In this document: one piece after another, positions 1 through 64,000 of the stretch | Layout of the letters: each line of letters begins with the position of its first letter | How positions within the stretch are numbered: position 1 is the stretch's first letter | Assembly: GCA_013112575.1 (NCBI GenBank) | Contig: JABFGG010000007.1 | Coordinates: 184,934 to 248,933, forward strand | Direction of reading: 5' to 3' | DNA length: 64,000 bases | DNA from: Chloroflexota bacterium | GTDB taxonomy: Bacteria > Chloroflexota > Anaerolineae > Anaerolineales > UBA11579 | The notes under the pieces: generated by a model | What the model saw: the letters and a program-made list of their open reading frames with translations, nothing else | Databases searched by the model: none | What the model was told of the DNA's origin: nothing | Position numbers and translations under genes: made by a program

Positions 1-1264
1 CGAACGCCCCTTACAGGGCATCCCCGGCAGCATCCCCGGTTTGCAGCAGTTACCCACCGGCTGTGTATATGCCGACCGCTGCCCTTTAGCTATTGACATC
101 TGTTTTGACGAGCGCCCCCCGCTGGACACCCCTGTTGAGGGTCGGCGTGTGCGCTGCCACCGCTGGCCTGAGATCCTCTCGGGAGAGATCGATGCCCGCC
201 GCGCCGATGTGGAAGCTATCGCTGTGGAGGATTACAGCAGCCAGCCTCTACTGGATTTGGATGACGTTGAAGTACATTACCCCGTCGGGCAAAGCCTGGT
301 GGACACAGTGCGCCGCGAGGAACCCCAGGTCGTCAAGGCCGTTGACGGCGTCGACCTCACTGTCGGCACCCGCCGCACCCTCGGCATCGTCGGCGAAAGC
401 GGCAGCGGCAAGACCAGTCTGGCGCGCGCCATCATAGGTCTTGTGGCCCGCACTGGTGGCGAGATTGAGCTGCTCGATATGGCCCTCCCTCCAGAGCTGA
501 ACACCCGCGGCAAGGACGTTCTTAGGCATCTGCAGATTGTCTTCCAAAACCCCGACGAAGCCCTCAACCCTTACATGACCGTCGGCGAGATCCTGCGCAG
601 GCCCTTTGTCAACTTGCTGGACGAATCGCGCCAAGCTGCCGACGAAAAAGTGGCCGAGCTGCTGCAAGCCGTGCGTTTGCCCGCCGAGTACACCGAACGC
701 CGCCCGCCGCAGTTGAGTGGTGGTGAGAAGCAGCGTGTAGCGATAGCGCGTGCCTTTGCCGCCAACCCCGACCTCATGCTGGCCGATGAGCCTGTTTCGG
801 CCCTCGATGTTTCCGTGCAGGCTTCCGTGTTGAATTTGCTCAACGAACTCCAGATCGAGAACGCCAGCACGACCCTCTTCATCTCCCACGACATCGGCGT
901 GGTGGCCTATTTATCGGACGAGATTGCCGTAATGTATCTGGGCAACCTCATGGAGGTCACCGATGCAGACCAACTCTTTGACGTGCCCTACCATCCATAT
1001 ACTGAAGCCCTGCTCTCTGCTGTACCTGCTCCCGATCCCAGCGTCAAAAAAGAACGCATCCGTTTGGAGGGTGACATCCCCAGCGCCATCGACGTACCCA
1101 CGGGTTGCCCTTTCCACACACGCTGTCCACGCTTTTTGGGCGACGTTTGTGTGGATGAAAAACCACCCTGGCAGACGGCACCCAATGGCAAACGCATCTA
1201 CTGCCACATCCCGGTCGAAGAATTGATGGACATCCAAAAGCCAGTGGTGAAATTTGAAGAGTAA
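1..1264 (+). CDS. ABC transporter ATP-binding protein, oligopeptide/dipeptide (Opp/Dpp) family. It is 5'-truncated by the window edge and appears to be the second half of a fused double ATPase
   Basis: Frame 2 is open from nt 2. The first residues (..IPGSIPGLQQLPTGCVYADRCP) are the C-terminal Opp/Dpp ATPase signature of a preceding ATPase domain. A complete second domain follows: Walker A GESGSGKTS, signature LSGGEKQRVAIARA, Walker B LMLADEPVSALD, and a second C-terminal motif PTGCPFHTRCP. Confidence 0.85.
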   Translation, partial: ERPLQGIPGSIPGLQQLPTGCVYADRCPLAIDICFDERPPLDTPVEGRRVRCHRWPEILSGEIDARRADVEAIAVEDYSSQPLLDLDDVEVHYPVGQSLVDTVRREEPQVVKAVDGVDLTVGTRRTLGIVGESGSGKTSLARAIIGLVARTGGEIELLDMALPPELNTRGKDVLRHLQIVFQNPDEALNPYMTVGEILRRPFVNLLDESRQAADEKVAELLQAVRLPAEYTERRPPQLSGGEKQRVAIARAFAANPDLMLADEPVSALDVSVQASVLNLLNELQIENASTTLFISHDIGVVAYLSDEIAVMYLGNLMEVTDADQLFDVPYHPYTEALLSAVPAPDPSVKKERIRLEGDIPSAIDVPTGCPFHTRCPRFLGDVCVDEKPPWQTAPNGKRIYCHIPVEELMDIQKPVVKFEE

Positions 1265-1267
1265 GTT

Positions 1268-2215
1268 ATGCTGAGATATCTATTACGCCGCATGGGCTTC
1301 CTGGCCCTCACCATCATTGTCACCTCCCTCATTATTTTCACTATCGCGCAGGTGCTGCCCGGCGACGTATGCCGTGTGATCCTGGGTCGCGAAGTTGGCG
1401 ATCAGGCCCTGGCAGACTGCCGCGAAGACCTGGGTCTGGATGACCCTCTCGTCGTGCGCTACGTCACCTGGTTGAGTGATTTTGCTCAGGGCGATTGGGG
1501 CACCTCCTACAGCACCCGCACCGAGATCCGCCCACAGGTCATGGATCGTTTGCGCAACTCGATGATGCTGGCCGCTGTCACCCTGGTGATCGCCGTACCT
1601 ATCTCTACCTTATTGGGGGTCATCGCCGGATTTAATGAAGGCAAACCTGTCGACAATGTCATCAGCATATCTTCCCTGGCAGTCGTTGGGCTACCCGAAT
1701 TCGTTACCGGTATTTTCCTTATTGAGATCTTTGGGCACTGGTTGGGCTGGTTCCCGCCCAATTCCTCCATTCGCGCCGGCACCAGTTTCCAGGAAGCCTT
1801 GCCCAGCCTGATCCTCCCTGCCTTTACCGCTACCTTTGTATTGCTGGCTTATGTGGCTCGCCTGACGCGTGCCGGGGTGCTTGAAGAGCTAAAACGCCCT
1901 TACGTGCGCACCGCCGCACTCAAAGGCTTGCCGCGTGCCACGGTGATGATCAAACACGTCCTGCGCAATGCCTTGCTGCCCACCATTACGGTTTTGGCCA
2001 TCAGCTTTGGCTGGCTGATCAGTGGCCTCATTGTCATCGAAAATGTCTTTAACTACCCCGGCCTCGGTCGCCTCATGACCTTCGCCATTGACCGCCGCGA
2101 TCTCCCCCTGCTACAGGCCGTCACCATGCTCACCGTGATCGGCTTCGCCGCCGCCAACCTCGGGGCAGACCTGCTCTATGCCTACCTCAACCCCCGCATC
2201 CGCGTGGGGGAATAG
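1268..2215 (+). CDS. ABC transporter permease (DppB/OppB-like)
   Basis: 315 aa. It starts 4 nt after the ATPase stop. It is a multi-TM protein with a typical N-terminus (MLRYLLRRMGFLALTIIV) and C-terminus (ADLLYAYLNPRIR) of BPD-type peptide permeases. Confidence 0.85.
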   Translation: MLRYLLRRMGFLALTIIVTSLIIFTIAQVLPGDVCRVILGREVGDQALADCREDLGLDDPLVVRYVTWLSDFAQGDWGTSYSTRTEIRPQVMDRLRNSMMLAAVTLVIAVPISTLLGVIAGFNEGKPVDNVISISSLAVVGLPEFVTGIFLIEIFGHWLGWFPPNSSIRAGTSFQEALPSLILPAFTATFVLLAYVARLTRAGVLEELKRPYVRTAALKGLPRATVMIKHVLRNALLPTITVLAISFGWLISGLIVIENVFNYPGLGRLMTFAIDRRDLPLLQAVTMLTVIGFAAANLGADLLYAYLNPRIRVGE

Positions 2216-2266
2216 CGAATCCTAACATTTATTGAATTTGATGTCGGTTGCTTGAAAGAAGGCCAG

Positions 2267-2647
2267 CTAAAACAAACTGATAATTCCTTGTGATTGAGCG
2301 TAAGCTATTGCGATGAGCACAAGGATGGCAACGACAGCTGTGATCCGCAACCAAGTATTGACCCCGCGACCAAAACCTTTATGGATGTATGCATCTGCAG
2401 GATCATCCACATTGTAGAAGATCTCAATAGTGGAATTGGGGGGATACCTATTCACGATCTTTTGGACTGAACTCTGAATGCCACGCCCGACAGTATTCTC
2501 AGTGAAACGGTCATTACTATATTCCTGTCCATCGACTTCATAACGATAGCTGATCACAGGGATATAACGCATTTGCCCACCGCCACTTATGGCTGTACCA
2601 ATACGTCCAGCAAGGACTGTCGCTATTGTTTTCTTATAACGCGGCAT
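2267..2647 (-). CDS. DUF3592-like small membrane protein
   Basis: 126 aa. The core IPVISYRYEVDGQEYSNDRF and a C-terminal TM helix resemble the DUF3592 family. Confidence 0.55.
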   Translation of the reverse strand: MPRYKKTIATVLAGRIGTAISGGGQMRYIPVISYRYEVDGQEYSNDRFTENTVGRGIQSSVQKIVNRYPPNSTIEIFYNVDDPADAYIHKGFGRGVNTWLRITAVVAILVLIAIAYAQSQGIISLF

Positions 2648-2733
2648 AATGTGCTCTCCTCCGGGTGAATATCCCGTTATTATACCGATTATCCGACCCC
2701 AAGCGATAAGCCATGTATAAAATCTGAGGTGTA

Positions 2734-3030
2734 CTAGCCTCCCGCAATTGCCCCAATCACCTTGAAGGGCTCCTCACCTGTTGCCACCGCTTCGGGCAAC
2801 TCTGCATCCGGACCCTGGTGCGACAGGTCTTCTTTGCAAGCAAAAAAGCGCAAATAAGCGCGTCGCTCCTGGGTGACGTGATCGCGGATCGTGCCGCGCA
2901 ACACTGGGTACTGCGCCTCTAAAGCATCCAGGATAGCGCGCTGCGTCACCGCCACTTTAACTTCGACTTCCACTTCGTCGCCCGCTCCAGTCAGCGTGCG
3001 CAAATGATAAGGCAGTTGCACGCGGATCAT
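2734..3030 (-). CDS. MoaD/ThiS-family ubiquitin-like sulfur-carrier-type protein
   Basis: 98 aa ending in a C-terminal Gly-Gly (..VIGAIAGG). Size and pattern fit a beta-grasp fold. Its start overlaps the upstream gene stop as ATGA. Confidence 0.7.
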
Positions 3031-4142
3031 GGCAGGGTCTGCACCTCGACAGACATCACCCGTGGCAGGTCCTGCACTATGGGCATCCAGTTATCGCCCT
3101 CATCTGCTGAGACGTACACCTGCCCGCCGGTTGTGCCGAAATACACGCCACAGGGATCAAGGGTATCGATTGCCATGGCATCCCGCAAAACGTTCACATA
3201 GCAATCCTTTTGTGGCAAACCTTTGGTCAGCGCTTCCCACTCATTACCGCCGCTGCGGCTACGGTACACCCTCAACTTGCCCTCGGGCGGGTAGTGTTCC
3301 GAGTCGCTCTTGATCGGCAGCACGTACACTGTCTCTGGCTCGTGGGCATGCACGTCCACCACAAAGCCGAAGTCGCTCGGCAAGTTGCCGCTGACCTCGT
3401 GCCATGAGTCACCGGCGTCATCGGTGCGCATCACGTCCCAGTGCTTTTGCATGAACAGGGTATCGGGTTTGGAAGGGTGGATTGCCAGGCGATGTACACA
3501 GTGACCGACATTGGCTTCCGGGTCAGGGATGTATTCCGAATTCAGCCCCTGGTTGATCGGGCTCCAGGTCTCTCCGCCATCAATAGTGCGGAAGGCACCT
3601 GCGGCTGAAATGGCTACGTAAATGCGGTCCTCATTGCTAGGGTCCAAGATAATGGTATGCAAGCATAAACCGCCTGCGCCGGGCTGCCAGTCGGGCCCCG
3701 TGCCGTGGCCGCGTAACCCCGGCAGTTCTTTCCAGGTCTGGCCGGCATCCGTAGAACGGAACAGGGCCGCGTCCTCTGCACCGGCATAGACTGTATCCGC
3801 ATCAGTAAGCGAGGGTTCCACGTGCCACACACGTTTGAATTCCCAGGGGTGCGGTGTGCCGTCATACCAGGCATGAGTACCCGGTGTGCCTTCATAGAGA
3901 AACTCATTGCCTACCGTATCCCAGGTCACGCCACCATCGTCAGAACGATGCGTAACCTGCCCGAACCAGTCACTGCCCTGCGAGGCATAGATACGGTTGA
4001 GGTCAACCGGGGAACCCTTCATATGGTAGATCTCCCAGCCGCCAAAATGGGGGCCGTCGACCTGCCACTTGTCACGCTTGCCATCCGCCGTCAGGATGAA
4101 AGCACCTTTGGCTGTACCGACCAGCACACGCACTCCACTCAT
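3027..4142 (-). CDS. BNR/Asp-box repeat beta-propeller protein (sialidase-like / glycosyl-hydrolase-like fold)
   Basis: 371 aa with six SxDxGxTW-type Asp-boxes: [48 protein letters not shown]. No signal peptide is evident. Confidence 0.7.
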
Positions 4143-4335
4143 TATTCACTTCCTTTCAAATCCTTCTGATATTCTTTTGTAAATAGGCCACTTCCATTAT
4201 AGAACATAATTTCTGATTATCAATTAAGAGTTTTGGATGTGCGTAGGGCCGCACCGTGATGCGCCCGCCCAGTAGCAAGGCAAGCTTCTAACATTGAAGG
4301 TAATAATTTCTTGCCATCCGCCTTCTGTATAATAC

Positions 4336-5004
4336 ATGCCTACTTACCACCAGGTACTCATCCAAATGAGAAATTCCCCGACCTACCAAACCCTTGCCCA
4401 CTACCGCCGCGAGGTTTCTGACCTCTACAGCGAACTGCGCAATTCAAGCGCCAGCCCACAGGAACGTTGGCAGCTCTGGCACCAAAAGCGCGATGCGCTG
4501 CTCCACGAGCATTCCCAATCAGCCCTCTCTGAGGAACAAAAAGCCAGTTTCAATGGCCTGGAGTATTTTGATTACGATCCGTCCCTGCATTTCGTTTTGG
4601 AAATAGATCAGAAAGTTGAGTCTCAAATTTTCGAGGTTCCCTTGCAAGACGACGGCCTGATGAAGATGCAGCGTTTTGGGCAAATCCGTTTTGAAATAGC
4701 CGACCAACCTGTTGAGCTGTCCCTCTTCTGGATACTGGGTTATGGTGGCGGTATCTTCCTGCCCTTCCGAGACGAGACCAACAAGACGGGTGAAACCTAT
4801 GGCGGGGGACGCTACCTACTGGACACCATCAAACATGCTGACCTGGGAGAAGAGCAAGGCAAACTGGTCATTGATTTCAACTTTGCCTATAACCCCTCTT
4901 GCGCTTATAACCCCATGTGGCACTGTCCCTTAGCCCCCAAAGAGAACTGGCTGCCTGTGCCCATCCAGGCTGGCGAAAAGGCTTACCCTACCATCGCCAG
5001 CTAG
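4336..5004 (+). CDS. DUF1684 domain-containing protein
   Basis: 222 aa. The C-terminal motif FNFAYNPSCAYNPMWHCPLAPKENWLPVPIQAGEK matches my memory of the DUF1684 signature. The start is uncertain; M11 at 4366 is an alternative. Confidence 0.65.
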   Translation: MPTYHQVLIQMRNSPTYQTLAHYRREVSDLYSELRNSSASPQERWQLWHQKRDALLHEHSQSALSEEQKASFNGLEYFDYDPSLHFVLEIDQKVESQIFEVPLQDDGLMKMQRFGQIRFEIADQPVELSLFWILGYGGGIFLPFRDETNKTGETYGGGRYLLDTIKHADLGEEQGKLVIDFNFAYNPSCAYNPMWHCPLAPKENWLPVPIQAGEKAYPTIAS

Positions 5005-6146
5005 GCCGTTGCCGCAGCCGCGGAGATCTCCACCATTTTAAGTCGTCCGCTTTGGCGGTCTTCCTCGATCATCTGACTTATTTCAGCCAGGCCTTTGCGC
5101 ACCCCTTGTTGGAATTCTGACTTCATAAAGGGGTACATCACTCTCAGGGCTAAGGCATGGAGAGAATTTTCATCATTGTATATTCGAGTGAAATGTACTT
5201 GATAGTTGGTGCCGTCCCCGCTTTCTTTAACGAAGGCACTGAAGCGCTGTTTGAAAATAATCGGTCCAAAGCGCCCCTGTCCCTCAATCGTCAAATAATC
5301 AAAGGGACGCCAGTCGAGGATAGTTTCATCAGAAACATTATCTCCATGAATACAATGATATGTCGTCCCCACATCCAGCCGCCCGCCATGATTACCAGAT
5401 ACCTTACTCGTATCAGAAAAACGATAACGGGCCCTGTGTTCCGGCGAGTTGATGTAGTCCCAGGCAACAGGTACAGAAACAGGTAGATCAAGATTGAAAC
5501 TCATTGCCGCCTCTTCAGGGCGGATCACCACCCGCAAACGCTCTCTGTTGCGTTGCCAAACGGGTTTCAGGTCATAAGCCCAGCCATGAACCTCCCCCAA
5601 ATGATCATAACTCTCTGAGTGCTCTTTCATCACAGAGGTCATTTCATTGAGCTTGAGAACATCAATGGCGGCCTGGGTAAAATAAGCATACGCATTGATA
5701 CCTGTTTTCTCGGGGATGTGGTTCTTAAGCAAACGGTGTGTCAGGTTGACATCACTGCCCACCATCTCGGTCATATTGCCCAACTTCTGTAAGCCAAACT
5801 CCCCAAAGTGCGTGACGAACTTCAGGTCCAATTGGTGCATATTCTGGCAAGCGTCGCAGGGGCAGGTCGTGTTGCGGTCACTGTGCTCCAGTTCGGTATG
5901 GAAAGCACAGTAAATTTGCTCCAGCATTTCCAACAGCGTCTGTCCCATGATGAAGGCATTTCCTAATGAATAAGAAATGACTGCATCACCCTCAGTACGG
6001 GAAATGGTCAATGGGGGATGAATTTCTTTGAGAATCGTGTTTAAAAGGCTTTCCAGGATTTCCTGAGCATGTTCCAACTCTGAGCCACTTAAATAGGCTG
6101 TATACCCCGTAATGTCCGCAACGATAATAAATCCATTCTCAGCCAT
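5001..6146 (-). CDS. DUF2652-like protein (N-terminal nucleotide-cyclase-like fold, C-terminal SRPBCC-like region)
   Basis: 381 aa. The N-terminus FIIVADITGYTAYLSGSELEHAQEIL is the hallmark of DUF2652. It converges on the DUF1684 gene with a 4-nt overlap. Confidence 0.6.
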   Translation of the reverse strand: MAENGFIIVADITGYTAYLSGSELEHAQEILESLLNTILKEIHPPLTISRTEGDAVISYSLGNAFIMGQTLLEMLEQIYCAFHTELEHSDRNTTCPCDACQNMHQLDLKFVTHFGEFGLQKLGNMTEMVGSDVNLTHRLLKNHIPEKTGINAYAYFTQAAIDVLKLNEMTSVMKEHSESYDHLGEVHGWAYDLKPVWQRNRERLRVVIRPEEAAMSFNLDLPVSVPVAWDYINSPEHRARYRFSDTSKVSGNHGGRLDVGTTYHCIHGDNVSDETILDWRPFDYLTIEGQGRFGPIIFKQRFSAFVKESGDGTNYQVHFTRIYNDENSLHALALRVMYPFMKSEFQQGVRKGLAEISQMIEEDRQSGRLKMVEISAAAATA

Positions 6147-6290
6147 CTCTTCCTCCAGTCAAGACGAATTCTATTTTACCGGAAATGTTGACACCCCAGT
6201 CTCCAAGTGCTATGGTTTGGGCTCTAAAAGATTAATCAAAGCTATACTAGCTAATTGATAGAATAGTACAAACCAACCGAGGAGTAGAAG

Positions 6291-7115
6291 ATGCAAACCC
6301 AACCCCAGAAACGTAAACTTATCCTGTTTTCCCTCGTACTCATGCTGGCTAGCTTGGCCTGTTTATGCACCAGCGGCATCACAGACCTCATTGAGAGTAA
6401 CGTCCCCGATGAGGTCACTATCATCGAAGAAGTATTGCCTACCCCTGAGATCAGTGATCCTTTGCAGGCCCCTGAAGAAGAACCACAGGGCGGTGACACG
6501 TCCTCCGGAAATTCGATTTCCACCGGAAATGATGGCCTTGCTGTTATTGACACCAACTTCATTGAGGACGATTTCGGCACATTCTCCTTCCTGATCCTGG
6601 TAGAGAATACCGGCAGCGTGGGCCTCGAGTTTGTCGAAGCCAGTGTAACCCTCAAGGACGGCAGCGGCACTATCGTCTCCAATGAAAATGCCTACAGTTC
6701 CGCAGGCCTCATTGAGCCCGGTGGTCGCTCCCCTCTCTCGGTGAATTGGTACGATGACGTCCCTGCCTGGGAGACTTTCGAACTCTTTGTTGATGGTGAT
6801 GAAGTTGATCCGGATTTTGCCTACTATTACACAGACTTTGAGGTGACCAGCAGTGAACTGACCCTTGATGAATTTGACAACAATGAGATTGTCGGGGAAG
6901 TCCAAAACACAGGCGACGCCACAACCAACTTCGTCAGCATTGTTGCCATTTTATATGATGCCGGTGGCCGCATCATTGGTGAGGGCTTCACATCAACGGA
7001 TGTTGACATCCTGCAACCCGGCGACACCTCTACCTTCACGGTCTTTATTTTTGGTGCCGGCGGTGAAATTGATAGTTACGATCTAATCGTCCAGGGCTCC
7101 GAAGCCACCGAATAA
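6291..7115 (+). CDS. Secreted/anchored protein with two FxLYD-like beta-sandwich repeats
   Basis: 274 aa with an N-terminal hydrophobic signal (LILFSLVLMLASLACLC) and an acidic linker. Two similar modules are present; the second contains FVSIVAILYDAGGRIIGEG (FxLYD-like). Confidence 0.45.
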   Translation: MQTQPQKRKLILFSLVLMLASLACLCTSGITDLIESNVPDEVTIIEEVLPTPEISDPLQAPEEEPQGGDTSSGNSISTGNDGLAVIDTNFIEDDFGTFSFLILVENTGSVGLEFVEASVTLKDGSGTIVSNENAYSSAGLIEPGGRSPLSVNWYDDVPAWETFELFVDGDEVDPDFAYYYTDFEVTSSELTLDEFDNNEIVGEVQNTGDATTNFVSIVAILYDAGGRIIGEGFTSTDVDILQPGDTSTFTVFIFGAGGEIDSYDLIVQGSEATE

Positions 7116-7138
7116 AACAATCCAAAAACCACCTTGCT

Positions 7139-7167
7139 AGAAGTGCGGCCTGCGTGGCCGCACTTCT
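7139..7167 (+). terminator. Hairpin downstream of the 6291-7115 gene
   Basis: agaagtgcggcc-tgcgt-ggccgcacttct forms a perfect 12-bp stem. The following U-tract is weak. Confidence 0.4.
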
Positions 7168-7299
7168 CATTTAAGAGATCCGTCTTGATATAGTGGCGCA
7201 AGGCCAAGCGCAGCTTGGACAATGTCTCGCCCTTATTTAATAATTAGAATTTGCAAAGCAAACTCGGTATGCAAATGGGCCAGCATCTACACCCTCCGC

Positions 7300-7328
7300 T
7301 TGACATCCCCCAGCCCTTCATTTACAAT
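7300..7328 (+). promoter_or_regulatory. Sigma70-type promoter for the tRNA-Ala pair, and possibly for the T-box/leuS unit
   Basis: -35 TTGACA (7300-7305), a 17-nt spacer, then -10 TACAAT (7323-7328), about 20 nt upstream of the first tRNA. Confidence 0.55.
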
Positions 7329-7347
7329 CTGGCAACCTTCGGGTTTC

Positions 7348-7420
7348 GGGCCTGTAGCGCAGTTGGGAGCGCGCATCAATCGCACTGATGAGGTCGCGGG
7401 TTCGAATCCCGCCAGGTCCA
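7348..7420 (+). tRNA. tRNA-Ala (anticodon CGC)
   Basis: GGGCCTGTAGCGCAGTTGGGAGCGCGCATCAATCGCACTGATGAGGTCGCGGGTTCGAATCCCGCCAGGTCCA. It folds as a cloverleaf by hand: anticodon loop ATCGCAC, G3:U70 alanine identity pair, T-loop GGTTCGAATCC. CCA is not encoded. Confidence 0.9.
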
Positions 7421-7455
7421 CTGGCAAGGTCGAAAACTTGCTGAACGCAGTACCT

Positions 7456-7528
7456 GGGCCCATGGCGCAGTTGGGAGCGCGCCTCAATGGCATTGAGGAG
7501 GTCGTGGGTTCGAATCCCACTGGGTCCA
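7456..7528 (+). tRNA. tRNA-Ala (anticodon GGC)
   Basis: GGGCCCATGGCGCAGTTGGGAGCGCGCCTCAATGGCATTGAGGAGGTCGTGGGTTCGAATCCCACTGGGTCCA. Anticodon loop ATGGCAT, G3:U70 pair. CCA is not encoded. Confidence 0.9.
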
Positions 7529-7549
7529 CTCAAACTGAACTGAATAGAT

Positions 7550-7785
7550 AAAGGTCATGGCAGGAGTACTAAGCCACAGCCAGCGAGCCGGAGACAGTGC
7601 AAGCCCGGCAACGGCCTAACTCGCCTGCCGGTCCCACCAAGGACAGACTGCATCACTGAAAGCCAGTAGGTGATGCCGGAAACGCCCGTTAGCGCGAACT
7701 GAGAGGGCACAGTTTTGTGTGCCAATCAGGGTGGTACCGCGGAGTTCCCCTTCGTCCCTGTAGATCGGCGAAGGGTTTTTGTTTT
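7550..7785 (+). promoter_or_regulatory. T-box riboswitch leader (leucine specifier) upstream of leuS
   Basis: The canonical T-box sequence AATCAGGGTGGTACCGCG lies at about 7722-7741. Stem I runs GGCAGG...CCTGCC (7558-7628) with an AGTA element, an AGCGA bulge and an AGTGCAAG distal loop. The 3' side of the presumed specifier loop reads CTAACTCG, which contains the Leu codons CUA and CUC. An intrinsic terminator follows. Confidence 0.8.
7748..7785 (+). terminator. Intrinsic terminator of the T-box leader
   Basis: Stem CCCTTCG / CGAAGGG (7748-7754 and 7769-7775), followed by TTTTTGTTTT (7776-7785). Confidence 0.8.
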
Positions 7786-8021
7786 AAATGGCTAATCAAC
7801 TAAACCAAAGGAGGCTGCAATGAACAAGATCAAAAATCTCATTATTAGGATGATGCGCTCTCTTCTCCATCCTTCCACGCCCGCAGCTCTTCCTGTTCGC
7901 ATCCAACAGCGCCCGACGTGGAAACATCCCATTCGTAAATAACCCCCGTTCCGCGGCCACCGCCGCGCGTCTACTGCCGTCCTGGCCCTCCGGGACGGGG
8001 AAAATCACCAGGAGCATAACC

Positions 8022-10487
8022 ATGGCAGCAGAGTACAACCCAAACGATATCGAACCCAAATGGCAAAAGCAATGGGAAGACGAGGGCCTGTATCACGCCG
8101 ATATTGACCCCGCCAAACCCAAGCACTACGCCCTCACCATGCTGCCCTACCCCTCCGGCGACCTGCACATCGGTCACTGGTATGCCATGACGCCCTCCGA
8201 TGCCCGCGCCCGCTACATGCGTATGCAAGGCTACAATGTCATGTTCCCCATGGGCTTCGACTCCTTTGGACTGCCTGCCGAGAACGCCGCCATCAAACGC
8301 AACATCCACCCCAAAGAGTGGACCTACGGCAATATCGAGCGCATGCGCGGCCAGTTGCGCAGCATGGGTGCCATGTACGATTGGCGTCGCGAAGCGGTTT
8401 CTTCTGATCCCAAATACTATCACTGGACCCAGTGGTTCTTCTTGAAGCTGCATGAAAAGGGGCTGGCCTATCGCAAACTGGCTGCCGTCGATTGGTGCCC
8501 TACCGACAACACCACCCTGGCCCGCGAGCAGGTCATCGGCGATGAGCGTGTCTGCGAACGCTGTGGCACTCCCGTCATCAAAAAAGAACTAGAGCAATGG
8601 TTCTTCCGCACCACAGACTACACTGAGGAGTTATTGAATTTCGACGCCATCGATTGGCCGGAGCGCGTCAAGACCCTGCAAACCAATTGGATCGGTCGCT
8701 CTGAGGGTGCCAACGTCACCTTTAAAACCGAAGCTGGCGACCCCATGGAGATCTTCACCACACGCCCCGACACTCTGTGGGGTGCCACCTTCATGGTGCT
8801 GGCTCCCGAACATCCCCTGGTGGAAAAACTCACCACGGACGAACAACGCCAGGCCGTCGAAGCCTATATCCAGACAGCCACTCGCCAGACAGATATTGAA
8901 CGCGAGTCTGCCGACAAAGAGAAGACCGGCGTGTTCACCGGCGGCTATGCCATCAATCCGGTCAACGACGCCAAGATCCCCATCTGGATCGCCGACTATG
9001 TGCTAATGACCTATGGCACGGGTGCTATCATGGCCGTCCCGGCCCACGACCAGCGCGACTTTGAGTTCGCCCGCCAGTACGGCCTGGAGATCATCCCCGT
9101 TATCCAGCCCGAAGGGGAGAACCTGGATGGCAAGACCATGGAAGAAGCCTGGTCGCACGAAGGTGTGATGGTCAACAGCGCCCAATTTGACGGCACACCT
9201 GCTACGGACGATAAGGGCATGGCTAATCCGGCCATCAAGGCCGTTACCGAATGGCTGGATGGCAAAGGAGTAGGCGAAGCTGCTGTCACCTATCGTCTGC
9301 ACGACTGGCTGATCTCCCGCCAGCGTTACTGGGGCTCTCCCATCCCCATGATCCACTGTGAACGCTGCGGTGTCGTGCCCGTTCCAGAAGACCAGTTACC
9401 GGTCGAACTGCCGGAGGACATCGAGTGGAAGCCCACCGGCGAAAGCCCCCTGACCTTCCACCCCACCTGGAAGCACACCACCTGCCCCAGCTGTGACGAG
9501 CCTGCCGTACGTGATACGGATACCATGGACACCTTCATGTGCTCCTCCTGGTATCACCTGCGTTACTTAAGCCCAGACTACGACAAAGGGCCTTTTGACG
9601 AGGACGAATACAACTACTGGATGCCCGTGGACGTGTACACCGGCGGCATCGAACATGCCACCATGCACCTGCTGTACACGCGTTTCTTCCACAAAGCCCT
9701 GCGCGACATGGGTGTGGCGGAAGGCCCCGAACCCATGACCAAGCTGCGCAACCAGGGCATCGTACTGGGTGAAGACTCGGAGAAGATGTCCAAGAGCCGA
9801 GGCAACGTCGTCGCTCCCGATGAGCTGGTCTCCAAATACGGTGCGGATACGGTGCGCGCCTACCTGATGTTCTTCTCCCGCTGGGATCAGGGTGGCCCCT
9901 GGAATAGCCAGGGCATCGGCGGTTCCTCCCGCTGGCTGCGCCGCGCCTGGACGCTGTTCAGTGAAAAAGCGGACGGGGATGGTTCTGCTGATGAGGAAAC
10001 CATCAAATCCCTGCGCCGCAAGGTCCACCAGACCGTGGAGAGCATCACCACCGACTTTGAGAAATTTGAGTTCAACACCATCATCTCCAGCCTGATGGAA
10101 TTGCTGAATGAGATGTACACTGCCCGTGACAAGGGCGCGGTGGGCACGGAAGCCTGGGACGAAGCCGTTGACATCTACCTGCGTATGATGGCCCCTGTTA
10201 CCCCACATGCCGCGGAGGAGTTGTGGGCCATGAACGGCAAGCCCTACTCTATCCACAACCAGCCCTGGCCGGAAGTGGACGAGGCCGCCGCCGTGGAGGA
10301 AGAGATCACCCTGGTGGTGCAGATCAACGGCAAACTGCGTGACCGCATCACCGTCCCGGTGGGCATCAGCGAAGAAGATGCCAAAGCCAAAGCCCTGGCC
10401 AGCGAGACCATCCAGAAATTCATGGATGGGGTTGAGCCCAAAAAGGTCATCGTGGTTGGCGGCAAGCTGGTCAACATCGTGATCTAA
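8022..10487 (+). CDS. leuS: Leucine--tRNA ligase
   Basis: 821 aa. N-terminus YNPNDIEPKWQKQWEDEGLY, HIGH motif (PYPSGDLHIGH), KMSKS motif (EKMSKSRGN), and CP1 editing region. AGGAG lies 8 nt upstream of the ATG. Confidence 0.97.
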   Translation: MAAEYNPNDIEPKWQKQWEDEGLYHADIDPAKPKHYALTMLPYPSGDLHIGHWYAMTPSDARARYMRMQGYNVMFPMGFDSFGLPAENAAIKRNIHPKEWTYGNIERMRGQLRSMGAMYDWRREAVSSDPKYYHWTQWFFLKLHEKGLAYRKLAAVDWCPTDNTTLAREQVIGDERVCERCGTPVIKKELEQWFFRTTDYTEELLNFDAIDWPERVKTLQTNWIGRSEGANVTFKTEAGDPMEIFTTRPDTLWGATFMVLAPEHPLVEKLTTDEQRQAVEAYIQTATRQTDIERESADKEKTGVFTGGYAINPVNDAKIPIWIADYVLMTYGTGAIMAVPAHDQRDFEFARQYGLEIIPVIQPEGENLDGKTMEEAWSHEGVMVNSAQFDGTPATDDKGMANPAIKAVTEWLDGKGVGEAAVTYRLHDWLISRQRYWGSPIPMIHCERCGVVPVPEDQLPVELPEDIEWKPTGESPLTFHPTWKHTTCPSCDEPAVRDTDTMDTFMCSSWYHLRYLSPDYDKGPFDEDEYNYWMPVDVYTGGIEHATMHLLYTRFFHKALRDMGVAEGPEPMTKLRNQGIVLGEDSEKMSKSRGNVVAPDELVSKYGADTVRAYLMFFSRWDQGGPWNSQGIGGSSRWLRRAWTLFSEKADGDGSADEETIKSLRRKVHQTVESITTDFEKFEFNTIISSLMELLNEMYTARDKGAVGTEAWDEAVDIYLRMMAPVTPHAAEELWAMNGKPYSIHNQPWPEVDEAAAVEEEITLVVQINGKLRDRITVPVGISEEDAKAKALASETIQKFMDGVEPKKVIVVGGKLVNIVI

Positions 10488-10490
10488 AAG

Positions 10491-10906
10491 CCAGGAGGCC
10501 ATAGGGTGCAGTAGAGGAGGCTTGAGCACTAATATCCACCTGCGAGTGGATGGCAGGGGCCAGATCATGCCCTTTGTGCTCAAACCAAGCTAAAGGCATG
10601 AACGAACCATGAGCCAAGAGTTGATGAAAAGCGGGGCGATCCATCCAACAAGCTAATGGACGTTTGCGTCTCCATCCCCGTCGTGTGGTGGCTGACAAAG
10701 GCTATAACTCAAAGAAGTGCAGAAAGTTCTTGCACCGTCGCGGGATACGTTACACCACTCCTTATCTGAGGAACGAAAAACATATCCGTCCAATTAATAA
10801 AACCATCTATAGAGAAAGGAACAAGGGCGAGTGCTTATTCTCCCGCCTGAAGTACCACGTATTGCCACTAGCTATGAGAAACGAGCTATTTTCTTATCGT
10901 CTCTAG
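10491..10906 (+). pseudogene. Decayed IS5-family (DDE) transposase fragment
   Basis: Translation gives IGCSRGGLSTNIHLRVDGRGQIMPFVLKPS*RHERTMSQELM...*... followed, after a frame change, by RRVVADKGYNSKKCRKFLHRRGIRYTTPYLRNEK..IYRERNKGECLFSRLK. These are the conserved GRSRGG-TKIH and ADKGYDS / YKxRNxVE blocks of IS5-type transposases. They are interrupted by at least two in-frame stops and a frameshift, and the N-terminal HTH part is absent. Confidence 0.7.
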
Positions 10907-11002
10907 GGTTTGCATACACACCCTAGTCCCCCCCCGCGATTGACCACCCACCTAGTCATCCAAAATTGATAATCCCCCTAATTCGGATATAATTGCCCGT
11001 CT

Positions 11003-12367
11003 ATGAAATATCACATTTGGACCGCCGGCTGCCAGATGAATGTGGCTGATTCGCAACGTGTGGCCTCTGCCTTGGAGCGCATGGGCTATGCTGCCACCGC
11101 GCAAGCCGAGCAGGCCGATGTGATCGTGATGAACACCTGTGTGGTGCGCCAGAGCGCCGAAGATAAAGCTACCGGCCGCCTCAATTCCTTCAAACCCTTG
11201 AAGACAAAGAACCCCAACCTGACCATCAACCTGATGGGCTGCATGGTGGGTGTGAAGGGGCAAGAGCATCTACAAAAACAATTCCCCTGGGTGGACGTAT
11301 TCTCGCCCCCCTCTGACCCCGGCCCGCTGGTTTCTTACCTCAGCCAGGACGATAGCCGCTTCATCGAGCTGCAAGATGTGCAGCAGCGCTTTGACTTGCA
11401 GGATGAAGAACTGATCCTGCCGGAGCACGAACAGGGCCAACTGGTGTCGGCACACATCCCAGTAGTGTACGGCTGCTCCCACGCCTGCACCTTCTGCATC
11501 ATCCCCTACCGCCGCGGCGTTGAACGCAGCCGCCCGGTGGGCGAAATCGTTGCCGAGGCGCGTTCGCTGGTCAAGCAAGGCGTCAAAGAACTCACTTTGC
11601 TGGGCCAGATCGTGGACCGCTACGGCAAAGATATTGAAGATGGACCTAACCTGGCCGACCTGCTGCGCGTGATGCATGATATCGACGGCCTGGAACGTAT
11701 CCGTTTCCTGACCTCACACCCCAACTGGATGACCGACGAGTTACTGGAAACCGTCGCAGAACTGCCCAAAGTGATGCCGCACATCGAAGTGCCGGTGCAG
11801 GCCGGGGATGATGAAGTATTGGAAAACATGCGCCGTGGCTATACGAACGAGGATTACCGCAAGCTGGTTGCCCGCATTCGCGAAATCATCCCCGGCGTGT
11901 CCATTGCCACGGACATCATCGTGGGTTTCCCCGGTGAGACTGACGAGCAGTTCCAGCAGACTTATGATTTGCTAGGTGAACTCAAATTGGACGTAGCCCA
12001 CCTGGCGCGCTACTCCACCCGCCCCGGCACCGTGGCAGACCGTCGCATGGCCGATAACGTACCGGACGAAGAAAAACGCCGCCGCTTCCACCTGCTGGAA
12101 GCCCAGCAAGAAGAGATCGTTGGTGAAATCAACAGCCGCTATCTGGGGGAGACTACGGAAGTGCTGTTCGAGGAAAAAGTCAAAGGCCGCTGGAAAGGCC
12201 GCACCGACACCAATAAACTCGTCTTCGCGGAAAGCGAAAAAGACCTGCGCGGCCAATTGCTGCCTGTACAGATCACCTGGACTGGGCCGTGGTCGATGCA
12301 AGGTCGCCTGTTCCCTGACCCTGACGAATTGAACATCCCCCTGGAAATGATCCAGATCAAGAATTGA
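11003..12367 (+). CDS. miaB: tRNA-2-methylthio-N6-dimethylallyladenosine synthase (radical SAM methylthiotransferase, MiaB-like)
   Basis: 454 aa. N-terminal UPF0004 domain (TAGCQMNVADSQ, NTCVVR), radical SAM cluster CSHACTFCIIPYRRG, and a C-terminal TRAM region. Discriminating MiaB from other MTTases is by overall resemblance only. Confidence 0.8.
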   Translation: MKYHIWTAGCQMNVADSQRVASALERMGYAATAQAEQADVIVMNTCVVRQSAEDKATGRLNSFKPLKTKNPNLTINLMGCMVGVKGQEHLQKQFPWVDVFSPPSDPGPLVSYLSQDDSRFIELQDVQQRFDLQDEELILPEHEQGQLVSAHIPVVYGCSHACTFCIIPYRRGVERSRPVGEIVAEARSLVKQGVKELTLLGQIVDRYGKDIEDGPNLADLLRVMHDIDGLERIRFLTSHPNWMTDELLETVAELPKVMPHIEVPVQAGDDEVLENMRRGYTNEDYRKLVARIREIIPGVSIATDIIVGFPGETDEQFQQTYDLLGELKLDVAHLARYSTRPGTVADRRMADNVPDEEKRRRFHLLEAQQEEIVGEINSRYLGETTEVLFEEKVKGRWKGRTDTNKLVFAESEKDLRGQLLPVQITWTGPWSMQGRLFPDPDELNIPLEMIQIKN

Positions 12368-12476
12368 CGCTACTTTTGAAGTAGCTTAGTTGATAACAAA
12401 GCCCCACTCTGCTCCGTTATTCAGATAGAATGTGCCATAAGGCACATGTGTTCTGTAGTTCAATAAGGAGCATGTT

Positions 12477-14501
12477 ATGTTCGCCAAGAAGAGAACAGTT
12501 ATCATTTTAATGTTGCTGCCACTGTTGGTTTTGGCAGCCTGTGACGGGGGTTTTGGGGGAGGTGGAGAATGCAATCTCGCAGATTTTGTAGCCCCTTCTA
12601 ATACAAGTCCTGCAGCCGGAGACATTATCCTCGAATACGAGCCCATGTTCGTGTGGGCCTATTCCGGTGATTGTGAACCACCCGGTGGCTGGCAGGCCGA
12701 AGTGACCACTTATGGGGGCTACGATTTCGGTGTGACCCAGACCAATACTTCCTCCCCGGCCGTGGTATTCACCGTGTTCGACATGCCGCTGGAACCTGCC
12801 ACGCAATACGAGTGGCGCGCCGCGGCACGCACAGAAGCCGGAGAATTGGGGCCTTACTCCATGTCGACCTCTTTCTGGACAGGGCCGATCTGCGAAACGG
12901 CGGCCTTGAATGCTCCCATGCAGTTCACCCCAGACGATGGAGGCATTGTCGACAACGAATTTCCACCCATGGGCTGGAATTACCCGGATGGCTGTATCCC
13001 GGAATTGACCCTACTACAACTGGATACCGACCCGGCCTTTCCTGGTCCCAACCTGGTAGGTGGTTTGGGTGGACCGCGTATCGGTCAGATCCCGCTGGCG
13101 GCCCTAGACGACTGCACTCAGTATCACTGGCGTGTACGTTCCGAAAACCCGGACGGAGTAGGCCCCTGGTCGCCGGTGCGAAGCTTCTATACTGATTTCC
13201 TGGGCGGTTGTCCTACACCCGTGTTGGCAACTTGTGACACCGCCGATCTGATCGCGCCGGCAAATGATTTCCCTACTGCCGGCGATGTTGGGGTGGAGCT
13301 GGAACCATTATTTGACTGGCATTACCCGGACGATTGCACCCCCGAAGGCTACCGCATTGACGTGACCACTTTCGGCGGCTACGATTTCGGCGAAACCTAC
13401 TCAGGCGGGACAGGGAATCCCAGTACAGAATGGTTTGTGGGCGAGCCCTTAGAACCGGCCACGCAGTATGAGTGGCGCGCCGCAGGCATCAATGGCACCA
13501 CGCTGGGTCCATACTCCACATCGACATCCTTCTGGACCGGGCCGATCTGCGAAACCGCCAGCCTGATGGCACCTGTACAAAACGGGCCTGCCAACGGCAG
13601 CCGGGTCGATAATCCTTTCCCGCCATTGAGCTGGAGTTACCCGGGAGAATGTATCCCCGAACTAACCCTGCTGGAACTGGACGTGGATCCTGCCTTCCCC
13701 GGACCCAACCTGATCGCCGCGGGCGGCCTGGGTGCCCCCCGTATTGGGCAGATCCCAGCCGATGCTCTACTCGACTGCACAGAATACCACTGGCGTGTAC
13801 GCTCCGAGAACCCGGATGGCGCTGGGCCTTACTCGCCCACCTGGAGCTTCATCACAGACTTCACCGGAGCGTGTAGCGTCGGACCAGCACCCTCAAGTGC
13901 ACCGATGGCCTCTGCACCACAAAACCTCAATTGCCGGGAGGGTGACAGCACAGCCTATGAAGTGACTGGTTTCTTCTTGCAAGGCGAAAGCGCCGAGATC
14001 GTGGGCCGCAACCAACAAGGCGATTGGATCGTGATACCGAAGAAGACCAATGGGGGCAATTGCTGGGTGTCCACCGGGCTGGTCAACCTTGACCCGCTGG
14101 TAAATCTCAACGAGTTGAGCGTGATCATCCCCCCGCCGTTGCCCGAACCCACGCCAACGCCCACGCAACTACCGGTAGCCAACCCATTTGCAGTAACCAG
14201 TGTCAGTGTATCTGTGGATGATGATAATTTCGCCGGAAGTTGTCCTCACCGCTTCACTTTTGCAGCGACCATTGAAGTCAATGGGCCAGGCACAGTGGAA
14301 TACAAGTGGCTGCGCAATGATGGCGCTACAGCACCACCTCAAACCCTGGTCTTCACAAGTGCCGGTTCACAGCAAGTTACCAGCACCTGGGATCTGGGGG
14401 CATCCGGGCAGAGGTATGATGACTTCTGGAAGCAGATCGAGATAATCGCACCCAATAGTGTGCTATCAAACCAGGCCTACTTCAGCCTGGCCTGCAAATA
14501 A
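12477..14501 (+). CDS. Lipoprotein with duplicated FN3-like modules, an SH3b-like domain, a Pro/Thr linker and a C-terminal beta domain
   Basis: 674 aa. Signal peptide plus lipobox LVLAAC. Two 215-aa repeats. SH3b-like segment NCREGDSTAYEVTGFFLQGESAEIVGRNQQGDWIVIPK..CWVSTGLV. Linker PPPLPEPTPTPTQLP. Confidence 0.6.
   Translation: MFAKKRTVIILMLLPLLVLAACDGGFGGGGECNLADFVAPSNTSPAAGDIILEYEPMFVWAYSGDCEPPGGWQAEVTTYGGYDFGVTQTNTSSPAVVFTVFDMPLEPATQYEWRAAARTEAGELGPYSMSTSFWTGPICETAALNAPMQFTPDDGGIVDNEFPPMGWNYPDGCIPELTLLQLDTDPAFPGPNLVGGLGGPRIGQIPLAALDDCTQYHWRVRSENPDGVGPWSPVRSFYTDFLGGCPTPVLATCDTADLIAPANDFPTAGDVGVELEPLFDWHYPDDCTPEGYRIDVTTFGGYDFGETYSGGTGNPSTEWFVGEPLEPATQYEWRAAGINGTTLGPYSTSTSFWTGPICETASLMAPVQNGPANGSRVDNPFPPLSWSYPGECIPELTLLELDVDPAFPGPNLIAAGGLGAPRIGQIPADALLDCTEYHWRVRSENPDGAGPYSPTWSFITDFTGACSVGPAPSSAPMASAPQNLNCREGDSTAYEVTGFFLQGESAEIVGRNQQGDWIVIPKKTNGGNCWVSTGLVNLDPLVNLNELSVIIPPPLPEPTPTPTQLPVANPFAVTSVSVSVDDDNFAGSCPHRFTFAATIEVNGPGTVEYKWLRNDGATAPPQTLVFTSAGSQQVTSTWDLGASGQRYDDFWKQIEIIAPNSVLSNQAYFSLACK
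12567..13874 (+). repeat. Intragenic tandem duplication (2 x 645 nt coding units: 12567-13211 and 13230-13874)
   Basis: The two 215-aa units align colinearly, for example LEPATQYEWRAAARTEAGELGPYSMSTSFWTGPICETAALNAP vs LEPATQYEWRAAGINGTTLGPYSTSTSFWTGPICETASLMAP, and DCTQYHWRVRSENPDGVGPWSP vs DCTEYHWRVRSENPDGAGPYSP. Confidence 0.85.
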
Positions 14502-14646
14502 GATACGGTTTCCATAGGGGTGCAGCATAATGCTGCGCCCCTACTCATAGAATGTGTAAAGATATTCATGTTCCTTAGATTTTTGGGAACAATACAAGAA
14601 GAGCCAGCGTCTTATTCTCGATCAAATGAATAGGAAACCACGCCCA

Positions 14647-14676
14647 TTGCAAAAAAGGCCTCGCCTGGCGTACAAT
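14647..14676 (+). promoter_or_regulatory. Candidate sigma70-type promoter of the 14708 lipoprotein gene
   Basis: -35 TTGCAA (14647-14652), an 18-nt spacer, then -10 TACAAT (14671-14676). Confidence 0.4.
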
Positions 14677-14707
14677 TTGAAGCGGTTCACCAATGGAGGA
14701 GGACCTC

Positions 14708-15682
14708 ATGAAAACAAATCGAAAACACATAAGCAAATTATTCATCTTCCTGCTGTTGGCAGTCTTGTTAGCAGCATGCAATCTACCTGGAGGGAATGGC
14801 AATAACGGTGGAGATGGAGGAGACGGGGGCGATGGTGGCAACGGAGATAATGGAGATATTTTCACACAAGCCGCCCAAACCCTGGCGGCTCAAGCTCAAT
14901 TAAGCTTACAGCAGACGCAAACCGCCGAGGCCGGTGGCGGGGGTGCACCTGTGCCAAGCGACACACCCGCCGGGACTGCGACGGATACACCTATCGTAGC
15001 CACCAATACGCCGACACTCACGAACACGCCTTCGTCGCCGACGGTCTCAGTAAGTACCAACACTAACTGTCGCACGGGGCCAAGCACAGCCTATCCTATA
15101 GTAGGAGCGGCTGATGCTGGTCAGTCCTATCCGGTTGTAGCCTACAACCAGGCTACATCGCACCCCATCATCAAACTTCCAAATGGTGTAGAGTGCTGGA
15201 TGTTCCCCGGCTTTGCTACCTATACCAACCAGGCGGCGCTGACCAGCCTGCCCAACCCGGCAGTACCGCCGACGCCCACACCAGCGGCAACCAGCACACC
15301 GACCATCACGCCAACACTGGCAGGCCCTGACTTCAATCTAAGTGTAGACAGTTTCCACGATTGTGCTGGTGACCCATTTGTGGTCGTCAAGATCCGCAAT
15401 CTGTACAATGTCCCCTACCAGTCGGCTACTTTGAAAACAGAAGACGTTGATGCCGCACTGGTAATCGTGGCGGGCACTACCTACGATGCACCCTTCTTGC
15501 CTAACCCCGGAGATTGTCCTCCAAGCGGATCTTCCGTAAATGCCAATAACTCTGCTTACCTGGCGGAAAAGATCCTGGGTGGCACCAGCGGTAACACTGG
15601 TCGTATCACAGTGACCCTGTGTACGGAAGATGCTGGTGGTGGTGAGTGTGAAACCAAATTCGTGGATTTCACCATTCCATAA
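14708..15682 (+). CDS. Lipoprotein with a Gly/Asp/Asn low-complexity linker, an SH3b-like domain and a C-terminal domain
   Basis: The start was moved to ATG 14708, which is preceded by GGAGGAGG. Signal plus lipobox LLAAC. GGDGGDGGDGGNGDNGD stretch. SH3b-like segment NCRTGPSTAYPIVGAADAGQSYPVVAYNQ..VECWMF. Thr/Pro linkers. Confidence 0.6.
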   Translation: MKTNRKHISKLFIFLLLAVLLAACNLPGGNGNNGGDGGDGGDGGNGDNGDIFTQAAQTLAAQAQLSLQQTQTAEAGGGGAPVPSDTPAGTATDTPIVATNTPTLTNTPSSPTVSVSTNTNCRTGPSTAYPIVGAADAGQSYPVVAYNQATSHPIIKLPNGVECWMFPGFATYTNQAALTSLPNPAVPPTPTPAATSTPTITPTLAGPDFNLSVDSFHDCAGDPFVVVKIRNLYNVPYQSATLKTEDVDAALVIVAGTTYDAPFLPNPGDCPPSGSSVNANNSAYLAEKILGGTSGNTGRITVTLCTEDAGGGECETKFVDFTIP

Positions 15683-15696
15683 TAAGTACGATCAGA

Positions 15697-15728
15697 CAAA
15701 AAAAGCCCCGGCAATGCCGGGGTTTTTT
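15697..15728. terminator. Bidirectional intrinsic terminator between convergent genes
   Basis: AAAAAAAAG-CCCCGGC-AAT-GCCGGGG-TTTTTT: a perfect 7-bp GC stem flanked by an A-tract and a T-tract. Confidence 0.8.
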
Positions 15729-15734
15729 CATGGG

Positions 15735-17099
15735 TCAGGTTGGGGAAACCAGATGCTCCTGAACTACTGCATCTATGCCATCCTCACTCTCTACAACAGC
15801 ATCAGGCAGTTCATCCTCCACCAGGCGCAGGCGGGGATATGAATAGGCCAAGACGGATACAATCACAATTAATGCGCCCATGAACATAAATAACAGGCCG
15901 GTACCCCGGCCAGGCCCTACCCCTACTAGTCGGCCCACACTATTCGCTAAAGCCCCGCCTTCAAGCAGAAGTGGGCCAAAGACGCGATCCGCTAAAGGGC
16001 CTGCCAGGATGATGGCGATGGGTTGGGCAATCTGCGCCAACATGCGACGCACGGAAAATACGCGGCCCTGTACATCTGCAGCAACCTTGGATTGCCATAA
16101 AGCCTGACTGGAGCCGTCCATGACAGGCATGATAAGCAAGATGCAAAAACCACTGATTGCAATAAGAGTAAGCGACGGGCGTAGACCCAGCAGCATATAG
16201 AAAAAGCCCCCAAAAAATCCGGTTCCCAAGATACCGATAATACGCCGTCTGGGGCCACCCCAGGCGCTCATAATCAGGGTGCCGAAGAGCATGCCCAGAC
16301 CCACAATCGAGAAGACATAACCCATCTTGTCTGGCTCGGTGATGCTCAACATCATGGGTACCAGAAGGGGTGCGATCATGCCGCCGAAGGCGAAATTCAG
16401 GAAAGCGAAATAGATCAGCAAGCTCAATAAGCCTTTACGGGCCACAATGTAGCGCCAACCGTAAGCAGCCTCTTGCCAGATAGAACCGCTACCTTCCTTG
16501 CCTTCCTCTGATTTGCGGGGCTGAGGAATGCGCACGAACAATAAGGTAACGATGGCAAATGCAAAAGTGGCAAAATCCAGAAAAATGATACCCTGCAGCC
16601 CGGTGGTAACGAACAAAGCACCCGCGACGGCCGGGGCGATCAATTGGGATACTGCCTCACCGATCTGTACCATACCTCCTGCCCGCCCCAAATTCTCTTT
16701 ATCCACCAACATGGTTGTCGCGGCTGAGTAGGCGGGCCATTGGAAAGTTGTGAAAATGGCATTAAAAACAGTGGCAGCATAAATGTGCCACACTTCCAGA
16801 TTGCCACTGGCCAGCAGCAGCCAGATCACGAGCGTGCTTAAACCTGCCCCTGAATCGCTGAACACCATTACCCAGCGACGGTTCCAGCGATCGACCAGTG
16901 CGCCAGCAATCGGTGAGGTAAGCACGGTTGGCAAGGTGAAAGAAAGGATAGAAAGCGCAAACAAGGTTGTCGAACCGGTGCGTTCAAAGATCCACACACC
17001 CAGAGCGAAGCTCGTGAGGCCCGAACCGATTGTGGAAACCAGTTGTCCCGCCCAGATGGTGTAAAAAGTACGCATGCCTTTGGCTTTATTTTCAGCCAT
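15735..17099 (-). CDS. MFS transporter (DHA3/EntS-like), paralog 3 of 3
   Basis: 454 aa, polytopic. N-terminal FYTIWAGQLVSTIGSG and loop motif VDRWNRR. Confidence 0.8.
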   Translation of the reverse strand: MAENKAKGMRTFYTIWAGQLVSTIGSGLTSFALGVWIFERTGSTTLFALSILSFTLPTVLTSPIAGALVDRWNRRWVMVFSDSGAGLSTLVIWLLLASGNLEVWHIYAATVFNAIFTTFQWPAYSAATTMLVDKENLGRAGGMVQIGEAVSQLIAPAVAGALFVTTGLQGIIFLDFATFAFAIVTLLFVRIPQPRKSEEGKEGSGSIWQEAAYGWRYIVARKGLLSLLIYFAFLNFAFGGMIAPLLVPMMLSITEPDKMGYVFSIVGLGMLFGTLIMSAWGGPRRRIIGILGTGFFGGFFYMLLGLRPSLTLIAISGFCILLIMPVMDGSSQALWQSKVAADVQGRVFSVRRMLAQIAQPIAIILAGPLADRVFGPLLLEGGALANSVGRLVGVGPGRGTGLLFMFMGALIVIVSVLAYSYPRLRLVEDELPDAVVESEDGIDAVVQEHLVSPT

Positions 17100-17114
17100 T
17101 AAAACTCCTCATCG

Positions 17115-18455
17115 TCAGGCAGTAACAGCCTGAACTTCTACCTCGTCCAGGGGATCATCAGGGATAACGTCAGGTAATTCAATCTCCAGGCGACGGATGC
17201 GGGGATGCAGGATGGTGAAAAGCCCCAGGCCGGAAACGATCAAACCGCAGATCACAAAGATCAGCCCCATACCGCGCCCCGGCCCCACACCCAGTAGCAG
17301 ACCAAAGCTCGAACTCAGCGCCCCCCCTGCTGCCATCCAGGGTTCAAAAAAGTTATCGGCCAGTGGGCCTACAATAGCGTGTCCCAGGGGTTCAAGGATC
17401 ACGGCCAAAAATATCATCGTAGCAGTCACGCGTCCCTGTACGTCTAAAGCCACCTTAGTCTGCCGTATAGGGGGTAGAAGCGCCGACAAAAAGGCAAATG
17501 AAAAGAACATGACAAAGCCACCCCCGATCACATAGGCAATGGTGGGCTGCCAACCTATGACTGCAATAGCAAGACCCTGAACGATCAATACACCTGCCAC
17601 CCAGGGCACGCGGCGCTGAGGCCCTCCCCAAGCAGTAATCAGTAAGGTCCCGATGAGCATACCGCTCATAGCAATAGAAAATACCGTGCCAACCACAGCT
17701 TCATTGGTGAAAGTCAGCATCATGGGCACCGTCAATACAGTAGCCATATTCTGAAAAAGATTGCGCAGTGAGCCAACAACTACCAAAAGGAATAAACCTC
17801 GCCTCACATACAAATATCGAATGCCAAACAAGAAATCCTGGAAAACATTACTTTGCTCTTCATCCTCTGCCTTATCTTCCCGAGGAGGGTCAGGAATGTG
17901 TACAAAGAGCAAGGCTGTTACGGCAACCAAAAATGTAACGAAGTCGATCAGCACAATGCCCCCCAAGCCGATAACGAGGATAAGCACCCCCGCAGCCGCA
18001 GGAGCAATCAAACGACCCACCGAAGAACCAATATTGCCCATACCGGAGGCACGCCCTAATTGTGACTTGGGAACGATCAGTGGGATAGAGGCTGACCAGG
18101 CTGGACCCTGGAAGGCCCCAGCTGCGGAACTGAGGGCCACAGCTATGTATACGTGCCAGATCTGCAATCCATCAGCAAATATAAATAGGGCAATGAACAG
18201 GCTTGCCAGCGCCTGAACACTGTCCGCGATCAGCATGATCTTGCGGCGGTTGTAGCGATCCACGTAGGCACCGGCAACCGGAGAGAGCAAGGCCCAGGGC
18301 ACAAGGTAAAACACATTATTGAGGGCAAAGGCCGTGACCGAACCACCTTCTGTAAACAGCCACAAGCCAACGGCAAAACTGGTGAGGGCTGACCCCAGTG
18401 ATGAGACCAGTTGCCCAAACCACACAATGTAAAAGGTACGCATTTGACCTCGCAT
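17115..18455 (-). CDS. MFS transporter (DHA3/EntS-like), paralog 2 of 3
   Basis: 446 aa. FYIVWFGQLVSSLGSA, VDRYNRR. Colinear with both neighbours. Confidence 0.8.
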   Translation of the reverse strand: MRGQMRTFYIVWFGQLVSSLGSALTSFAVGLWLFTEGGSVTAFALNNVFYLVPWALLSPVAGAYVDRYNRRKIMLIADSVQALASLFIALFIFADGLQIWHVYIAVALSSAAGAFQGPAWSASIPLIVPKSQLGRASGMGNIGSSVGRLIAPAAAGVLILVIGLGGIVLIDFVTFLVAVTALLFVHIPDPPREDKAEDEEQSNVFQDFLFGIRYLYVRRGLFLLVVVGSLRNLFQNMATVLTVPMMLTFTNEAVVGTVFSIAMSGMLIGTLLITAWGGPQRRVPWVAGVLIVQGLAIAVIGWQPTIAYVIGGGFVMFFSFAFLSALLPPIRQTKVALDVQGRVTATMIFLAVILEPLGHAIVGPLADNFFEPWMAAGGALSSSFGLLLGVGPGRGMGLIFVICGLIVSGLGLFTILHPRIRRLEIELPDVIPDDPLDEVEVQAVTA

Positions 18456-18463
18456 CTAAATGC

Positions 18464-19744
18464 CTATGCGGCTTCCGGTTGGGCTTCAATTGATGCCGAC
18501 TGCCCATTTTCTTCAATGCCGTAGACAGAGGGCACGAGCCTGCAAAAAATACCTACTGCAACGCAGGCAGCACCACCGACAAAGAACCAGGTTCGGATGC
18601 CAAAGAAATCGGCGATAGGGCCCGCAAAGATCAAGCCAATCGGCGCCATGGCCGTGGCCAGACTGCCGATCAGCGAAAACATGCGTCCCTGCATGTCGGG
18701 GGCAACCCTGGCCTGGATGATGGCGAACAAAGGCCCATTAGCCATGGGTTGCATAAATCCAAAGACAATGGCGGCCAGCAAAGCCAGCCAAAACGCATTG
18801 GCTGGTGCCAAGCTGAGGATCAAAACCCCAACGCCAATGCCGATAATCCCAAGGATAGACGTTGTCATGCGGCGATTAAAACCACCCCACACACCGAGCG
18901 TAATGCCGCCAATAATGATGCCACTACCCATAAAGGCTTCAAGCGTGCCAAGCTGGATAGCGCCGCCACCAAAGTAATCTTTGACCAGCAACGGTAACAA
19001 AGCAAAGGCCGGGGTCAACAAGAAATTTATCAAAGCAACCACGATCATCAAGATGCCCAGGCCACGCCAGGCAAGCGCATAGCGCACACCGATCACAAAA
19101 TCATTCCATACTGAAGACTTGCCTTCCCCATCTTGTATTGCCCGGTCTGGTTGGGGCACATTGATAAAGAACAGGGGAACGATAGCCAAAACTGCCGTAA
19201 TCACATCAATAGCCAGGATGCCCTGCATGGGCAGCAGTTCGAGCAACAAAGCCCCCAAGGGAGCGCCAATGATACTGAGGCCGCCATTCAACGTCTGGTT
19301 GATACCCTGAATACGGGTCAGATGTTCTTCAGGGACCATCAAGGATGTAGAAGCAGTCATAGAGGAAACATGAAAGCCACCGGCCGTGGAGCGCACGAAC
19401 ATTAATACATATATGTGCCATACCTGAATCAGATCGAAGGCAAAAAGGACCGCGATGGCGACCGTGGCAACAGCGATGACTGTGTCTGCCACGATCATGA
19501 TCACCCTGCGATTCCAACGGTCTACGAGAGAGCCAGCCAGTGGGCCAAAGATAACCTGAGGCAAAAGTCCAACGAGGGATGCCGTAGCCAAAACCGTGGC
19601 CGAGTTGGTGGTGACGGTGAGATACCAGATCAGTGCAAACTGCACCAACTGACTGCCCAGTAATGAAATCGCTTGCCCTGTCCAGATGGTGAAGAACGAA
19701 CCTCGCCATTTACGACCATCTTCCACTGAAAATTGACGCGCCAT
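18464..19744 (-). CDS. MFS transporter (DHA3/EntS-like), paralog 1 of 3
   Basis: 426 aa. FFTIWTGQAISLLGSQ, VDRWNRR. GAGGAG lies 6 nt upstream of the ATG. Confidence 0.8.
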   Translation of the reverse strand: MARQFSVEDGRKWRGSFFTIWTGQAISLLGSQLVQFALIWYLTVTTNSATVLATASLVGLLPQVIFGPLAGSLVDRWNRRVIMIVADTVIAVATVAIAVLFAFDLIQVWHIYVLMFVRSTAGGFHVSSMTASTSLMVPEEHLTRIQGINQTLNGGLSIIGAPLGALLLELLPMQGILAIDVITAVLAIVPLFFINVPQPDRAIQDGEGKSSVWNDFVIGVRYALAWRGLGILMIVVALINFLLTPAFALLPLLVKDYFGGGAIQLGTLEAFMGSGIIIGGITLGVWGGFNRRMTTSILGIIGIGVGVLILSLAPANAFWLALLAAIVFGFMQPMANGPLFAIIQARVAPDMQGRMFSLIGSLATAMAPIGLIFAGPIADFFGIRTWFFVGGAACVAVGIFCRLVPSVYGIEENGQSASIEAQPEAA

Positions 19745-19855
19745 ACCAAACTCCTCAAAAATTAGGTGTTTATTGCAATTAATAAAAATTGTAAATATTC
19801 GGTTTTTGTACCAGTGTGAGAACTACCTGCTACCCACTATGTGTTCAATCGCTGC

Positions 19856-20446
19856 TCACCCAGTATCATTTACCCGGGGCATGATCCACAAACGCCGCCA
19901 CATAAGCCCCCGATGACGGAGGAAAAGAGTAAGCAGTACTCCGGAAAGGATGATCCACCAGGTTACAGTAAGCGGCATCCAGGTTTGCAACCACAGCCCG
20001 GTATCATAATAAAAATAAGCATCTCTAGGGACAAGCACCCAACGGCCATCTACTTCTGTATAGTAATGAACAACGCTGCGTTTACCCAAATGTTCGTAAT
20101 AACGGATGATGCGGTAATCCGGAGGCTCATCATCAGGCAGGCGAAAATAACGCACATCCCCGTTCAGACTGTTTTCGGGGACCGTACCTGGAACCGTAAG
20201 GCCGGTAAGCTCTCGATATAGACCGTCCTCCGGTGAGCTAGCCAGGCTTTGGCCTGCTTCCAAGACATCTGCAAAACCGGCGTATTTTTGCTGAAAGCCC
20301 GTATCGAAGTATTGCGCGTCGAAACGATCTCGCTCTTGAGGAGAGACCAGCAGGATGTAGATACCAGCAAACAACAATGGGAGCAAGGCCAGACCACCAA
20401 TCCACAAAAGTATTCTGCCAACTCCATTTTCAGCTGCTTTTTGCAT
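19856..20446 (-). CDS. Hypothetical bitopic membrane protein
   Basis: The start was set to ATG 20446, with GAGGAG 10 nt upstream; the TTG at 20464 overlaps that SD. It has an N-terminal TM (ILLWIGGLALLPLLFAGIYILLV) and a C-terminal TM (LTVTWWIILSGVLLTLFL). I recognise no family. Confidence 0.4.
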   Translation of the reverse strand: MQKAAENGVGRILLWIGGLALLPLLFAGIYILLVSPQERDRFDAQYFDTGFQQKYAGFADVLEAGQSLASSPEDGLYRELTGLTVPGTVPENSLNGDVRYFRLPDDEPPDYRIIRYYEHLGKRSVVHYYTEVDGRWVLVPRDAYFYYDTGLWLQTWMPLTVTWWIILSGVLLTLFLRHRGLMWRRLWIMPRVNDTG

Positions 20447-20712
20447 AACGCAAGTGCTCCTCAAATTTTCTCAAAAACGAATTAATATTTCGAATATAAT
20501 ATCGAATATTATGTGAACATTATACACAGACAATAAATTATGTCAATATGTATTTTAGTTTTTTTAATGTTTGGTTGGATATTTTTGAATTTTTCGTCAA
20601 TAAACACCGTTTTCCCGTATAATTTGGTTACTAATCTTCAATCAAACTACCAGTTTTTCGAATCACAACCCTCGAGCAGGAATAAACACTAACCAACCAA
20701 GGTATATACGAT

Positions 20713-21573
20713 TTGAGATTTGAAATTGTTCACGACATGATACCAACAAATGGCATCCGGCTGCATACTGCCCTGGCCGGGCCAGAAGATGGCCAGATCG
20801 CCATCCTGTTACACGGCTTCCCGGAATTCTGGTATGGCTGGAGACGACAAATCCCTGCGTTGGCCACAGCAGGTTTACGTGTTGTGGCCCCCGACCAGCG
20901 CGGCTACAACCTCAGTGACAAGCCCAAAGCAGTGCAGGCTTACAATCTGGACCAATTAGCAGATGATGTACTGGGCTTGATCGAGCATTTCGGGAGAGAC
21001 AAAGTATATCTAGCAGGCCATGACTGGGGCGCGGCCGTCGCCTGGTGGGTAGCGCTTAAGTATCCAGAACGAATACAGAAGCTAGCGATCCTCAACGTGC
21101 CCCACCCTGCCGTAATGCGGCGACACTTAATGAGTAATCCAATACAACTGCTACGTAGCTGGTACATTTTCTTCTTCCAGATCCCCTGGTTGCCCGAATG
21201 GTTATTAAGTTTGAACATCCATGCTAACGGTGTGCGCGCATTGAAAGCATCTGGACGTACAGACACTTTCAGCGATGAGGATCTCGAAGCTTATCAGGAA
21301 GCCTGGAGCCAACCAAGCGCGTGGCGGAGTACGATCAACTGGTACCGGGCCATCCTTCGGCATGCACCCCAACGCTTAGTCAACGCACGCGTACAAATAC
21401 CAACCCTGATCCTGTGGGGCAAACAAGATCTCGCCCTCAATTTCAAAATGGCAGAAGACAGCCTGAAGTTCTGTGACGACGCACGGCTACATGCCTTTGA
21501 ACAAGCCACTCATTGGGTGCAACACGACGAAGCCGATCAGGTAAATCGGATGCTGGTCGAATTTTTTAAGTAA
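20713..21573 (+). CDS. Alpha/beta hydrolase (epoxide hydrolase / haloalkane dehalogenase-like)
   Basis: 286 aa. HGFPEFWYGWRRQ oxyanion region, nucleophile elbow GHDWGA, and C-terminal His in ATHWVQHDE. The start is uncertain: TTG 20713 or ATG 20737. Confidence 0.8.
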   Translation: MRFEIVHDMIPTNGIRLHTALAGPEDGQIAILLHGFPEFWYGWRRQIPALATAGLRVVAPDQRGYNLSDKPKAVQAYNLDQLADDVLGLIEHFGRDKVYLAGHDWGAAVAWWVALKYPERIQKLAILNVPHPAVMRRHLMSNPIQLLRSWYIFFFQIPWLPEWLLSLNIHANGVRALKASGRTDTFSDEDLEAYQEAWSQPSAWRSTINWYRAILRHAPQRLVNARVQIPTLILWGKQDLALNFKMAEDSLKFCDDARLHAFEQATHWVQHDEADQVNRMLVEFFK

Positions 21574-21593
21574 ATTGGGATTTGTATCTAGCT

Positions 21594-21965
21594 TTATTCG
21601 CCGAGGATATTGATAGCGCGCTCGAATAAAGATACCTGCCCGGGCCGCGGTTCAATCAACATGCCAGTCTTGAAATGCCCATCCTCATCCTCATCGGACC
21701 ACACCACGTAAACATCGATCTCAATATCCTCCTGATCGATCAACAAGGGCGGGAAACGCATTTGAAGCTTTAATTGCTGCCCTGGGGGAATATACTCTTT
21801 ACTTAACAGCAACATGCCACCAGAAGACAAATTCAGCACTTCACCAAGTAACTTACGGCCATCGGGAGTGTATAAGGCAATGCCTGTGACAACAAAACGC
21901 GGTTCTTTACGGCGATTATCCTGCATATATACCGGAGAGTGCTTTTCGTGAGAAGAAAATTGCAT
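21594..21965 (-). CDS. PilZ domain protein (putative c-di-GMP receptor)
   Basis: 123 aa. RxxxR motif (RKEPR) and D/NxSxxG motif (NLSSGG). Confidence 0.7.
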   Translation of the reverse strand: MQFSSHEKHSPVYMQDNRRKEPRFVVTGIALYTPDGRKLLGEVLNLSSGGMLLLSKEYIPPGQQLKLQMRFPPLLIDQEDIEIDVYVVWSDEDEDGHFKTGMLIEPRPGQVSLFERAINILGE

Positions 21966-21973
21966 AGCTAGTG

Positions 21974-22342
21974 TTAACCCTGGAAAACATTGACAGCCTT
22001 GGCGAATAAGTCTAATTGACCGGTATGGGGGATCAATTTCATACCGGTACGATAGCGACCTTTTTCCACCTCATCGCACCATACGGTGAACACGTCGATA
22101 TCGAGAAATTCTTCTTCCATAATATACACAGGGAATTGCATGCGCAAAGATAATTGTTGCGCCGGATCGATATATTTCGGCCCCAATACCAGAATTCCGC
22201 CCGATGACAGGTTCATGACCTCGCCCAAGATCTCTCGTGACCCCGGGACAATCAATTTAATACCTGCCACAACGAAACGCTCGTATTCGCGCCGATCACT
22301 ATCGACCTCGTGTGATCGTTCTTCATGTGGTTCAAGATCCAT
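21974..22342 (-). CDS. PilZ domain protein (putative c-di-GMP receptor), tandem paralog
   Basis: 122 aa. REYER and NLSSGG motifs. Colinear with the downstream paralog. Confidence 0.7.
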   Translation of the reverse strand: MDLEPHEERSHEVDSDRREYERFVVAGIKLIVPGSREILGEVMNLSSGGILVLGPKYIDPAQQLSLRMQFPVYIMEEEFLDIDVFTVWCDEVEKGRYRTGMKLIPHTGQLDLFAKAVNVFQG

Positions 22343-22443
22343 CTTTTACTCCGACCCAATTGTTTTGGGTATGCCCATTTGTAGCATGGAATCGATGCCA
22401 GGGATTTTGCACTTTGGTTAGCTAATAGAATCGTAGGGAATCA

Positions 22444-22473
22444 AAAAGGGCTGCTCAAATCGCAGCCCTTTTT
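22444..22473 (-). terminator. Intrinsic terminator after the DUF3179 gene (symmetric, could act in both directions)
   Basis: AAAAA-GGGCTGC-tcaaatc-GCAGCCC-TTTTTG, located 15 nt beyond the stop at 22488. Confidence 0.7.
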
Positions 22474-22487
22474 GTTGACTTTTGCAT

Positions 22488-24050
22488 CTACTCCTGGCCA
22501 TACACAGCCGTATTCGGGAAGAAGCTGAACCAACCGAACCAGTAAGCCAGATGCCCATTTACACGCGGCAGGCTCTGTCCATCCGGGCCGATCAGGGCCT
22601 CTTCAGTGACCTGCCACTGGTTGCCATCAGAATCCAACACAGTATCTGCGTCCGGACCCGCCTCAAAAGTAAGCTCACTGCGCTCGTAAACACGCACTTC
22701 ACCACCGGCATTGTAGGTCACATCCTGGGTTTCATAAGTGCCGCCCTGCACGGAGATATAATCGGTGATGTTGGCGCCATCCACTTCAACAGTGCCGCGG
22801 GTAGCCACAAGGACGATATCAAGGCCGCCCAGGCTGTCATTGACCACCTGTTCTTCAGCCAGGACGTCCAGAGGGTAGGCCTTGGGTTCACCGTCGATGC
22901 GTAAGGCATAGATGCGGCTCTTATCCTCAAGGCTTTCACTGCGGTTAGGCACAGGGAACATAGTCCTTGACGAGGCGAAATAATCGCCATAGGCTGCGCC
23001 GAGTTCATAAAAACGATTATGACCAGTGTCAATATCCAAGACGGTTGTTTCAGGATGCTGAGCCAACCATTCTGCCCAGGAGGCCAGCACAACAGGCTGC
23101 AAATCTAACTGCACACCGCTACCCACGAGGGGGCCCAGCACAGGTTCACCCGTGAGCTGGTTCCACAAGGTACGCGTCTGGCGGTCATACATGAGCTTAT
23201 TGCTGCGAAAAAGGAAGCCGGAACTGCCGAAATCATAGGTTTCACCATCCGAGGCGCGCCCATCGAAGGCGATGCCTGCGCCACAGAGGGTGCAGTACGC
23301 CAGCGAAACAGGTACACCACCCACGATATCGTTGGCCATTTCGTGCCAGTCCAATATGCGTAAGGGATAGGCCCGTGCCTCCCCGTTAATTGCGATGCCA
23401 AAAACAGGTTCTTCCGGCAGCAGGTAATCCGCTTCAGAGGGAGTGACGACAGGGGCCTGATCGAGCGCAGGGATGCCATCGACTCGCACGCCACCCCACT
23501 GAATCTCTTCTACACGAATGTTGCTTTCGAAATCATCACGCAAGAATGCAGCGAAACCTTGATCGATGCGGCCCAGCAATTGACCCTTCCAACCCGTATA
23601 TCCAGGTGGCGGTTCAATATCTGTGTTCCCATACCACTCCACCCAGGCGGGCCAATCCTGATCAAAGCCCTCGCCACTAAGGGTTTCGAGGGCATTGATG
23701 TAAAGCGGATATTGGCCTGATGGCACAATGCCGATCTGCGCGCCACGCATCATTTCAATGAATACCGGGACGAAGCGCGTATCACCAGAGGTGGCAATTT
23801 CCTGAATGAGTTCATCTACACTACTGACCTCAACCGACTCAAAAACAAGCAGTTGGTACATCTTTTCACGCGCTTCTTCATCACTGTATATCGTCGCATT
23901 GACTTGCAGCGGCTCTGAAGCTTCCTGGGAAGTATTATCAGGTTCTGATATCTGGGTAGGCTCCTCAGTTACAAGCGTGCCACTACAGGCAGCCAATAAA
24001 ACACTGAGTGCGAGCAACAGGAGAACGGGAAAGCGTAAAAAGATGTTCAT
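22488..24050 (-). CDS. DUF3179 domain-containing lipoprotein
   Basis: 520 aa. Lipobox LLAAC. The core GIPALDQAP..AINGEARAYPLRILDWHEMANDIVGGVPVSLAYCTLCGAGIAFD..FGSSGFLFRSNKLMYDRQTRTLWNQLTGEP matches the DUF3179 pattern. Confidence 0.75.
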   Translation of the reverse strand: MNIFLRFPVLLLLALSVLLAACSGTLVTEEPTQISEPDNTSQEASEPLQVNATIYSDEEAREKMYQLLVFESVEVSSVDELIQEIATSGDTRFVPVFIEMMRGAQIGIVPSGQYPLYINALETLSGEGFDQDWPAWVEWYGNTDIEPPPGYTGWKGQLLGRIDQGFAAFLRDDFESNIRVEEIQWGGVRVDGIPALDQAPVVTPSEADYLLPEEPVFGIAINGEARAYPLRILDWHEMANDIVGGVPVSLAYCTLCGAGIAFDGRASDGETYDFGSSGFLFRSNKLMYDRQTRTLWNQLTGEPVLGPLVGSGVQLDLQPVVLASWAEWLAQHPETTVLDIDTGHNRFYELGAAYGDYFASSRTMFPVPNRSESLEDKSRIYALRIDGEPKAYPLDVLAEEQVVNDSLGGLDIVLVATRGTVEVDGANITDYISVQGGTYETQDVTYNAGGEVRVYERSELTFEAGPDADTVLDSDGNQWQVTEEALIGPDGQSLPRVNGHLAYWFGWFSFFPNTAVYGQE

Positions 24051-24058
24051 CGGAACTC

Positions 24059-24661
24059 CTAGGAAGAGGCTAACGGAGCAGCATTAAAGGGAACGCGGAA
24101 GGGCACACACCAGATGACTACCGACTTGTATTGGGAAAGATCGAGGTCGGCAGGAATTTCATAATTCTGGTCGCCGATGTTGCCCTTGAGAGCGCCCAGA
24201 TCAAAATAAACGGCAGGCTCGACACCAACAGTGTCGAGAACAGGATCATCGCCTACCAACCAAACGTGTAGTTGGGGGCCGTTGAGCACCTGAAAATCCT
24301 CAAAGCGCAATACGCGGCTGCCATCTTCTAACTCATAAACAGTAGCTAAGCCCTGGCCTTCGTGCGCCAGGTCATAAAAAGAACCCTGCCCGATGATCTG
24401 CATGGTAGCCATGTCGTCAGGCATGTCATCTTCCATCACCTCGTCGGGCTCGGCCATGGCTTCTTCCATGGCTTCTGTAGCCTGCACGGATACTTCTTCT
24501 ACTTGCGCAACGGCTTCGGTGGCCTCCACAACAGGGAAGCCCTCATCTACGGTCACATTGATGAACAGGGGGGAAATCAAATACCATCCAATGGCCAGGG
24601 CTGCAACTGCTCCAACGAGCAACAGGCCAATCTGCAAAGGGCCAAGTTTTCGAAAATTCAT
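24059..24661 (-). CDS. DM13 domain-containing protein, membrane-anchored
   Basis: The start was set to ATG 24661, with GGAGGA 6 nt upstream. N-terminal TM, an acidic linker, then a DM13-like region: GSFYDLAHEGQGLATVYELEDGSRVLRFEDFQVLNGPQLHVWL...SVVIWCVPFRVPF. Confidence 0.65.
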   Translation of the reverse strand: MNFRKLGPLQIGLLLVGAVAALAIGWYLISPLFINVTVDEGFPVVEATEAVAQVEEVSVQATEAMEEAMAEPDEVMEDDMPDDMATMQIIGQGSFYDLAHEGQGLATVYELEDGSRVLRFEDFQVLNGPQLHVWLVGDDPVLDTVGVEPAVYFDLGALKGNIGDQNYEIPADLDLSQYKSVVIWCVPFRVPFNAAPLASS

Positions 24662-24765
24662 AATCAATCCTCCAAATATAGATACTGAGGATGATATTAC
24701 CAAATCATGAACAAGTTCTTTCAGAGGAATGAGTGGTTTTTAATCAAAATCCCCGTAAGATTCAC

Positions 24766-26781
24766 TCAAGGCAGAGGGCAACCCAGGTTTTCGAGGACTT
24801 CATCATAGGCAAGCTGGCGGTCAGCGGAGGCTTCGATTTCGTCCAACAGGCGCTGCCAAGTGTCACACATGACCTGCTGTACGTTACGCTGGCGCTTGAA
24901 CGCATCTTGCGTCAGTTGCGAGGCGACGGGCCAGTTACCGATTTGGGCATAGGCTTCAATAAAGGGTAACATCTCGAACTGGTTGTCGGCATTGACACCT
25001 GCGTTTGCTGCCTGGGCTTCCAGTTCCAGCACCTGATTCCAATTCCCTAACTGCGCAGCCAAATCGGCTTTCTGATAGTAGTAACACCAGGAGTGTTGAG
25101 GTTCGTTCCCAAAGATGCTTTGGGGAGGCTGCAGGCCCTCCAACTGGATACGGTCAAGGTTGGAGACAGTGATGACTTCCTGGGAAATATCCGGGACCTC
25201 GACGTGGGAAGTTTCATTTTCATCCAGCACCCATAGGCAGCGTCCGAAGGGTTCGTAAAAGATCACCAGGCTATCCTGGCTGGAACCGCTGAATGCCAGT
25301 GTTCGCAAACTGTAGTCTAGAGGCTGACCCTCTACAAAACCCTCAACATCCTTGTGGATGCCGCCAAAGATCTCAAAGAACCAATAACTCTGTGCGTTTT
25401 GCGAGGGAGCTTGAGGATATAGGGTATTGATGGCTGTGGCCGCGGAATATTCCGTAACGTATCCAAAGATGGAACCGTCCGAGATGATGCTGGTGCCCGC
25501 TTGCAGACTGGGCGCGCGCCAGTACATCTGCCAGTAAAAACGGCTTTGTTTCTCCCAATCCTGGCGGTAGAGGTTGCCCACGCGCAAATGGGCACCCACA
25601 GCCAGGCCCACCAAAATACTCAATAGTAGAGTTTTCTGCCAGCGGTGGGCCAGCAGCCACTCGGCCAGGACCACAAAGAGAATACTGCCCCCCAGCATGG
25701 CAGGCAAGGCAAAGCGGTCGGAGTACAGTCCGCCGATGATCTCACGCCCAGCGTACCAGGTGGGCAGCAAGCCCAGCAGCAGAGCGGCACCAGCCAAAAG
25801 CAGTGCCTGGCGCGTCCAATGGTTAACCTGTGCTTCTTGGCTGTCTTCAAAAGAAGCCCGGCGCATCAGCAAGAACAGACCCGCAATCACTGCAAGCACC
25901 ACCAGCCAACTCACCACGCCAAAGGGACTGGAGAGATTAAACAAATCCGGGGCAAAGGTCTGGTACCAGGCAGCCACGCTGACATGCGCCAGATCACCCA
26001 AAACCTGGCTGCTGAACTCCAGGAAGGTATTGATGGGATCGGACTGAAAAGCGGGTATCCAACGGGAGGCGTTGGGGTCATCCGGCAGATTCAGGAAGAA
26101 CAACCGCCAGACCACAAAGGCCAGAAAAGCCAGGAAGTAAGGGGACCATTGAATTGCTGTGTGGCGCAGTCGCTGACGCCAGTCCGGGTACCTGGCTTGC
26201 AACACAAACCAGAGCATAACGACGCGCAGCAATTCAAGTCCCGCAAAGTATTCGACGGTCAGTAAATGCAGTAGCTGGGTAAAGACGGCAACGCCTGTCC
26301 ACAGCCAGAAGCGTTCGCGTTGAGCGCGCAGCATGGCGATCAGGGAAACAAAGAAGATCAGGTAGAGCAGCCAGACGTGGCTGTAGATGACCGCAATGGA
26401 CTGCTGGAAAAAGACGGGATAAATGGCAAACAATAACGCCATCCAACCTGTCTGGCGAGCGTGTTGTGGCCAGAGCATACGCAATACTTGCCAGAAAGCC
26501 AGCACGGCCAGCCAGCGCATCAGCAAGGCAAAGAGATGCCAGATGATGGGACGCGTGCCCAGAACGGGCATGGTGAGCAAGTACATCCAGGCAGAAATAG
26601 GCCGGTCAAAGGCCAGGAAATCGACGAAGCCCGAGGTGCCCTGTGTGTGAGACAGGAAAATCAAGGGCCAGTCATCCCAGTAATACCCTAATTCAGGAAT
26701 CAGTAAACCAAAAGCGGCTACAAGCACACCTAGAGTTAGCAAAGGGATAGCCCAACGTTGGGAAAACAGACGATTCAACAT
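24766..26781 (-). CDS. Large polytopic membrane protein, GT-C-fold-like (putative glycosyl/arabinosyl-type transferase) with a soluble TPR-like C-terminal domain
   Basis: 671 aa. The N-terminal ~450 aa hold many TM helices. The first loop carries an acidic motif, LGYYWDDWP. The C-terminal ~200 aa are soluble. It is roughly half identical by eye to the upstream paralog. Confidence 0.45.
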   Translation of the reverse strand: MLNRLFSQRWAIPLLTLGVLVAAFGLLIPELGYYWDDWPLIFLSHTQGTSGFVDFLAFDRPISAWMYLLTMPVLGTRPIIWHLFALLMRWLAVLAFWQVLRMLWPQHARQTGWMALLFAIYPVFFQQSIAVIYSHVWLLYLIFFVSLIAMLRAQRERFWLWTGVAVFTQLLHLLTVEYFAGLELLRVVMLWFVLQARYPDWRQRLRHTAIQWSPYFLAFLAFVVWRLFFLNLPDDPNASRWIPAFQSDPINTFLEFSSQVLGDLAHVSVAAWYQTFAPDLFNLSSPFGVVSWLVVLAVIAGLFLLMRRASFEDSQEAQVNHWTRQALLLAGAALLLGLLPTWYAGREIIGGLYSDRFALPAMLGGSILFVVLAEWLLAHRWQKTLLLSILVGLAVGAHLRVGNLYRQDWEKQSRFYWQMYWRAPSLQAGTSIISDGSIFGYVTEYSAATAINTLYPQAPSQNAQSYWFFEIFGGIHKDVEGFVEGQPLDYSLRTLAFSGSSQDSLVIFYEPFGRCLWVLDENETSHVEVPDISQEVITVSNLDRIQLEGLQPPQSIFGNEPQHSWCYYYQKADLAAQLGNWNQVLELEAQAANAGVNADNQFEMLPFIEAYAQIGNWPVASQLTQDAFKRQRNVQQVMCDTWQRLLDEIEASADRQLAYDEVLENLGCPLP

Positions 26782-26808
26782 AACGAAGGCTAAATTATAA
26801 GGGGGAAA

Positions 26809-28827
26809 TCATTCTTCGAAACAGGCCAGGGCATCGAACATATTTTGCATGGCAAGGTCGCGTTCCGGTAGGTAGAGAGAGCTCACGAAGAAGCGCGACC
26901 AGACCTGGCACAGCATGGCCTGGGAACGAAAGTATTTATCGTAAGCTTCGAGGGTCATTTCTTGCGCTTCGTCCCAACGGCCCAGTTCCTGGTAGGCCTG
27001 AATGAAAGGCAGACGCTCATAACCATTGTTAGATTCAAAACCCAAATCGTGGGCTTCTGCTTCCAAGGCAAGCACACTCTCCCAGTCCTCTCGTTGGGTA
27101 GCCAGGCTGGCTTTTTGGTAGAAGTAACACCAGCTATGGGCGGGTTCGGGGCCGAAGATATTTTCCGGGATCGAACTTTCAGCAAATGTCACAATGCTGT
27201 CTGGCCTTGACCCACGCAATAGTTGCCGCGTGGTTTCCTGCAATTCGATATTGACGGTATCCGCGCTATCCAACACCCACAAACAACGCCCTTCTTCAGG
27301 CTGGAAATCGACAAAAAGACTATCCTGGCTATTGCCGCTAAAGGATAAGGTGCGCAAACCATCTTTGACCTCCGTACCAGCTACGAATTCATCCACGCGG
27401 CGATGCAGGCCGCGAAAAAGTTCAAAGTACCAGTAGGGCTGGTCTGTCTCCCCGGTTTCCGAGTAGAGTGTATTGAGCGCGGTGGACACCACGTAACCAC
27501 TGGCTCGCGTCGATAAGGCCCCCTCCGCAACCACCGGCGCACCAGGCTCAAGAGCAGGAGCACGCCAGGCCAATTGCCAGTAAAAAGCACGTTGCTTCTG
27601 CCAATCCAGGCGGTAACTGTTGGCCATGCGTAAATGCAGCCCCAGGGCCAGGCCCACCAAAATACTAAATAACAGAACTTTGGGGATGCGACGGGGAGTT
27701 ACCCATTCGAGTAGAGACACCAGCAAGATGGCTGCGCCGAACATGGCAGGCAGGGCAAAACGGTCGGAATATAGACCACCGATGAGCTGCCGTCCCGTGA
27801 ACCATACAGGCATGAGACTGACGAAAATGGCATAGAGGCTGAAGAGGATGGCCTGTCGTGTCCAGCTTCTCTCCTCAGTTGGGGATTCAATCTCGGCACG
27901 GGGCCAGAAAAGAAATGCCAGAGCCGCCGCAGACAGAACAGCAAGTCCCCAGATCAAGAGACCCACACGATCCCCGAAGTCGAACAAAGCGGGCTGGAGG
28001 GTAGTGTTCCAGGTGGCTACCAATATCTGTATGAAGTCGCGCAGCACATTCTCTGTTAGGCTAACTATAGTTCCTATAGGCTGGGCAGCCAGATCGTAGG
28101 CCAGGCGGGGGGCGTTGGGGTCGTCGGGGATCTGCAGGGAGAATAAACGCCAAATCACGAAAACCAGCAAGACAAGCAAATAGGGCAACCACTGTCTAAA
28201 AACTTTATTGGCTCGTTGACGCCAATTCTCCTGGCTATGCGCCAATAACAGCCACAAAACCGCCGGACGAATTAACTCCAGCCCGACAAAGTATTCCATG
28301 GTTAGCATGTGAAATGGCGCGGCCAATACAGCCAGCACGGTCAAAGGTCTATAGCGTTGCGGGTTGCGCTGCGCCCAGATCATGGCGCCCAGAGACAGGA
28401 AGAACAGGCCGTAGGTGATCCAATGCTGGCTGTATGCTACGGCGATGGATTGTTGGGTGAAGATGGGATAAACAGCAAACAACACTGCCATCCAGGTCAC
28501 TTCACGTTTACGCTCCGGCCACAGGCCTCGCAAACCCCACCACATGCCTAAAACGGCCAGCCAACGCAAGAGCAATGTGAAGACGTGCCAATACCAGGGT
28601 GTGGTGCCCAAAATCGGCACACTCAAAATGTAAGTCCAGGCGGAGAAAGGGCGGTCGAATTGGTAAAAATCCCAGTAGGCACCGATACCCTGAGTATCAG
28701 CCAGATAGATGACAGGCCAGTCATCCCAGTAGTAGCCCAGCCAGGGGACCATCAGGCCAAAGCCAACCAGCAAAACCCCCATGAAAAGCAAGGGGGCAAA
28801 CCATTTAGATTGGCGTAACGTATGCAT
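26809..28827 (-). CDS. Large polytopic membrane protein, GT-C-fold-like, paralog of 24766-26781
   Basis: 672 aa with the same architecture and the same LGYYWDDWP motif. Shared blocks include FDRPFSAW, LLRWLAVL, QQSIAVAYS, GGLYSDRFALPAM and HSWCYFYQKA. Confidence 0.45.
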   Translation of the reverse strand: MHTLRQSKWFAPLLFMGVLLVGFGLMVPWLGYYWDDWPVIYLADTQGIGAYWDFYQFDRPFSAWTYILSVPILGTTPWYWHVFTLLLRWLAVLGMWWGLRGLWPERKREVTWMAVLFAVYPIFTQQSIAVAYSQHWITYGLFFLSLGAMIWAQRNPQRYRPLTVLAVLAAPFHMLTMEYFVGLELIRPAVLWLLLAHSQENWRQRANKVFRQWLPYLLVLLVFVIWRLFSLQIPDDPNAPRLAYDLAAQPIGTIVSLTENVLRDFIQILVATWNTTLQPALFDFGDRVGLLIWGLAVLSAAALAFLFWPRAEIESPTEERSWTRQAILFSLYAIFVSLMPVWFTGRQLIGGLYSDRFALPAMFGAAILLVSLLEWVTPRRIPKVLLFSILVGLALGLHLRMANSYRLDWQKQRAFYWQLAWRAPALEPGAPVVAEGALSTRASGYVVSTALNTLYSETGETDQPYWYFELFRGLHRRVDEFVAGTEVKDGLRTLSFSGNSQDSLFVDFQPEEGRCLWVLDSADTVNIELQETTRQLLRGSRPDSIVTFAESSIPENIFGPEPAHSWCYFYQKASLATQREDWESVLALEAEAHDLGFESNNGYERLPFIQAYQELGRWDEAQEMTLEAYDKYFRSQAMLCQVWSRFFVSSLYLPERDLAMQNMFDALACFEE

Positions 28828-28904
28828 TATGTGCGAATTATAACGAAAGGAAGTCCAGATGGTCAGGTAGTCGCAATAGTCTCATTAGTCCCTCAACATC
28901 AAGG

Positions 28905-31370
28905 CTATTGAGACTGATCAGAATTCTTTTCCACTTCGACCCACATCTGCTGCCCATCGGTGGTCAAGTGGATCCAGCCATGGTGGTCGGTGCGCAAGAG
29001 GTTGTATGAGGTTGCAGCATCCACAATTGCTTCATCAGGTAAACCCTCAAAGTTACCGGCCTCGACGCTTAACAAAATCACTTGAGGCTGCAAATTGTCG
29101 ATCCACTCCGGAGGATTCAGGGGAGCGTAACCACTATCTGCTAACAGCAACGCAGTCACTGGACCGATCTCCAACCCCATTTCAAAAGCATCGAGGGCAT
29201 CAAAGTCCAGGCCAATGGGCAACAAAACACGGAAATTATCCAACACCAGCAGCAAAACAGCACCGCGCTCGCTCACGGCCAGCGCTTCCAGATAGGCTCC
29301 TTCGCCCAGATCAAAGCGCTGGCCTGTTTCACCCTCAACAATGAGGATACCCGCGTCGCTAAGGGTGGAACGCAAATATCGCGCCGAGCTGGAGGCGTTG
29401 ACATTGCCAGACCACCAGACCTGTTGTGGTGGGAAGCGTTCCACGACGCGCGGCAAAGCAGCGACCTGATGCTCCTGTGGAGAAGCTACAACCAAATAAT
29501 CCAACTGGCGATTAAACAAAGATAAGCGTCTACCTAAAGCATTGGAGAGCCGGGAAGCGCTGGGTCCGCCGCCTACCAGGATATAGCGGCCCTCAGGCGT
29601 TTGGATGAGGACAGCATCGCCACTATCTACGTCCAGAACGGTTATGTGCAGTTTGCCATCCGGGGCAGAAAGGGCCGCCTGCCAACTCAGCATGGTCAAT
29701 GCAGCTAATAAGCCAAAGACTGCTATAGGTCTGACGTTTGGCAATCGATGTCGCAGCCAGGCAGCTTTGAAGGTCAGCAACAGCACCAGGCCGTAGAACA
29801 GGATCACCGTCCAGGCGGGGATTTCGCCCAGCACGAGCAAGCCACCGGGCAAGACAGCAAAGGCTTCCACAATGCGGATGGTGTAGACTACAAAGGGCCA
29901 GGTGAGGTAAGCTACCGCCTGCCCCAGTGGGTAATACACCATCCCGACTAACACAGCTACCCCACCCACGATCATGATGGGAGGCTGAGCAGGCAGGATG
30001 GCGGCGTTGGCAGGCAGTGAACTTAGCGAAAGGCGCTGGAAATGATAGGCGATGATAGGTAAGGTGGAGAAGCCTGCTGCCAGAGTAAAAAGCAAATACT
30101 CGCTGACGGGTGCCACCAGCCTTTGCACGGTGGCTTCCGGCAGGCGTTTCGTAGCAAGAGCTACAAACCAATCGGTCAGTGGCTCGGCATAGAGCACAAG
30201 CCCCATGACAGCCGCGAAGGACAATTGGAAGCCTACGTCCCAGGGGATGTGCGGGTTGAACAGCGCCATAATCCCAGCAGTGATGGCCAGGCTATTGATG
30301 CCGTCCTGCCTGCGGCCCACCTGGCGGGCCAACAAAGTCAGACTGCCCATGATCGCCGCACGCACCACGGCAGCGTCTGCGCCTACTAACAAGGTGTAAA
30401 CCGCTATGCCAAACAAAGACACAAGCATGCCACGCCAGTAGCCCAGCCAGCGGCCAAAGAGAGCGCTGAAAAGCCCGGCAATGATTGTGATGTTAAAGCC
30501 CGAAATGGCGATGACATGGCTGGTGCCCGTATCGTTAAAGGCAGCTCGCACATCCTGGGGAATGCCGCTTTCCACACCCAGCAGGATGCCCGCCAGCAGT
30601 GAGGCCTCAGGATCAGGCCAGAAACGATACGTCAGGTCAAGAGCACCCGTTTTGAATTTATATACCGCTGCCAGTAGAGGGTTTCCAACGTCAGGTTCCA
30701 ACAAGCTGGCATCAGCGAAAGACATGAAGCTGTACACACCCTGACGCGCTAGATAGTCTCGGTAGGAGAAGTCTTCATTCTCCGGCGGGGTCCGCAGAAA
30801 GCCGCTGACCACCACACGGTCGCCGTATGACCATTCAGCATCCACAGACACGCGCGCCAGCAACAAACCGTTCACATCAATATGTTGAATATCATTTTCG
30901 GGTCGTAGTCGTTCAACAGCAATGCGCAAATTAGTATAACTGTCACGCTCATCAGGGGGGGCAACTACCACGCCAGTGACCACCATTTTTAGATCGTTAT
31001 CGTTGTAGGCTGCGATGAATTCCGGGGAGATGACAGGTTGAGTAGCGAGGTATCGAAGACCGCCGAAACACATCACCAACAAGAGCAAAGCAGCAAATAT
31101 TAAACGGCCACTGTGCTTTTGTACACTCTTCAGGAAACTGGCCGAGAATGTGTTTGTGAGGACACGAACCACAGCCGCAAAGTGAGTGGAAGCGTAGCGC
31201 AGAGCCAATATATTAATCACCAACACAGCGGCGGAGATACCCGCAAAAAGCCACCAGAGACCCAGCCCAAACGGCAACCAGGCCGCCAATAAAATACCAG
31301 TCACAAAGGCCATTGAAGCCCAGAGGAGTGGAGTGGGAATGCTGATACCAGTTTGGGGAGCCTTTTCCAT
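28905..31370 (-). CDS. comEC: DNA internalization-related competence protein ComEC/Rec2 (with C-terminal metallo-beta-lactamase domain)
   Basis: The start was set to ATG 31370, because the longer ORF would overlap the divergent gene. It has a DUF4131-like N-terminus, a polytopic competence domain (SHVIAISGFNITII, GFQLSFAAV) and an MBL-type end (ITVLDVDSGDAVLIQTPEGRYILVGGG). Confidence 0.85.
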   Translation of the reverse strand: MEKAPQTGISIPTPLLWASMAFVTGILLAAWLPFGLGLWWLFAGISAAVLVINILALRYASTHFAAVVRVLTNTFSASFLKSVQKHSGRLIFAALLLLVMCFGGLRYLATQPVISPEFIAAYNDNDLKMVVTGVVVAPPDERDSYTNLRIAVERLRPENDIQHIDVNGLLLARVSVDAEWSYGDRVVVSGFLRTPPENEDFSYRDYLARQGVYSFMSFADASLLEPDVGNPLLAAVYKFKTGALDLTYRFWPDPEASLLAGILLGVESGIPQDVRAAFNDTGTSHVIAISGFNITIIAGLFSALFGRWLGYWRGMLVSLFGIAVYTLLVGADAAVVRAAIMGSLTLLARQVGRRQDGINSLAITAGIMALFNPHIPWDVGFQLSFAAVMGLVLYAEPLTDWFVALATKRLPEATVQRLVAPVSEYLLFTLAAGFSTLPIIAYHFQRLSLSSLPANAAILPAQPPIMIVGGVAVLVGMVYYPLGQAVAYLTWPFVVYTIRIVEAFAVLPGGLLVLGEIPAWTVILFYGLVLLLTFKAAWLRHRLPNVRPIAVFGLLAALTMLSWQAALSAPDGKLHITVLDVDSGDAVLIQTPEGRYILVGGGPSASRLSNALGRRLSLFNRQLDYLVVASPQEHQVAALPRVVERFPPQQVWWSGNVNASSSARYLRSTLSDAGILIVEGETGQRFDLGEGAYLEALAVSERGAVLLLVLDNFRVLLPIGLDFDALDAFEMGLEIGPVTALLLADSGYAPLNPPEWIDNLQPQVILLSVEAGNFEGLPDEAIVDAATSYNLLRTDHHGWIHLTTDGQQMWVEVEKNSDQSQ

Positions 31371-31421
31371 TTCCGCCACAACAGATACATTATAGCAGCC
31401 CCCCTCATGTAAAATATACCC

Positions 31422-32414
31422 ATGCAACCTACAGAACTGGGAAAATCCGGCTTGTCGGTAACACGTATAGGGTTGGGTCTGGCGGCGCTTGGCAGGCCAG
31501 GTTACATCAACCTGGGCCACAGCAACGACCTGCAAAGCCTCGACCAGGATGCCATGCAGGCTCAGGCTCACAAAGTCTTGGGAGCCACCTGGAAAGCAGG
31601 CATTCGTTACTTTGATGCGGCGCGTTCCTACGGGCTGGCTGAACGTTTTTTGGGAAGCTGGTTAAAAGCGCGGGACATCTCGTCGGATGGAGTCACCGTC
31701 GGCTCCAAATGGGGCTACACCTATACGGCCGACTGGCAGGTAGAGGCCGAAAACCACGAGATAAAAGAACATTCATTGCCTGTGTTGCAACGCCAGATCA
31801 AAGAAAGCCTCGGGGAACTTGGTGAATATCTCAAGCTCTACCAGATCCACTCCGCCACGCTGGACAGCGGTGTATTGGACAACCAGGCTGTATTGGATGA
31901 GTTGGCACGCTTGAAAGCGGATGGACTCAGCATTGGACTTTCTCTGAGTGGAACCAAGCAAGCAGAGATGTTAGAAAAAGCACTGACGATCGAGTATGAC
32001 GGCCAATTGCTGTTTGATGGCGTGCAGGCCACATGGAACATGCTGGAGCCCTCGGCAGGGGAGGTTCTGGCAGCAGCTCATCAGGCAGGCCTGGGAATCA
32101 TCATCAAAGAAGCCCTGGCTAACGGGCGCCTGACGCCGCGCAACGACCAGCCACAGTTCACCGAGCAACGCGACATCCTCGAAGGCATCGCCGTGAAACA
32201 CGAAACGGGCATTGACGCCGTGGCCCTGGCATACGTACTGGCGCAGGGTTGGGTGGATGTGGTCTTGAGTGGGGCAGCTACCATCGAACATGTGTTGTCA
32301 AATGTACAGGCTATCGATATTCAATTGGATGAAGCTAATCTGGATGCTTTGGATGGGTTGGCAGAAAGCTCTCAGGAATATTGGGAGACGCGCAGCAAGC
32401 TAGCCTGGAACTGA
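31422..32414 (+). CDS. Aldo/keto reductase
   Basis: 330 aa. MQPTELGKSGLSVTRIGLGLAALG.., FDAARSYG, and the typical AKR length and C-terminus. Confidence 0.85.
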   Translation: MQPTELGKSGLSVTRIGLGLAALGRPGYINLGHSNDLQSLDQDAMQAQAHKVLGATWKAGIRYFDAARSYGLAERFLGSWLKARDISSDGVTVGSKWGYTYTADWQVEAENHEIKEHSLPVLQRQIKESLGELGEYLKLYQIHSATLDSGVLDNQAVLDELARLKADGLSIGLSLSGTKQAEMLEKALTIEYDGQLLFDGVQATWNMLEPSAGEVLAAAHQAGLGIIIKEALANGRLTPRNDQPQFTEQRDILEGIAVKHETGIDAVALAYVLAQGWVDVVLSGAATIEHVLSNVQAIDIQLDEANLDALDGLAESSQEYWETRSKLAWN

Positions 32415-32577
32415 AGTAGGTGCGAAGCAATTACTAGCAGAGTTTGCAAGCAAACTCCGCTACTGAGGAAATAATATGATCGGCGGGCGACCAGCCGATC
32501 GCCCCTACACCGGAACGAAGGGCATCACCAAGCGAATAGCTTAGGGTTAAAAGCTCACAGCTTAAATAGAAAAAAGC

Positions 32578-32697
32578 CTTTTGGCAACGACCTACTCTCC
32601 CAGGGGGCTGCCCCCCAAGTACCATCGGCGCTGGCGAGCTTAACTGCCGGGTTCGGGATGTAACCGGGTGTACCCTCGCCGCTAAAGTCACCAAAAG
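32578..32697 (-). rRNA. rrf: 5S ribosomal RNA
   Basis: The reverse complement reads CTTTTGGTGACTTTAGCGGCGAGGGTACACCCGGTTACATCCCGAACCCGGCAGTTAAGCTCGCCAGCGCCGATGGTACTTGGGGGGCAGCCCCCTGGGAGAGTAGGTCGTTGCCAAAAG. The conserved CCGAAC and GGGAGAGTAGG blocks are present, helix I closes, and a U-run follows. Confidence 0.9.
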
Positions 32698-32797
32698 ACT
32701 TTATTTCACAAAGATATGTAGTTGTGTCCTACTGAACAGACAGTGAATACCGATACAGGTTCTTTTTCAAGGAAAATCTCCGAGTTCTCCACATCAC

Positions 32798-35758
<2,961 letters not shown>

Positions 35759-36145
35759 ATTACATGTGATGTGGAGAAATCGAAGATTTTCTCATTTGAG
35801 AAAAAAACCTTTGATTGTTAATTGTTATTTGAAATCGGTTTTGTCTATTCAGTTGGTAAAGTTCTGGGCGGAAAAACCTTAGTTTTTCCACGTTTCAGCA
35901 AATCGACTGCTGAAAAGCAGGGCCTAAATCTTTAAGCCTTGCTTCTGAGCTTTCGATCTTTATCTTGTAAAGTGCTACCTGCTAAAACAAAAACAACCCG
36001 GCGCACCGCCAGGTTGGTAGAAAACCAAAATGATGGTGGCTATATGGATCTCGGTTGCTTCTCCGTTGTTTTTAGCAGATGTTTCTCCGTTTACTTATTG
36101 TTCTTTATCTCAGGTGGCCTTCCATTTTGGAGGACCACACATCAG

Positions 36146-36218
36146 TGGAGATGAGGGGACTCGAACCCCTGACCCCTGCCTTGCAAAGGCAGTGCTCTCC
36201 CAACTGAGCTACATCCCC
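36146..36218 (-). tRNA. tRNA-Ala (anticodon TGC), in the rrn spacer
   Basis: The reverse complement is GGGGATGTAGCTCAGTTGGGAGAGCACTGCCTTTGCAAGGCAGGGGTCAGGGGTTCGAGTCCCCTCATCTCCA. Anticodon loop TTTGCAA, G3:U70 pair. Confidence 0.95.
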
Positions 36219-36236
36219 AGAACCCGGGATGTGTAG

Positions 36237-36310
36237 TGGGCCTGAGAGGACTCGAACCTCTGGCCTCTGCGTTATCAGCACAGCGCTCTAACCAGCTGAG
36301 CTACAGGCCC
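36237..36310 (-). tRNA. tRNA-Ile (anticodon GAT), in the rrn spacer
   Basis: The reverse complement is GGGCCTGTAGCTCAGCTGGTTAGAGCGCTGTGCTGATAACGCAGAGGCCAGAGGTTCGAGTCCTCTCAGGCCCA. Anticodon loop CTGATAA. Confidence 0.95.
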
Positions 36311-36596
36311 AGGGTACGGGTATTTTGGTAAAGGACGCAAACGAGATACTCGTTTGCTTACTGCAATTTGGCGAAGCCAAATTTTGCCTAAGCAAAACCA
36401 GAAAGGTTTTGCGACCTTAACCGCTGAAGAGTGATAAGAAGCAGTCTGCGATTCCGCCTCGCCACCGCAGCGAGACTTGGGGTGTATGTGGCTTTGCAGC
36501 CAGCATATCTACCCCTGGGTTTTTGGAGTGGAGCGGTCTCTCTGCATCACGGCAGCGCAAGCGCTGCGAATGCTGGAGAGTGCTCGGGTGCTCCAG

Positions 36597-38104
<1,508 letters not shown>

Positions 38105-38347
38105 AAGAACTTATGCATATCCCGGAGGATATGTTAGTTTCAATTATTATGCGGTTGATCCAGTCAAAAAAACGCAAGACTTAAAACTTCTTATCACTCT
38201 TCAGTTGTTAAGGTTCAGGCTTGTCAAGTTCCTTACAGACAGAAAACACCGACGCTAAGGTTTCTCGACATCGGCGTTATTGTATCTATTCGGTTGTTAG
38301 GGATCTGCCGTTTCAGGGGCAAGGTCCGACTTAGTCAAGCGGACGGA

Positions 38348-38376
38348 ATTATACGCAAGTTGTGTGTAAGAGTCAA
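38348..38376 (-). promoter_or_regulatory. Near-consensus sigma70 promoter of the rrn operon
   Basis: On the minus strand: -35 TTGACT (38376-38371), a 17-nt spacer, then -10 TATAAT (38353-38348), about 240 nt upstream of the mature 16S 5' end. An A-rich stretch lies further upstream. Confidence 0.6.
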
Positions 38377-38512
38377 GGGTTTGTCAGACAGATTCTGGAA
38401 ATTAGTTGAGTAATTTTTTGAAGCTTTTTTAATCGCGCGGACATCTTGATGTCCCCAATTCTTTAAGGTAAGCAGCCCCACGCAGAGCAAGCCCGCTACT
38501 AAGTGTAATTTT

Positions 38513-39118
38513 TTATTTCATTTCCTGGCGGCCAGCCAGGGCGCGCTGGATGGTGTTCTGATCGGCATATTCCAAGTCGCCACCCATAGGCAGGCCACGC
38601 GCCAAACGCGTTACGCGCGCCACCAATCCTTTAAGCTGCCCTTGCAGGAACATGGCCGTGGCATCGCCTTCCATGCTGGGGTTAGTGGCGATGATGATCT
38701 CGCCAACCTCACCACCTTCGACGCGTGCCATGAGTTCCTGGATCTTGAGATCTTCCGGCCCAATGCCCTCAATGGGCGAAAGTGCACCATCCAGTACGTG
38801 GTACACACCTTCAAATGCGCCGGTGCGCTCTAGAGCGATCACATCCAGGGGCTCTTCCACAATGCAGATGAGGTTCTGGTCGCGCCGCGAGTCGGAACAG
38901 ATCTCGCACAACTCACGCCCTGCCGTGGTGATGTTGTAGCAGCGCTGGCAGTAGGCGATGTCGGTCTTGATCGTCGCAAGAGCCTCCGAGAGTTCACTGG
39001 AGAGTTCATCCGGGCTGCGCAACAAATAGAAAGCCAGGCGCGAGGCCGTTTTAGGGCCTACACCGGGCAGCCGGGAAAGCGCATCGATCAGGCGTTGGAT
39101 GGGTTCGGGTAGGAACAT
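38513..39118 (-). CDS. recR: Recombination protein RecR
   Basis: 201 aa. N-terminal HhH (LPGVGPKTASRLAF), zinc finger CQRCYNIT..CEIC, and a Toprim region. Confidence 0.95.
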   Translation of the reverse strand: MFLPEPIQRLIDALSRLPGVGPKTASRLAFYLLRSPDELSSELSEALATIKTDIAYCQRCYNITTAGRELCEICSDSRRDQNLICIVEEPLDVIALERTGAFEGVYHVLDGALSPIEGIGPEDLKIQELMARVEGGEVGEIIIATNPSMEGDATAMFLQGQLKGLVARVTRLARGLPMGGDLEYADQNTIQRALAGRQEMK

Positions 39119-39197
39119 AGGAATGTGGAATCAGGGATTAGGAAACAGGATAATGACTGTAAACCTGATTACTGATAACCAGTTACTGTTTCCTTTT

Positions 39198-39497
39198 TTA
39201 GAAATTTAAGCCTTGCGATAGCGGCCCCAAACGCTCTGCGGCCAGGTTGCGTGAGTCTTCCAGGGCTGTGTTCAGCGCAGTCATCACCAGGTCTTGCAGC
39301 ATTTCAGCATCGGCATCTTTCAATATTTCCGTATCAATCTCCACGGCTGTGCAACGCTGGTCGCCGGTCAGGGTGATCTTCAAAGCGCCGCCGCCAGCCG
39401 AAGCCGTCACGGTTTCTTTTTTCAGGTCTTCCTGCGCCTGGATCATCTGCTCCTGCATTTGCTGTAACTGCTGCATCATACCTTCAGGTAAATTCAT
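39198..39497 (-). CDS. ybaB: YbaB/EbfC family nucleoid-associated protein
   Basis: 99 aa. MMQQLQQMQEQMIQAQEDL..VTASAGGGALKITLTGDQ. It sits in the canonical position between dnaX and recR. Confidence 0.9.
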   Translation of the reverse strand: MNLPEGMMQQLQQMQEQMIQAQEDLKKETVTASAGGGALKITLTGDQRCTAVEIDTEILKDADAEMLQDLVMTALNTALEDSRNLAAERLGPLSQGLNF

Positions 39498-39531
39498 TAT
39501 TTGTATACTCCAAGTTTTATTCTATGTTGCT

Positions 39532-41067
39532 TCACTCATTTGATGAACTCAGTTCATTCGTATCTACGATCTCGCCCCCCAGGCGTAAGGCTGTGGCTAC
39601 CATGCCGGAACTGTCCACTTCCGGGGGAATCTCGCCGCTGCCACTGGCCACGAAGCACTTAACATCAAGGGAGCGCCCATAAGCTTCACGAGCCGCTTCT
39701 TCAGCCATCGCGCGGGCCTCATCCTTTTCCATCTTCTCTTTTAATATCTGGCTGGCAAAACCTAATAGCAGACTACTGCCACGAATTTCGCGTGCTTTGA
39801 CCGAGTTCAGTAACGCACCTACCTGGGCATCCTTGCCCTTAACGGCCTGCACAAACTGGGGCCAACCTTTACTGAGTTCGTCATTGGCCGGTGGGGCTGC
39901 TTTAGAGGGCGTAGTTTGAGAAGCAGGAGCCGTCTGAGTTGGCGTTTTGGCCTGAGGGGTTGGCACGACTGCCTGCGATGTTACGGCTTCCGGTTTTACA
40001 AGAGCCTCGACAAAGGCCATTTCCAGGGGCAGGCTGGGTTGCCAGGCCCCACGCGTTTCTGTCGCTGCGGCATTGAACACTTTTACAATGCGCAGCAATT
40101 CATTGACCTCAAAACCCTGCGCATGCTTCGCCATGTGTTGGCGCTCTTCAGCACTGGCGTCCACCTGGTCGGCATTGCCCATACGTACCAGCAAGACATC
40201 CCGCAGGTAGTCCACGATCTGGCGGGCGAACTGGCGCGGGTCGCTGCCCCCGTCCAAAGCTGCATGAATACGGTCCAGGCCCGCAGCCGAGTCCTCAGCT
40301 TGCAGAGCGTCAATGACATCCAGCACAGACTGGGAAGTAGCCGTGCCTAGCACGGTTTGCGCCATTTCCAGGGTGATGGTTTCGCCCATGGCAGAAAGTT
40401 GGTCCAGCAAGGAAATCGCATCGCGCATAGCGCCAGTGGACTGGCGGGCAATCAACTCCAAAGCCGGTTCTTCAGCCTGGATGGTTTCACCCTCTGCCAT
40501 ATTTTTCAAATGGGCCACAATGTCTACGACAGGGATGCGGCGGAACTCGTGGCGCTGGCAGCGCGACAATACAGTGGCAGGGATCTTATGCACTTCCGTG
40601 GTTGCCAATACAAAGATAGCGTGCGGGGGCGGCTCTTCCAATGTCTTCAACAAGGCATTAAAAGCCGCCGTAGAGAGCATGTGCACTTCATCAATGATAT
40701 AGACTTTATAGCGCCCGCGGTTGGGGGAAAAGTTGATCTTATCGCGCAGGTCGCGCACATCTTCGACGCTGGTGTTAGAAGCCGCATCGATCTCGATCAA
40801 ATCCAGGAAGCTGGCATTGTTGACTGCCAGACAATTCTCACATTGATCATCAGGGCGCTGGCTGAGGTCATCGTGAGTGCAATTAACCGCCTTGGCCAGT
40901 AAGCGCGCCAGGGTAGTTTTGCCGGTGCCGCGTGGCCCCGCGAAGAGGTAAGCATGGCCCACGCGTTCAGCCGCCACCGCATTGCGCAAGGTGCTGACCA
41001 CGTGCTGTTGGCCGATAACTTCATCCCAGGTGGCAGGTCGCCATTTTCTGTAAAGAGCTTGTGACAT
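39532..41067 (-). CDS. dnaX: DNA polymerase III subunit gamma/tau
   Basis: 511 aa. YRKWRPATWDEVIGQQHV, Walker A GPRGTGKTT, zinc module CTHDD..CENC, DEVHMLS, and sensor SRCQRHEF. Confidence 0.95.
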   Translation of the reverse strand: MSQALYRKWRPATWDEVIGQQHVVSTLRNAVAAERVGHAYLFAGPRGTGKTTLARLLAKAVNCTHDDLSQRPDDQCENCLAVNNASFLDLIEIDAASNTSVEDVRDLRDKINFSPNRGRYKVYIIDEVHMLSTAAFNALLKTLEEPPPHAIFVLATTEVHKIPATVLSRCQRHEFRRIPVVDIVAHLKNMAEGETIQAEEPALELIARQSTGAMRDAISLLDQLSAMGETITLEMAQTVLGTATSQSVLDVIDALQAEDSAAGLDRIHAALDGGSDPRQFARQIVDYLRDVLLVRMGNADQVDASAEERQHMAKHAQGFEVNELLRIVKVFNAAATETRGAWQPSLPLEMAFVEALVKPEAVTSQAVVPTPQAKTPTQTAPASQTTPSKAAPPANDELSKGWPQFVQAVKGKDAQVGALLNSVKAREIRGSSLLLGFASQILKEKMEKDEARAMAEEAAREAYGRSLDVKCFVASGSGEIPPEVDSSGMVATALRLGGEIVDTNELSSSNE

Positions 41068-41190
41068 GTATTTCTGGTTGCCAAATAGTGATCGGAGTTT
41101 ATCGATTGAAGTGTATCAGATGGGCATAGGCGTGGCAAGGGAGGGAGATTTACCCCAAGGTTTTCAACTCGATTGTAGTGCTGCGAAGAA

Positions 41191-41781
41191 TCAGAGTCCA
41201 AGCAAACTATCGAACCCAGACGGACTGATGATCTCAAATATCCCCAAAGCAAAGGCTACCAATCCAAGGACCAAAGCTGTGGCTGCCAAGACCAGCCCTG
41301 GCATTCGGGTCGTAAGGTCCAGCAAAGATGTCACACGGCGGCGAACCCCAAAAACAGATGGCAGACCATAGGCCACCAGAGAAAGTGCCGTGATGATGAT
41401 TGGGATACCGGGACGCTCCTGGAAAAAGGACAACATGCTATCCCCCAGGCCGAGCAAGAAGGCCAGGCCAAACAACACAATTGCCACACCAATGAAAACA
41501 AACCAGGATCCCCACACAATATTGCCGAAATTGTGTTTCTTGTCGGTTTCGTCATCGGACGGTTGCCTCTCGGGCAATTCAGGAGCATACAAGGTTTCGA
41601 TGCCCAACAAAGCCATGCCAATCCCTACAAGGACTATGCCGCTGCTGAACAGCCATAGGGTCGTCCAGCGCCAGCCACCGTATACAGCGGCAATGCCCAC
41701 CAGGGTCAATATCCAGGCTGGTGTGCCCAGTCTGGGTGCAATCTGCTTTAGCCTCGCGGAGAGGGTTTTATTATTTTCCAT
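41191..41781 (-). CDS. Hypothetical polytopic membrane protein
   Basis: About 196 aa from ATG 41781 (MENNKTL..), with 5-6 predicted TM helices. I recognise no family. It overlaps the upstream DUF1992 gene end by 11 nt. Confidence 0.4.
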   Translation of the reverse strand: MENNKTLSARLKQIAPRLGTPAWILTLVGIAAVYGGWRWTTLWLFSSGIVLVGIGMALLGIETLYAPELPERQPSDDETDKKHNFGNIVWGSWFVFIGVAIVLFGLAFLLGLGDSMLSFFQERPGIPIIITALSLVAYGLPSVFGVRRRVTSLLDLTTRMPGLVLAATALVLGLVAFALGIFEIISPSGFDSLLGL

Positions 41782-42223
41782 GTACTTGTATACGTTTGAG
41801 TTCCCCATCCAGGTTCACCAGCTCTCGATAAAATATATCCGCCGGAATCACAAGATTGTAATCAAATATCTTTTTATTGATCTCTTCGATGCGTTCACGG
41901 AAGTTACGCTCTACGCGTCCCCACTCGGCTGCCACCATATCTTTTTCTTCGCCGTCTTCTATAGCACGCTGCTTCCATTGCCAACTGCGCGCCAACAACT
42001 CACGCGCCTGAGCCAGTTCCATTTCAATGGCCTCGCGCCGTTCAATGAACTCCGGTGCGTAGCCGCCCTTCTTGAGCATATCGTGGGCCAACGCCCATTC
42101 AGGATCTACAAATGGGTTGTTCTCCAATTGGATGGGTTGACCTTTACCAGGCAGGTTATCGAACTTGCCCTCCTCCATAGCCTTGCGCACCTGCTCATCT
42201 ACTCCACGACTTCGTTTAGACAT
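41771..42223 (-). CDS. DUF1992 (DnaJC28-like) domain-containing protein
   Basis: 150 aa. AMEEGKFDNLPGKGQPIQLENNPFVDPEWALAHDMLKKGGYAPEFIE is the typical DUF1992 core. Confidence 0.75.
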   Translation of the reverse strand: MSKRSRGVDEQVRKAMEEGKFDNLPGKGQPIQLENNPFVDPEWALAHDMLKKGGYAPEFIERREAIEMELAQARELLARSWQWKQRAIEDGEEKDMVAAEWGRVERNFRERIEEINKKIFDYNLVIPADIFYRELVNLDGELKRIQVHGK

Positions 42224-42319
42224 AACTTCCTTATTCTAATCACGAATAAAATAAATCAAAGAAAATAATTCTGTGTATTCGTGCTATTCGTCTATTGGTT
42301 TCATTTGTGATTAAATTAT

Positions 42320-42826
42320 CTAGGGGACCGTGAAAGTAGCCTGCACAGTCCCATCCGGGTCCAGCAAGCTGGCCTGCTCCCCTTCCTCCCAGATCGGTAC
42401 GTCCAGTCCCCAGTACAACTCAACCACAGTCGTAGCCCCAGGCTGGGTGAAGACGGTCACGGCCCCGCCATTGATCATGGTCAGTGCCGGAAAAAGGAAG
42501 CTGTTACCCTGTGAGTCCTGCAACTGCCAGTTTTCTAATGATAATTCTTGGTCACCAATGTGACGGATCAGCACGTGCTCATTTTCCAGGTCACCGGCCC
42601 CCACCACGCTGGCGATCTCCAACTGGCCGGAAAGGTTCCCGCCTGCCACTGAGTCTTCCGGGACAGGTTGCTCCCCATTTTCGCTAACTGGCACATCAGG
42701 CAAATCATCAATGGGCACAGCGGGTTGGAAGCGATCGCCGAACAGCCACAGCACCAGCAAAACCGTCACCGCCGAGACGATCACGTTGAGCAGTAAATAA
42801 GAGCCAAGTCGTCGCCAGTTCTTCAT
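42320..42826 (-). CDS. Membrane-anchored lamin-tail-domain (LTD)-like protein
   Basis: 168 aa. N-terminal TM, then an LTD-like segment: ENEHVLIRHIGDQELSLENWQLQDSQGNSFLFPALTMINGGAVTVFT. Confidence 0.55.
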   Translation of the reverse strand: MKNWRRLGSYLLLNVIVSAVTVLLVLWLFGDRFQPAVPIDDLPDVPVSENGEQPVPEDSVAGGNLSGQLEIASVVGAGDLENEHVLIRHIGDQELSLENWQLQDSQGNSFLFPALTMINGGAVTVFTQPGATTVVELYWGLDVPIWEEGEQASLLDPDGTVQATFTVP

Positions 42827-42900
42827 GATTAATTATCTTAGCATAACTTGCCCCTTCTCATTTGTCCTTGTGACTTCCTTCCTTATCACCCAATTGCCTC

Positions 42901-43485
42901 ATGTATAATCCAACAATAGCTATGGCAGATAAAGCCGTTTCGACATTTTCACGTATTGGCATGGTCGCCAGGTGGCGACCAGTGCACTTGGGCCACACGC
43001 CCGTTTTGCGCGCCCTATGCCAAACCGCTGAGAAAGCCCTGATAGGCATCGGCAGCAGCAACACTTACGATTATCGCAATCCATTTACACTCGAAGAAAC
43101 CAAAGATATGCTGCGGCTGGCGCTAGTGGATTACAACAATTACACATTCATCGCCGTGCCTGACCTGTTTGACGGCCCACGCTGGCGTGATATGGTCCAG
43201 GAGTTATTTGGTGACTTGGACGTGTACGTCACTGAAAATCCCTACGTCACCGACCTGATGAAGGGGATTTATAATGTCATCAAGCCCGTTGAATTGGTGC
43301 CGGACGATGAAAAGATACCCTTAAACGGCACTATGGTGCGCCAGGCCATGGCGCGTGGTGAAGACTGGCAAGCCATGGTCCCACCAGAAATTGCCTCTTA
43401 CATAGAAAACAAAGGGCTGGACGAGCGTTTTCGCACCGAGTTTGGCCTAGAAACGCTGGCAAAACAAACAATGACATCACACTGA
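42901..43485 (+). CDS. Archaeal/NadM-type nicotinamide-nucleotide adenylyltransferase-like protein
   Basis: 194 aa. It aligns by eye along its length with archaeal NMNAT: ARWRPVHLGH vs GRFQPFHKGH, LIGIGSSNTYDYRNPFTLEE vs [21 protein letters not shown], and LNGTMVRQAMARGEDWQAMVP vs [21 protein letters not shown]. Confidence 0.7.
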   Translation: MYNPTIAMADKAVSTFSRIGMVARWRPVHLGHTPVLRALCQTAEKALIGIGSSNTYDYRNPFTLEETKDMLRLALVDYNNYTFIAVPDLFDGPRWRDMVQELFGDLDVYVTENPYVTDLMKGIYNVIKPVELVPDDEKIPLNGTMVRQAMARGEDWQAMVPPEIASYIENKGLDERFRTEFGLETLAKQTMTSH

Positions 43486-43495
43486 GGAGAGTTCT

Positions 43496-44458
43496 ATGTA
43501 TTCATGGGATGAAGATACCAGCACCTGGTACGGCAGTGGCAGTTACAGCTATGGCCCCGGCGGATCATCGGCCCGCAGTGCCGCAGCAGCCCGCGCCAAA
43601 GCCAGCGGCCCGCGTACCTACGAAAAGCGCGGCAAGCCCAATGAGAAGATCATCGACCCCAAGAAACATATCACCACGGAGTCGAGCAACCCCCTGATCA
43701 TTGCCGTAGATGTGACCGGATCGATGGCCTCCTGGCCTTTTGAGATCTTCGACCGTCTGCCCCTGCTCTACAACACCCTCTCACAATACCGTGAAGACCT
43801 CGAGATCTGTTTCGCCGCTATCGGCGATGCGCGTGTCGACCAATGGCCCCTGCAGGTGACGGATTTCTCCAGCGGCTTTGATCTCGAACAATTGCTCGGC
43901 TCCCTCTATGGCGAGGGCGGTGGCGGTGATGCACCGGAGAGTTACGGCCTTTTCGCCCATTGGGTAAACACGCATGTGAAAGTCCCCAGCCTCAGCGAAG
44001 CACCTTTCATGATCGTCTTTGGTGATGTTTACATGCACCCTCAGGTTTCCAAATCGGCCATTAGCCATTATCTGGGCGACAAAGTCGATAAAGATGTGGA
44101 CGCCATCAAAGCCTGGCAGCAGGTCATACAAACGTGGAACACCTGGTTCCTGCGCCGCCCGCATGGCAAGCCTGGCGACAAGGTTGACCAGCAATGGGGC
44201 CAGGCTGTAGGTGAGCAGAAGGTCTTCCACATCACCGATAAGCAGCGTGCCGTGGACTATGCCATGGGTCTGGTCGCTCGTTCCTGGGGCCACTTCGGCG
44301 ATTTCCAGGACAATATGCGCGCCCGACAGAGCGAAGACAAGGTCTCGGAGATCAGTAAACCTATCGAAATGATCTGCCCGCGTTGCGGTGCGCCCATCCC
44401 GGTGGATGCTGGCGGTATGTTCACCTGCAGCTACTGCGGCACCACGCTGAAGATCTAA
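43496..44458 (+). CDS. vWA-like (MIDAS) domain protein with a C-terminal zinc ribbon
   Basis: 320 aa. MIDAS-like DVTGSM..., later GGGGDAPES. C-terminal CPRCGAPIPVDAGGMFTCSYCG. Confidence 0.5.
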   Translation: MYSWDEDTSTWYGSGSYSYGPGGSSARSAAAARAKASGPRTYEKRGKPNEKIIDPKKHITTESSNPLIIAVDVTGSMASWPFEIFDRLPLLYNTLSQYREDLEICFAAIGDARVDQWPLQVTDFSSGFDLEQLLGSLYGEGGGGDAPESYGLFAHWVNTHVKVPSLSEAPFMIVFGDVYMHPQVSKSAISHYLGDKVDKDVDAIKAWQQVIQTWNTWFLRRPHGKPGDKVDQQWGQAVGEQKVFHITDKQRAVDYAMGLVARSWGHFGDFQDNMRARQSEDKVSEISKPIEMICPRCGAPIPVDAGGMFTCSYCGTTLKI

Positions 44459-44470
44459 CCCTGGCTCATT

Positions 44471-45379
44471 TTGGCACCTGCTTCCTCCCCTCTCCGCACC
44501 ATCGTCACCGCGCCACCTTACGCTGACTTCCTTCCTGAAGTCGCCGCGCACCCCATCGTCAGCGGCCTGCGGCTCAACACCGTTATGCCGCTCAAAGAAA
44601 GCCCGGCAGAAGCCCTGGAACGCCTCCACAAACTGGGCCAGCCTATCTGGGTGGACCTAAAAGCGCGCCAGTTGCGCGTTGTCGGAGCTGCCATTCCTCC
44701 CTATTCTGAAGTGCGCGTCAGCCACCCCATCAAAGTGGATACACCCGTAGATGCCTTTTTCTCCGATGGCACAGAAGCTGTGCGCATTATGGCAGTAGAC
44801 GGCGACTGCCTCATACTTGCTGATGGGCCGCGCCGCCTGGTTGGCCCCGGCGAGTCGATTAACATTATGCACCCTTCGTTGGAGATCTTTGGCACGCTCA
44901 CCAAACGCGACAAAGGGTACCTGGCCGCCATGCAAGAGTTGGGCATGAACAAGGTCATGCTCTCTTATGTCGAACTGGAAAGCGACGCAGCAGAGGTCAA
45001 AGAATTACTGCCAGAGGCAGAGATCGTGCTCAAGATCGAAACGGAAAAAGGTCTGGGTTTTGCGCGCCGGCACGGCAGCGCCCATGGCCAATTGATGGCG
45101 GCACGCGGCGACCTGTACGTTGAGGTCTTGCGTCCCCACCGTATCGTCAGTGCCCTGCGTGATATCGTCCAGGCCGACCCTAGTGCCATTGCTGCCAGTC
45201 GTATCCTCGACTCACTCGCTTACCATCCCATTCCCGCTTCGGCAGATATCAGTGACGTCGGTTTTTTATGGTCGCTTGGCTACCGCACTTTTATGCTGGG
45301 GGACGCGGTTTGCCTGCAGCGCGATAGCGTCATGGAAGCCTTGAACTTATTAGAAGCCTTAGGCCAAGAGTTGGCATGA
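44471..45379 (+). CDS. Short pyruvate-kinase-like (PK barrel only) protein
   Basis: 302 aa, TTG start. Blocks correspond to PK active-site segments: GLRLNTV (RxN), VDLKARQLRV (DxKGPxxR), KIETEKG (KIExxxG), MAARGDLYVEV (ARGDLGxE), and ASRILDSL..PASADISDVGF (ATQMLESM..PTRAEvsDV). There is no C-terminal regulatory domain. Confidence 0.55.
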   Translation: MAPASSPLRTIVTAPPYADFLPEVAAHPIVSGLRLNTVMPLKESPAEALERLHKLGQPIWVDLKARQLRVVGAAIPPYSEVRVSHPIKVDTPVDAFFSDGTEAVRIMAVDGDCLILADGPRRLVGPGESINIMHPSLEIFGTLTKRDKGYLAAMQELGMNKVMLSYVELESDAAEVKELLPEAEIVLKIETEKGLGFARRHGSAHGQLMAARGDLYVEVLRPHRIVSALRDIVQADPSAIAASRILDSLAYHPIPASADISDVGFLWSLGYRTFMLGDAVCLQRDSVMEALNLLEALGQELA

Positions 45380-46908
45380 AAGTCGCTCTTGCCCAGATCA
45401 ACACCACTGTTGGCGATTTGGCGGGCAATGTCGAACTGTGTTTACAAGCCATTCAGGCCGCCAAAGAACAAAATGTTGACTTGGTGGTGCTGCCGGAAAT
45501 GGCAGTAACAGGCTACCCCCCACGCGACATTCTCTTTGACAGCAGTTTTATCGAAGCTGTGCAAGCTGCCAATGCCGATCTGGCAAAACGCGCTGAAGGT
45601 GGCCCGCCAGCCATCGTGGGCAGCGTAATCCCTGCCGACCGAAAACAAGCCTATCATCCCAGCCTGTTTAATGCTGCTCTGCTACTACACTCGGGTGAAG
45701 CCAGCCTGGCCGCTGCTAAGCAGCTACTGCCATCCTACGATGTCTTCTACGAAGACCGCTGGTTCCTGTCCGGTCCATCCTCTTCCCCGATTGACATTAA
45801 CGGGAAGAAAGTGGGCGTGCTGGTATGCGAAGACCTGTGGGATGAAGGTTATCCTGTCCATCCAGGGACACAATTATTGAAAGAGGGAGCGGAATTATTA
45901 GTATGCATCAACGCTTCCCCCTACCATCAGGGCGCGTTAGCCAATCGCCAGCATCACGCCAAAAGGCAAGGTGCCCCCATCATCTACCTCAACCTGGTAG
46001 GCGCTACGGATGAACTCATCTTTGATGGGCGCAGTTTCGCGCTGAATGCTGATGGTGACATTATCGCCCAAGCCCCGGCATTTAAAGAAGACCTTTTGAT
46101 CGTTGAGTTTGATGACAGAGAAGCGCAAGAACTGCAGGAAATGAACCTTGCCGAAGAACTTTACCAGGCCATCGTCCTGGGCATCCGCGACTTCGCTGGC
46201 AAGAATGGTTTGAAGAAAGCTTTCCTTGGTCTCTCGGGCGGCATTGACTCGGCAGTTGGTGCAGTGGTGGCAACTGAAGCTATGGGGCCAAAAAACCTCA
46301 CCGCCGTGCACATCCCCTCCCGCTTCACCGATCCACGCTCTATACAATACTCCAAAATTCTGGCAAAAAACCTGGGCATTGGCTACCAGGAAGTCGCTCT
46401 TGACGCAATCCACAGCGCCTCTGAAACTGCCTTGAAGAAACTGTTGGACGGCGGCACGACCGCCGAAAACATTCAAGCTCGCCTACGAGCCATGATCCTC
46501 ATGGCTTTCGTCAATCATCACAGCGGCATACTGCTCAATACCAGCAACAAGACCGAGTTAGCCCTGGGCTATGCCACCTTATACGGCGACATGGCAGGTT
46601 CACTAAGCCCCTTGGGCGACCTGACCAAGCCGCAGGTTTATGCTATAGCAGAATGGATCAACCGAGGCGAGGAGATCATCCCCGCCTTCATTATGGACCG
46701 TGCCCCCTCTGCAGAACTCAAGGACGACCAGGTTGACCCTTTCAACTATGATGAAGTTGGCCCCAAGATGGAAGCCCTTGTGCAGGCCAACCAAAGTGAC
46801 GCTGCCATGCGCCGAGCAGAGCATAAACGCTGGCAAATGGGCGTCATCCTCAAGCTCAGCGAAAAAGCCTTTGGCACTGGTCGCATGATCCCCATTACCC
46901 GTCGCTAG
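45376..46908 (+). CDS. nadE: NAD+ synthase, glutamine-hydrolysing (nitrilase domain + NAD synthetase domain)
   Basis: 510 aa. N-terminal CN-hydrolase (KVALAQINTTVGDL, LPEMAVTGYPP, VCEDLW) and a P-loop-like SGGIDS in the C-terminal synthetase domain. The start overlaps the upstream stop (ATGA). Confidence 0.9.
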   Translation: MKVALAQINTTVGDLAGNVELCLQAIQAAKEQNVDLVVLPEMAVTGYPPRDILFDSSFIEAVQAANADLAKRAEGGPPAIVGSVIPADRKQAYHPSLFNAALLLHSGEASLAAAKQLLPSYDVFYEDRWFLSGPSSSPIDINGKKVGVLVCEDLWDEGYPVHPGTQLLKEGAELLVCINASPYHQGALANRQHHAKRQGAPIIYLNLVGATDELIFDGRSFALNADGDIIAQAPAFKEDLLIVEFDDREAQELQEMNLAEELYQAIVLGIRDFAGKNGLKKAFLGLSGGIDSAVGAVVATEAMGPKNLTAVHIPSRFTDPRSIQYSKILAKNLGIGYQEVALDAIHSASETALKKLLDGGTTAENIQARLRAMILMAFVNHHSGILLNTSNKTELALGYATLYGDMAGSLSPLGDLTKPQVYAIAEWINRGEEIIPAFIMDRAPSAELKDDQVDPFNYDEVGPKMEALVQANQSDAAMRRAEHKRWQMGVILKLSEKAFGTGRMIPITRR

Positions 46909-47000
46909 CCAATCCAACTTGCCAACACCACCAAGCAACGGTAGACTGGATTATTCGTAGTAATAATTACCAATTGTTGTTTGCCAATCACTAAACCACC

Positions 47001-47465
47001 ATGCACATCTTCCGCCGCAAACCCCGTGCCGAAAAACGTCCTCGCCCCTGGGCAGTTACTGCCGCGGCACTGTTGCTGCTATTAGAAAGCACTGGGCTCA
47101 TCGCCCTGACAGTTCACGACTATCCTGCTCCAGAAAGCATTGATTTTCAAGTCAACAGCATTGGTGGCTTCTTCGACCTGATGAATGTCATCCTGTCGCC
47201 CCTCACCTACGGCTGGCTGGGTTTACTCGGTTTGCTGGCCTTTATTGGGCTGCTACAAATGCGCTCCCGCGCATGGACCACGGCCATGTTCGTCCAGGGT
47301 GGTGTTTTGCTCTCTGCGCTCATCCTTTACCTGCGCAGTAACCCGCCCTTCACATATCCTATGATGCTTTTTGGTATCTTTATGGTCTTCTACCTGCATT
47401 ACAACGACGTCCAATCAGAGTTTCGCTCCGGGCGGCAAGTCGAGAACGGGAACGGCCCACAATGA
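47001..47465 (+). CDS. Hypothetical small membrane protein (4 TM)
   Basis: 154 aa, hydrophobic. I recognise no family. Its stop overlaps the next gene start (ATGA). Confidence 0.4.
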   Translation: MHIFRRKPRAEKRPRPWAVTAAALLLLLESTGLIALTVHDYPAPESIDFQVNSIGGFFDLMNVILSPLTYGWLGLLGLLAFIGLLQMRSRAWTTAMFVQGGVLLSALILYLRSNPPFTYPMMLFGIFMVFYLHYNDVQSEFRSGRQVENGNGPQ

Positions 47466-49315
47466 GCCAGGAACAAGATCAGGCTCTGCTGAAACGATTC
47501 GAGCCGGTCATACGCTACACACCCGGCGAGCAATTCTTCCCCATCGACGTAGATAGGTTTGTACGCCATTGCAGTTTGTGGGTACAACGACCCGAACAGC
47601 CGCCCAAGCTTATCGTTCCTGAGGGTGAACTCACCCTGGAGCAGCTAGGCCAACCACGGCTGGATGATTTTGGTTCCGTACATTTCCTCAAATTCATCGA
47701 CCCGCTCAACCTGAGTGACCTGGCGCGCTATCGCCTTAAAGAAGGCCTGCGCTACCTGCGCCGCGAAGACCCCAAAGATGTTTTCCATGCTGGACGCGGA
47801 CGCCTAGCACGCGTGGGCTACGGCTCAAGATTCATCGATGCCTTGTTTTCCCTGACACTCGTCATGCGCGGCCGCGTTCCCGGCGATATGGCTGCTGCGG
47901 CAGCCCTTACGCATAGCAGCATGTTAGAAGAAAACGAATCCTATACCTATTACGGGCGCGTCGTCCGCCGCGATGGTTGGGTCGTGTTGCAATACTGGTA
48001 CTTCTACCCCTTCAACAATTGGCGCTCCGGCTACTTTGGCGTTAACGATCACGAAGGTGATTGGGAGACAGCTTGCATCTATTTATATGAAAACGATGAG
48101 GGAGAAGTCAAACCCGAATGGGTAGCCTACTCCGTACACGATTTCACAGGCGACGATCTGCGCCGCCGCTGGGATGACCCTGAGGTCAAGAAGATCGGTT
48201 GGCATCCCGTCATTCATGCCGGGGCCGGTTCGCATGCCGGTTATTTCGAGGCAGGCGAATACCTGACCGAGATCGAACTTGCGATTCTATCGCCCATCGC
48301 CAACCTGGCACGTTGGATCGAGCGCCTGACGCGGCGGGCACTGCGCCTCTCCCAGAGTGAAGAAGATAGCCTGGCCAGCCGATTTGCCTTTAATTTCTTC
48401 CGTGTCCCCTTTGTCGATTATGCCCGTGGTAATGGGGTTGCCATTGGGCCCTACCAGAAAAAAGAATGGACCCAGAGAGTATTGCTTGACCCGATACCCG
48501 ATTGGGTCAGCAATTTCCGCGGCCTGTGGGGTTTTTACGCCCGCGACCCGATTTCCGGTGAAAACGCCCCCGGTGGGCCGATGTATAACCGTGATGGCAG
48601 TGTCCGCCGTTCCTGGTATGACCCGCTCGGTTGGGCCGGGTTGGACAAGATTCTACCCCCCAACATATCCGTGCAACGCGCCCGCCAGCGCCATATCAGT
48701 ATCCGGGCTAATAATGATGAACTGGCGAGAAGCATTGAATCGAAGAACCTGCTATTGCATGACCTTGGTCTGGAGATGAAGGCCATGCTTGGCCAGCCGC
48801 ATCTCCAAAAGCTACACGATGATTATGAAGAACGTATTGAGCTTCTATCCAATGAAGTAGATGAAATGCGTGCGCAGTTAGCCAAGGATCAAGCCCTGCT
48901 GGAAGCCCTGGAACTTTATGCCAGCGAACATGAGGAGGGTTTGCGCGGCCCCATGCGTGCACATATCCGCAGGCCGCACCATCGCAGTTCGCAAGCCGGC
49001 TTACGCCGCAGCATGGTTGTGGAAACCTGGTCGGCCATCAGTATTGGCCTGGCAATGGTCAGCTTTGTGGGCATCATCCTCTTTGCTCGCCAATACATAT
49101 TTAGCGGCATGATTATCCTGATCTCGCTGATGGTCTTTGTCGAGGCCAGTTTCCGTCGCCGCCTGGTCAATCTGGTCAACAGCATCACCATCGCCCTGGC
49201 CGTCGTGGCCGCCCTGGTGATCATCTTTGAATTCTTCTGGTTGATCGTTGAGGTAGGAGTTTTGTTTGCAGGTATGTACATCATCTGGGAAAACCTGCGC
49301 GAACTCTGGACTTAA
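47462..49315 (+). CDS. Vps62-related domain protein with a coiled-coil and C-terminal TM helices
   Basis: 617 aa. N-terminal FEPVIRYTPGEQFFPIDVDRFV and core VLQYWYFYPFNNW..GVNDHEGDWETACIYL (Vps62/DUF946-type HxGDWE motif). A coiled-coil region spans roughly residues 400-480, followed by 3 C-terminal TM helices. Confidence 0.45.
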   Translation: MSQEQDQALLKRFEPVIRYTPGEQFFPIDVDRFVRHCSLWVQRPEQPPKLIVPEGELTLEQLGQPRLDDFGSVHFLKFIDPLNLSDLARYRLKEGLRYLRREDPKDVFHAGRGRLARVGYGSRFIDALFSLTLVMRGRVPGDMAAAAALTHSSMLEENESYTYYGRVVRRDGWVVLQYWYFYPFNNWRSGYFGVNDHEGDWETACIYLYENDEGEVKPEWVAYSVHDFTGDDLRRRWDDPEVKKIGWHPVIHAGAGSHAGYFEAGEYLTEIELAILSPIANLARWIERLTRRALRLSQSEEDSLASRFAFNFFRVPFVDYARGNGVAIGPYQKKEWTQRVLLDPIPDWVSNFRGLWGFYARDPISGENAPGGPMYNRDGSVRRSWYDPLGWAGLDKILPPNISVQRARQRHISIRANNDELARSIESKNLLLHDLGLEMKAMLGQPHLQKLHDDYEERIELLSNEVDEMRAQLAKDQALLEALELYASEHEEGLRGPMRAHIRRPHHRSSQAGLRRSMVVETWSAISIGLAMVSFVGIILFARQYIFSGMIILISLMVFVEASFRRRLVNLVNSITIALAVVAALVIIFEFFWLIVEVGVLFAGMYIIWENLRELWT

Positions 49316-49348
49316 TAGCTAATAACGTCGAATCCCCCACCAGTTTAT

Positions 49349-50203
49349 TTATTTCTTTGCACTTACTGCTGCAAAACCTGCGGCGTTAGGCCCAATGTGC
49401 GCCCCGATCACTGGTGTGACGCCGACCAGTGGGACCTCACCATCTGGCAACAAATCCTCGATCTCTGAACGTAAAGCCTTAGCTTTTTCAACGTTATCTG
49501 TATACACCAGCGCAAGGCGTTCAATTGGAGCACGCTCATGCAATAATTCACTAATGCGCTGAATAGCCCGTGCCGAAGTACGCACTCGTTCTGTACCTGC
49601 TACACCATCGTACATGGTCAGTAGCGGCTTGAGCTGCAACACATTGCCCATGCCCGCCACCAGACCGTTGACGCGTCCACCGCGCCGCAGGTACTCCAGC
49701 GTATCCAGTCCCGCCACCACAAAGGTACGCTTGATCTGATCTTCCAATGACTTCAAGATGGCATGCATGGACTCGCCAGCACTGGCCATGCGTGCCGCCG
49801 CTTCGACAAGGAAACCACTACCCATGCTGAGTTGCCGTGAGTCGAAGACAGTGACTTTAGCAGCAGTGAATTCTTTGGCAGCTACACGCGCCGCATCCAT
49901 CACCGCGCTGAGGCTTTCGGAGATGTGAATAGAGAGGATCTCTTTAGCTCCTCCAACAGTCAGTTTTTCATAAACCTCACGATAACTGTCCGGGCCAGAT
50001 ATGCCTGTGGTGGGATGGGGGCGGTATTGAGGCAAGTTCTCATAGAACTCAGCACGCGTGATGTCCACCCCATCCAGATAACCTTCGTCACCTACATTGA
50101 TGTAGAGCGGCACGATGCTGATGTCGTATTTATCGATGATGTCTGGGGGCAGGTCGCAGGTGCTGTCTGCCACGATCTTAATGGTCATATTTACCTGCTT
50201 CAA
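49349..50203 (-). CDS. DegV family (fatty-acid-binding) protein
   Basis: 284 aa. KIVADSTCDLPPDIIDKYDISIVPLYINVGDEGYLDG, ILSIHISESLS. Confidence 0.85.
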   Translation of the reverse strand: MKQVNMTIKIVADSTCDLPPDIIDKYDISIVPLYINVGDEGYLDGVDITRAEFYENLPQYRPHPTTGISGPDSYREVYEKLTVGGAKEILSIHISESLSAVMDAARVAAKEFTAAKVTVFDSRQLSMGSGFLVEAAARMASAGESMHAILKSLEDQIKRTFVVAGLDTLEYLRRGGRVNGLVAGMGNVLQLKPLLTMYDGVAGTERVRTSARAIQRISELLHERAPIERLALVYTDNVEKAKALRSEIEDLLPDGEVPLVGVTPVIGAHIGPNAAGFAAVSAKK

Positions 50204-50252
50204 TTATTTAATTGCTTGCCTTTTCAGAGCAATTTTATCAAATAAAGCATCT

Positions 50253-50585
50253 TTATTGAGCAGACACCCGCAGGCTGCATTCCGGTGGGTCCGCAAAGGG
50301 GTCAATGGATTGCACTTCAACAGTGTAGTTACCCAGGTCGAGGTCCTCGGCAACGGATAGTTCACTGCTATGTTCTTCCCCATCCACTTCCACCATCAAC
50401 ACCACAAAGGGAATTTCGCCGCCTTCGGTGAAGTCACGGCCGATGCTATCCACGCGGATGAGGATATCCGCGTCTGCCACTGTCGCCAACTCTCCCACAC
50501 TCAGATCAAAGTTCTCCCCCACCTCAGCACGTGAACCACATGCTGCCAACAAGAACACCACAACCAGTAACAAAAAACGTTTCAT
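50253..50585 (-). CDS. Small lipoprotein, unknown function
   Basis: 110 aa. Signal plus lipobox FLLAAC. Confidence 0.5.
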   Translation of the reverse strand: MKRFLLLVVVFLLAACGSRAEVGENFDLSVGELATVADADILIRVDSIGRDFTEGGEIPFVVLMVEVDGEEHSSELSVAEDLDLGNYTVEVQSIDPFADPPECSLRVSAQ

Positions 50586-50597
50586 GTAGATTGCTCC

Positions 50598-51089
50598 TCA
50601 GTCCAACTCTTTAGGTCGCCACAGCCCCAGCAACTTCCCCTCGGTTTCCTCGTCCAATTCAGCCCAGGAGTCGATGGGTAATTGAATATGTGCGACAGTA
50701 GCCGTAGGATAACGTTCGTCTTCACCCGTAAAGTAAAGCACGGCATACTCCATACCGGGGTTATGGCCCACCAGCATAGCGCGCTCAACCTCATCCGGTA
50801 AGGTGCGTAACATCTCAATGAACACATCCGCTCCGGCGTGGTACAGAGAGCGGTGCTTCTCGATCTCACCCTCATAGCCGGCTGCTTCCGCCACGGCTTG
50901 GGCGGTTTTGAAGGCGCGTTTGGCCGTCGATGACAAAATCGCATCCGGCACGAGGTCCAGCTCATGCAGCAGACGGCCCATACGTGGCGCATCGCGCTTG
51001 CCACGCGGGTTCAACGGGCGGTCGTGGTCACCCAGGCTCATATCTTTCCAGGAGGATTTAGCGTGGCGTAATAAAAGGAGGGATTTCAT
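50598..51089 (-). CDS. Histidine phosphatase superfamily protein (SixA-like)
   Basis: The start was set to ATG 51089, which overlaps the upstream stop as ATGA. MKSLLLLRHAKSSW...HDRPLNPRGKRDA (RHG-type motif), and later a histidine in VGHNPG. Confidence 0.75.
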   Translation of the reverse strand: MKSLLLLRHAKSSWKDMSLGDHDRPLNPRGKRDAPRMGRLLHELDLVPDAILSSTAKRAFKTAQAVAEAAGYEGEIEKHRSLYHAGADVFIEMLRTLPDEVERAMLVGHNPGMEYAVLYFTGEDERYPTATVAHIQLPIDSWAELDEETEGKLLGLWRPKELD

Positions 51090-52516
51090 TCTGTTTTCTC
51101 CTCTGTTGAGCGAGTCCTCCATATGATACCCCCTCCCAACAGGATAACAATACCAATACTGAACAACCAAATCCATCCTCCAGTCTGCAGCTCAGTCTTT
51201 TGCTGGGTAATTTCAGTTCTGGTTGCTGTTGGTTCCGCGGGAGCAGTATCCTCCAATGTGGAAGGTGCTACTGGAGTTTCAAGTGTTTTGGTCTGAGTGG
51301 AGATGGGAATATTGTTCGCGGGTATATTGGTTGCTGCAATTGTCATTGTAGGAACAAGTGTGGGATCGTAGAAATCAAACACAATCTGAGCCTCCCAAGA
51401 CACACTAGATAGGTCCTCCTCCCCAGTAATATCTTGCAATCTTTGCAATAGAGGCATTATTTCTGAGCGAGTAGGAAGGGAGGTGTTAATCCCCCAATCG
51501 GATTCATTATTATTTATAACAGTACTGATTGCTTGAAAATATAACACCAGAACTTCAACATCATCGGGTGCGAGTGCAGTTGCCGATTTATAAGCCTCAA
51601 CACCTTCTAGGAACAATTCAGCTTTTTCAGGTTCTATAAATCCATGGAATTCAACAGAAGCCTCAGTACTCGCTGTCCCTAATTCAACCAGTGCACCAAC
51701 GTCATCGGGGTTTCTGTCAAGTCGTTCTCGAGCTTCAAGTACCTTCTGCCAGAGACCAGGATTAACAATATCTACCTGCCAATTGTCTATATATGTAGGC
51801 TCAAGATTTTCAAAACTCCACAGCAATTCTCTCCCGGAGAACTCGGCACCTTCAGGAAAATCAAGTATGTTGTACCGCGTTGCCTGGTAAGGCATGTGTA
51901 ATATTATCTCGCCCTGCTCGATCGGACCAAACCATCCCGCCCCTGTTTCCAGAACATATCCAATATGGCGATCATAACTTTTTTCAAATGGATACGCCAG
52001 TGTGCTATAAGAAACCTTAATGGTTTTTGTTTGATTTGCCGGGAAAGTCACACTGAAAGCAGCCCATTCAAAATTATGTCCATACTCGTTCTCTATTGGG
52101 ATGCTTTGCCAATCCAATTCTTGATTCCCGATCATCACAACAAAATCACTAATAATGGAATTCCGAAAAGGCGGCCCTAACTGTAGAGGAAATCGAACTA
52201 CCATTCTTTCTTCTATCGAACTCTGGTTGCGCATTTCGAAAGAGGTTGAAACAAGAACTTCATACCCTCTAATCTTGCAATATTCTTGTTCAGCATAATG
52301 TGCATCGCAATCCAAATTTGGAAAGACAGCCTCCTCTCCCGTCAGTTCCAATACGACTTGCTCCGAGACCATTTGCACCATGGTAGCCTCCTCACCAGGA
52401 GCAATACTGCTGCCCGGAGGTGGCTCAGGAGGTGCAATATCTGCCCTGGCTTTGGAAATAGGCAGGTTGAACAAAAAGAAAAATACAACAAGGAAATGCA
52501 ACGTTTTCCCCTTCAT
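51086..52516 (-). CDS. Secreted protein with a C-terminal membrane anchor, unknown function
   Basis: 476 aa. Signal peptide ending ..SKARA, mature N-terminus DIAPPEPPPGSS, a beta-rich N-terminal half, a helical TPR-like middle, a Thr/Pro linker and a C-terminal TM (WIWLFSIGIVILLGGGIIW). Confidence 0.45.
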   Translation of the reverse strand: MKGKTLHFLVVFFFLFNLPISKARADIAPPEPPPGSSIAPGEEATMVQMVSEQVVLELTGEEAVFPNLDCDAHYAEQEYCKIRGYEVLVSTSFEMRNQSSIEERMVVRFPLQLGPPFRNSIISDFVVMIGNQELDWQSIPIENEYGHNFEWAAFSVTFPANQTKTIKVSYSTLAYPFEKSYDRHIGYVLETGAGWFGPIEQGEIILHMPYQATRYNILDFPEGAEFSGRELLWSFENLEPTYIDNWQVDIVNPGLWQKVLEARERLDRNPDDVGALVELGTASTEASVEFHGFIEPEKAELFLEGVEAYKSATALAPDDVEVLVLYFQAISTVINNNESDWGINTSLPTRSEIMPLLQRLQDITGEEDLSSVSWEAQIVFDFYDPTLVPTMTIAATNIPANNIPISTQTKTLETPVAPSTLEDTAPAEPTATRTEITQQKTELQTGGWIWLFSIGIVILLGGGIIWRTRSTEEKTE

Positions 52517-52539
52517 ACCCCAACCACCCTTCGGGCAAA

Positions 52540-52938
52540 TTACCCTAATCTATCTAACAAACCCTGCACATCTGCCTGCCACACGCCAAACTCGTCCGTT
52601 TCCTCCCACAATTCCTTTAGCTCCGAGGCAGCCACCACAGCCCCAACGGCTTTTATGGCACTCGCCGTCAAGTCTTCAGCAGGCTGAGCTTTGTCTTCAA
52701 GCCAGGCAGTCACCTCATCCGGCAGTTCCTCAGCAGCTTTGCCTTTCAGCGCGGCGACCACCTCACCTGCAGCCAGGGCACGTGCGCAGTAGTAGGCATC
52801 TAGATAATCATCTTCTTGTTCGTCAAACAACTCATCGAAGGTGGCCGACAGGATGGAAAAATCTTCTGCTTCACCCAGTTCGAAGACCCAATCAAGAGCA
52901 TCGTCGTTCTCAAATGATTTGTAGCCCCAGGCTCCCAT
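52540..52938 (-). CDS. DUF4259 domain-containing protein
   Basis: 132 aa. The N-terminus MGAWGYKSFENDDALDWVFEL is the DUF4259 hallmark. Confidence 0.7.
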   Translation of the reverse strand: MGAWGYKSFENDDALDWVFELGEAEDFSILSATFDELFDEQEDDYLDAYYCARALAAGEVVAALKGKAAEELPDEVTAWLEDKAQPAEDLTASAIKAVGAVVAASELKELWEETDEFGVWQADVQGLLDRLG

Positions 52939-52957
52939 AGCTTCCTCCTAAAGCAAC

Positions 52958-54487
52958 TTACCGATCTCTTCTCCTACCTCCCCCACCCCTACGCTTATCA
53001 CCTCCGCGTCTACCACGCCCGCCACGACCTCTGTCACCACCGCCCTGCTTCCTCTGCTGCTTGGGCTGCGGCTTGCTGATCTCCGACATATCGGGGGCGT
53101 CGTGCATCCAGTCATGGTAGCTGTCGTCCAGCAGCATGGCTAACAACTGGCGGCCTGTGTTAGTCTCATTGAGTTCTTCCACCAGCGGCAAAAAGCGTTG
53201 CATGCGCTCAGTTTGTAATTTGTCGCGCTCACGCAGCTTGCCTTCCAACTGCCCCACCAAACGCTGGGCCACCAGGGCCTGCACGTCCTCGTCTTGAGGC
53301 AAGGGGCGTTCTTCAAATTCAATGCTGTAACGTCCCGCAATGCGATCCAACATCTTCTTCTCGTTGTAAGTTATCAACATGATGGCACTACCCGAGGCAC
53401 CTGCCCGTCCGGTGCGCCCGGCGCGGTGGATATAAGCTTCCAGGTCATCGGGCGGCTCGAACTGGATCACGTGGGAAAGATCGGGGATATCGATGCCGCG
53501 CGCCGCCACGTCCGTTGCCACCAGGAAACGCAGCTTGCCTTCACGCAGGCGCTTCAAGACCTTCTCACGCGCGTTCTGCGACAGGTCGGAACTGAGCTGG
53601 TCGGCGTTGTAACCAAAGCGTTGCAAGACCTGCGTGACGTAAAACACGCGGTCCTTGGTATTGCAGAAAATGATCGTCTGGTGCGGGTTCTCCATCTCGA
53701 TCAGGCGCACCAGGGCGCGGTCTTTGTCCATACCGGGCGTGATGTAATACACGTGGTCAACGTCTTCAACGTGTACCTGGTCGCGGCTCAGGCTCAGGAA
53801 ACCAGCATCATTAAGGAAACGCTGCGCCAGCCTTTGGATCGGGGCCGGGATGGTGGCCGAGAACATGTAAGCGTTGATGGCCCTGTCCGGCAGGAACTCC
53901 TGCACGCGCACCATATCGGGCAGGAAACCCATCGACAGCATGCGGTCCGCCTCATCGAAGATCAACAGTTCCAGGTTATCCAGCTTGAGATTGCGTTTTA
54001 GTAAATGGTCGAGCACGCGCCCTGGCGTGCCTACCACCAGATGCGCACCCTTTTTAAAGGCATCCAACTGGGGCTTGTAGCTGACTCCGCCATATACAGC
54101 CACGAGGCGCATCCCGGCATCGCCTGCCAGCATCTCGGCCTCAGCAGCCACCTGCTTGGCGAGTTCGCGCGTGGGTACCAGCACCAGCGCCTGGCAGGCA
54201 TCTTTGCTGAAATCCAGGCGGTCCAGCATAGGCAATATAAAAGCACCCGTTTTGCCGCTACCGGTACGGGCCTGCACCATCAAGTCACGCCGTGCCCCGA
54301 AATAGGGAATAGCCTTGCTTTGCACAGGGGTCAAACTGCCCCAGCCGGCGCGTTTGGTGGCGGCACTCTGCTTTTCACTAAGCTCAGCCAATGTTATAGG
54401 CGGCAGTGCATCGCTGGGTTCTACGATATCAGTTTGTTGCGTTTCGTCAGTCATATATTTCCATTGTCCAATATTTGATAATTGCAA
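52958..54487 (-). CDS. DEAD-box ATP-dependent RNA helicase with an Arg/Gly-rich C-terminal tail
   Basis: 509 aa; the start may instead be ATG 54454. Q-motif ..LTPVQSKAIP, motif I ARTGSGKTGAF, DEAD as FDEADRM, SAT, HRAGRTGRAG, and tail GGGDRGRGGRGRRGGDKRRGGGGRRRDR. Confidence 0.9.
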   Translation of the reverse strand: MQLSNIGQWKYMTDETQQTDIVEPSDALPPITLAELSEKQSAATKRAGWGSLTPVQSKAIPYFGARRDLMVQARTGSGKTGAFILPMLDRLDFSKDACQALVLVPTRELAKQVAAEAEMLAGDAGMRLVAVYGGVSYKPQLDAFKKGAHLVVGTPGRVLDHLLKRNLKLDNLELLIFDEADRMLSMGFLPDMVRVQEFLPDRAINAYMFSATIPAPIQRLAQRFLNDAGFLSLSRDQVHVEDVDHVYYITPGMDKDRALVRLIEMENPHQTIIFCNTKDRVFYVTQVLQRFGYNADQLSSDLSQNAREKVLKRLREGKLRFLVATDVAARGIDIPDLSHVIQFEPPDDLEAYIHRAGRTGRAGASGSAIMLITYNEKKMLDRIAGRYSIEFEERPLPQDEDVQALVAQRLVGQLEGKLRERDKLQTERMQRFLPLVEELNETNTGRQLLAMLLDDSYHDWMHDAPDMSEISKPQPKQQRKQGGGDRGRGGRGRRGGDKRRGGGGRRRDR

Positions 54488-54497
54488 TCTATCTCGT

Positions 54498-55238
54498 TCA
54501 GTCTTCGCCGCGTAACTTACGTCCTTCAGCCTTGAGCTTCTGGAAGAACTCCGAGTCGGCGATCTCGCCCACGTCCTGGGCGCGTTTGGCCTGGTCGATC
54601 TCGACTTTAAGCTGCTGCAACTGGCTCTTCAATTCCGCTTCACGTGCCCGGATACCTTCCACCATTTCGAAGAATGTGCCTAAAAAGCGATTGGCACGCT
54701 GGCCATCGGGGCTGCCCGCATCGGGCGTATCTGTCTGTACCCCTTTGATCTGTTCTTCCACAAAAGCATAATCACCGTCGGCGATGCGCGTGCTCCACTC
54801 GATAGACCGTTCAATGTAAGTCGTGGCAAAGCGCAAACGGTCGATGGCGTTGCGCGTCAGATACACAGCCAGTTCCGGGTGGCGGTTGAGCACATCCAGG
54901 AAATCGGTGCTGCTGAGTTTCAGGAGGCTGGCATCACTCAATGCCACCACACCCGCAGAACGCGGTTTCTGGTCGAGGATGGCCATCTCGCCGATCACGC
55001 TGCCCGGCCCTACCTCGTTGAGCACCACTTCCTGCCCGTCCGCACCGGGCGCAACCATTTTGGCACGCCCTTCTTGCAAGAGAAAAAGAGCCTCTCCCGG
55101 ATCACCTTTATGGAACAGGGTCTGGGTCGCCTTCAATGAAACGGCCTGCATTTTATCGAGCAGCTCCACGAGCACCTCATCCGGCAAGTCGGCGAAGAGT
55201 TCCAGTTTGCGAAGTTCTTGGGTGCTGGTATTAGTCAT
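54498..55238 (-). CDS. Cyclic-nucleotide-binding (CAP_ED) domain protein with a C-terminal coiled-coil module and no DNA-binding domain
   Basis: 246 aa. cNMP pocket GPGSVIGEMAILDQKPRSAGVVA. The C-terminal ~48 aa are a coiled-coil, ..QLKVEIDQAKRAQDVGEIADSEFFQKLKAEGRKLR. Confidence 0.8.
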   Translation of the reverse strand: MTNTSTQELRKLELFADLPDEVLVELLDKMQAVSLKATQTLFHKGDPGEALFLLQEGRAKMVAPGADGQEVVLNEVGPGSVIGEMAILDQKPRSAGVVALSDASLLKLSSTDFLDVLNRHPELAVYLTRNAIDRLRFATTYIERSIEWSTRIADGDYAFVEEQIKGVQTDTPDAGSPDGQRANRFLGTFFEMVEGIRAREAELKSQLQQLKVEIDQAKRAQDVGEIADSEFFQKLKAEGRKLRGED

Positions 55239-55356
55239 AAAAGTTGTCGATCCGTCTAATTAGCCCATCTGTCTAAATAGTCTCTGCCATTCGTGACTAT
55301 TCAAACCACTAGACTAATAGAACTATACCTTATTTTGGCATTGTATAATATTTGCA

Positions 55357-56904
55357 ATGGATGCGCCCAACGACACCATCTCCCCATTGATCCACCTTGA
55401 AGCGCGCCTGCGTAACCTGCTGCCTGCCAAGCTGTACGCCGGAGTGTGGATCAACCCCACCGTCAGGAACCTGACCCGCGTCTTTAACCACCTGCGCACC
55501 CTGCAGCGCATCCTCTACGATTACCTACCGCGCCAGGTACTCACCGACCTGCCACTCCCTGGACAAACACGCTTTACATGGGAAGAAGGCACGCTGATGT
55601 TCACCGACCTGGCCGGTTTTACCCCGCTATTGGAGGCCAATGCCAGCCACGGCAAGGAGGGCGCACAGGTCTTGCTGGACGTGCTTAACGGCTATTTTGC
55701 AGAAATGCTGGGCATCGTCAGCAAAGCAGGTGGCAACCTGCTGGAGTTCACCGGTGATGCCTTGTTGGTCCAGTTCCCCACCGACCGCAAACACAGCGAC
55801 ACCAGCCGTGCCGTGCGCGCCGCCTTGCGCATGCAGCGCGCTATGCAACAATACGAGAAGATCGAGGTGTTGGGTGAGCAGCATTCTCTCGGTATGCGCG
55901 TCGGCCTGCACGTCGGCCAATTCCTCACCGCCGACGTTGGCACACCACAGCGCATGGAACACGTCCTACTGGGATCATCCGTGTTGGGCGCTAAACATGC
56001 CGAGGGGGCCGGAAAAGTAGAACGCGTCAGCCTCAGCCTCGCAGCACAAGAACGTGTCGCTACTCACTTCAAGTTTGAAGAACATGGCGATGAACACGTG
56101 CTGGCCGTGGACAACTTCACCGAAGAACAGCTCGGCGACTATGACATCATCCCCTCCCGCCATCGTCTGCCCAGCCTGATCCTCTTCGATACCAGCAAAG
56201 AGGGTCTGGTTCAGGCCATTGCCGACGCCATTGATAAAGTTGAGCCTTTAGCCTCTTATTTGCCACGCGGCGTGCTTAAGCTGCTCGTCGAGAATGCCGC
56301 CAACCGCCGGCTACCCCCCGATTTCCCCTTTGCTACAGTGATGTTTATCAACCTGTTGGGATTACCGGACATGCTGGCCGATCAGGACGAAGCATCCGCA
56401 CAGGAGGTCATCGCCACCTTTTCCCGCGTGGTCTCCCTCATCAACGCCGAGGTTGAAGCGCGCGGCGGTATCATGAAAAAAGTCACCTATCATCACGCTG
56501 GGCCGGACATCATGGTCATCTTCGGCGTGCCGGACTCGCACACTAACGACACCTCCCGCGCTGCCCAGGCGGCCCTCTCCATTCGCGAGATCGTGGAAGA
56601 CCTGGGTGAACTGAGTATTGGCGAACATCACAGCCAGCTTACCTGCCACATCGGCATCGCCAACGGGCGTGTCTTCGCCGCCGAGTTTGGCGAACCGCAG
56701 GGCCGTCGCGAATTTAACGTGATGGGTAACGTGGTCAACACCGCCGCCCGCCTGATGGATTTTGCCAAGAGCAACCAGATATTACTTACCGAAGGTGCCC
56801 AGGAAGATTTACAGGCTGAGTTCGAATCTAAGAAGTTAGAAGGGGTAACACTAAAAGGACTTTCAACCACCCTGACGCTCTACGAGCTAGGCCAGGCGCG
56901 CTAA
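55357..56904 (+). CDS. Class III adenylate/guanylate cyclase with two tandem cyclase-homology domains
   Basis: 515 aa. CHD1: LMFTDLAGFT...EFTGDALLV. CHD2: VMFINLLGLP...VMGNVVNTAARL. Confidence 0.8.
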   Translation: MDAPNDTISPLIHLEARLRNLLPAKLYAGVWINPTVRNLTRVFNHLRTLQRILYDYLPRQVLTDLPLPGQTRFTWEEGTLMFTDLAGFTPLLEANASHGKEGAQVLLDVLNGYFAEMLGIVSKAGGNLLEFTGDALLVQFPTDRKHSDTSRAVRAALRMQRAMQQYEKIEVLGEQHSLGMRVGLHVGQFLTADVGTPQRMEHVLLGSSVLGAKHAEGAGKVERVSLSLAAQERVATHFKFEEHGDEHVLAVDNFTEEQLGDYDIIPSRHRLPSLILFDTSKEGLVQAIADAIDKVEPLASYLPRGVLKLLVENAANRRLPPDFPFATVMFINLLGLPDMLADQDEASAQEVIATFSRVVSLINAEVEARGGIMKKVTYHHAGPDIMVIFGVPDSHTNDTSRAAQAALSIREIVEDLGELSIGEHHSQLTCHIGIANGRVFAAEFGEPQGRREFNVMGNVVNTAARLMDFAKSNQILLTEGAQEDLQAEFESKKLEGVTLKGLSTTLTLYELGQAR

Positions 56905-58218
56905 CATTTCCTGCCGCACAGCCTGCGCATCCTCGATATTTTCCCCCACAACTAGATAACCGAAGGATCCCATCTCCAGCGCCGAGGTCAGTGTGAGGAT
57001 CACGCCGCGTTGCTGCTCATCGATGGGATACAAAAGGCCCTCAAAAGCATTTTCTAGCCCAACCAAGTCAGCAATTCCATTGCTCTTAAGTTTGTTCTGG
57101 CTGAAGACCGCCACCTGTTCCAGATAGTCTGGGCCAAAAAGCTGCATGAGGAATTCATGCACGTAAGTGCCGCCCGTCCGCCGTGCGTTGATCTCCACCA
57201 GATACAAATGCCCATCATCCCCCACAATGGCGTCCAGGTCAAAATGCCCCACGTAACCCAGAGCCTGCACCTGCGCCGCGATAGTTAAGCCCCAATCTTC
57301 AAAGCCTTCATACCAGGCTTCCTCAAACAATTCTTTTCCCAGGATCACACCCGCAAAACGCCCCGAATCCTCAAAGTGCTGGTTGCTCAAATAGGTAATT
57401 ACGGGTTTGCCATGATCCATAGCAGGCACATAGAACTCCAGTGATGGCGAGACAGCATCCCGTGAGGGGATGATCTCCTCAACCACATATAGGTCTTCCT
57501 GCATGAAGGCATTGCGCTGCAAAATCCCAAGGATATCTTCGGCAGCTTGCAATTCTTCAAGAGACAAGAATAGGTTCCCCACCCCACTACCGCCCTGGTT
57601 GGCCTTGACCACACAACCTTTGCCCTCCGCTTTGAACCACTTGGCTGCCTCGGCGGCCTGTTTCACGTTGTGGCAGATGAAGCCAAAAGGCAATACATCT
57701 TCGGCATCCAACCACTGGTGTACCAGCACACGAAAACCCACCTTGGAGTCCAGATAATCTTTCAACCACAGATTCTCCGGAGTCGGGCTTTCCGGCAGGC
57801 AGATGTTCAAGCCATATTCGGTTTCAAGTGTATGAGACAATTGCAGGAACTCGGGCGTGGAGGCATAGGGCACCAGCGCCAGTTTTTTTTCAGGCCCGGC
57901 ATGGGCCAGCAGGCGCTCTAACAGCTCCCCATCATTCAATATGTCCTGGCTTAATAAGAAACTGGGCTTGTCAGGGTAAAGACAGTGCGTATCTACATAG
58001 CCCCACCGCTCGCTCAATCGCTCAGCATCACCAATCGGTGATGTGGAGATAAGCAATTTCTCGCGCCCCAGCCACCATAAGCCGTGGTCGCCGTTAAAAC
58101 GCCGGTCCCAGATGGTGGCGTCGTCGCCGGTGCGGCTGAGGAAACCGTGAAAAGTCTCTAGATAATTATGGACAACCAGCGTGGGTATAGCCTGGCTGTC
58201 TTCGGGCCATGGAGACAA
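56887..58218 (-). CDS. ATP-grasp fold ligase (carboxylate-amine/peptide ligase-like; possibly PGM1-related with a pre-ATP-grasp N-domain)
   Basis: About 443 aa if TTG 58218 is the start. The longer ORF to 58350 would overlap the upstream gene, and there is no in-frame ATG after 58232. VVKANQGGSGVGN (ATP-binding loop) and LYLVEINARRTGGT (ExN Mg site). The PGM1-like assignment is from memory only. Confidence 0.6.
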   Translation of the reverse strand: MSPWPEDSQAIPTLVVHNYLETFHGFLSRTGDDATIWDRRFNGDHGLWWLGREKLLISTSPIGDAERLSERWGYVDTHCLYPDKPSFLLSQDILNDGELLERLLAHAGPEKKLALVPYASTPEFLQLSHTLETEYGLNICLPESPTPENLWLKDYLDSKVGFRVLVHQWLDAEDVLPFGFICHNVKQAAEAAKWFKAEGKGCVVKANQGGSGVGNLFLSLEELQAAEDILGILQRNAFMQEDLYVVEEIIPSRDAVSPSLEFYVPAMDHGKPVITYLSNQHFEDSGRFAGVILGKELFEEAWYEGFEDWGLTIAAQVQALGYVGHFDLDAIVGDDGHLYLVEINARRTGGTYVHEFLMQLFGPDYLEQVAVFSQNKLKSNGIADLVGLENAFEGLLYPIDEQQRGVILTLTSALEMGSFGYLVVGENIEDAQAVRQEMLARLA

Positions 58219-58231
58219 TTGCGCCGCCTGT

Positions 58232-59272
58232 CTATTCGTCCTGGTCGCGTTCCTGACGCAATTTGGCAGCGCGCGATTGCAATTCACGGAAGAAATCGGT
58301 TTCCACGATCTCATCCACCTGTTCGCTTTGCTGGCCTTTATCAATCTCAATACGCAGCTCGGCTACCTGTCGCAACAGCTTTTGCTCGCGCTCGTAGACC
58401 TTTTCCACCATGATGTCGAACACATCCGCCAACCGCCCGATCTCATCCCGGAAGCGCTGCGCACCGATCTCCGACAGGTCCTGCTCATAATCGCCCTCGC
58501 CGATAAGCTCTGCCGCATCGGTAAGCTGCGCAATGGGGCGTGTGAATATCTGCGAGAAAGCAAATACTAGAATAAATAAGATTGCATAGGTTATCAAGAA
58601 AGCTGTAAGCATCTGGCTGAGAATTGATTGGCGCACGTTGTCCACATATTCCGCCCGGAAGTCCACACCCACCGCCGCCACGATTTCTCCCTGATCATTC
58701 ATCACAGGCGCATAAGCCGAGACCCAGCGCCCAAAGCTATCGGTGTAAGTATCAAATTCGCCCTGATCGTTTAAGCGGAAGGTGAGTTCATCGAGGCCAC
58801 GGATAAGTGAACCTGTACTGGTATACGGCTCCATAAAACTGGCGGAACGGTCGTCATCGTAGCGCGCCCACAGGTCAGCCACGAAAAAGACTTCGTTTTC
58901 ACCTTCGCCACGAATGTACACGTAAGGCCAGGCGCGCGGCTCGATCTGATGCACCACTTCCAGCCAATCCAGTTGGTTATTGAAACGCTGATCGTCCGAA
59001 TAGCCCGCGTCGTTAGGCACGCCATCCGCTGCTAAGGCCAGCAACTCTTCATGATTCACGCCCTCCACCGCTGCCTGCACCGTGTCGCTCAGGTCTTCCT
59101 GAATGCGCCCCAGAGCCAGATTAGTGGCAGTAGTGAAGAACCAGTAGAAGGCTGCCGCAAATACCACGCTGAACAGCACCGTGAAGCCGATCAGCAGTTT
59201 CCAGCGTAAGCTAAAGAAAGAAGACCTCTTTACGTCCCCGTTGTCTGTAGTGCTCAGGTTATTCTCGGCCAT
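58232..59272 (-). CDS. Membrane sensor: TM - periplasmic Cache-like domain - TM - HAMP - coiled-coil, with no recognisable output domain
   Basis: 346 aa. Two TM helices flank a ~170-aa extracytoplasmic domain (GRWVSAYAPVMNDQGEIVAAVGVDF is Cache-like). HAMP: TRPIAQLTDAAELIGEGDYEQDL..RDEIGRLADVFDIMVEKV. C-terminal coiled-coil: ..ELRIEIDKGQQSEQVDEIVETDFFRELQSRAAKLR. Confidence 0.65.
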   Translation of the reverse strand: MAENNLSTTDNGDVKRSSFFSLRWKLLIGFTVLFSVVFAAAFYWFFTTATNLALGRIQEDLSDTVQAAVEGVNHEELLALAADGVPNDAGYSDDQRFNNQLDWLEVVHQIEPRAWPYVYIRGEGENEVFFVADLWARYDDDRSASFMEPYTSTGSLIRGLDELTFRLNDQGEFDTYTDSFGRWVSAYAPVMNDQGEIVAAVGVDFRAEYVDNVRQSILSQMLTAFLITYAILFILVFAFSQIFTRPIAQLTDAAELIGEGDYEQDLSEIGAQRFRDEIGRLADVFDIMVEKVYEREQKLLRQVAELRIEIDKGQQSEQVDEIVETDFFRELQSRAAKLRQERDQDE

Positions 59273-59297
59273 AGGGAACTACTCCTAAATAATTGCA

Positions 59298-60641
59298 TCA
59301 AGACTCAAGTTTCTTCAATAGGACAGAATCGGTGCGGCGTTGGCGGCGCTTGAGACGCCAGCTCAACAGGCTGCTTTCATAAACCGACCGCAGGCGCAGG
59401 ATGGCCCAGAAGGCCCCGATAGAGGCCAGCACGGCCACTGCCAGGTAAACGATGCTCATATCCCGGTTCTGTACCAATCCGATAATGACGATGGCTCCGG
59501 CCACAACACAGGCCAGCATGGTGCCGACTGAAGGCAAGTAACTTTCCATCATAGTGCTTACACGCCCGCGCCGTTCTTCAGGCACCAGGCCCTGGAAGGA
59601 CTTGCGTCCAGATTCATCCACGGTGTCGCGCACCAGTTTGACCGTCACCATAGCGATGACCGCCATCGAAAGTCCCGGCAACAGGATCATACCGATTGCC
59701 CCGATCAATGCAGCTGCGGGGAAGATGAAGAATGTATTTTTTAACTCCATGGCCGTGATCATGCGACTGGTGATGAAGGCCTGGATGCCCAATGCCACCA
59801 CGGTCACACCCAGACGGTACAGGCTGAAGAATTGTTGGTAACTGGCCTGCGTGGTGAAGATGGCATCACTCACTACCAGGAAGCGGAATTCGATGATCGT
59901 ATCGGCCACAGCCAAAAAGAGAATGGCGTACATCATGAAGCGGAAAGAAGGCACGTCCGTCATGAAATCCCAGCCTTCTCTTAAGGTTTTTCTTATAGGT
60001 TCGCTTTGCTGCACCGTTTTGCGAATATCGACATTGCGCAAGCCCATTGTGATGAGCACATAGGCCACCAGATAGATCACAATATTGATCAGCAAAATTT
60101 CTTCAAGGGGAATGCCCAGTGCCAAAAAGATCGAGGGGGAGATCGCCGCGATGCCAATACCCAACAGTTTGCCCACAAAATTCCAACTCGAGATCACCGG
60201 GAAGAGGCGTTTGCTCTGGTCAAGCTTAAAGATGTCATTGGCCAGTACCCAGAAGATCAGCGGATAGAGTACATATTGCTGTTCAGCGATCAGGTACATC
60301 AGAGAATAATTCAGCCAATCCGGTGCGCCGATCCAGAACATAACCCGCAGGACCAGGAAGATCACGGCAAAGGCCAATGTTGCCCAACGTATCAGTTTGA
60401 CTCGGTCAAAACGGTCCACGATCAGGCTTTGCAATCCACCCAGCAGCATGATCAAGGCATAATCGATGAACAGGATCAGCAGAATCTGGTTGACACCACC
60501 TGCATTGAGGAAACCGCTGACAGAAACAATCCCCGCGATTTGCATTGCTATAGAGTTGATTAGCAATACAAAACCCAGCACGAAGACCAAAGACCCCTCC
60601 CCGGACTGGATGCGCAGTAGCCGCATAAGAGCTTGTCTCAT
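59298..60641 (-). CDS. 12-TM carrier of the MFS-like / ATP:ADP-antiporter (TLC, Npt1/Npt2)-related type
   Basis: 447 aa. The N-terminus LLRIQSGEGSLVFVLGFVLLINS and the overall pattern resemble the TLC-like membrane module that is often fused to cNMP-binding/HEAT domains in other bacteria. This assignment is by resemblance only. Confidence 0.5.
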   Translation of the reverse strand: MRQALMRLLRIQSGEGSLVFVLGFVLLINSIAMQIAGIVSVSGFLNAGGVNQILLILFIDYALIMLLGGLQSLIVDRFDRVKLIRWATLAFAVIFLVLRVMFWIGAPDWLNYSLMYLIAEQQYVLYPLIFWVLANDIFKLDQSKRLFPVISSWNFVGKLLGIGIAAISPSIFLALGIPLEEILLINIVIYLVAYVLITMGLRNVDIRKTVQQSEPIRKTLREGWDFMTDVPSFRFMMYAILFLAVADTIIEFRFLVVSDAIFTTQASYQQFFSLYRLGVTVVALGIQAFITSRMITAMELKNTFFIFPAAALIGAIGMILLPGLSMAVIAMVTVKLVRDTVDESGRKSFQGLVPEERRGRVSTMMESYLPSVGTMLACVVAGAIVIIGLVQNRDMSIVYLAVAVLASIGAFWAILRLRSVYESSLLSWRLKRRQRRTDSVLLKKLES

Positions 60642-60684
60642 AAGCAGTGAGTTTTCTCCTCAAGACCTCTTTATTTAGTCGTTC

Positions 60685-61440
60685 TTAGGCCAGTAAACGG
60701 TCTGCCAGTTTCTGAAGTTCCTGCGTCACCGGATGATCGGGGTATTCCAATGCAAATATGCCCGCACTCGCTAATACCATCAACTCATCGGCATGCGGCA
60801 TCAACGCAGCCACTTCAGTATTATAGGTTTTCCCGATGGTCGCTTTGACTTCTTCAAAATCAAAAACTGCAGGCACTTTATTGACCGCCATCAGCAATTC
60901 CGCTACTTCCAACTTACGTGCCACTTCCACGGTCACACTCGTTCCCAGGTAGTCTTGCTGGTCGGGGCGCAAGATAAGCAGAACAATGTCCGAAATGGCA
61001 ATGGACAATAGCGTTTCCTCGTTCAGGCCCGGATGGGTGTCGATCAATAGGGCGTCCAGTTCCAGCTTCTTGATCAGTTCCTGAAAACCGGAGTCCAAAA
61101 GCCCTACGTCATAACCTTCGCGTAACACGCGTGCAATTTCACCCGCGTTCAGGCTGGAAGGAATCAGGAAGACTTTGCCATCAACAGGAGTCTTGAGGTT
61201 GCCGGTCACGTCATAGGCTGCGTCCGAGATGGAACACTGCCCCCACAGATAATCATTGAGGGAGTTTTTCATGTCGGACTGCTCAAGGCCAAACAGCGTA
61301 TTGATGCCTGGTGATTGGATGTCTGTATCCACTACACCCACGCGCAGGCCCCTTTGTGCCAGCAGGGTTACCAGGTTGGCGGTAGTATTCGACTTGCCTG
61401 TACCACCGCGATAAGAATGTATGGAAATGATCTTTGCCAT
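60685..61440 (-). CDS. ParA/MinD-family P-loop ATPase
   Basis: 251 aa. Deviant Walker A SYRGGTGKSNTTANL, switch regions VVDTDIQSPG and LLIDTHPG. Confidence 0.8.
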   Translation of the reverse strand: MAKIISIHSYRGGTGKSNTTANLVTLLAQRGLRVGVVDTDIQSPGINTLFGLEQSDMKNSLNDYLWGQCSISDAAYDVTGNLKTPVDGKVFLIPSSLNAGEIARVLREGYDVGLLDSGFQELIKKLELDALLIDTHPGLNEETLLSIAISDIVLLILRPDQQDYLGTSVTVEVARKLEVAELLMAVNKVPAVFDFEEVKATIGKTYNTEVAALMPHADELMVLASAGIFALEYPDHPVTQELQKLADRLLA

Positions 61441-61508
61441 GAATGCTTGCTCCTCTCAGGTTATGCACTCTTCCAAAGAGTAATATTAACTAATTGTAGT
61501 TTATCGCT

Positions 61509-62804
61509 TTAATCCTGACTACGCTCGTGGGTTTGCTGCCAACTACGCGGCTCGATGGTGCGCTTTTTCCCCGCCAGCAAACCCGCCACGCCCTGTTGTT
61601 TATTTTCGCGTTGGCGTGCCTGGCAGGCTTCACAGGTTTCCGGGTCGTGAGACTCGTATTCATCGGCCTGGGTATAGGTGCTGATAAAGCCTTCGTAGTT
61701 GCGCACCACCACCTTGTCCTCCGACATGCTCATCAAATAATTGGGCAGGATGGGCACTTTGCCACCGCCGCCCGGCGCATCTATCACGTAAGTTGGGATG
61801 GCATAACCCGAGGTGTGCCCACGCAAGGCTTCCATGATCTCAATACCTTTGGCCACCGGCGTACGGAAATGACCTGCACCCTGCACCAGATCACACTGGT
61901 ACAGATAATAGGGACGCACGCGATTGCGCACGAGGGTATGCACCATATCCAGGATGATATTGGGGCAGTCATTGATACCCGCCATCAACACCGACTGTGA
62001 ACCCAACGGGAAACCGGCATCGGCCAGTTTAGCAACTGCTTGCACAACATCTGGCGCCATTTCTTTGGCGTGGTTTATGTTCAAATGTATCCACAAGGGT
62101 TGGTGGCGGCGCAGCATGTCCACGAGTTCATCCGTGATACGCTGGGGTAGGAACATAGGTACTTTGGTATTCAGTCTCACGATCTCGACATGGGAAATGT
62201 CATTCAGACGCGTCAGCAAATTATCCAGTATTTTGGCAGGCAAAATCAGTGGGTCACCCCCCGATAACAGCACATCGCGGATCTGCGGGTTGGCTTCAAT
62301 ATAGGCGATCTGCCGTTCATAGTCATGGGAACCAAAATTCTCTGCAGGGTCGCCCACGATACGGCTGCGTGTGCAGAAGCGGCAGTAGCTAGCACATTGT
62401 GTTGTGGTCATCATCAACACACGATCCGGATAACGGTGCACCAGCCCCGGTACAGGCGAATGCTGGTCTTCCGCTAATGAATCGACCATCTGTGCATCAA
62501 AGGAGACCAACTCTTGCCCCAGGGGCATCACCTGTCTGCGAATCGGGCACTGGGGGTCATCCGGGTCCATCAGGCTGGCGTAGTAAGGCGTCACATCCAC
62601 CCGGAAGGCGCCAGGAGCCGACAAGCCTGCGATCTCATCTTCTGTTAGATTGAGGATGGGTGAGAAATCCTCCACGGTATTCAAGCGGTGGCTCAACTGC
62701 CAGCGCCAGTCATTCCACTTCTCCATAGGAACATCTTCCCAGGGAGTTGGCGGCGTTACCAGACGATGCTCTTCATTTAATGCAGTATCTATTTTCGTGG
62801 TCAT
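61509..62804 (-). CDS. kamA: L-lysine 2,3-aminomutase (KamA/AblA family radical SAM enzyme)
   Basis: 431 aa. It is colinear by eye with Clostridium KamA over the full length: WNDWRWQLSHR, VTPYYASLMDPDDPQCPIRRQ, SPVPGLVHRYPDRVL, radical SAM CASYCRFCTR, DVLLSGGDPL, RPYYLYQCDLVQGAGHFRTP, GYAIPTYVIDAPGGGGK, and a C-terminal Cys cluster. Confidence 0.9.
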   Translation of the reverse strand: MTTKIDTALNEEHRLVTPPTPWEDVPMEKWNDWRWQLSHRLNTVEDFSPILNLTEDEIAGLSAPGAFRVDVTPYYASLMDPDDPQCPIRRQVMPLGQELVSFDAQMVDSLAEDQHSPVPGLVHRYPDRVLMMTTTQCASYCRFCTRSRIVGDPAENFGSHDYERQIAYIEANPQIRDVLLSGGDPLILPAKILDNLLTRLNDISHVEIVRLNTKVPMFLPQRITDELVDMLRRHQPLWIHLNINHAKEMAPDVVQAVAKLADAGFPLGSQSVLMAGINDCPNIILDMVHTLVRNRVRPYYLYQCDLVQGAGHFRTPVAKGIEIMEALRGHTSGYAIPTYVIDAPGGGGKVPILPNYLMSMSEDKVVVRNYEGFISTYTQADEYESHDPETCEACQARQRENKQQGVAGLLAGKKRTIEPRSWQQTHERSQD

Positions 62805-62961
62805 TCTTGCTTCTCAAGTGTTATAAGAAATTCACAATGGATATACAATTAGTTGAGAGAGTTAAGCTAAAAGGGTCGCCAACCGAAAGTATAATAGACA
62901 ATCACATACAAAAAGATTGCATTTACGTAAGACCCTTTTTGGAATTATTTATCGACCAACT

Positions 62962-63537
62962 ATGCAGACACGATACGAAAACGTAGATTACACGAAACTG
63001 AGCGATGAAGAACTTGTAAAACATGCTCAGCAAGGTGCCCTGGATGCCTTTTCTACTTTATATGAAAGGCATCTGAACAGTGTCTACAAACGCGTGTGGT
63101 ATGGTGTGCCCGAGCAAGATGTTGAGGATGTCACCCAGGAGGTCTTCATTGCGGCCATGAAATCGCTGAAGAGTTTCCGGGGCGACGCCAAATTCACTAC
63201 CTGGCTGCGCACACTGACTACCCGTAAAGTAGCAGACTACTACCGGCGCACACGCCGGAAAAGCGCCGATTTATCGGCAGAAATGGAATTGAAAGAAGAA
63301 CACGAAAACCTCCCTGTCCAGGAAAGCGGCCTGAGCACCGTTGAGCGGATTCACTTACAAGATGCCCTCAATCAGGTGCCGGAACATTACCGCGAGGTGG
63401 TTCTGTTGCGTTTTGCAGAAGGTTTGAGCTTCAAGGAGATCGCCCAGGTTCAGGGCAATTCATTGGAAGCCACCAAATCCCTCTTCCGGCGTGCTATTGC
63501 AGCCCTGAAGACACAGGTCGGAGAAAGCCATGCCTGA
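62962..63537 (+). CDS. ECF-type RNA polymerase sigma factor
   Basis: About 191 aa from ATG 62962. Region 2: DAFSTLYERHLNSVYKRVWYGV..EDVTQEVFIAA, FTTWLRTLTTRKVADYYR. Region 4: YREVVLLRFAEGLSFKEIAQVQGNSLEATKSLFRRA. Confidence 0.85.
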   Translation: MQTRYENVDYTKLSDEELVKHAQQGALDAFSTLYERHLNSVYKRVWYGVPEQDVEDVTQEVFIAAMKSLKSFRGDAKFTTWLRTLTTRKVADYYRRTRRKSADLSAEMELKEEHENLPVQESGLSTVERIHLQDALNQVPEHYREVVLLRFAEGLSFKEIAQVQGNSLEATKSLFRRAIAALKTQVGESHA

Positions 63538-64000
63538 AGATCGCAACCCCGAAAACGAGCAGGTCGACAAAGAACTGGCTGATTATACAGACAGGCTCAT
63601 AGACGAGAATCAGGTCACTGACGATGAACCGGCTGGTCTGGGCCGTACTGTGGAGCAACTTTGGGCCATGAGCAAAGACAGCACACCCACCCCAGATACA
63701 AGAAAGCGTATTCATTCCGCCATTCAAGATGAATGGCGTCAAACCTATGGGGAAGATGCCACACGATCAATCTGGCAACGTGTTGTCGCTTTCTTCATAC
63801 CCCCAGAAAATGAGTGGCGCTCACGACAGAAAATTCAACGTGTGGCCGTTACCCGTATCGCCGTGGCGGCAGTTATGGTGCTGGCCGTTGGATTAGCCAT
63901 CACTGGCGGGGGCGACTCATCCACTGGAACAGCCGGTAATGGCGGCGTTCTGCCCTGGATAATCACTGGTGTGGTCGTCGTCGCAGGATTCCTGTGGTTG
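63530..64000 (+). CDS. Putative anti-sigma factor / membrane protein (3'-truncated by the window edge)
   Basis: This ORF was hand-translated and is not in the track because it lacks a stop. The ATG at 63530 overlaps the sigma gene end by 8 nt: MPEDRNPENEQVDKELADYTDRLIDEN... TM helices: RIAVAAVMVLAVGLAI and WIITGVVVVAGFLWL. The function is inferred from position only. Confidence 0.4.
   Translation, partial: MPEDRNPENEQVDKELADYTDRLIDENQVTDDEPAGLGRTVEQLWAMSKDSTPTPDTRKRIHSAIQDEWRQTYGEDATRSIWQRVVAFFIPPENEWRSRQKIQRVAVTRIAVAAVMVLAVGLAITGGGDSSTGTAGNGGVLPWIITGVVVVAGFLWL

Follow-up and report, generated by a model that had tools for sequence, protein, structure and literature searches.

A C-terminal module shared by two kinase-less sensors and its association with a variant MinD/ParA-type ATPase

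The locus and its two sensors

The window, a stretch of 64,000 nucleotides from a Chloroflexota bacterium, contains two sensor genes with a cyclase gene and a ligase gene between them. The features discussed here are as follows:

54498..55238, minus strand: cytoplasmic sensor 1 (ORF of 246 aa; cNMP-binding domain, long C-helix, cryptic HAMP-like helix pair, tail)
54501..54839, minus strand: HAMP-like segment plus tail of sensor 1 (residues ~134-246)
54501-54674, minus strand: tail proper of sensor 1 (tail profile match, E=1e-28)
55357..56904, plus strand: class III nucleotide cyclase with two CHD domains (Pfam Guanylate_cyc, two stretches)
56887..58218, minus strand: ATP-grasp-like ligase (weak ATP-grasp_4 and PreAtp-grasp matches)
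58232..59272, minus strand: membrane sensor 2 (ORF of 346 aa; TM helix, Cache-like periplasmic domain, TM helix, HAMP, tail)
58235..58567, minus strand: HAMP plus tail of sensor 2 (residues ~236-346)
58235-58423, minus strand: tail proper of sensor 2 (by the tail profile)
59298..60641, minus strand: 12-TM carrier ("CARR"; no curated Pfam or NCBIfam family, only MFS_1 at E=0.03)
60685..61440, minus strand: "ParAv", a variant MinD/ParA-type ATPase of 251 aa and the proposed partner of the tails
61509..62804, minus strand: KamA/AblA-like lysine 2,3-aminomutase (NCBIfam lys_2_3_AblA, 522 bits against a cut-off of 525)
62917-63537, plus strand: ORF for an ECF-type sigma factor, divergent from the operon
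63530 to the window's end at 64000, plus strand: membrane anti-sigma-like ORF, divergent from the operon

The first-pass annotation had placed both sensor ORFs and their closing sequences correctly, and its list of intervening and flanking genes (two-CHD class III cyclase, ATP-grasp-like protein, 12-TM carrier and MinD/ParA-like ATPase) also proved accurate, with KamA as a further neighbour. It was right, too, that neither sensor has an output domain: searches of Pfam and NCBIfam found no kinase, GGDEF, DNA-binding or other such domain in either. The ligase probably starts at a TTG at 58218, 13 nt past the sensor stop, and the KamA gene heads a five-gene operon.

The sole Pfam domain of sensor 1 is cNMP_binding (E=2e-24), with an intact phosphate-binding cassette (GE...PRSA), and its AF2 model (pLDDT 78) comprises a barrel (20-120) and helices at 122-153, 157-170, 177-227 and 230-242. 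The N-terminal cNMP barrel with its cassette and the long C-helix are shared with the CRP/FNR regulators. However, the C-terminal HTH of those proteins is absent according to Pfam and NCBIfam, and a HAMP-like unit and the tail stand in place of HTH_Crp, so we rejected the assignment of sensor 1 as a CRP/FNR transcription factor. Databases call it no more than "cyclic nucleotide-binding domain-containing protein" or, in error, "Crp/Fnr regulator". The adjacent cyclase is the likely source of the cNMP that it reads.

For sensor 2, HAMP (E=1e-8) is the only Pfam domain. The periplasmic part gives weak matches to Cache_3-Cache_2 (E=0.014) and sCache_3_3 (E=0.2), both under the curated cut-offs; dCache_1 itself is present in tail-bearing relatives built in the same way. 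This architecture matches that of a family (F2_365) whose genes come after the carrier gene in other genomes. Classification as an MCP or a sensor histidine kinase was considered and rejected, since the protein has HAMP only, with neither an MCP signalling domain nor DHp plus HATPase; kinase models cover only residues ~180-325, with scores far under their cut-offs.

Anatomy and family of the shared tail

The C-termini of the two sensors are homologous (BLASTP: 39% over 54 aa, with 21/54 identical and 39/54 positive, E=1e-10). They had been called near-identical, which is too strong for an identity of 38-39% (17/45 in the quoted cores), and the module is longer than the ~45 aa first given, the homologous unit consisting of HAMP, or a cryptic HAMP-like segment, followed by a tail of ~55 aa. 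The consensus pattern proposed for it is sound apart from one spacing, which is EI-x4-FF and not EI-x3-FF (EIADSEFF and EIVETDFF). Profile–profile alignment (hhalign) of the cNMP-tail and HAMP-tail families gives a probability of 99.7% (E=7e-26); in the cNMP protein the aligned stretch opens near residue 134, runs to the C-terminus and pairs with the HAMP plus tail of the membrane sensors.

Most of the tail is one long helix that continues the HAMP or HAMP-like helix pair and carries the motifs F-x2-M-x3-V-x2-RE-x2-L-x2-QV-x2-L-x-I-x-ID-x2-K-x4-V-x-EI; it is followed by a kink at [ST][DE] and then by a short amphipathic, basic helix, [FY]F-x2-L-x2-KA-x3-R. AF2 monomer predictions show it as simply helical (pLDDT ~77-79). 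The earlier description as a coiled-coil motif falls short: R12, E13, D28, K31, E38 and R56 are 75-99% conserved among 150 cluster representatives, and near-invariant polar positions of this kind speak for a surface that meets a specific partner.

We built a tail profile from 4 sequences and searched it against 1.84 billion representatives, a search of the kind that the first-pass annotation had proposed. It matched 2131 protein clusters at E<=1e-3 and 877 at E<=1e-10, and scored both window proteins at E=1e-28 to 8e-30. The tail is almost always C-terminal (in 138 of 151 matches it stops no more than 30 aa short of the C-terminus), and it is attached to many unrelated sensor domains, with a co-occurring ATPase: the input domains in 86 long relatives are HAMP (67), dCache_1 (21), cNMP (5), REC (3) and GAF (3). 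Both window proteins belong to this HAMP-tail sensor family, defined here by a C-terminal module of ~55 aa after a HAMP or HAMP-like unit. Its presence on so many unrelated inputs agrees with the first-pass view of a common output-side element, and we think that a large family of kinase-less sensors probably uses the tail as its C-terminal output module.

As with the HAMP output helices and S-helix of histidine kinases, cyclases and chemoreceptors, the tail is a direct continuation of HAMP AS2; in those proteins, however, a DHp/HATPase, cyclase, GGDEF or MCP domain is found, whereas here the protein ends after the tail. Another possibility is that the tail is an ordinary coiled coil or S-helix that does nothing specific. 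Its first ~20 residues (the first third) do line up with the helix that follows HAMP in NCBIfam models of histidine kinases, and PDB profile matches are weak coiled-coil ones only. The tail as such matches nothing in Pfam, NCBIfam or the PDB, and its second half (ID-x2-K...V-x-EI...[FY]F-x2-L-x2-KA-x3-R) has no counterpart in curated models or the PDB. We give this idea practically no credence, as it is already contradicted by the 877 clusters, the near-invariant polar residues, the strictly C-terminal position and a near-perfect co-occurrence with one ATPase subfamily in three phyla.

Co-occurrence with a variant MinD/ParA ATPase

ParAv belongs to the ParA/MinD P-loop NTPase fold. It matches Pfam AAA_31 (2e-17), ParA (2e-15) and CbiA (2e-11), and its closest solved structure is archaeal MinD (1hyq, E=1e-13), with FleN/FlhG also near (E~1e-7). 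The P-loop of the window copy, HSYRGGTGKSN, has Arg in place of the signature Lys of KGGxGK[ST]; 27 of 29 relatives read HSFRGG/PGTGKS/T, and the other two are close variants (HSFRRGTGKSS, and one with V as first residue). Because the signature Lys is replaced by Arg in all 29, we regard ParAv as a variant subfamily.

Sampled genomes of three phyla (201 Chloroflexota, 151 Cyanobacteria and 151 Acidobacteriota), which include relatives and are thus non-independent samples, gave the following counts for the tail, ParAv and both together: 35 (2 weak), 32 and 32 in Chloroflexota; 22, 23 (1 weak) and 21 in Cyanobacteria; and 4, 3 and 3 in Acidobacteriota. Within Chloroflexota families the two coincide genome by genome (e.g. 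in 8 of 13 genomes of family f2 and 4 of 13 of f16). The tail is also present in all five ParAv genomes labelled Oculatellaceae cyanobacterium, Desulfobacteraceae, Blastocatellia, delta proteobacterium and Binatia. As to linkage, a tail gene lies within 10 kb of 46 of the 53 Chloroflexota ParAv genes, and a ParAv gene within 10 kb of 44 of the 75 tail genes, many being directly adjacent. A tail ORF accompanies ParAv at 49 of 79 independent loci (at 18 of those within ~130 bp), and five loci labelled Binatia or Blastocatellia hold a minimal three-gene cluster of ParAv, a wHTH-bearing membrane protein and a HAMP-tail sensor.

Our preferred reading, which we consider rather likely, is that the tail couples diverse sensors to ParAv, presumably by docking on it. 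Against it, three sampled genomes have a tail match without ParAv (G086, where the match is at a contig end, G207 and G394), and ~40% of tail genes lie away from any ParAv gene. The suggestion that different signals converge on one partner fits the several tail sensors per genome, as against one or two ParAv copies. Among the candidate partners that had been put forward, the ParA-like ATPase stands out as the only one found in nearly all tail-bearing sampled genomes, and it is the usual immediate neighbour.

The cyclase, the carrier and the ATP-grasp ligase, also put forward, fail as universal partners. That the tail docks on one of them could be argued from the confinement of cyclase orthologues (E<=1e-140; 15 of 201 Chloroflexota genomes) and carrier homologues (19 of 201) to the 32 genomes with both ATPase and tail, from the six mapped loci in which a Cache-HAMP-tail sensor gene comes after the carrier gene (with a GNAT gene between), and from further genomes in which, where this module lies far from ParAv, carrier and sensor genes are within ~3 kb of each other. 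Yet the cyclase is found in only 15 and the carrier in only 19 of those 32 tail-bearing genomes, ligase homologues occur at 3 of 79 ParAv loci and KamA at none of the 79 (it recurs in one sampled genome, L064), and cNMP-tail and REC-tail proteins are unlinked to the carrier; we therefore find such docking very unlikely. The two-CHD cyclase is a system-specific accessory, and the carrier, relatives of which are fused to HEAT plus cNMP (L071) or to a wHTH domain (L101), is a system-specific accessory or a likely effector; KamA and the ligase are local additions outside the conserved system.

ParA/MinD ATPases are switched by short segments of architecturally diverse partners (PMC7993993). In MinD–MinE, ParA–ParB, PomZ–PomX/Y, McdA–McdB, PpfA–TlpT and ParC–ParP, as here, a deviant-Walker-A ATPase stands beside a non-enzymatic partner with a short conserved segment, partner architectures are diverse, and receptors can be clients (TlpT, ParP-bound arrays). 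The present case differs in that the segment is joined to HAMP, the clients are single-protein sensors that lack both a kinase and Che proteins, ParAv has Arg for the signature Lys, and there are many sensors per ATPase. Moreover, known activators are short, positively charged, unstructured N-terminal peptides that stimulate the ATPase (PMC7993993), whereas the tail, a structured C-terminal segment of ~55 aa predicted to be helical, does not fit that description, which is a further point against our preferred reading.

By analogy with such systems, the tail might be an oligomerisation or membrane-association element, with ParAv only positioning sensor clusters and carrying no signal. The last helix ([FY]F-x2-L-x2-KA-x2-L-R-x-RR) is amphipathic and basic, the extended helix that AF2 places after the HAMP-like unit implies a parallel dimer, and array-organising ParA-type ATPases have evolved several times (bioRxiv 10.64898/2026.10.19.760177). 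However, the tail is found both on cNMP and REC proteins that are soluble and on sensors that have a membrane anchor already, its invariant polar residues favour a specific partner, CheA, CheW and array-forming genes are absent from the examined loci, and the ParAv sequence has no obvious C-terminal membrane-targeting helix. We judge a purely positional role to be unlikely.

The winged-helix component and a proposed signal route

A small winged-helix (wHTH) protein is the third core component in most lineages. It is found in 24 of 201 Chloroflexota genomes, all within the ParAv set and thus in 24 of the 32 system genomes, and its family diverges fast. The AF2 topology is H-S-H-H-S-W-S, and all top Foldseek matches in the PDB are wHTH proteins (ArsR/SmtB, MarR, BlaI, AspA; probability ~1, E 3e-3 to 2e-2). 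Most members are acidic (pI 4.7-6.6), with an acidic or hydrophobic helix at the recognition position; the absence of a basic recognition helix would favour protein binding over DNA binding. The conserved N-terminal FDRL helix, the basic linker and the Trp-bearing C-terminal helix could contact the ATPase. The wHTH domain is also fused to the carrier, to multi-TM proteins of ~970 aa, to glutamate dehydrogenase and to cNMP proteins.

These properties raise the alternative that the tail binds the winged-helix protein or domain, which would then be the true link to ParAv, much as ParP links arrays to ParC. The sole fusion that we found joins the tail to wHTH rather than to ParAv, in one polypeptide (P0130: sensor-HAMP-tail-linker-wHTH), and so the tail could bind the wHTH protein instead; the confinement of the family to genomes with ParAv and tail, the usual gene order (tail-sensor, ParAv, wHTH), the acidic character of the protein and its possible ATPase contacts all agree with such an adaptor. 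Against it, a quarter of the system genomes have no detected wHTH gene (although the fast divergence bears on this figure), many adjacent tail–ParAv pairs come without one, and so does the window's own ParAv operon, in a genome with one wHTH copy for four tails. An adaptor of this kind has, in our view, a small chance of being correct.

Returning to direct coupling of tail and ATPase, we envisage a module that works with a dedicated ParAv and mostly with a small acidic winged-helix protein or domain. At this locus, two inputs end in one type of tail: a periplasmic Cache-like sensor and a cytoplasmic receptor for cNMP, which the adjacent cyclase probably supplies. The tails would most likely dock on ParAv or on a ParAv–wHTH complex and gate its ATP-dependent dimer cycle, and ParAv might then engage wHTH-bearing or operon-encoded clients, namely the carrier, other transporters and enzymes; that the contact is direct, which way the signal flows and what the final output is are parts that we infer. 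More tentatively still, HAMP-tail, Arg-variant ATPase and acidic wHTH might form a widespread kinase-free route in which Cache, cNMP, GAF, REC and haem sensors switch one ATPase, whose ATP-bound form acts directly on wHTH-tagged transporters and enzymes, the output being post-translational control of transport or metabolism and not transcription or positioning; we offer this full scheme as a possibility, with reservations.

The closest parallels are partial. FleN (FlhG)–FleQ likewise uses a MinD-family ATPase as a regulatory switch on another protein and not for positioning, but FleQ is an AAA+ enhancer-binding protein, HAMP-tail sensors and a small wHTH partner are lacking, and ParAv and FleN are alike only as members of one family. 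ParA-wHTH and other ParA-based conflict systems (bioRxiv 10.64898/2026.10.19.760177) also have a ParA-family NTPase, proposed as a switch, in an operon with a small wHTH protein. These, however, are fast-evolving and mostly archaeal or effector-bearing, and their ConB2 branch has Arg for the Walker A Lys, whereas ParAv sequences from different phyla share 60-80% identity, retain GKS and differ at the first Lys. That paper makes no mention of HAMP, and PADLOC detected only generic cNMP/cyclase domain matches and a weak 37-bit ParA match at our locus, with no specific defence system. We found no description of the tail–ATPase system in the literature searched, and its co-occurrence in three phyla points to an undescribed route for signalling by kinase-less sensors.

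The first-pass annotation had missed the wHTH component, and also a second cNMP-tail/ATPase/wHTH set just past the window's end. There, on the same strand (C7:248968-252277), lie genes for a PrsW-like protease, a third tail sensor (again of the cNMP type), a ParAv paralogue and a wHTH protein; the cNMP-tail gene stops 5 nt before the second ParAv gene, and the wHTH gene is next. The genome thus encodes four tail proteins, the fourth on another contig, and two ParAv paralogues. The gene order past the window's end is also kept in related genomes.

A shared C-terminal tail on two sensors

The two sensor genes proposed by the first-pass annotation are open reading frames at the following positions, and their products end in the C-terminal sequences it gave:

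54498-55238, minus strand: sensor 1, a cNMP-binding protein of 246 aa ending in the tail
58232-59272, minus strand: sensor 2, a membrane protein of 346 aa with a HAMP domain and the tail

As had been suggested, neither contains a recognizable output domain: Pfam identifies cNMP_binding alone in sensor 1 and HAMP alone in sensor 2, NCBIfam adds none, and the periplasmic part of sensor 2 gives only sub-threshold Cache matches. The tails had been described as near-identical; the similarity is real (39% identity and 72% positives over 54 residues, BLASTP E=1e-10) but not that close, and the motif pattern written for them is present with one spacing corrected, EI-x4-FF rather than x3.

Profile-profile comparison of the cNMP-tail family (63 sequences) with 86 HAMP-tail proteins gave a probability of 99.7% (E=7e-26), with an alignment that covers the cNMP protein from approximately residue 134 through to the C-terminal end and places YIERSIEWSTRIADGDY of that protein onto HAMP helix AS1. 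Because the alignment runs onto HAMP from approximately residue 134, the common module consists of the ~55-aa tail preceded by a HAMP or cryptic HAMP-like unit. For the cNMP protein, AF2 (pLDDT 78) predicts a nucleotide-binding barrel, then helices at 122-153 (the long C-helix) and 157-170 (short), followed by a long helix (177-227) that bears the RE...L-x-I-x-ID...V-x-EI motifs, a Ser-Glu kink, and a short final helix (230-242) with FF-x2-L...R.

Sequence searches with the tail alone against Pfam, NCBIfam and the PDB returned nothing meaningful, and a word-indexed homologue search of the same region picked up nothing beyond the protein itself and a single near-identical relative; a full-scan profile search was used for tail homologues instead. 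The window's own genome holds four tail copies, the two in the window and two outside it:

Contig C7, 1.7 kb past the window end, plus strand: second cNMP-tail protein, 271 aa, with a cNMP domain, a HAMP-like unit and the tail
Contig C3, 139.3 kb (592-1698 of fetched locus L003): fourth tail protein, with a TM helix, a Tll0287-like (PF11845) c-type-haem sensor domain, HAMP and the tail

The motif-profile search that had been recommended, built on these four tails, matched 2131 clusters at E<=1e-3 and 877 at E<=1e-10 among 1.84 billion representatives. For the best 150 cluster representatives, the match ended 30 or fewer residues from the C-terminus in 138 of 151 matches, and tail residues R12, E13, D28, K31, E38 and R56 were 75-99% conserved beside hydrophobic positions. 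We rejected a generic coiled coil on the cluster numbers and the conserved polar positions, and give that reading a negligible chance; judged from these matches, the tail is a family. The 86 full-length tail proteins carry Pfam HAMP (67), dCache_1 (21), cNMP_binding (5), REC (3), GAF (3) and a few other domains. Together, the profile comparisons establish that diverse sensors with no recognizable enzymatic output share a conserved C-terminal module coupled to HAMP. Thousands of bacterial sensor proteins, annotated just as "HAMP domain-containing" or "cyclic nucleotide-binding", have no known output.

Genes that accompany the tail

The neighboring genes are those that had been listed: a two-CHD cyclase, an ATP-grasp-like gene, a 12-TM carrier (59298-60641), a MinD/ParA-like ATPase and KamA, a lysine 2,3-aminomutase-like protein. 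The ATPase (60685-61440, minus strand) belongs to a variant subfamily that we refer to as ParAv, and it is the gene that tracks the tail. In a sample of 201 genomes from Chloroflexota, the window's phylum, with ParAv counted as close relatives of the window ATPase (E<=1e-25), the tail occurs in 35 (two weak) and ParAv in 32, all 32 with the tail; in 151 cyanobacterial genomes the tail occurs in 22, the ATPase in 23 (one weak) and both in 21; and in 151 Acidobacteriota genomes the numbers are 4, 3 and 3, although such two-by-two counts overstate independence, as genomes within a phylum are related, and many of the genomes are incomplete MAGs. The sole strong tail-only Chloroflexota genome has its tail match at a contig end. 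The same genomes hold both genes within families as well (for example, 8 of 13 genomes in one Chloroflexota family, 4 of 13 in a second), and the tail is found in all five ATPase-bearing genomes labeled Oculatellaceae cyanobacterium, Desulfobacteraceae, Blastocatellia, delta proteobacterium and Binatia.

The two genes also lie close together, as counted by six-frame profile searches of loci and profile searches of the sampled genomes, with distances taken between stop-to-stop frames. Within 10 kb, 46 of 53 ATPase genes are near a tail gene in Chloroflexota and 21 of 32 in Cyanobacteria, and conversely 44 of 75 and 21 of 38 tail genes are near an ATPase gene. Among 79 independently fetched ATPase loci, 49 contain a tail ORF, which in 18 lies ~130 bp or less away. 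In the window's own genome, 5 nt separate the stop of the second cNMP-tail gene from a 52%-identical ATPase paralogue downstream, and no ParAv gene lies near the C3 haem-sensor gene. REC-tail and cNMP-tail proteins adjoin the ATPase in further genomes.

Most ParAv loci continue with a ~110-125-aa protein that matches no family model and for which AF2 and Foldseek indicate a winged-helix core followed by a basic linker and, at the C-terminus, a helix in which one Trp is invariant; this wHTH protein is mostly acidic and its recognition helix is not basic. Of the 201 Chloroflexota genomes, 24 have this protein, 19 the carrier and 15 an orthologous two-CHD cyclase, in every case within the ParAv set and, for the latter two, in about half of it. 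By this distribution, the carrier and cyclase are system-specific accessories. The window carrier matches no curated family, and Pfam does not confirm NTT membership; its relatives (L071, a fetched locus, 9461-13252) combine HEAT repeats with a cNMP-binding domain at the C-terminus, as described for NTT-HEAT-cNBD fusions (PMC5381601). Gene content and gene order show that ParAv, the wHTH protein and the carrier are tightly linked to the tail, in evolution and in genome position.

In the window's genome, these genes form one super-cluster that extends past the window end, in the following order:

Leftward: cNMP-tail
Rightward: cyclase
Leftward: ATP-grasp, sensor-tail, carrier, ParAv, KamA
Rightward: ECF sigma, anti-sigma, PrsW-like protease, cNMP-tail 2, ParAv 2, wHTH
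Of these, past base 64000 (C7:248968-252277, loci L004/L005, plus strand): PrsW-like intramembrane protease, cNMP-tail 2, ParAv 2 (the paralogue), wHTH

The final four genes are therefore outside the window, and the contig ends directly after the wHTH gene. The order recurs in related Anaerolineae-type genomes.

The ATP-grasp ligase, which had been put forward as a partner of the tail, and KamA were both rejected because they are absent from nearly all other loci (3 of 79 and 0 of 79 ATPase loci, respectively); both look like local additions, and we consider it very improbable that some other neighbor is the partner. The longest ATP-grasp ORF (56887-58350) shares 119 nt, in a different frame, with the end of the sensor 2 gene that encodes the tail; the ATP-grasp gene probably starts at an in-frame TTG at 58218, 13 nt past the sensor 2 stop codon.

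Proposed coupling of the tail to ParAv

An ATP-dependent dimer cycle is the defining feature of the MinD/ParA ATPase family. We lean towards direct coupling of the tail to ParAv, in which a dimeric tail would form the surface where ParAv, or a ParAv–wHTH complex, reads the state of the sensor; the tail would gate the ATP-dependent dimer cycle, and ParAv would then act on clients that are either wHTH-tagged or operon-encoded. The earlier proposal that extracellular and cNMP signals converge on one partner fits the ratio of many sensors per ATPase (4:2 in the window's own genome).

Fusions bear on the role of the wHTH protein. The domain forms an N-terminal fusion with the carrier family (L101), is joined to glutamate dehydrogenase (L106), is embedded in ~970-aa multi-TM proteins in five fetched loci (L084, L109, L122, L124 and L130; Binatia/Blastocatellia), and occurs in a ~612-aa protein with a cNMP domain and an unassigned ~330-aa C-terminal module (L086/L126); it looks like a portable tag on effectors. 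Five loci labeled Binatia/Blastocatellia hold a minimal trio of ParAv, a wHTH-bearing membrane protein and a HAMP-tail sensor. The tail could instead bind the wHTH protein as an adaptor: no natural tail–ParAv fusion was found among the 150 best tail matches and the fetched loci, and the sole fusion found is tail–wHTH, a single polypeptide with a Cache-HAMP-tail sensor followed by a wHTH domain. We nevertheless regard this arrangement as unlikely.

We give a similarly small chance to the tail serving in positioning or self-assembly. The nearest known systems are ParA/MinD ATPases with partner proteins, among them PpfA-TlpT and ParC-ParP, which are linked to receptors, and FleN-FleQ, in which a MinD-type ATPase is put to regulatory rather than positional use. 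The closest solved relatives of ParAv are archaeal MinD and FleN. Unlike the ParA/MinD family, ParAv lacks the signature lysine, with Arg at that position in all 29 relatives, and its P-loop is near-invariant (HSFRGG/PGTGKS/T in 27 of 29). Known ParA/MinD activators (AAPs) use short basic N-terminal peptides (PMC7993993), whereas the tail is structured, lies at the C-terminus and is attached to HAMP. Given this structured tail and the missing lysine, we suggest that the tail and ParAv work like such an ATPase–partner pair, but we do not class the tail as an AAP.

ParA-wHTH conflict systems, with ParA as a possible switch, have been described (bioRxiv 10.64898/2026.10.19.760177); those are rapidly evolving or effector-linked, unlike the tail–ParAv system, and HAMP is absent from the main text. 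We rejected a defense-system reading: PADLOC gave nothing specific, and ParAv, 251 aa almost everywhere, is 60-80% identical across phyla and so has no arms-race look. The subfamily is abundant in Chloroflexota and cyanobacteria, and its publicly available members form no fewer than 8000 clusters at 90% identity, all named just "MinD/ParA family protein".

Literature searches by concept and by literal motif string found no published description of the tail–ParAv link. It gives kinase-less HAMP and cNMP sensors a concrete candidate partner, a highly conserved ATPase, and makes the ~55-aa tail a defined putative interaction module for them. If direct, the link would add a non-kinase, non-second-messenger class of output to bacterial signaling and would, for the first time, place an uncharacterized carrier family, a family of small winged-helix proteins and a subfamily of MinD/ParA ATPases in a functional context.

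Sigma-factor and lysine-related genes near ParAv

An ECF-type sigma factor gene (62917-63537) is divergent from the first ParAv gene, here a ParAv/KamA operon, and the same layout is seen in six related loci (L046, L049-L051, L055 and L056); the sigma and anti-sigma genes may share a regulon with the ParAv system. In L057, L058 and L059, from two genomes of one Chloroflexota family (G154 and G199), ParAv directly follows a partner-switching set (STAS anti-anti-sigma, PP2C/SpoIIE phosphatase and RsbW-like kinase) accompanied by a glycogen-debranching-type enzyme gene.

KamA (61509-62804; AblA-like, scoring 522 bits where the cut-off is 525) and the ATP-grasp ligase (56887-58218) flank the ParAv-carrier-sensor genes, a combination that may point to a solute derived from beta-lysine as the local output. 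Both are also found within the ParAv-carrier locus of one other sampled genome (L064), and elsewhere a GNAT gene follows the carrier.

Follow-up and report, generated by a model that had tools for sequence, protein, structure and literature searches.

In the 64,000-nt stretch of DNA analyzed here (the window), which stops 1.2 kb past kamA, five minus-strand genes encode a lysine 2,3-aminomutase (KamA), a MinD/ParA-superfamily ATPase, a polytopic carrier, a Cache-HAMP membrane sensor, and an ATP-grasp ligase (Table 1). The ORF listing reproduced the coordinates of the original prediction, with gaps of 68, 43, 25, and 13 nt in the order kamA, parA, carrier, sensor, and ligase, and its domain calls hold for all five genes (Pfam/NCBIfam, PDB, and structure models). 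The ATP-grasp ORF spans 56887-58350; an in-frame TTG at 58218 gives the 443-aa product, which matches the NCBI-annotated product P0001 with 100% identity and coverage. The cluster reaches past positions 56887-62804, taking in a cyclase gene, convergent with the ligase gene and overlapping it by 18 nt, and the gene of a small cNMP-binding protein.

A consensus scan of the locus gave no excess of promoter-like or terminator-like sites. It placed no terminator-like site in the gaps between the five minus-strand genes and a promoter-like site in the kamA-parA spacer. The divergent ECF sigma factor gene (Sigma70_r2/r4 and TIGR02937 matches) has the same placement in the related loci L010, L013, L026, and L170, and its product is a possible regulator of the cluster. 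The spacer between this gene and kamA is nearly identical in L170, where it lies directly before parA.

Table 1. Features of the locus, in window coordinates
Feature	Position	Strand	Remarks
kamA, lysine 2,3-aminomutase	61509-62804	minus	431 aa; accessory, lineage-variable cluster member
MinD/ParA-superfamily ATPase	60685-61440	minus	251 aa; proposed partner of C-terminal-helix sensors
Polytopic carrier, NTT/TLC-MFS-like	59298-60641	minus	447 aa
Membrane sensor, Cache-HAMP	58232-59272	minus	346 aa
Conserved C-terminal helix motif of sensor	58253-58402	minus	motif HMM
ATP-grasp amide ligase (predicted), PGM1/BesA fold class	56887-58218	minus	TTG start; 443 aa
Class III adenylate/guanylate cyclase	55357-56904	plus	two cyclase-homology stretches
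Small cNMP-binding protein	54498-55238	minus	helix motif at 54510-54650
ECF sigma factor	62917-63537	plus	divergent from kamA cluster
kamA/ECF sigma spacer	62805-62916		presumed promoter region of module, from L170 alignment

Properties of the encoded proteins

KamA looks full length and, judged by its residues, is intact and lysine specific: comparison with 2A5H (E 7e-137) showed that the CxxxCxxC cluster cysteines, R134, D293, D330, and K337 are all kept. Its score against the AblA model TIGR03820 is borderline (522.2 bits; cutoff 525.4), and that against TIGR00238 is 340.6 bits (cutoff 199.2). As originally claimed, the known beta-lysine contexts are absent from the surroundings searched: neither the interval 54.5-63.5 kb nor the ten larger ORFs scanned at 44.4-54.5 kb yielded a GNAT, EpmA/EF-P, or kamDE/kdd/kce-type gene.

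By predicted fold, the last gene probably encodes a PGM1/BesA-type ATP-grasp ligase of the amide/peptide type, in agreement with the amide-forming role first proposed for it. A profile search of PDB sequences retrieved 8ynd (1.6e-14), PGM1 (2.5e-9), and BesA (3e-4). The AF2 model (pLDDT 93.9) reached Foldseek TM-scores of 0.70-0.81 (query- and target-normalized) with 8ynd, 8ynq, and 3wvq, and about 0.45-0.64 with PurK, biotin carboxylases, and the other ATP-grasp matches. An ExN/RRTGG catalytic block is invariant across 32 homologs. All 358 ligase homologs retrieved are unnamed or called hypothetical, and neither Pfam/NCBIfam profiles nor the PDB and Foldseek comparisons placed the protein in a curated family with a known substrate.

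The carrier has about 11-12 hydrophobic segments in its hydropathy profile and no significant Pfam match (MFS_1, E 0.031). Its homologs carry precomputed PF03219 (TLC) and/or PF07690 assignments and the JGI label ATP/ADP translocase, and the ortholog in L171 matches PF03219. The sensor consists of TM1, a single Cache/PAS-like periplasmic domain, TM2, a HAMP domain (35.8 bits; cutoff 25), and a conserved C-terminal helix; Foldseek matched its AF2 model (pLDDT 90.7) to a WalK-like model (TMq 0.62) and to sCache/PAS sensor domains. This helix is a candidate output element, against the original prediction of a sensor with no output domain.

The helix, with the consensus kVy.REq.Lr.QVeeLkIeIDe.KR.kQV.EIVdsdFFqdLq.KAr.mR, has many invariant positions occupied by E, D, K, or R. 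Its HMM scored 77 bits on the sensor and 68 bits on the cNMP-binding protein (PF00027, 2.2e-24). A library search matched 1,997 representatives at E≤1e-3 and 714 at E≤1e-10, in dCache-HAMP, HAMP, WD40-dCache, and cNMP-binding architectures, and the match ends at or near the C terminus in nearly all of the 150 proteins listed. Seven orthologs of the cNMP-binding protein with the motif adjoin a cyclase in related loci. The cyclase itself matches PF00211 (3.7e-30) in two stretches.

Above Pfam cutoffs for AAA_31, ParA, and CbiA, the ParA-like ATPase reached no NCBIfam equivalog and has a variant Walker A, S[FY]RGGTGKS, with the signature lysine replaced by arginine. Motif-bearing proteins stand directly upstream of ParA-like ATPases in all four independent contexts with DNA (L081, L083, L086, and L088), and 743 kb of control loci held no motif protein and no orthologous ParA. 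From these sequence associations, the ATPase is best read as a partner of the helix-bearing sensor class, and not as a pathway enzyme or the positioning device first suggested; helix and ATPase may interact.

Conservation of the module and its aminomutases

We compared 80 species-level loci, counting gene order over 66 of them and kamA over 49 with wide flanks. Carrier, Cache-HAMP sensor, and ligase form the conserved core (54-56/66), the carrier lying upstream of the sensor in 54 loci and the sensor directly upstream of the ligase in 56. The stop-to-stop reading frames of sensor and ligase abut or overlap in many loci. A MinD/ParA-like ATPase, an adenylate cyclase, and a cNMP-binding protein recur beside the core; cyclase orthologs flank the module in 13 of the 80 loci and in L088, L170, and L171, and the ATPase is 62-64% identical in cyanobacteria. 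The ligase also occurs alone, with neither sensor nor carrier, in L054, L066, L045, and L065. Neither a conserved small ORF nor a precursor peptide turned up. The module belongs to Anaerolineae-type Chloroflexota and cyanobacteria, from groundwater, soil, and activated sludge and in some cases from marine sediments or as marine cyanobacteria, and the cluster is uncharacterized.

Synteny of all five genes held in part. Their exact order recurs in L003 and L006, but kamA accompanies the core in only 9 of the 49 wide-flank loci and is missing from L170 and L171, both of which retain the ATPase, carrier, sensor, ligase, cyclase, and cNMP-binding protein. In L170, the nearest relative (ParA 97.6% identical), kamA is cleanly deleted with all other cluster genes intact, so the module works without an adjacent kamA; in the alignment, kamA here has the conserved upstream region of the module on one side and parA on the other. 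None of the 80 closest KamA relatives adjoins the module. Most precede Ddl-like ATP-grasp ligases, and a putative hand-off from KamA to an ATP-grasp enzyme thus recurs with two ligase families.

KamA-family genes flank the module in 12 of the 80 loci, and in 11 of these the distance to a module gene is no more than 266 nt. They belong to three subfamilies (Lys, Arg, and AblA-like-2, the latter two above NCBIfam cutoffs), fall in several separate KamA lineages, and are placed, on either strand, in at least eight different ways. This diversity argues for a beta-amino acid as the ligase's feedstock. L067, L070, and L072 have, beside the ligase family, an Arg-2,3-aminomutase that exceeds the equivalog cutoff of TIGR04468, a model based on BlsG of blasticidin S. 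In the last two, the ligase, Arg-aminomutase, and a ParA-like ATPase occur without carrier and motif-bearing sensor, and a Lys/Arg/Orn-type binding protein is encoded just upstream of the ligase. Comparative genomics supports a repeated and independent tie of KamA-family aminomutases to the ligase. The accessory enzyme type follows ligase clades. Elsewhere, a divergent GNAT (20 loci), a Ddl-like ligase (L020 and L047), or a SET-domain protein occupies the slot that separates carrier from sensor; the GNAT takes the aminomutase's place, and the two co-occur in none of the 80 loci.

Interpretation and known systems

Observed gene order, catalytic residues, folds, and conservation statistics can be read as three layers, an account to which we give an even chance. 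The NTT/MFS-like carrier, Cache-HAMP sensor, and PGM1/BesA-type ligase would form a conserved module. The sensor and the cAMP-receptor-like protein, through their common helix, would both act via the MinD/ParA-like ATPase, making the ATPase a possible common switch for an extracellular ligand and for cAMP made by the neighboring cyclase. The building-block enzyme would differ by lineage, being lysine 2,3-aminomutase here and arginine 2,3-aminomutase, AblA-like-2 aminomutase, divergent GNAT, or Ddl-like ligase elsewhere. The addition of a lysine 2,3-aminomutase to this cluster points to a beta-lysine-containing compound: KamA would make beta-lysine, the putative ligase substrate, which may be activated as an acyl phosphate or attacked by one, and so coupled to a second partner, a carboxylate or an amine. 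The candidate product is a small beta-lysyl amide or peptide, and the carrier would move product or precursor across the sensor-monitored membrane; what the product is and which way it travels we infer. The observation behind the original prediction is confirmed, and its beta-lysine-amide interpretation partly supported by the intact KamA, the amide-type ligase, and the recurrent aminomutase link, although the five genes do not form a fixed set. Counting against the layered reading are the low frequency of kamA among fully flanked module loci, its clean loss in L170, the absence of the module beside KamA's 80 closest relatives, a carrier below every Pfam threshold, and the fact that characterized NTT/TLC members carry nucleotides, not peptides (Major, Embley & Williams 2017, PMC5381601).

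The alternatives are all improbable. The least so is a beta-lysine-derived compatible solute, a dipeptide or amide counterpart of N-epsilon-acetyl-beta-lysine or N-acetylglutaminylglutamine amide (NAGGN), with the Cache-HAMP protein sensing osmotic or ionic stress and the carrier taking up or releasing the solute. KamA is borderline to AblA, an osmolyte-type aminomutase, some loci are marine, and GNAT and aminomutase are alternative accessories; NAGGN synthesis combines a GNAT with an ATP-grasp enzyme. However, genomes from groundwater, soil, and activated sludge contain the module equally, without further modification a beta-lysyl amide would carry a positive charge, GNAT and aminomutase are found together in none of the 80 loci, and osmolyte operons are not known to feature cAMP and ParA-like signaling.

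It is also unlikely that the ATP-grasp enzyme, or whichever enzyme (GNAT, SET, or Ddl-like) occupies the slot in other loci, covalently marks the sensor, carrier, or another protein, for instance by adding beta-lysine to a carboxylate or terminus as an adaptation or regulatory mark (compare RimK, TTL, and chemoreceptor methylation). All three slot families include protein-modifying members, PGM1 joins onto peptide N-termini, and 8ynd is titled "peptide ligase"; the close sensor and ligase genes and the helix's invariant charged residues would also fit. Against this stand the four loci with neither sensor nor carrier, the makeup of L070 and L072, and the lack of a conserved small ORF or precursor peptide; no target residue is pointed to. 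Of similarly low probability is uptake and conjugation, in which a compound from outside, for instance a basic amino acid or a nucleotide-like one, is detected by the sensor, brought in by the carrier, and conjugated intracellularly by the ligase (assimilation, trapping, or detoxification), KamA merely diversifying nearby lysine catabolism. Characterized NTT/TLC carriers are importers or exchangers (PMC5381601), motif-bearing sensors elsewhere adjoin an amino-acid permease, a SulP transporter, and substrate-binding proteins, and the binding protein of L070 and L072 agrees; but recruitment of three 2,3-aminomutase subfamilies directly beside the ligase would go unexplained, and catabolic kamDE, kdd, and kce were not found nearby. 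Fortuitous, recent juxtaposition of a functionally unrelated KamA is the most doubtful, for although its closest relatives lack the module, L170 lacks the gene, and a promoter-like site precedes parA, kamA lies between that conserved upstream stretch of the module and parA, and 12 loci, with three aminomutase subfamilies, show the adjacency where we estimate about 0.4 by chance, on the assumption that a 4-Mb genome has about one KamA gene and with any position within 10 kb counted.

Under the layered reading, the locus is of the ATP-grasp amide-ligase pathway type with an undescribed signaling companion. Its ligase resembles PGM1 (pheganomycin, PDB 3wvq) and a Streptomyces ATP-grasp peptide ligase (8ynd/8ynq) over the whole predicted fold, the N-terminal pre-ATP-grasp part among it, and has profile-level sequence similarity to these and to BesA, the L-propargylglycine--L-glutamate ligase (8yi6). 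Such ligases use unusual amino acids as substrates and form amide bonds. The window ligase is only about 17-22% identical to them and below Pfam thresholds for PreAtp-grasp, PGM1_C, and ATP-grasp_4. Its family is found in Chloroflexota and cyanobacteria instead of actinomycete antibiotic clusters, and its partners are a carrier, a sensor, and a ParA-like ATPase, with no precursor peptide gene seen. In AblA/AblB systems, which make N-epsilon-acetyl-beta-lysine in methanogens and some bacteria, the aminomutase is of the same, here borderline, type with all lysine-binding residues kept; in the window, however, an ATP-grasp ligase takes the place of an AblB-type GNAT, absent from the cluster and scanned flanking ORFs, and the divergent GNAT of sister loci replaces the aminomutase and does not accompany it.

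Free-living NTT/TLC carriers and NTT-HEAT-cNBD fusions have been tied to cyclic-nucleotide-binding proteins, with a proposed adenylate cyclase link (PMC5381601). Although its homologs are annotated ATP/ADP translocase/TLC, the window carrier is unfused and below the TLC threshold, and its sensor and ligase neighbors are not described in that work. Arg-2,3-aminomutase contexts share the logic, in which an amide-forming step receives a beta-amino acid, but L067, L070, and L072 have no nucleoside-antibiotic genes; these loci are cyanobacterial and encode a ParA-like ATPase along with either a sensor or a binding protein. In PpfA-TlpT (Rhodobacter sphaeroides) and ParC-ParP (Vibrio), ParA/MinD ATPases work with chemoreceptor-type proteins. 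Here too, the gene of a deviant-Walker-A ATPase pairs with genes of HAMP/coiled-coil sensor proteins, but an MCP signaling domain and che genes are absent, arginine replaces the signature lysine of Walker A, and a positioning role is putative; the partner element is instead the C-terminal helix on Cache-HAMP or cNMP-binding proteins.

Gene layout and the conserved core

The original prediction described a five-gene operon running from a lysine 2,3-aminomutase gene (kamA) through a ParA/MinD-like ATPase, a carrier, and a Cache-HAMP sensor to an ATP-grasp ligase. The layout was borne out by the ORF listing: all five minus-strand ORFs are present at the coordinates claimed (collected in the table), and the gaps between them are 68, 43, 25, and 13 nt. 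The ligase gene starts at an in-frame TTG (58218), and the resulting 443-aa product is the one that NCBI annotates under locus tag DWQ07_16830, as hypothetical, in a Chloroflexi MAG. A consensus scan returned no terminator-like sites in the gaps between the five genes; promoter-like and terminator-like sites occurred at chance level only, so the scan cannot settle operon structure. Judged from sequence, co-transcription of the five genes is plausible. A riboswitch or other RNA upstream of kamA was considered and set aside, as an Rfam gathering scan of the window gave the rRNA operon and tRNAs only. The ligase gene converges with an adenylate cyclase gene, their 3' ends overlapping by 18 nt; the same arrangement, with called genes overlapping by 18 nt, is seen in L170, the nearest relative of the locus.

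Coordinates of features in the window and in loci from other genomes or contigs
Feature	Location	Strand	Remark
kamA	61509-62804	-	lysine 2,3-aminomutase
ParA/MinD-like ATPase	60685-61440	-
Carrier	59298-60641	-
Cache-HAMP sensor	58232-59272	-
Sensor C-terminal helix	58253-58402		no Pfam model
ATP-grasp ligase	56887-58218	-
Cyclase/ligase overlap	56887-56904		convergent 3' ends
Adenylate cyclase	55357-56904	+
cNMP-binding protein	54498-55238	-
Helix of cNMP-binding protein	54510-54650		same helix as sensor
Complete rRNA operon	32579-38104	-	16S, two tRNAs, 23S, 5S
Two further tRNAs	7348-7528
Putative kamA deletion site	L170:3412-3677 vs window 61441-61530 and 62805-62916		spacer alignment
Ligase-Arg-aminomutase stretch	L070:11324-12157		no conserved ORF
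Ligase-Arg-aminomutase stretch	L072:11333-12357		no conserved ORF
Motif-sensor/ParA pair	L081:9053-11158		apparently cyanobacterial contig
GNAT of ligase-less version	L088:4183-4947
KamA/Ddl-like/GNAT cluster	L105:8944-12863

A ligase profile scanned over one genome per GTDB species yielded 80 loci, whose neighboring genes were labeled by BLAST and HMM. Most come from Chloroflexota (Anaerolineae and others) and cyanobacteria, and a small number are distant homologues from candidate phyla and a gammaproteobacterium. Among the 66 loci with at least 2.8 kb of upstream sequence, the sensor lies directly upstream of the ligase in 56 and the carrier upstream of the sensor in 54, which identifies carrier-sensor-ligase as the fixed unit. 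The remaining genes are less constant: within 49 wide-flank loci, we found the ParA-like gene in 25, the cyclase in 11, the cNMP-binding protein in 11, and a KamA-family gene in 9. The proposal that all five genes form one unit thus contracts to the three-gene core. The distant ligase homologues from Gottesmanbacteria, Collierbacteria, and an uncultured gammaproteobacterium (L077-L080) sit in unrelated contexts and were uninformative.

What lies between carrier and sensor differs among loci: 20 of them (L011, L012, L016, and 17 others) have a divergent ~245-aa GNAT-like gene there, L020 and L047 a Ddl-like ATP-grasp gene, and one JGI metagenomic contig a SET-domain gene; the GNAT and an aminomutase never occur in the same locus. 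Five of the 11 members of the slot cluster (cluster 8) match PF00583 (best E 3e-4), with a best PDB match at E 0.24, and the protein is, by sequence, a probable divergent GNAT. A ligase-less version (L088) has the order cyclase / carrier-GNAT-sensor-ParA.

The carrier itself has about 11-12 hydrophobic segments. The window copy has no significant Pfam match and no TLC match (MFS_1 at E 0.031). Among homologues 55-64% identical to it, many match TLC (PF03219), MFS_1 (PF07690), or both; the JGI name for these homologues is ATP/ADP translocase. Cultured hosts include Caldilinea aerophila (ligase), Longilinea arvoryzae (carrier homologue), and, for the ligase loci L062 and L070, Leptolyngbya sp. 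AN02str and Vacuolonema iberomarrocanum LEGE 07170, so questions about the module are directly testable.

The aminomutase and its association with the ligase

The window KamA matches the solved Clostridium lysine 2,3-aminomutase 2A5H (E 7e-137). Its CASYCRFC segment aligns with C125/C129/C132 of 2A5H, the CxxxCxxC [4Fe-4S]/SAM motif, and pairwise alignment places R134, D293, D330, and the PLP lysine K337 all as conserved. Residue numbering and roles follow the C. subterminale structure, in which K337 is the PLP lysine and R134, D293, and D330 bind the carboxylate and epsilon-amine. With every one of these residues kept, the sequence agrees with the claim of a catalytically intact enzyme. KamA scores 522.2 bits on the AblA equivalog TIGR03820 (cutoff 525.4), passes the KamA subfamily model TIGR00238 (340.6 against 199.2), and falls below the EpmB equivalog TIGR03821 (242.8 against 369.3). 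The known beta-lysine contexts (AblB, EpmA/EF-P, and fermentation), which the original prediction had reported missing, are indeed absent among the genes scanned around the operon.

KamA-family genes are present in 12 of the 80 ligase loci, at most 266 nt from a module gene in 11 of these 12, and they belong to three subfamilies. AblA-type lysine aminomutases are encoded in the window and in L003, L006, L031, L062, L063, and L068; arginine 2,3-aminomutases (665-672 bits, cutoff 600) in L067, L070, and L072; and AblA-like-2 aminomutases (490-501 bits, cutoff 396) in L036, L056, and L059. The Arg-type sequences of L070 and L072 read T at the D330 position. In these two loci, the ligase, Arg-aminomutase, and ParA-like genes stay together, and the carrier and sensor give way to a histidine kinase and a binding protein of the Lys/Arg/Orn type. 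The aminomutase gene may stand upstream or downstream of the module on either strand, the ligase-linked AblA-type genes are scattered over several separate places in a neighbor-joining tree, and the accessory type tracks ligase clades. This repeated adjacency is the main support for the ligase using the aminomutase product. Chance adjacency is one of the rival explanations: if a 4-Mb genome contains about one KamA gene, we estimate that some 0.4 co-localizations within 10 kb would arise by chance in 80 loci.

Viewed from the KamA side, the predicted synteny did not hold. None of 80 metagenomic loci with the closest KamA relatives (59-72% identity) contained the ligase, carrier, sensor, or orthologous ParA. 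Across the top 36 (64-72% identity), a Ddl-like ATP-grasp gene follows KamA in almost all loci with enough downstream sequence; of 38 loci whose flank is long enough, 15 also have a 165-aa GNAT ~2 kb beyond it. In locus L105, the example examined, the order is KamA, Ddl-like ATP-grasp, second Ddl-like ATP-grasp, and 165-aa GNAT, and an OmpR-type regulator is encoded shortly upstream of KamA. The proteins of this cluster all fall below curated family cutoffs, and the window KamA nests within the Ddl-associated clade of the neighbor-joining tree. From its gene content, the cluster (L105; L090-L125) looks like another uncharacterized beta-lysine ligation pathway.

Further counter-evidence comes from near relatives. 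In L170 (ParA 97.6%, carrier 91%, sensor 89.6%, and ligase 81% identical), the genes between ECF sigma and DegV are arranged as in the window, but kamA is missing; L171 likewise has no kamA. The sigma-parA spacer of L170 aligns successively with the window sigma-kamA spacer, the last ~20 nt of kamA, and the kamA-parA spacer. Read from this alignment, the loss is a clean deletion leaving the last ~20 nt of the ORF, on a contig of low coverage (2.58x). The L170 spacer also holds an extra ~30-nt hairpin-forming insert (CAGGGAGTTCCATTGGACTCCTGG). Because kamA is absent from both loci, we regard KamA as accessory, with a module that functions without an adjacent copy. The claim that the ligase uses the aminomutase product accordingly stands in part: recurrence across three subfamilies argues for it, whereas the KamA-side neighborhoods and the kamA-less loci argue against it. 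The ligase is the most diverged of the eight syntenic proteins compared between the window and L170 (81% vs 86-98% identity), with all 53 family-invariant residues kept; this divergence could, in a single comparison, reflect altered constraint after kamA loss.

A shared C-terminal helix and the ParA-like ATPase

In the sensor, two TM helices flank a single Cache/PAS-like periplasmic domain, and a HAMP domain (35.8 bits, cutoff 25) follows; its AF2 model (pLDDT 90.7) yielded Foldseek matches to a WalK-like model and sCache/PAS sensor domains. The description of this protein as a sensor without an output domain is correct in that Pfam searches gave no recognized output domain (kinase, MCP, cyclase, or GGDEF), but a conserved helix makes up its C-terminal ~50 residues. 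The cNMP-binding protein carries the same helix, identical to that of the sensor at 22 aligned positions. Searching with a profile built from both window helices retrieved 1,997 representatives at E<=1e-3, of which 714 reach E<=1e-10; among the 150 listed (P0361-P0510), nearly all have a match that ends at the C-terminus or close to it. Helix-bearing architectures include dCache-HAMP, HAMP, WD40-dCache, and cNMP-binding proteins.

Motif proteins were chosen for context look-up regardless of their neighbors, and four had usable flanking DNA. A ParA-like ATPase gene directly follows the motif protein in all four (L081, L083, L086, and L088), each with a transporter or binding protein close by; a fifth contig, available as a gene record only, has a ParA-like gene four genes upstream. 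Neither a motif protein nor an orthologous ParA occurred in 743 kb of control loci. Because of the shared helix and the ParA-like gene adjacency, we infer that the helix would be the output of these sensors and the ParA-like ATPase its partner. The L081 pair is next to an amino-acid permease-like transporter, with an ArgZ-like arginine dihydrolase in the vicinity, a hint that sensor-ATPase pairs often accompany basic-amino-acid or nitrogen metabolism. The cyclase and cNMP-binding protein also recur beside the module; a link among NTT-type carriers, cNMP-binding domains, and adenylate cyclase was noted earlier (PMC5381601).

The ATPase scores above the Pfam cutoffs for AAA_31 (63.9 bits), ParA (57.4), and CbiA (44.5) and matches no named NCBIfam equivalog (MinD, ParA partition, BcsQ, MipZ, and others; best minD_arch, 83 vs 202). 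The Walker A of its orthogroup reads S[FY]RGGTGKS, with Arg replacing the signature Lys of KGGxxK[ST]. The orthogroup is unusually conserved: its Chloroflexota and cyanobacterial members are 62-64% identical, whereas the ligase reaches 31-42% in cyanobacterial loci. A role as an Fe-S or NifH-like reductase for KamA was rejected, since the one Cys of the protein is not conserved and its resemblance to Mrp, ApbC, and NifH is at P-loop level only.

The ligase, a proposed pathway, and known systems

The ATP-grasp gene fits no curated family with an established substrate: the protein reached no Pfam or NCBIfam threshold, scoring 18.8 against a gathering score of 27.5 for PreAtp-grasp (PF18604) and 12.5 against 22.5 for PGM1_C (PF18105). 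A profile from 32 homologues matched the Streptomyces 'ATP-grasp peptide ligase' 8ynd (1.6e-14), PGM1 (2.5e-9), and BesA (3e-4). The AF2 model (pLDDT 93.9) predicts an ATP-grasp fold with a pre-ATP-grasp N-domain, closest to PGM1. Foldseek TM-scores were 0.70-0.81 to 8ynd, 8ynq, and PGM1 (3wvq), 0.67-0.69 to BesA, and roughly 0.45-0.64 to the remaining ATP-grasp enzymes in the list. Homologues show no variation in the ExN/RRTGG catalytic block. The model places the ligase in the PGM1/BesA fold class, as a distant member. A precursor-peptide gene for a PGM1-like ligase was discounted: small ORFs in the ligase-aminomutase gap of L070 and L072 (0.8-1.0 kb) are not conserved between the two loci, and none of the gaps examined contained a conserved small ORF. 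The L070 and L072 stretch might instead encode an RNA or be a degraded gene.

We favor a mechanism, to which we give an even chance overall, in which KamA beta-lysine is made into an amide by the ligase and passed to the carrier under sensor, cAMP-receptor, and ParA-like control. KamA, competent by sequence, would convert L-lysine to beta-lysine. The PGM1-type ligase, to go by its fold and association, would form a small amide or peptide by coupling beta-lysine, via an acyl phosphate, to another substrate, and the carrier may take this product or its precursor across the membrane in either direction. The Cache-HAMP sensor and cAMP receptor, through the helix they share and the adjacent ATPase gene, may feed a ParA-like switch that controls the module.

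Besides chance adjacency, this mechanism has three rivals: protein modification, an osmolyte role, and uptake followed by conjugation. As to known beta-lysine systems, no EpmA or EF-P was found among the neighboring genes scanned, and no AblB-type GNAT occurs in the operon, the four flanking genes, or the ten larger ORFs scanned at 44.4-54.5 kb.

The beta-lysine amide mechanism admits a wider reading that we consider rather unlikely. Cache-HAMP and cNMP-binding proteins with the 'IEID...QV.EI...FF..L...A..R' helix would represent an unrecognized form of signal transduction, whose output is a dedicated MinD/ParA-like ATPase switch (S[FY]RGGTGKS) and not a kinase, cyclase, or MCP. Here it would govern how a new beta-lysyl (elsewhere beta-arginyl) compound is made by the ATP-grasp enzyme and moved across the membrane; this compound may be a carrier-exported extracellular signal sensed by the same Cache domain.

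If true, these proposals would give beta-lysine and beta-arginine a new fate, in ATP-grasp ligation outside NRPS, AblB, and EF-P chemistry, and provide a first functional handle on free-living NTT/TLC-like carriers, so far uncharacterized. They would also establish a widespread sensor/ParA-like ATPase pairing (~2,000 helix-bearing representatives) as a possible new output mode for bacterial receptors. The original prediction knew of no described system of this kind, and literature searches turned up no account of the carrier-sensor-ligase trio, the C-terminal helix, or its ParA-like partner; this absence is weak evidence, as the searches largely did not reach subscription journals. An aminomutase feeding an amide ligase is enzyme logic already known in kind. 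Compared with the PGM1 and BesA ligases, the window ligase shares their fold class but misses the Pfam thresholds of these families, and we therefore do not file it as a member of either.
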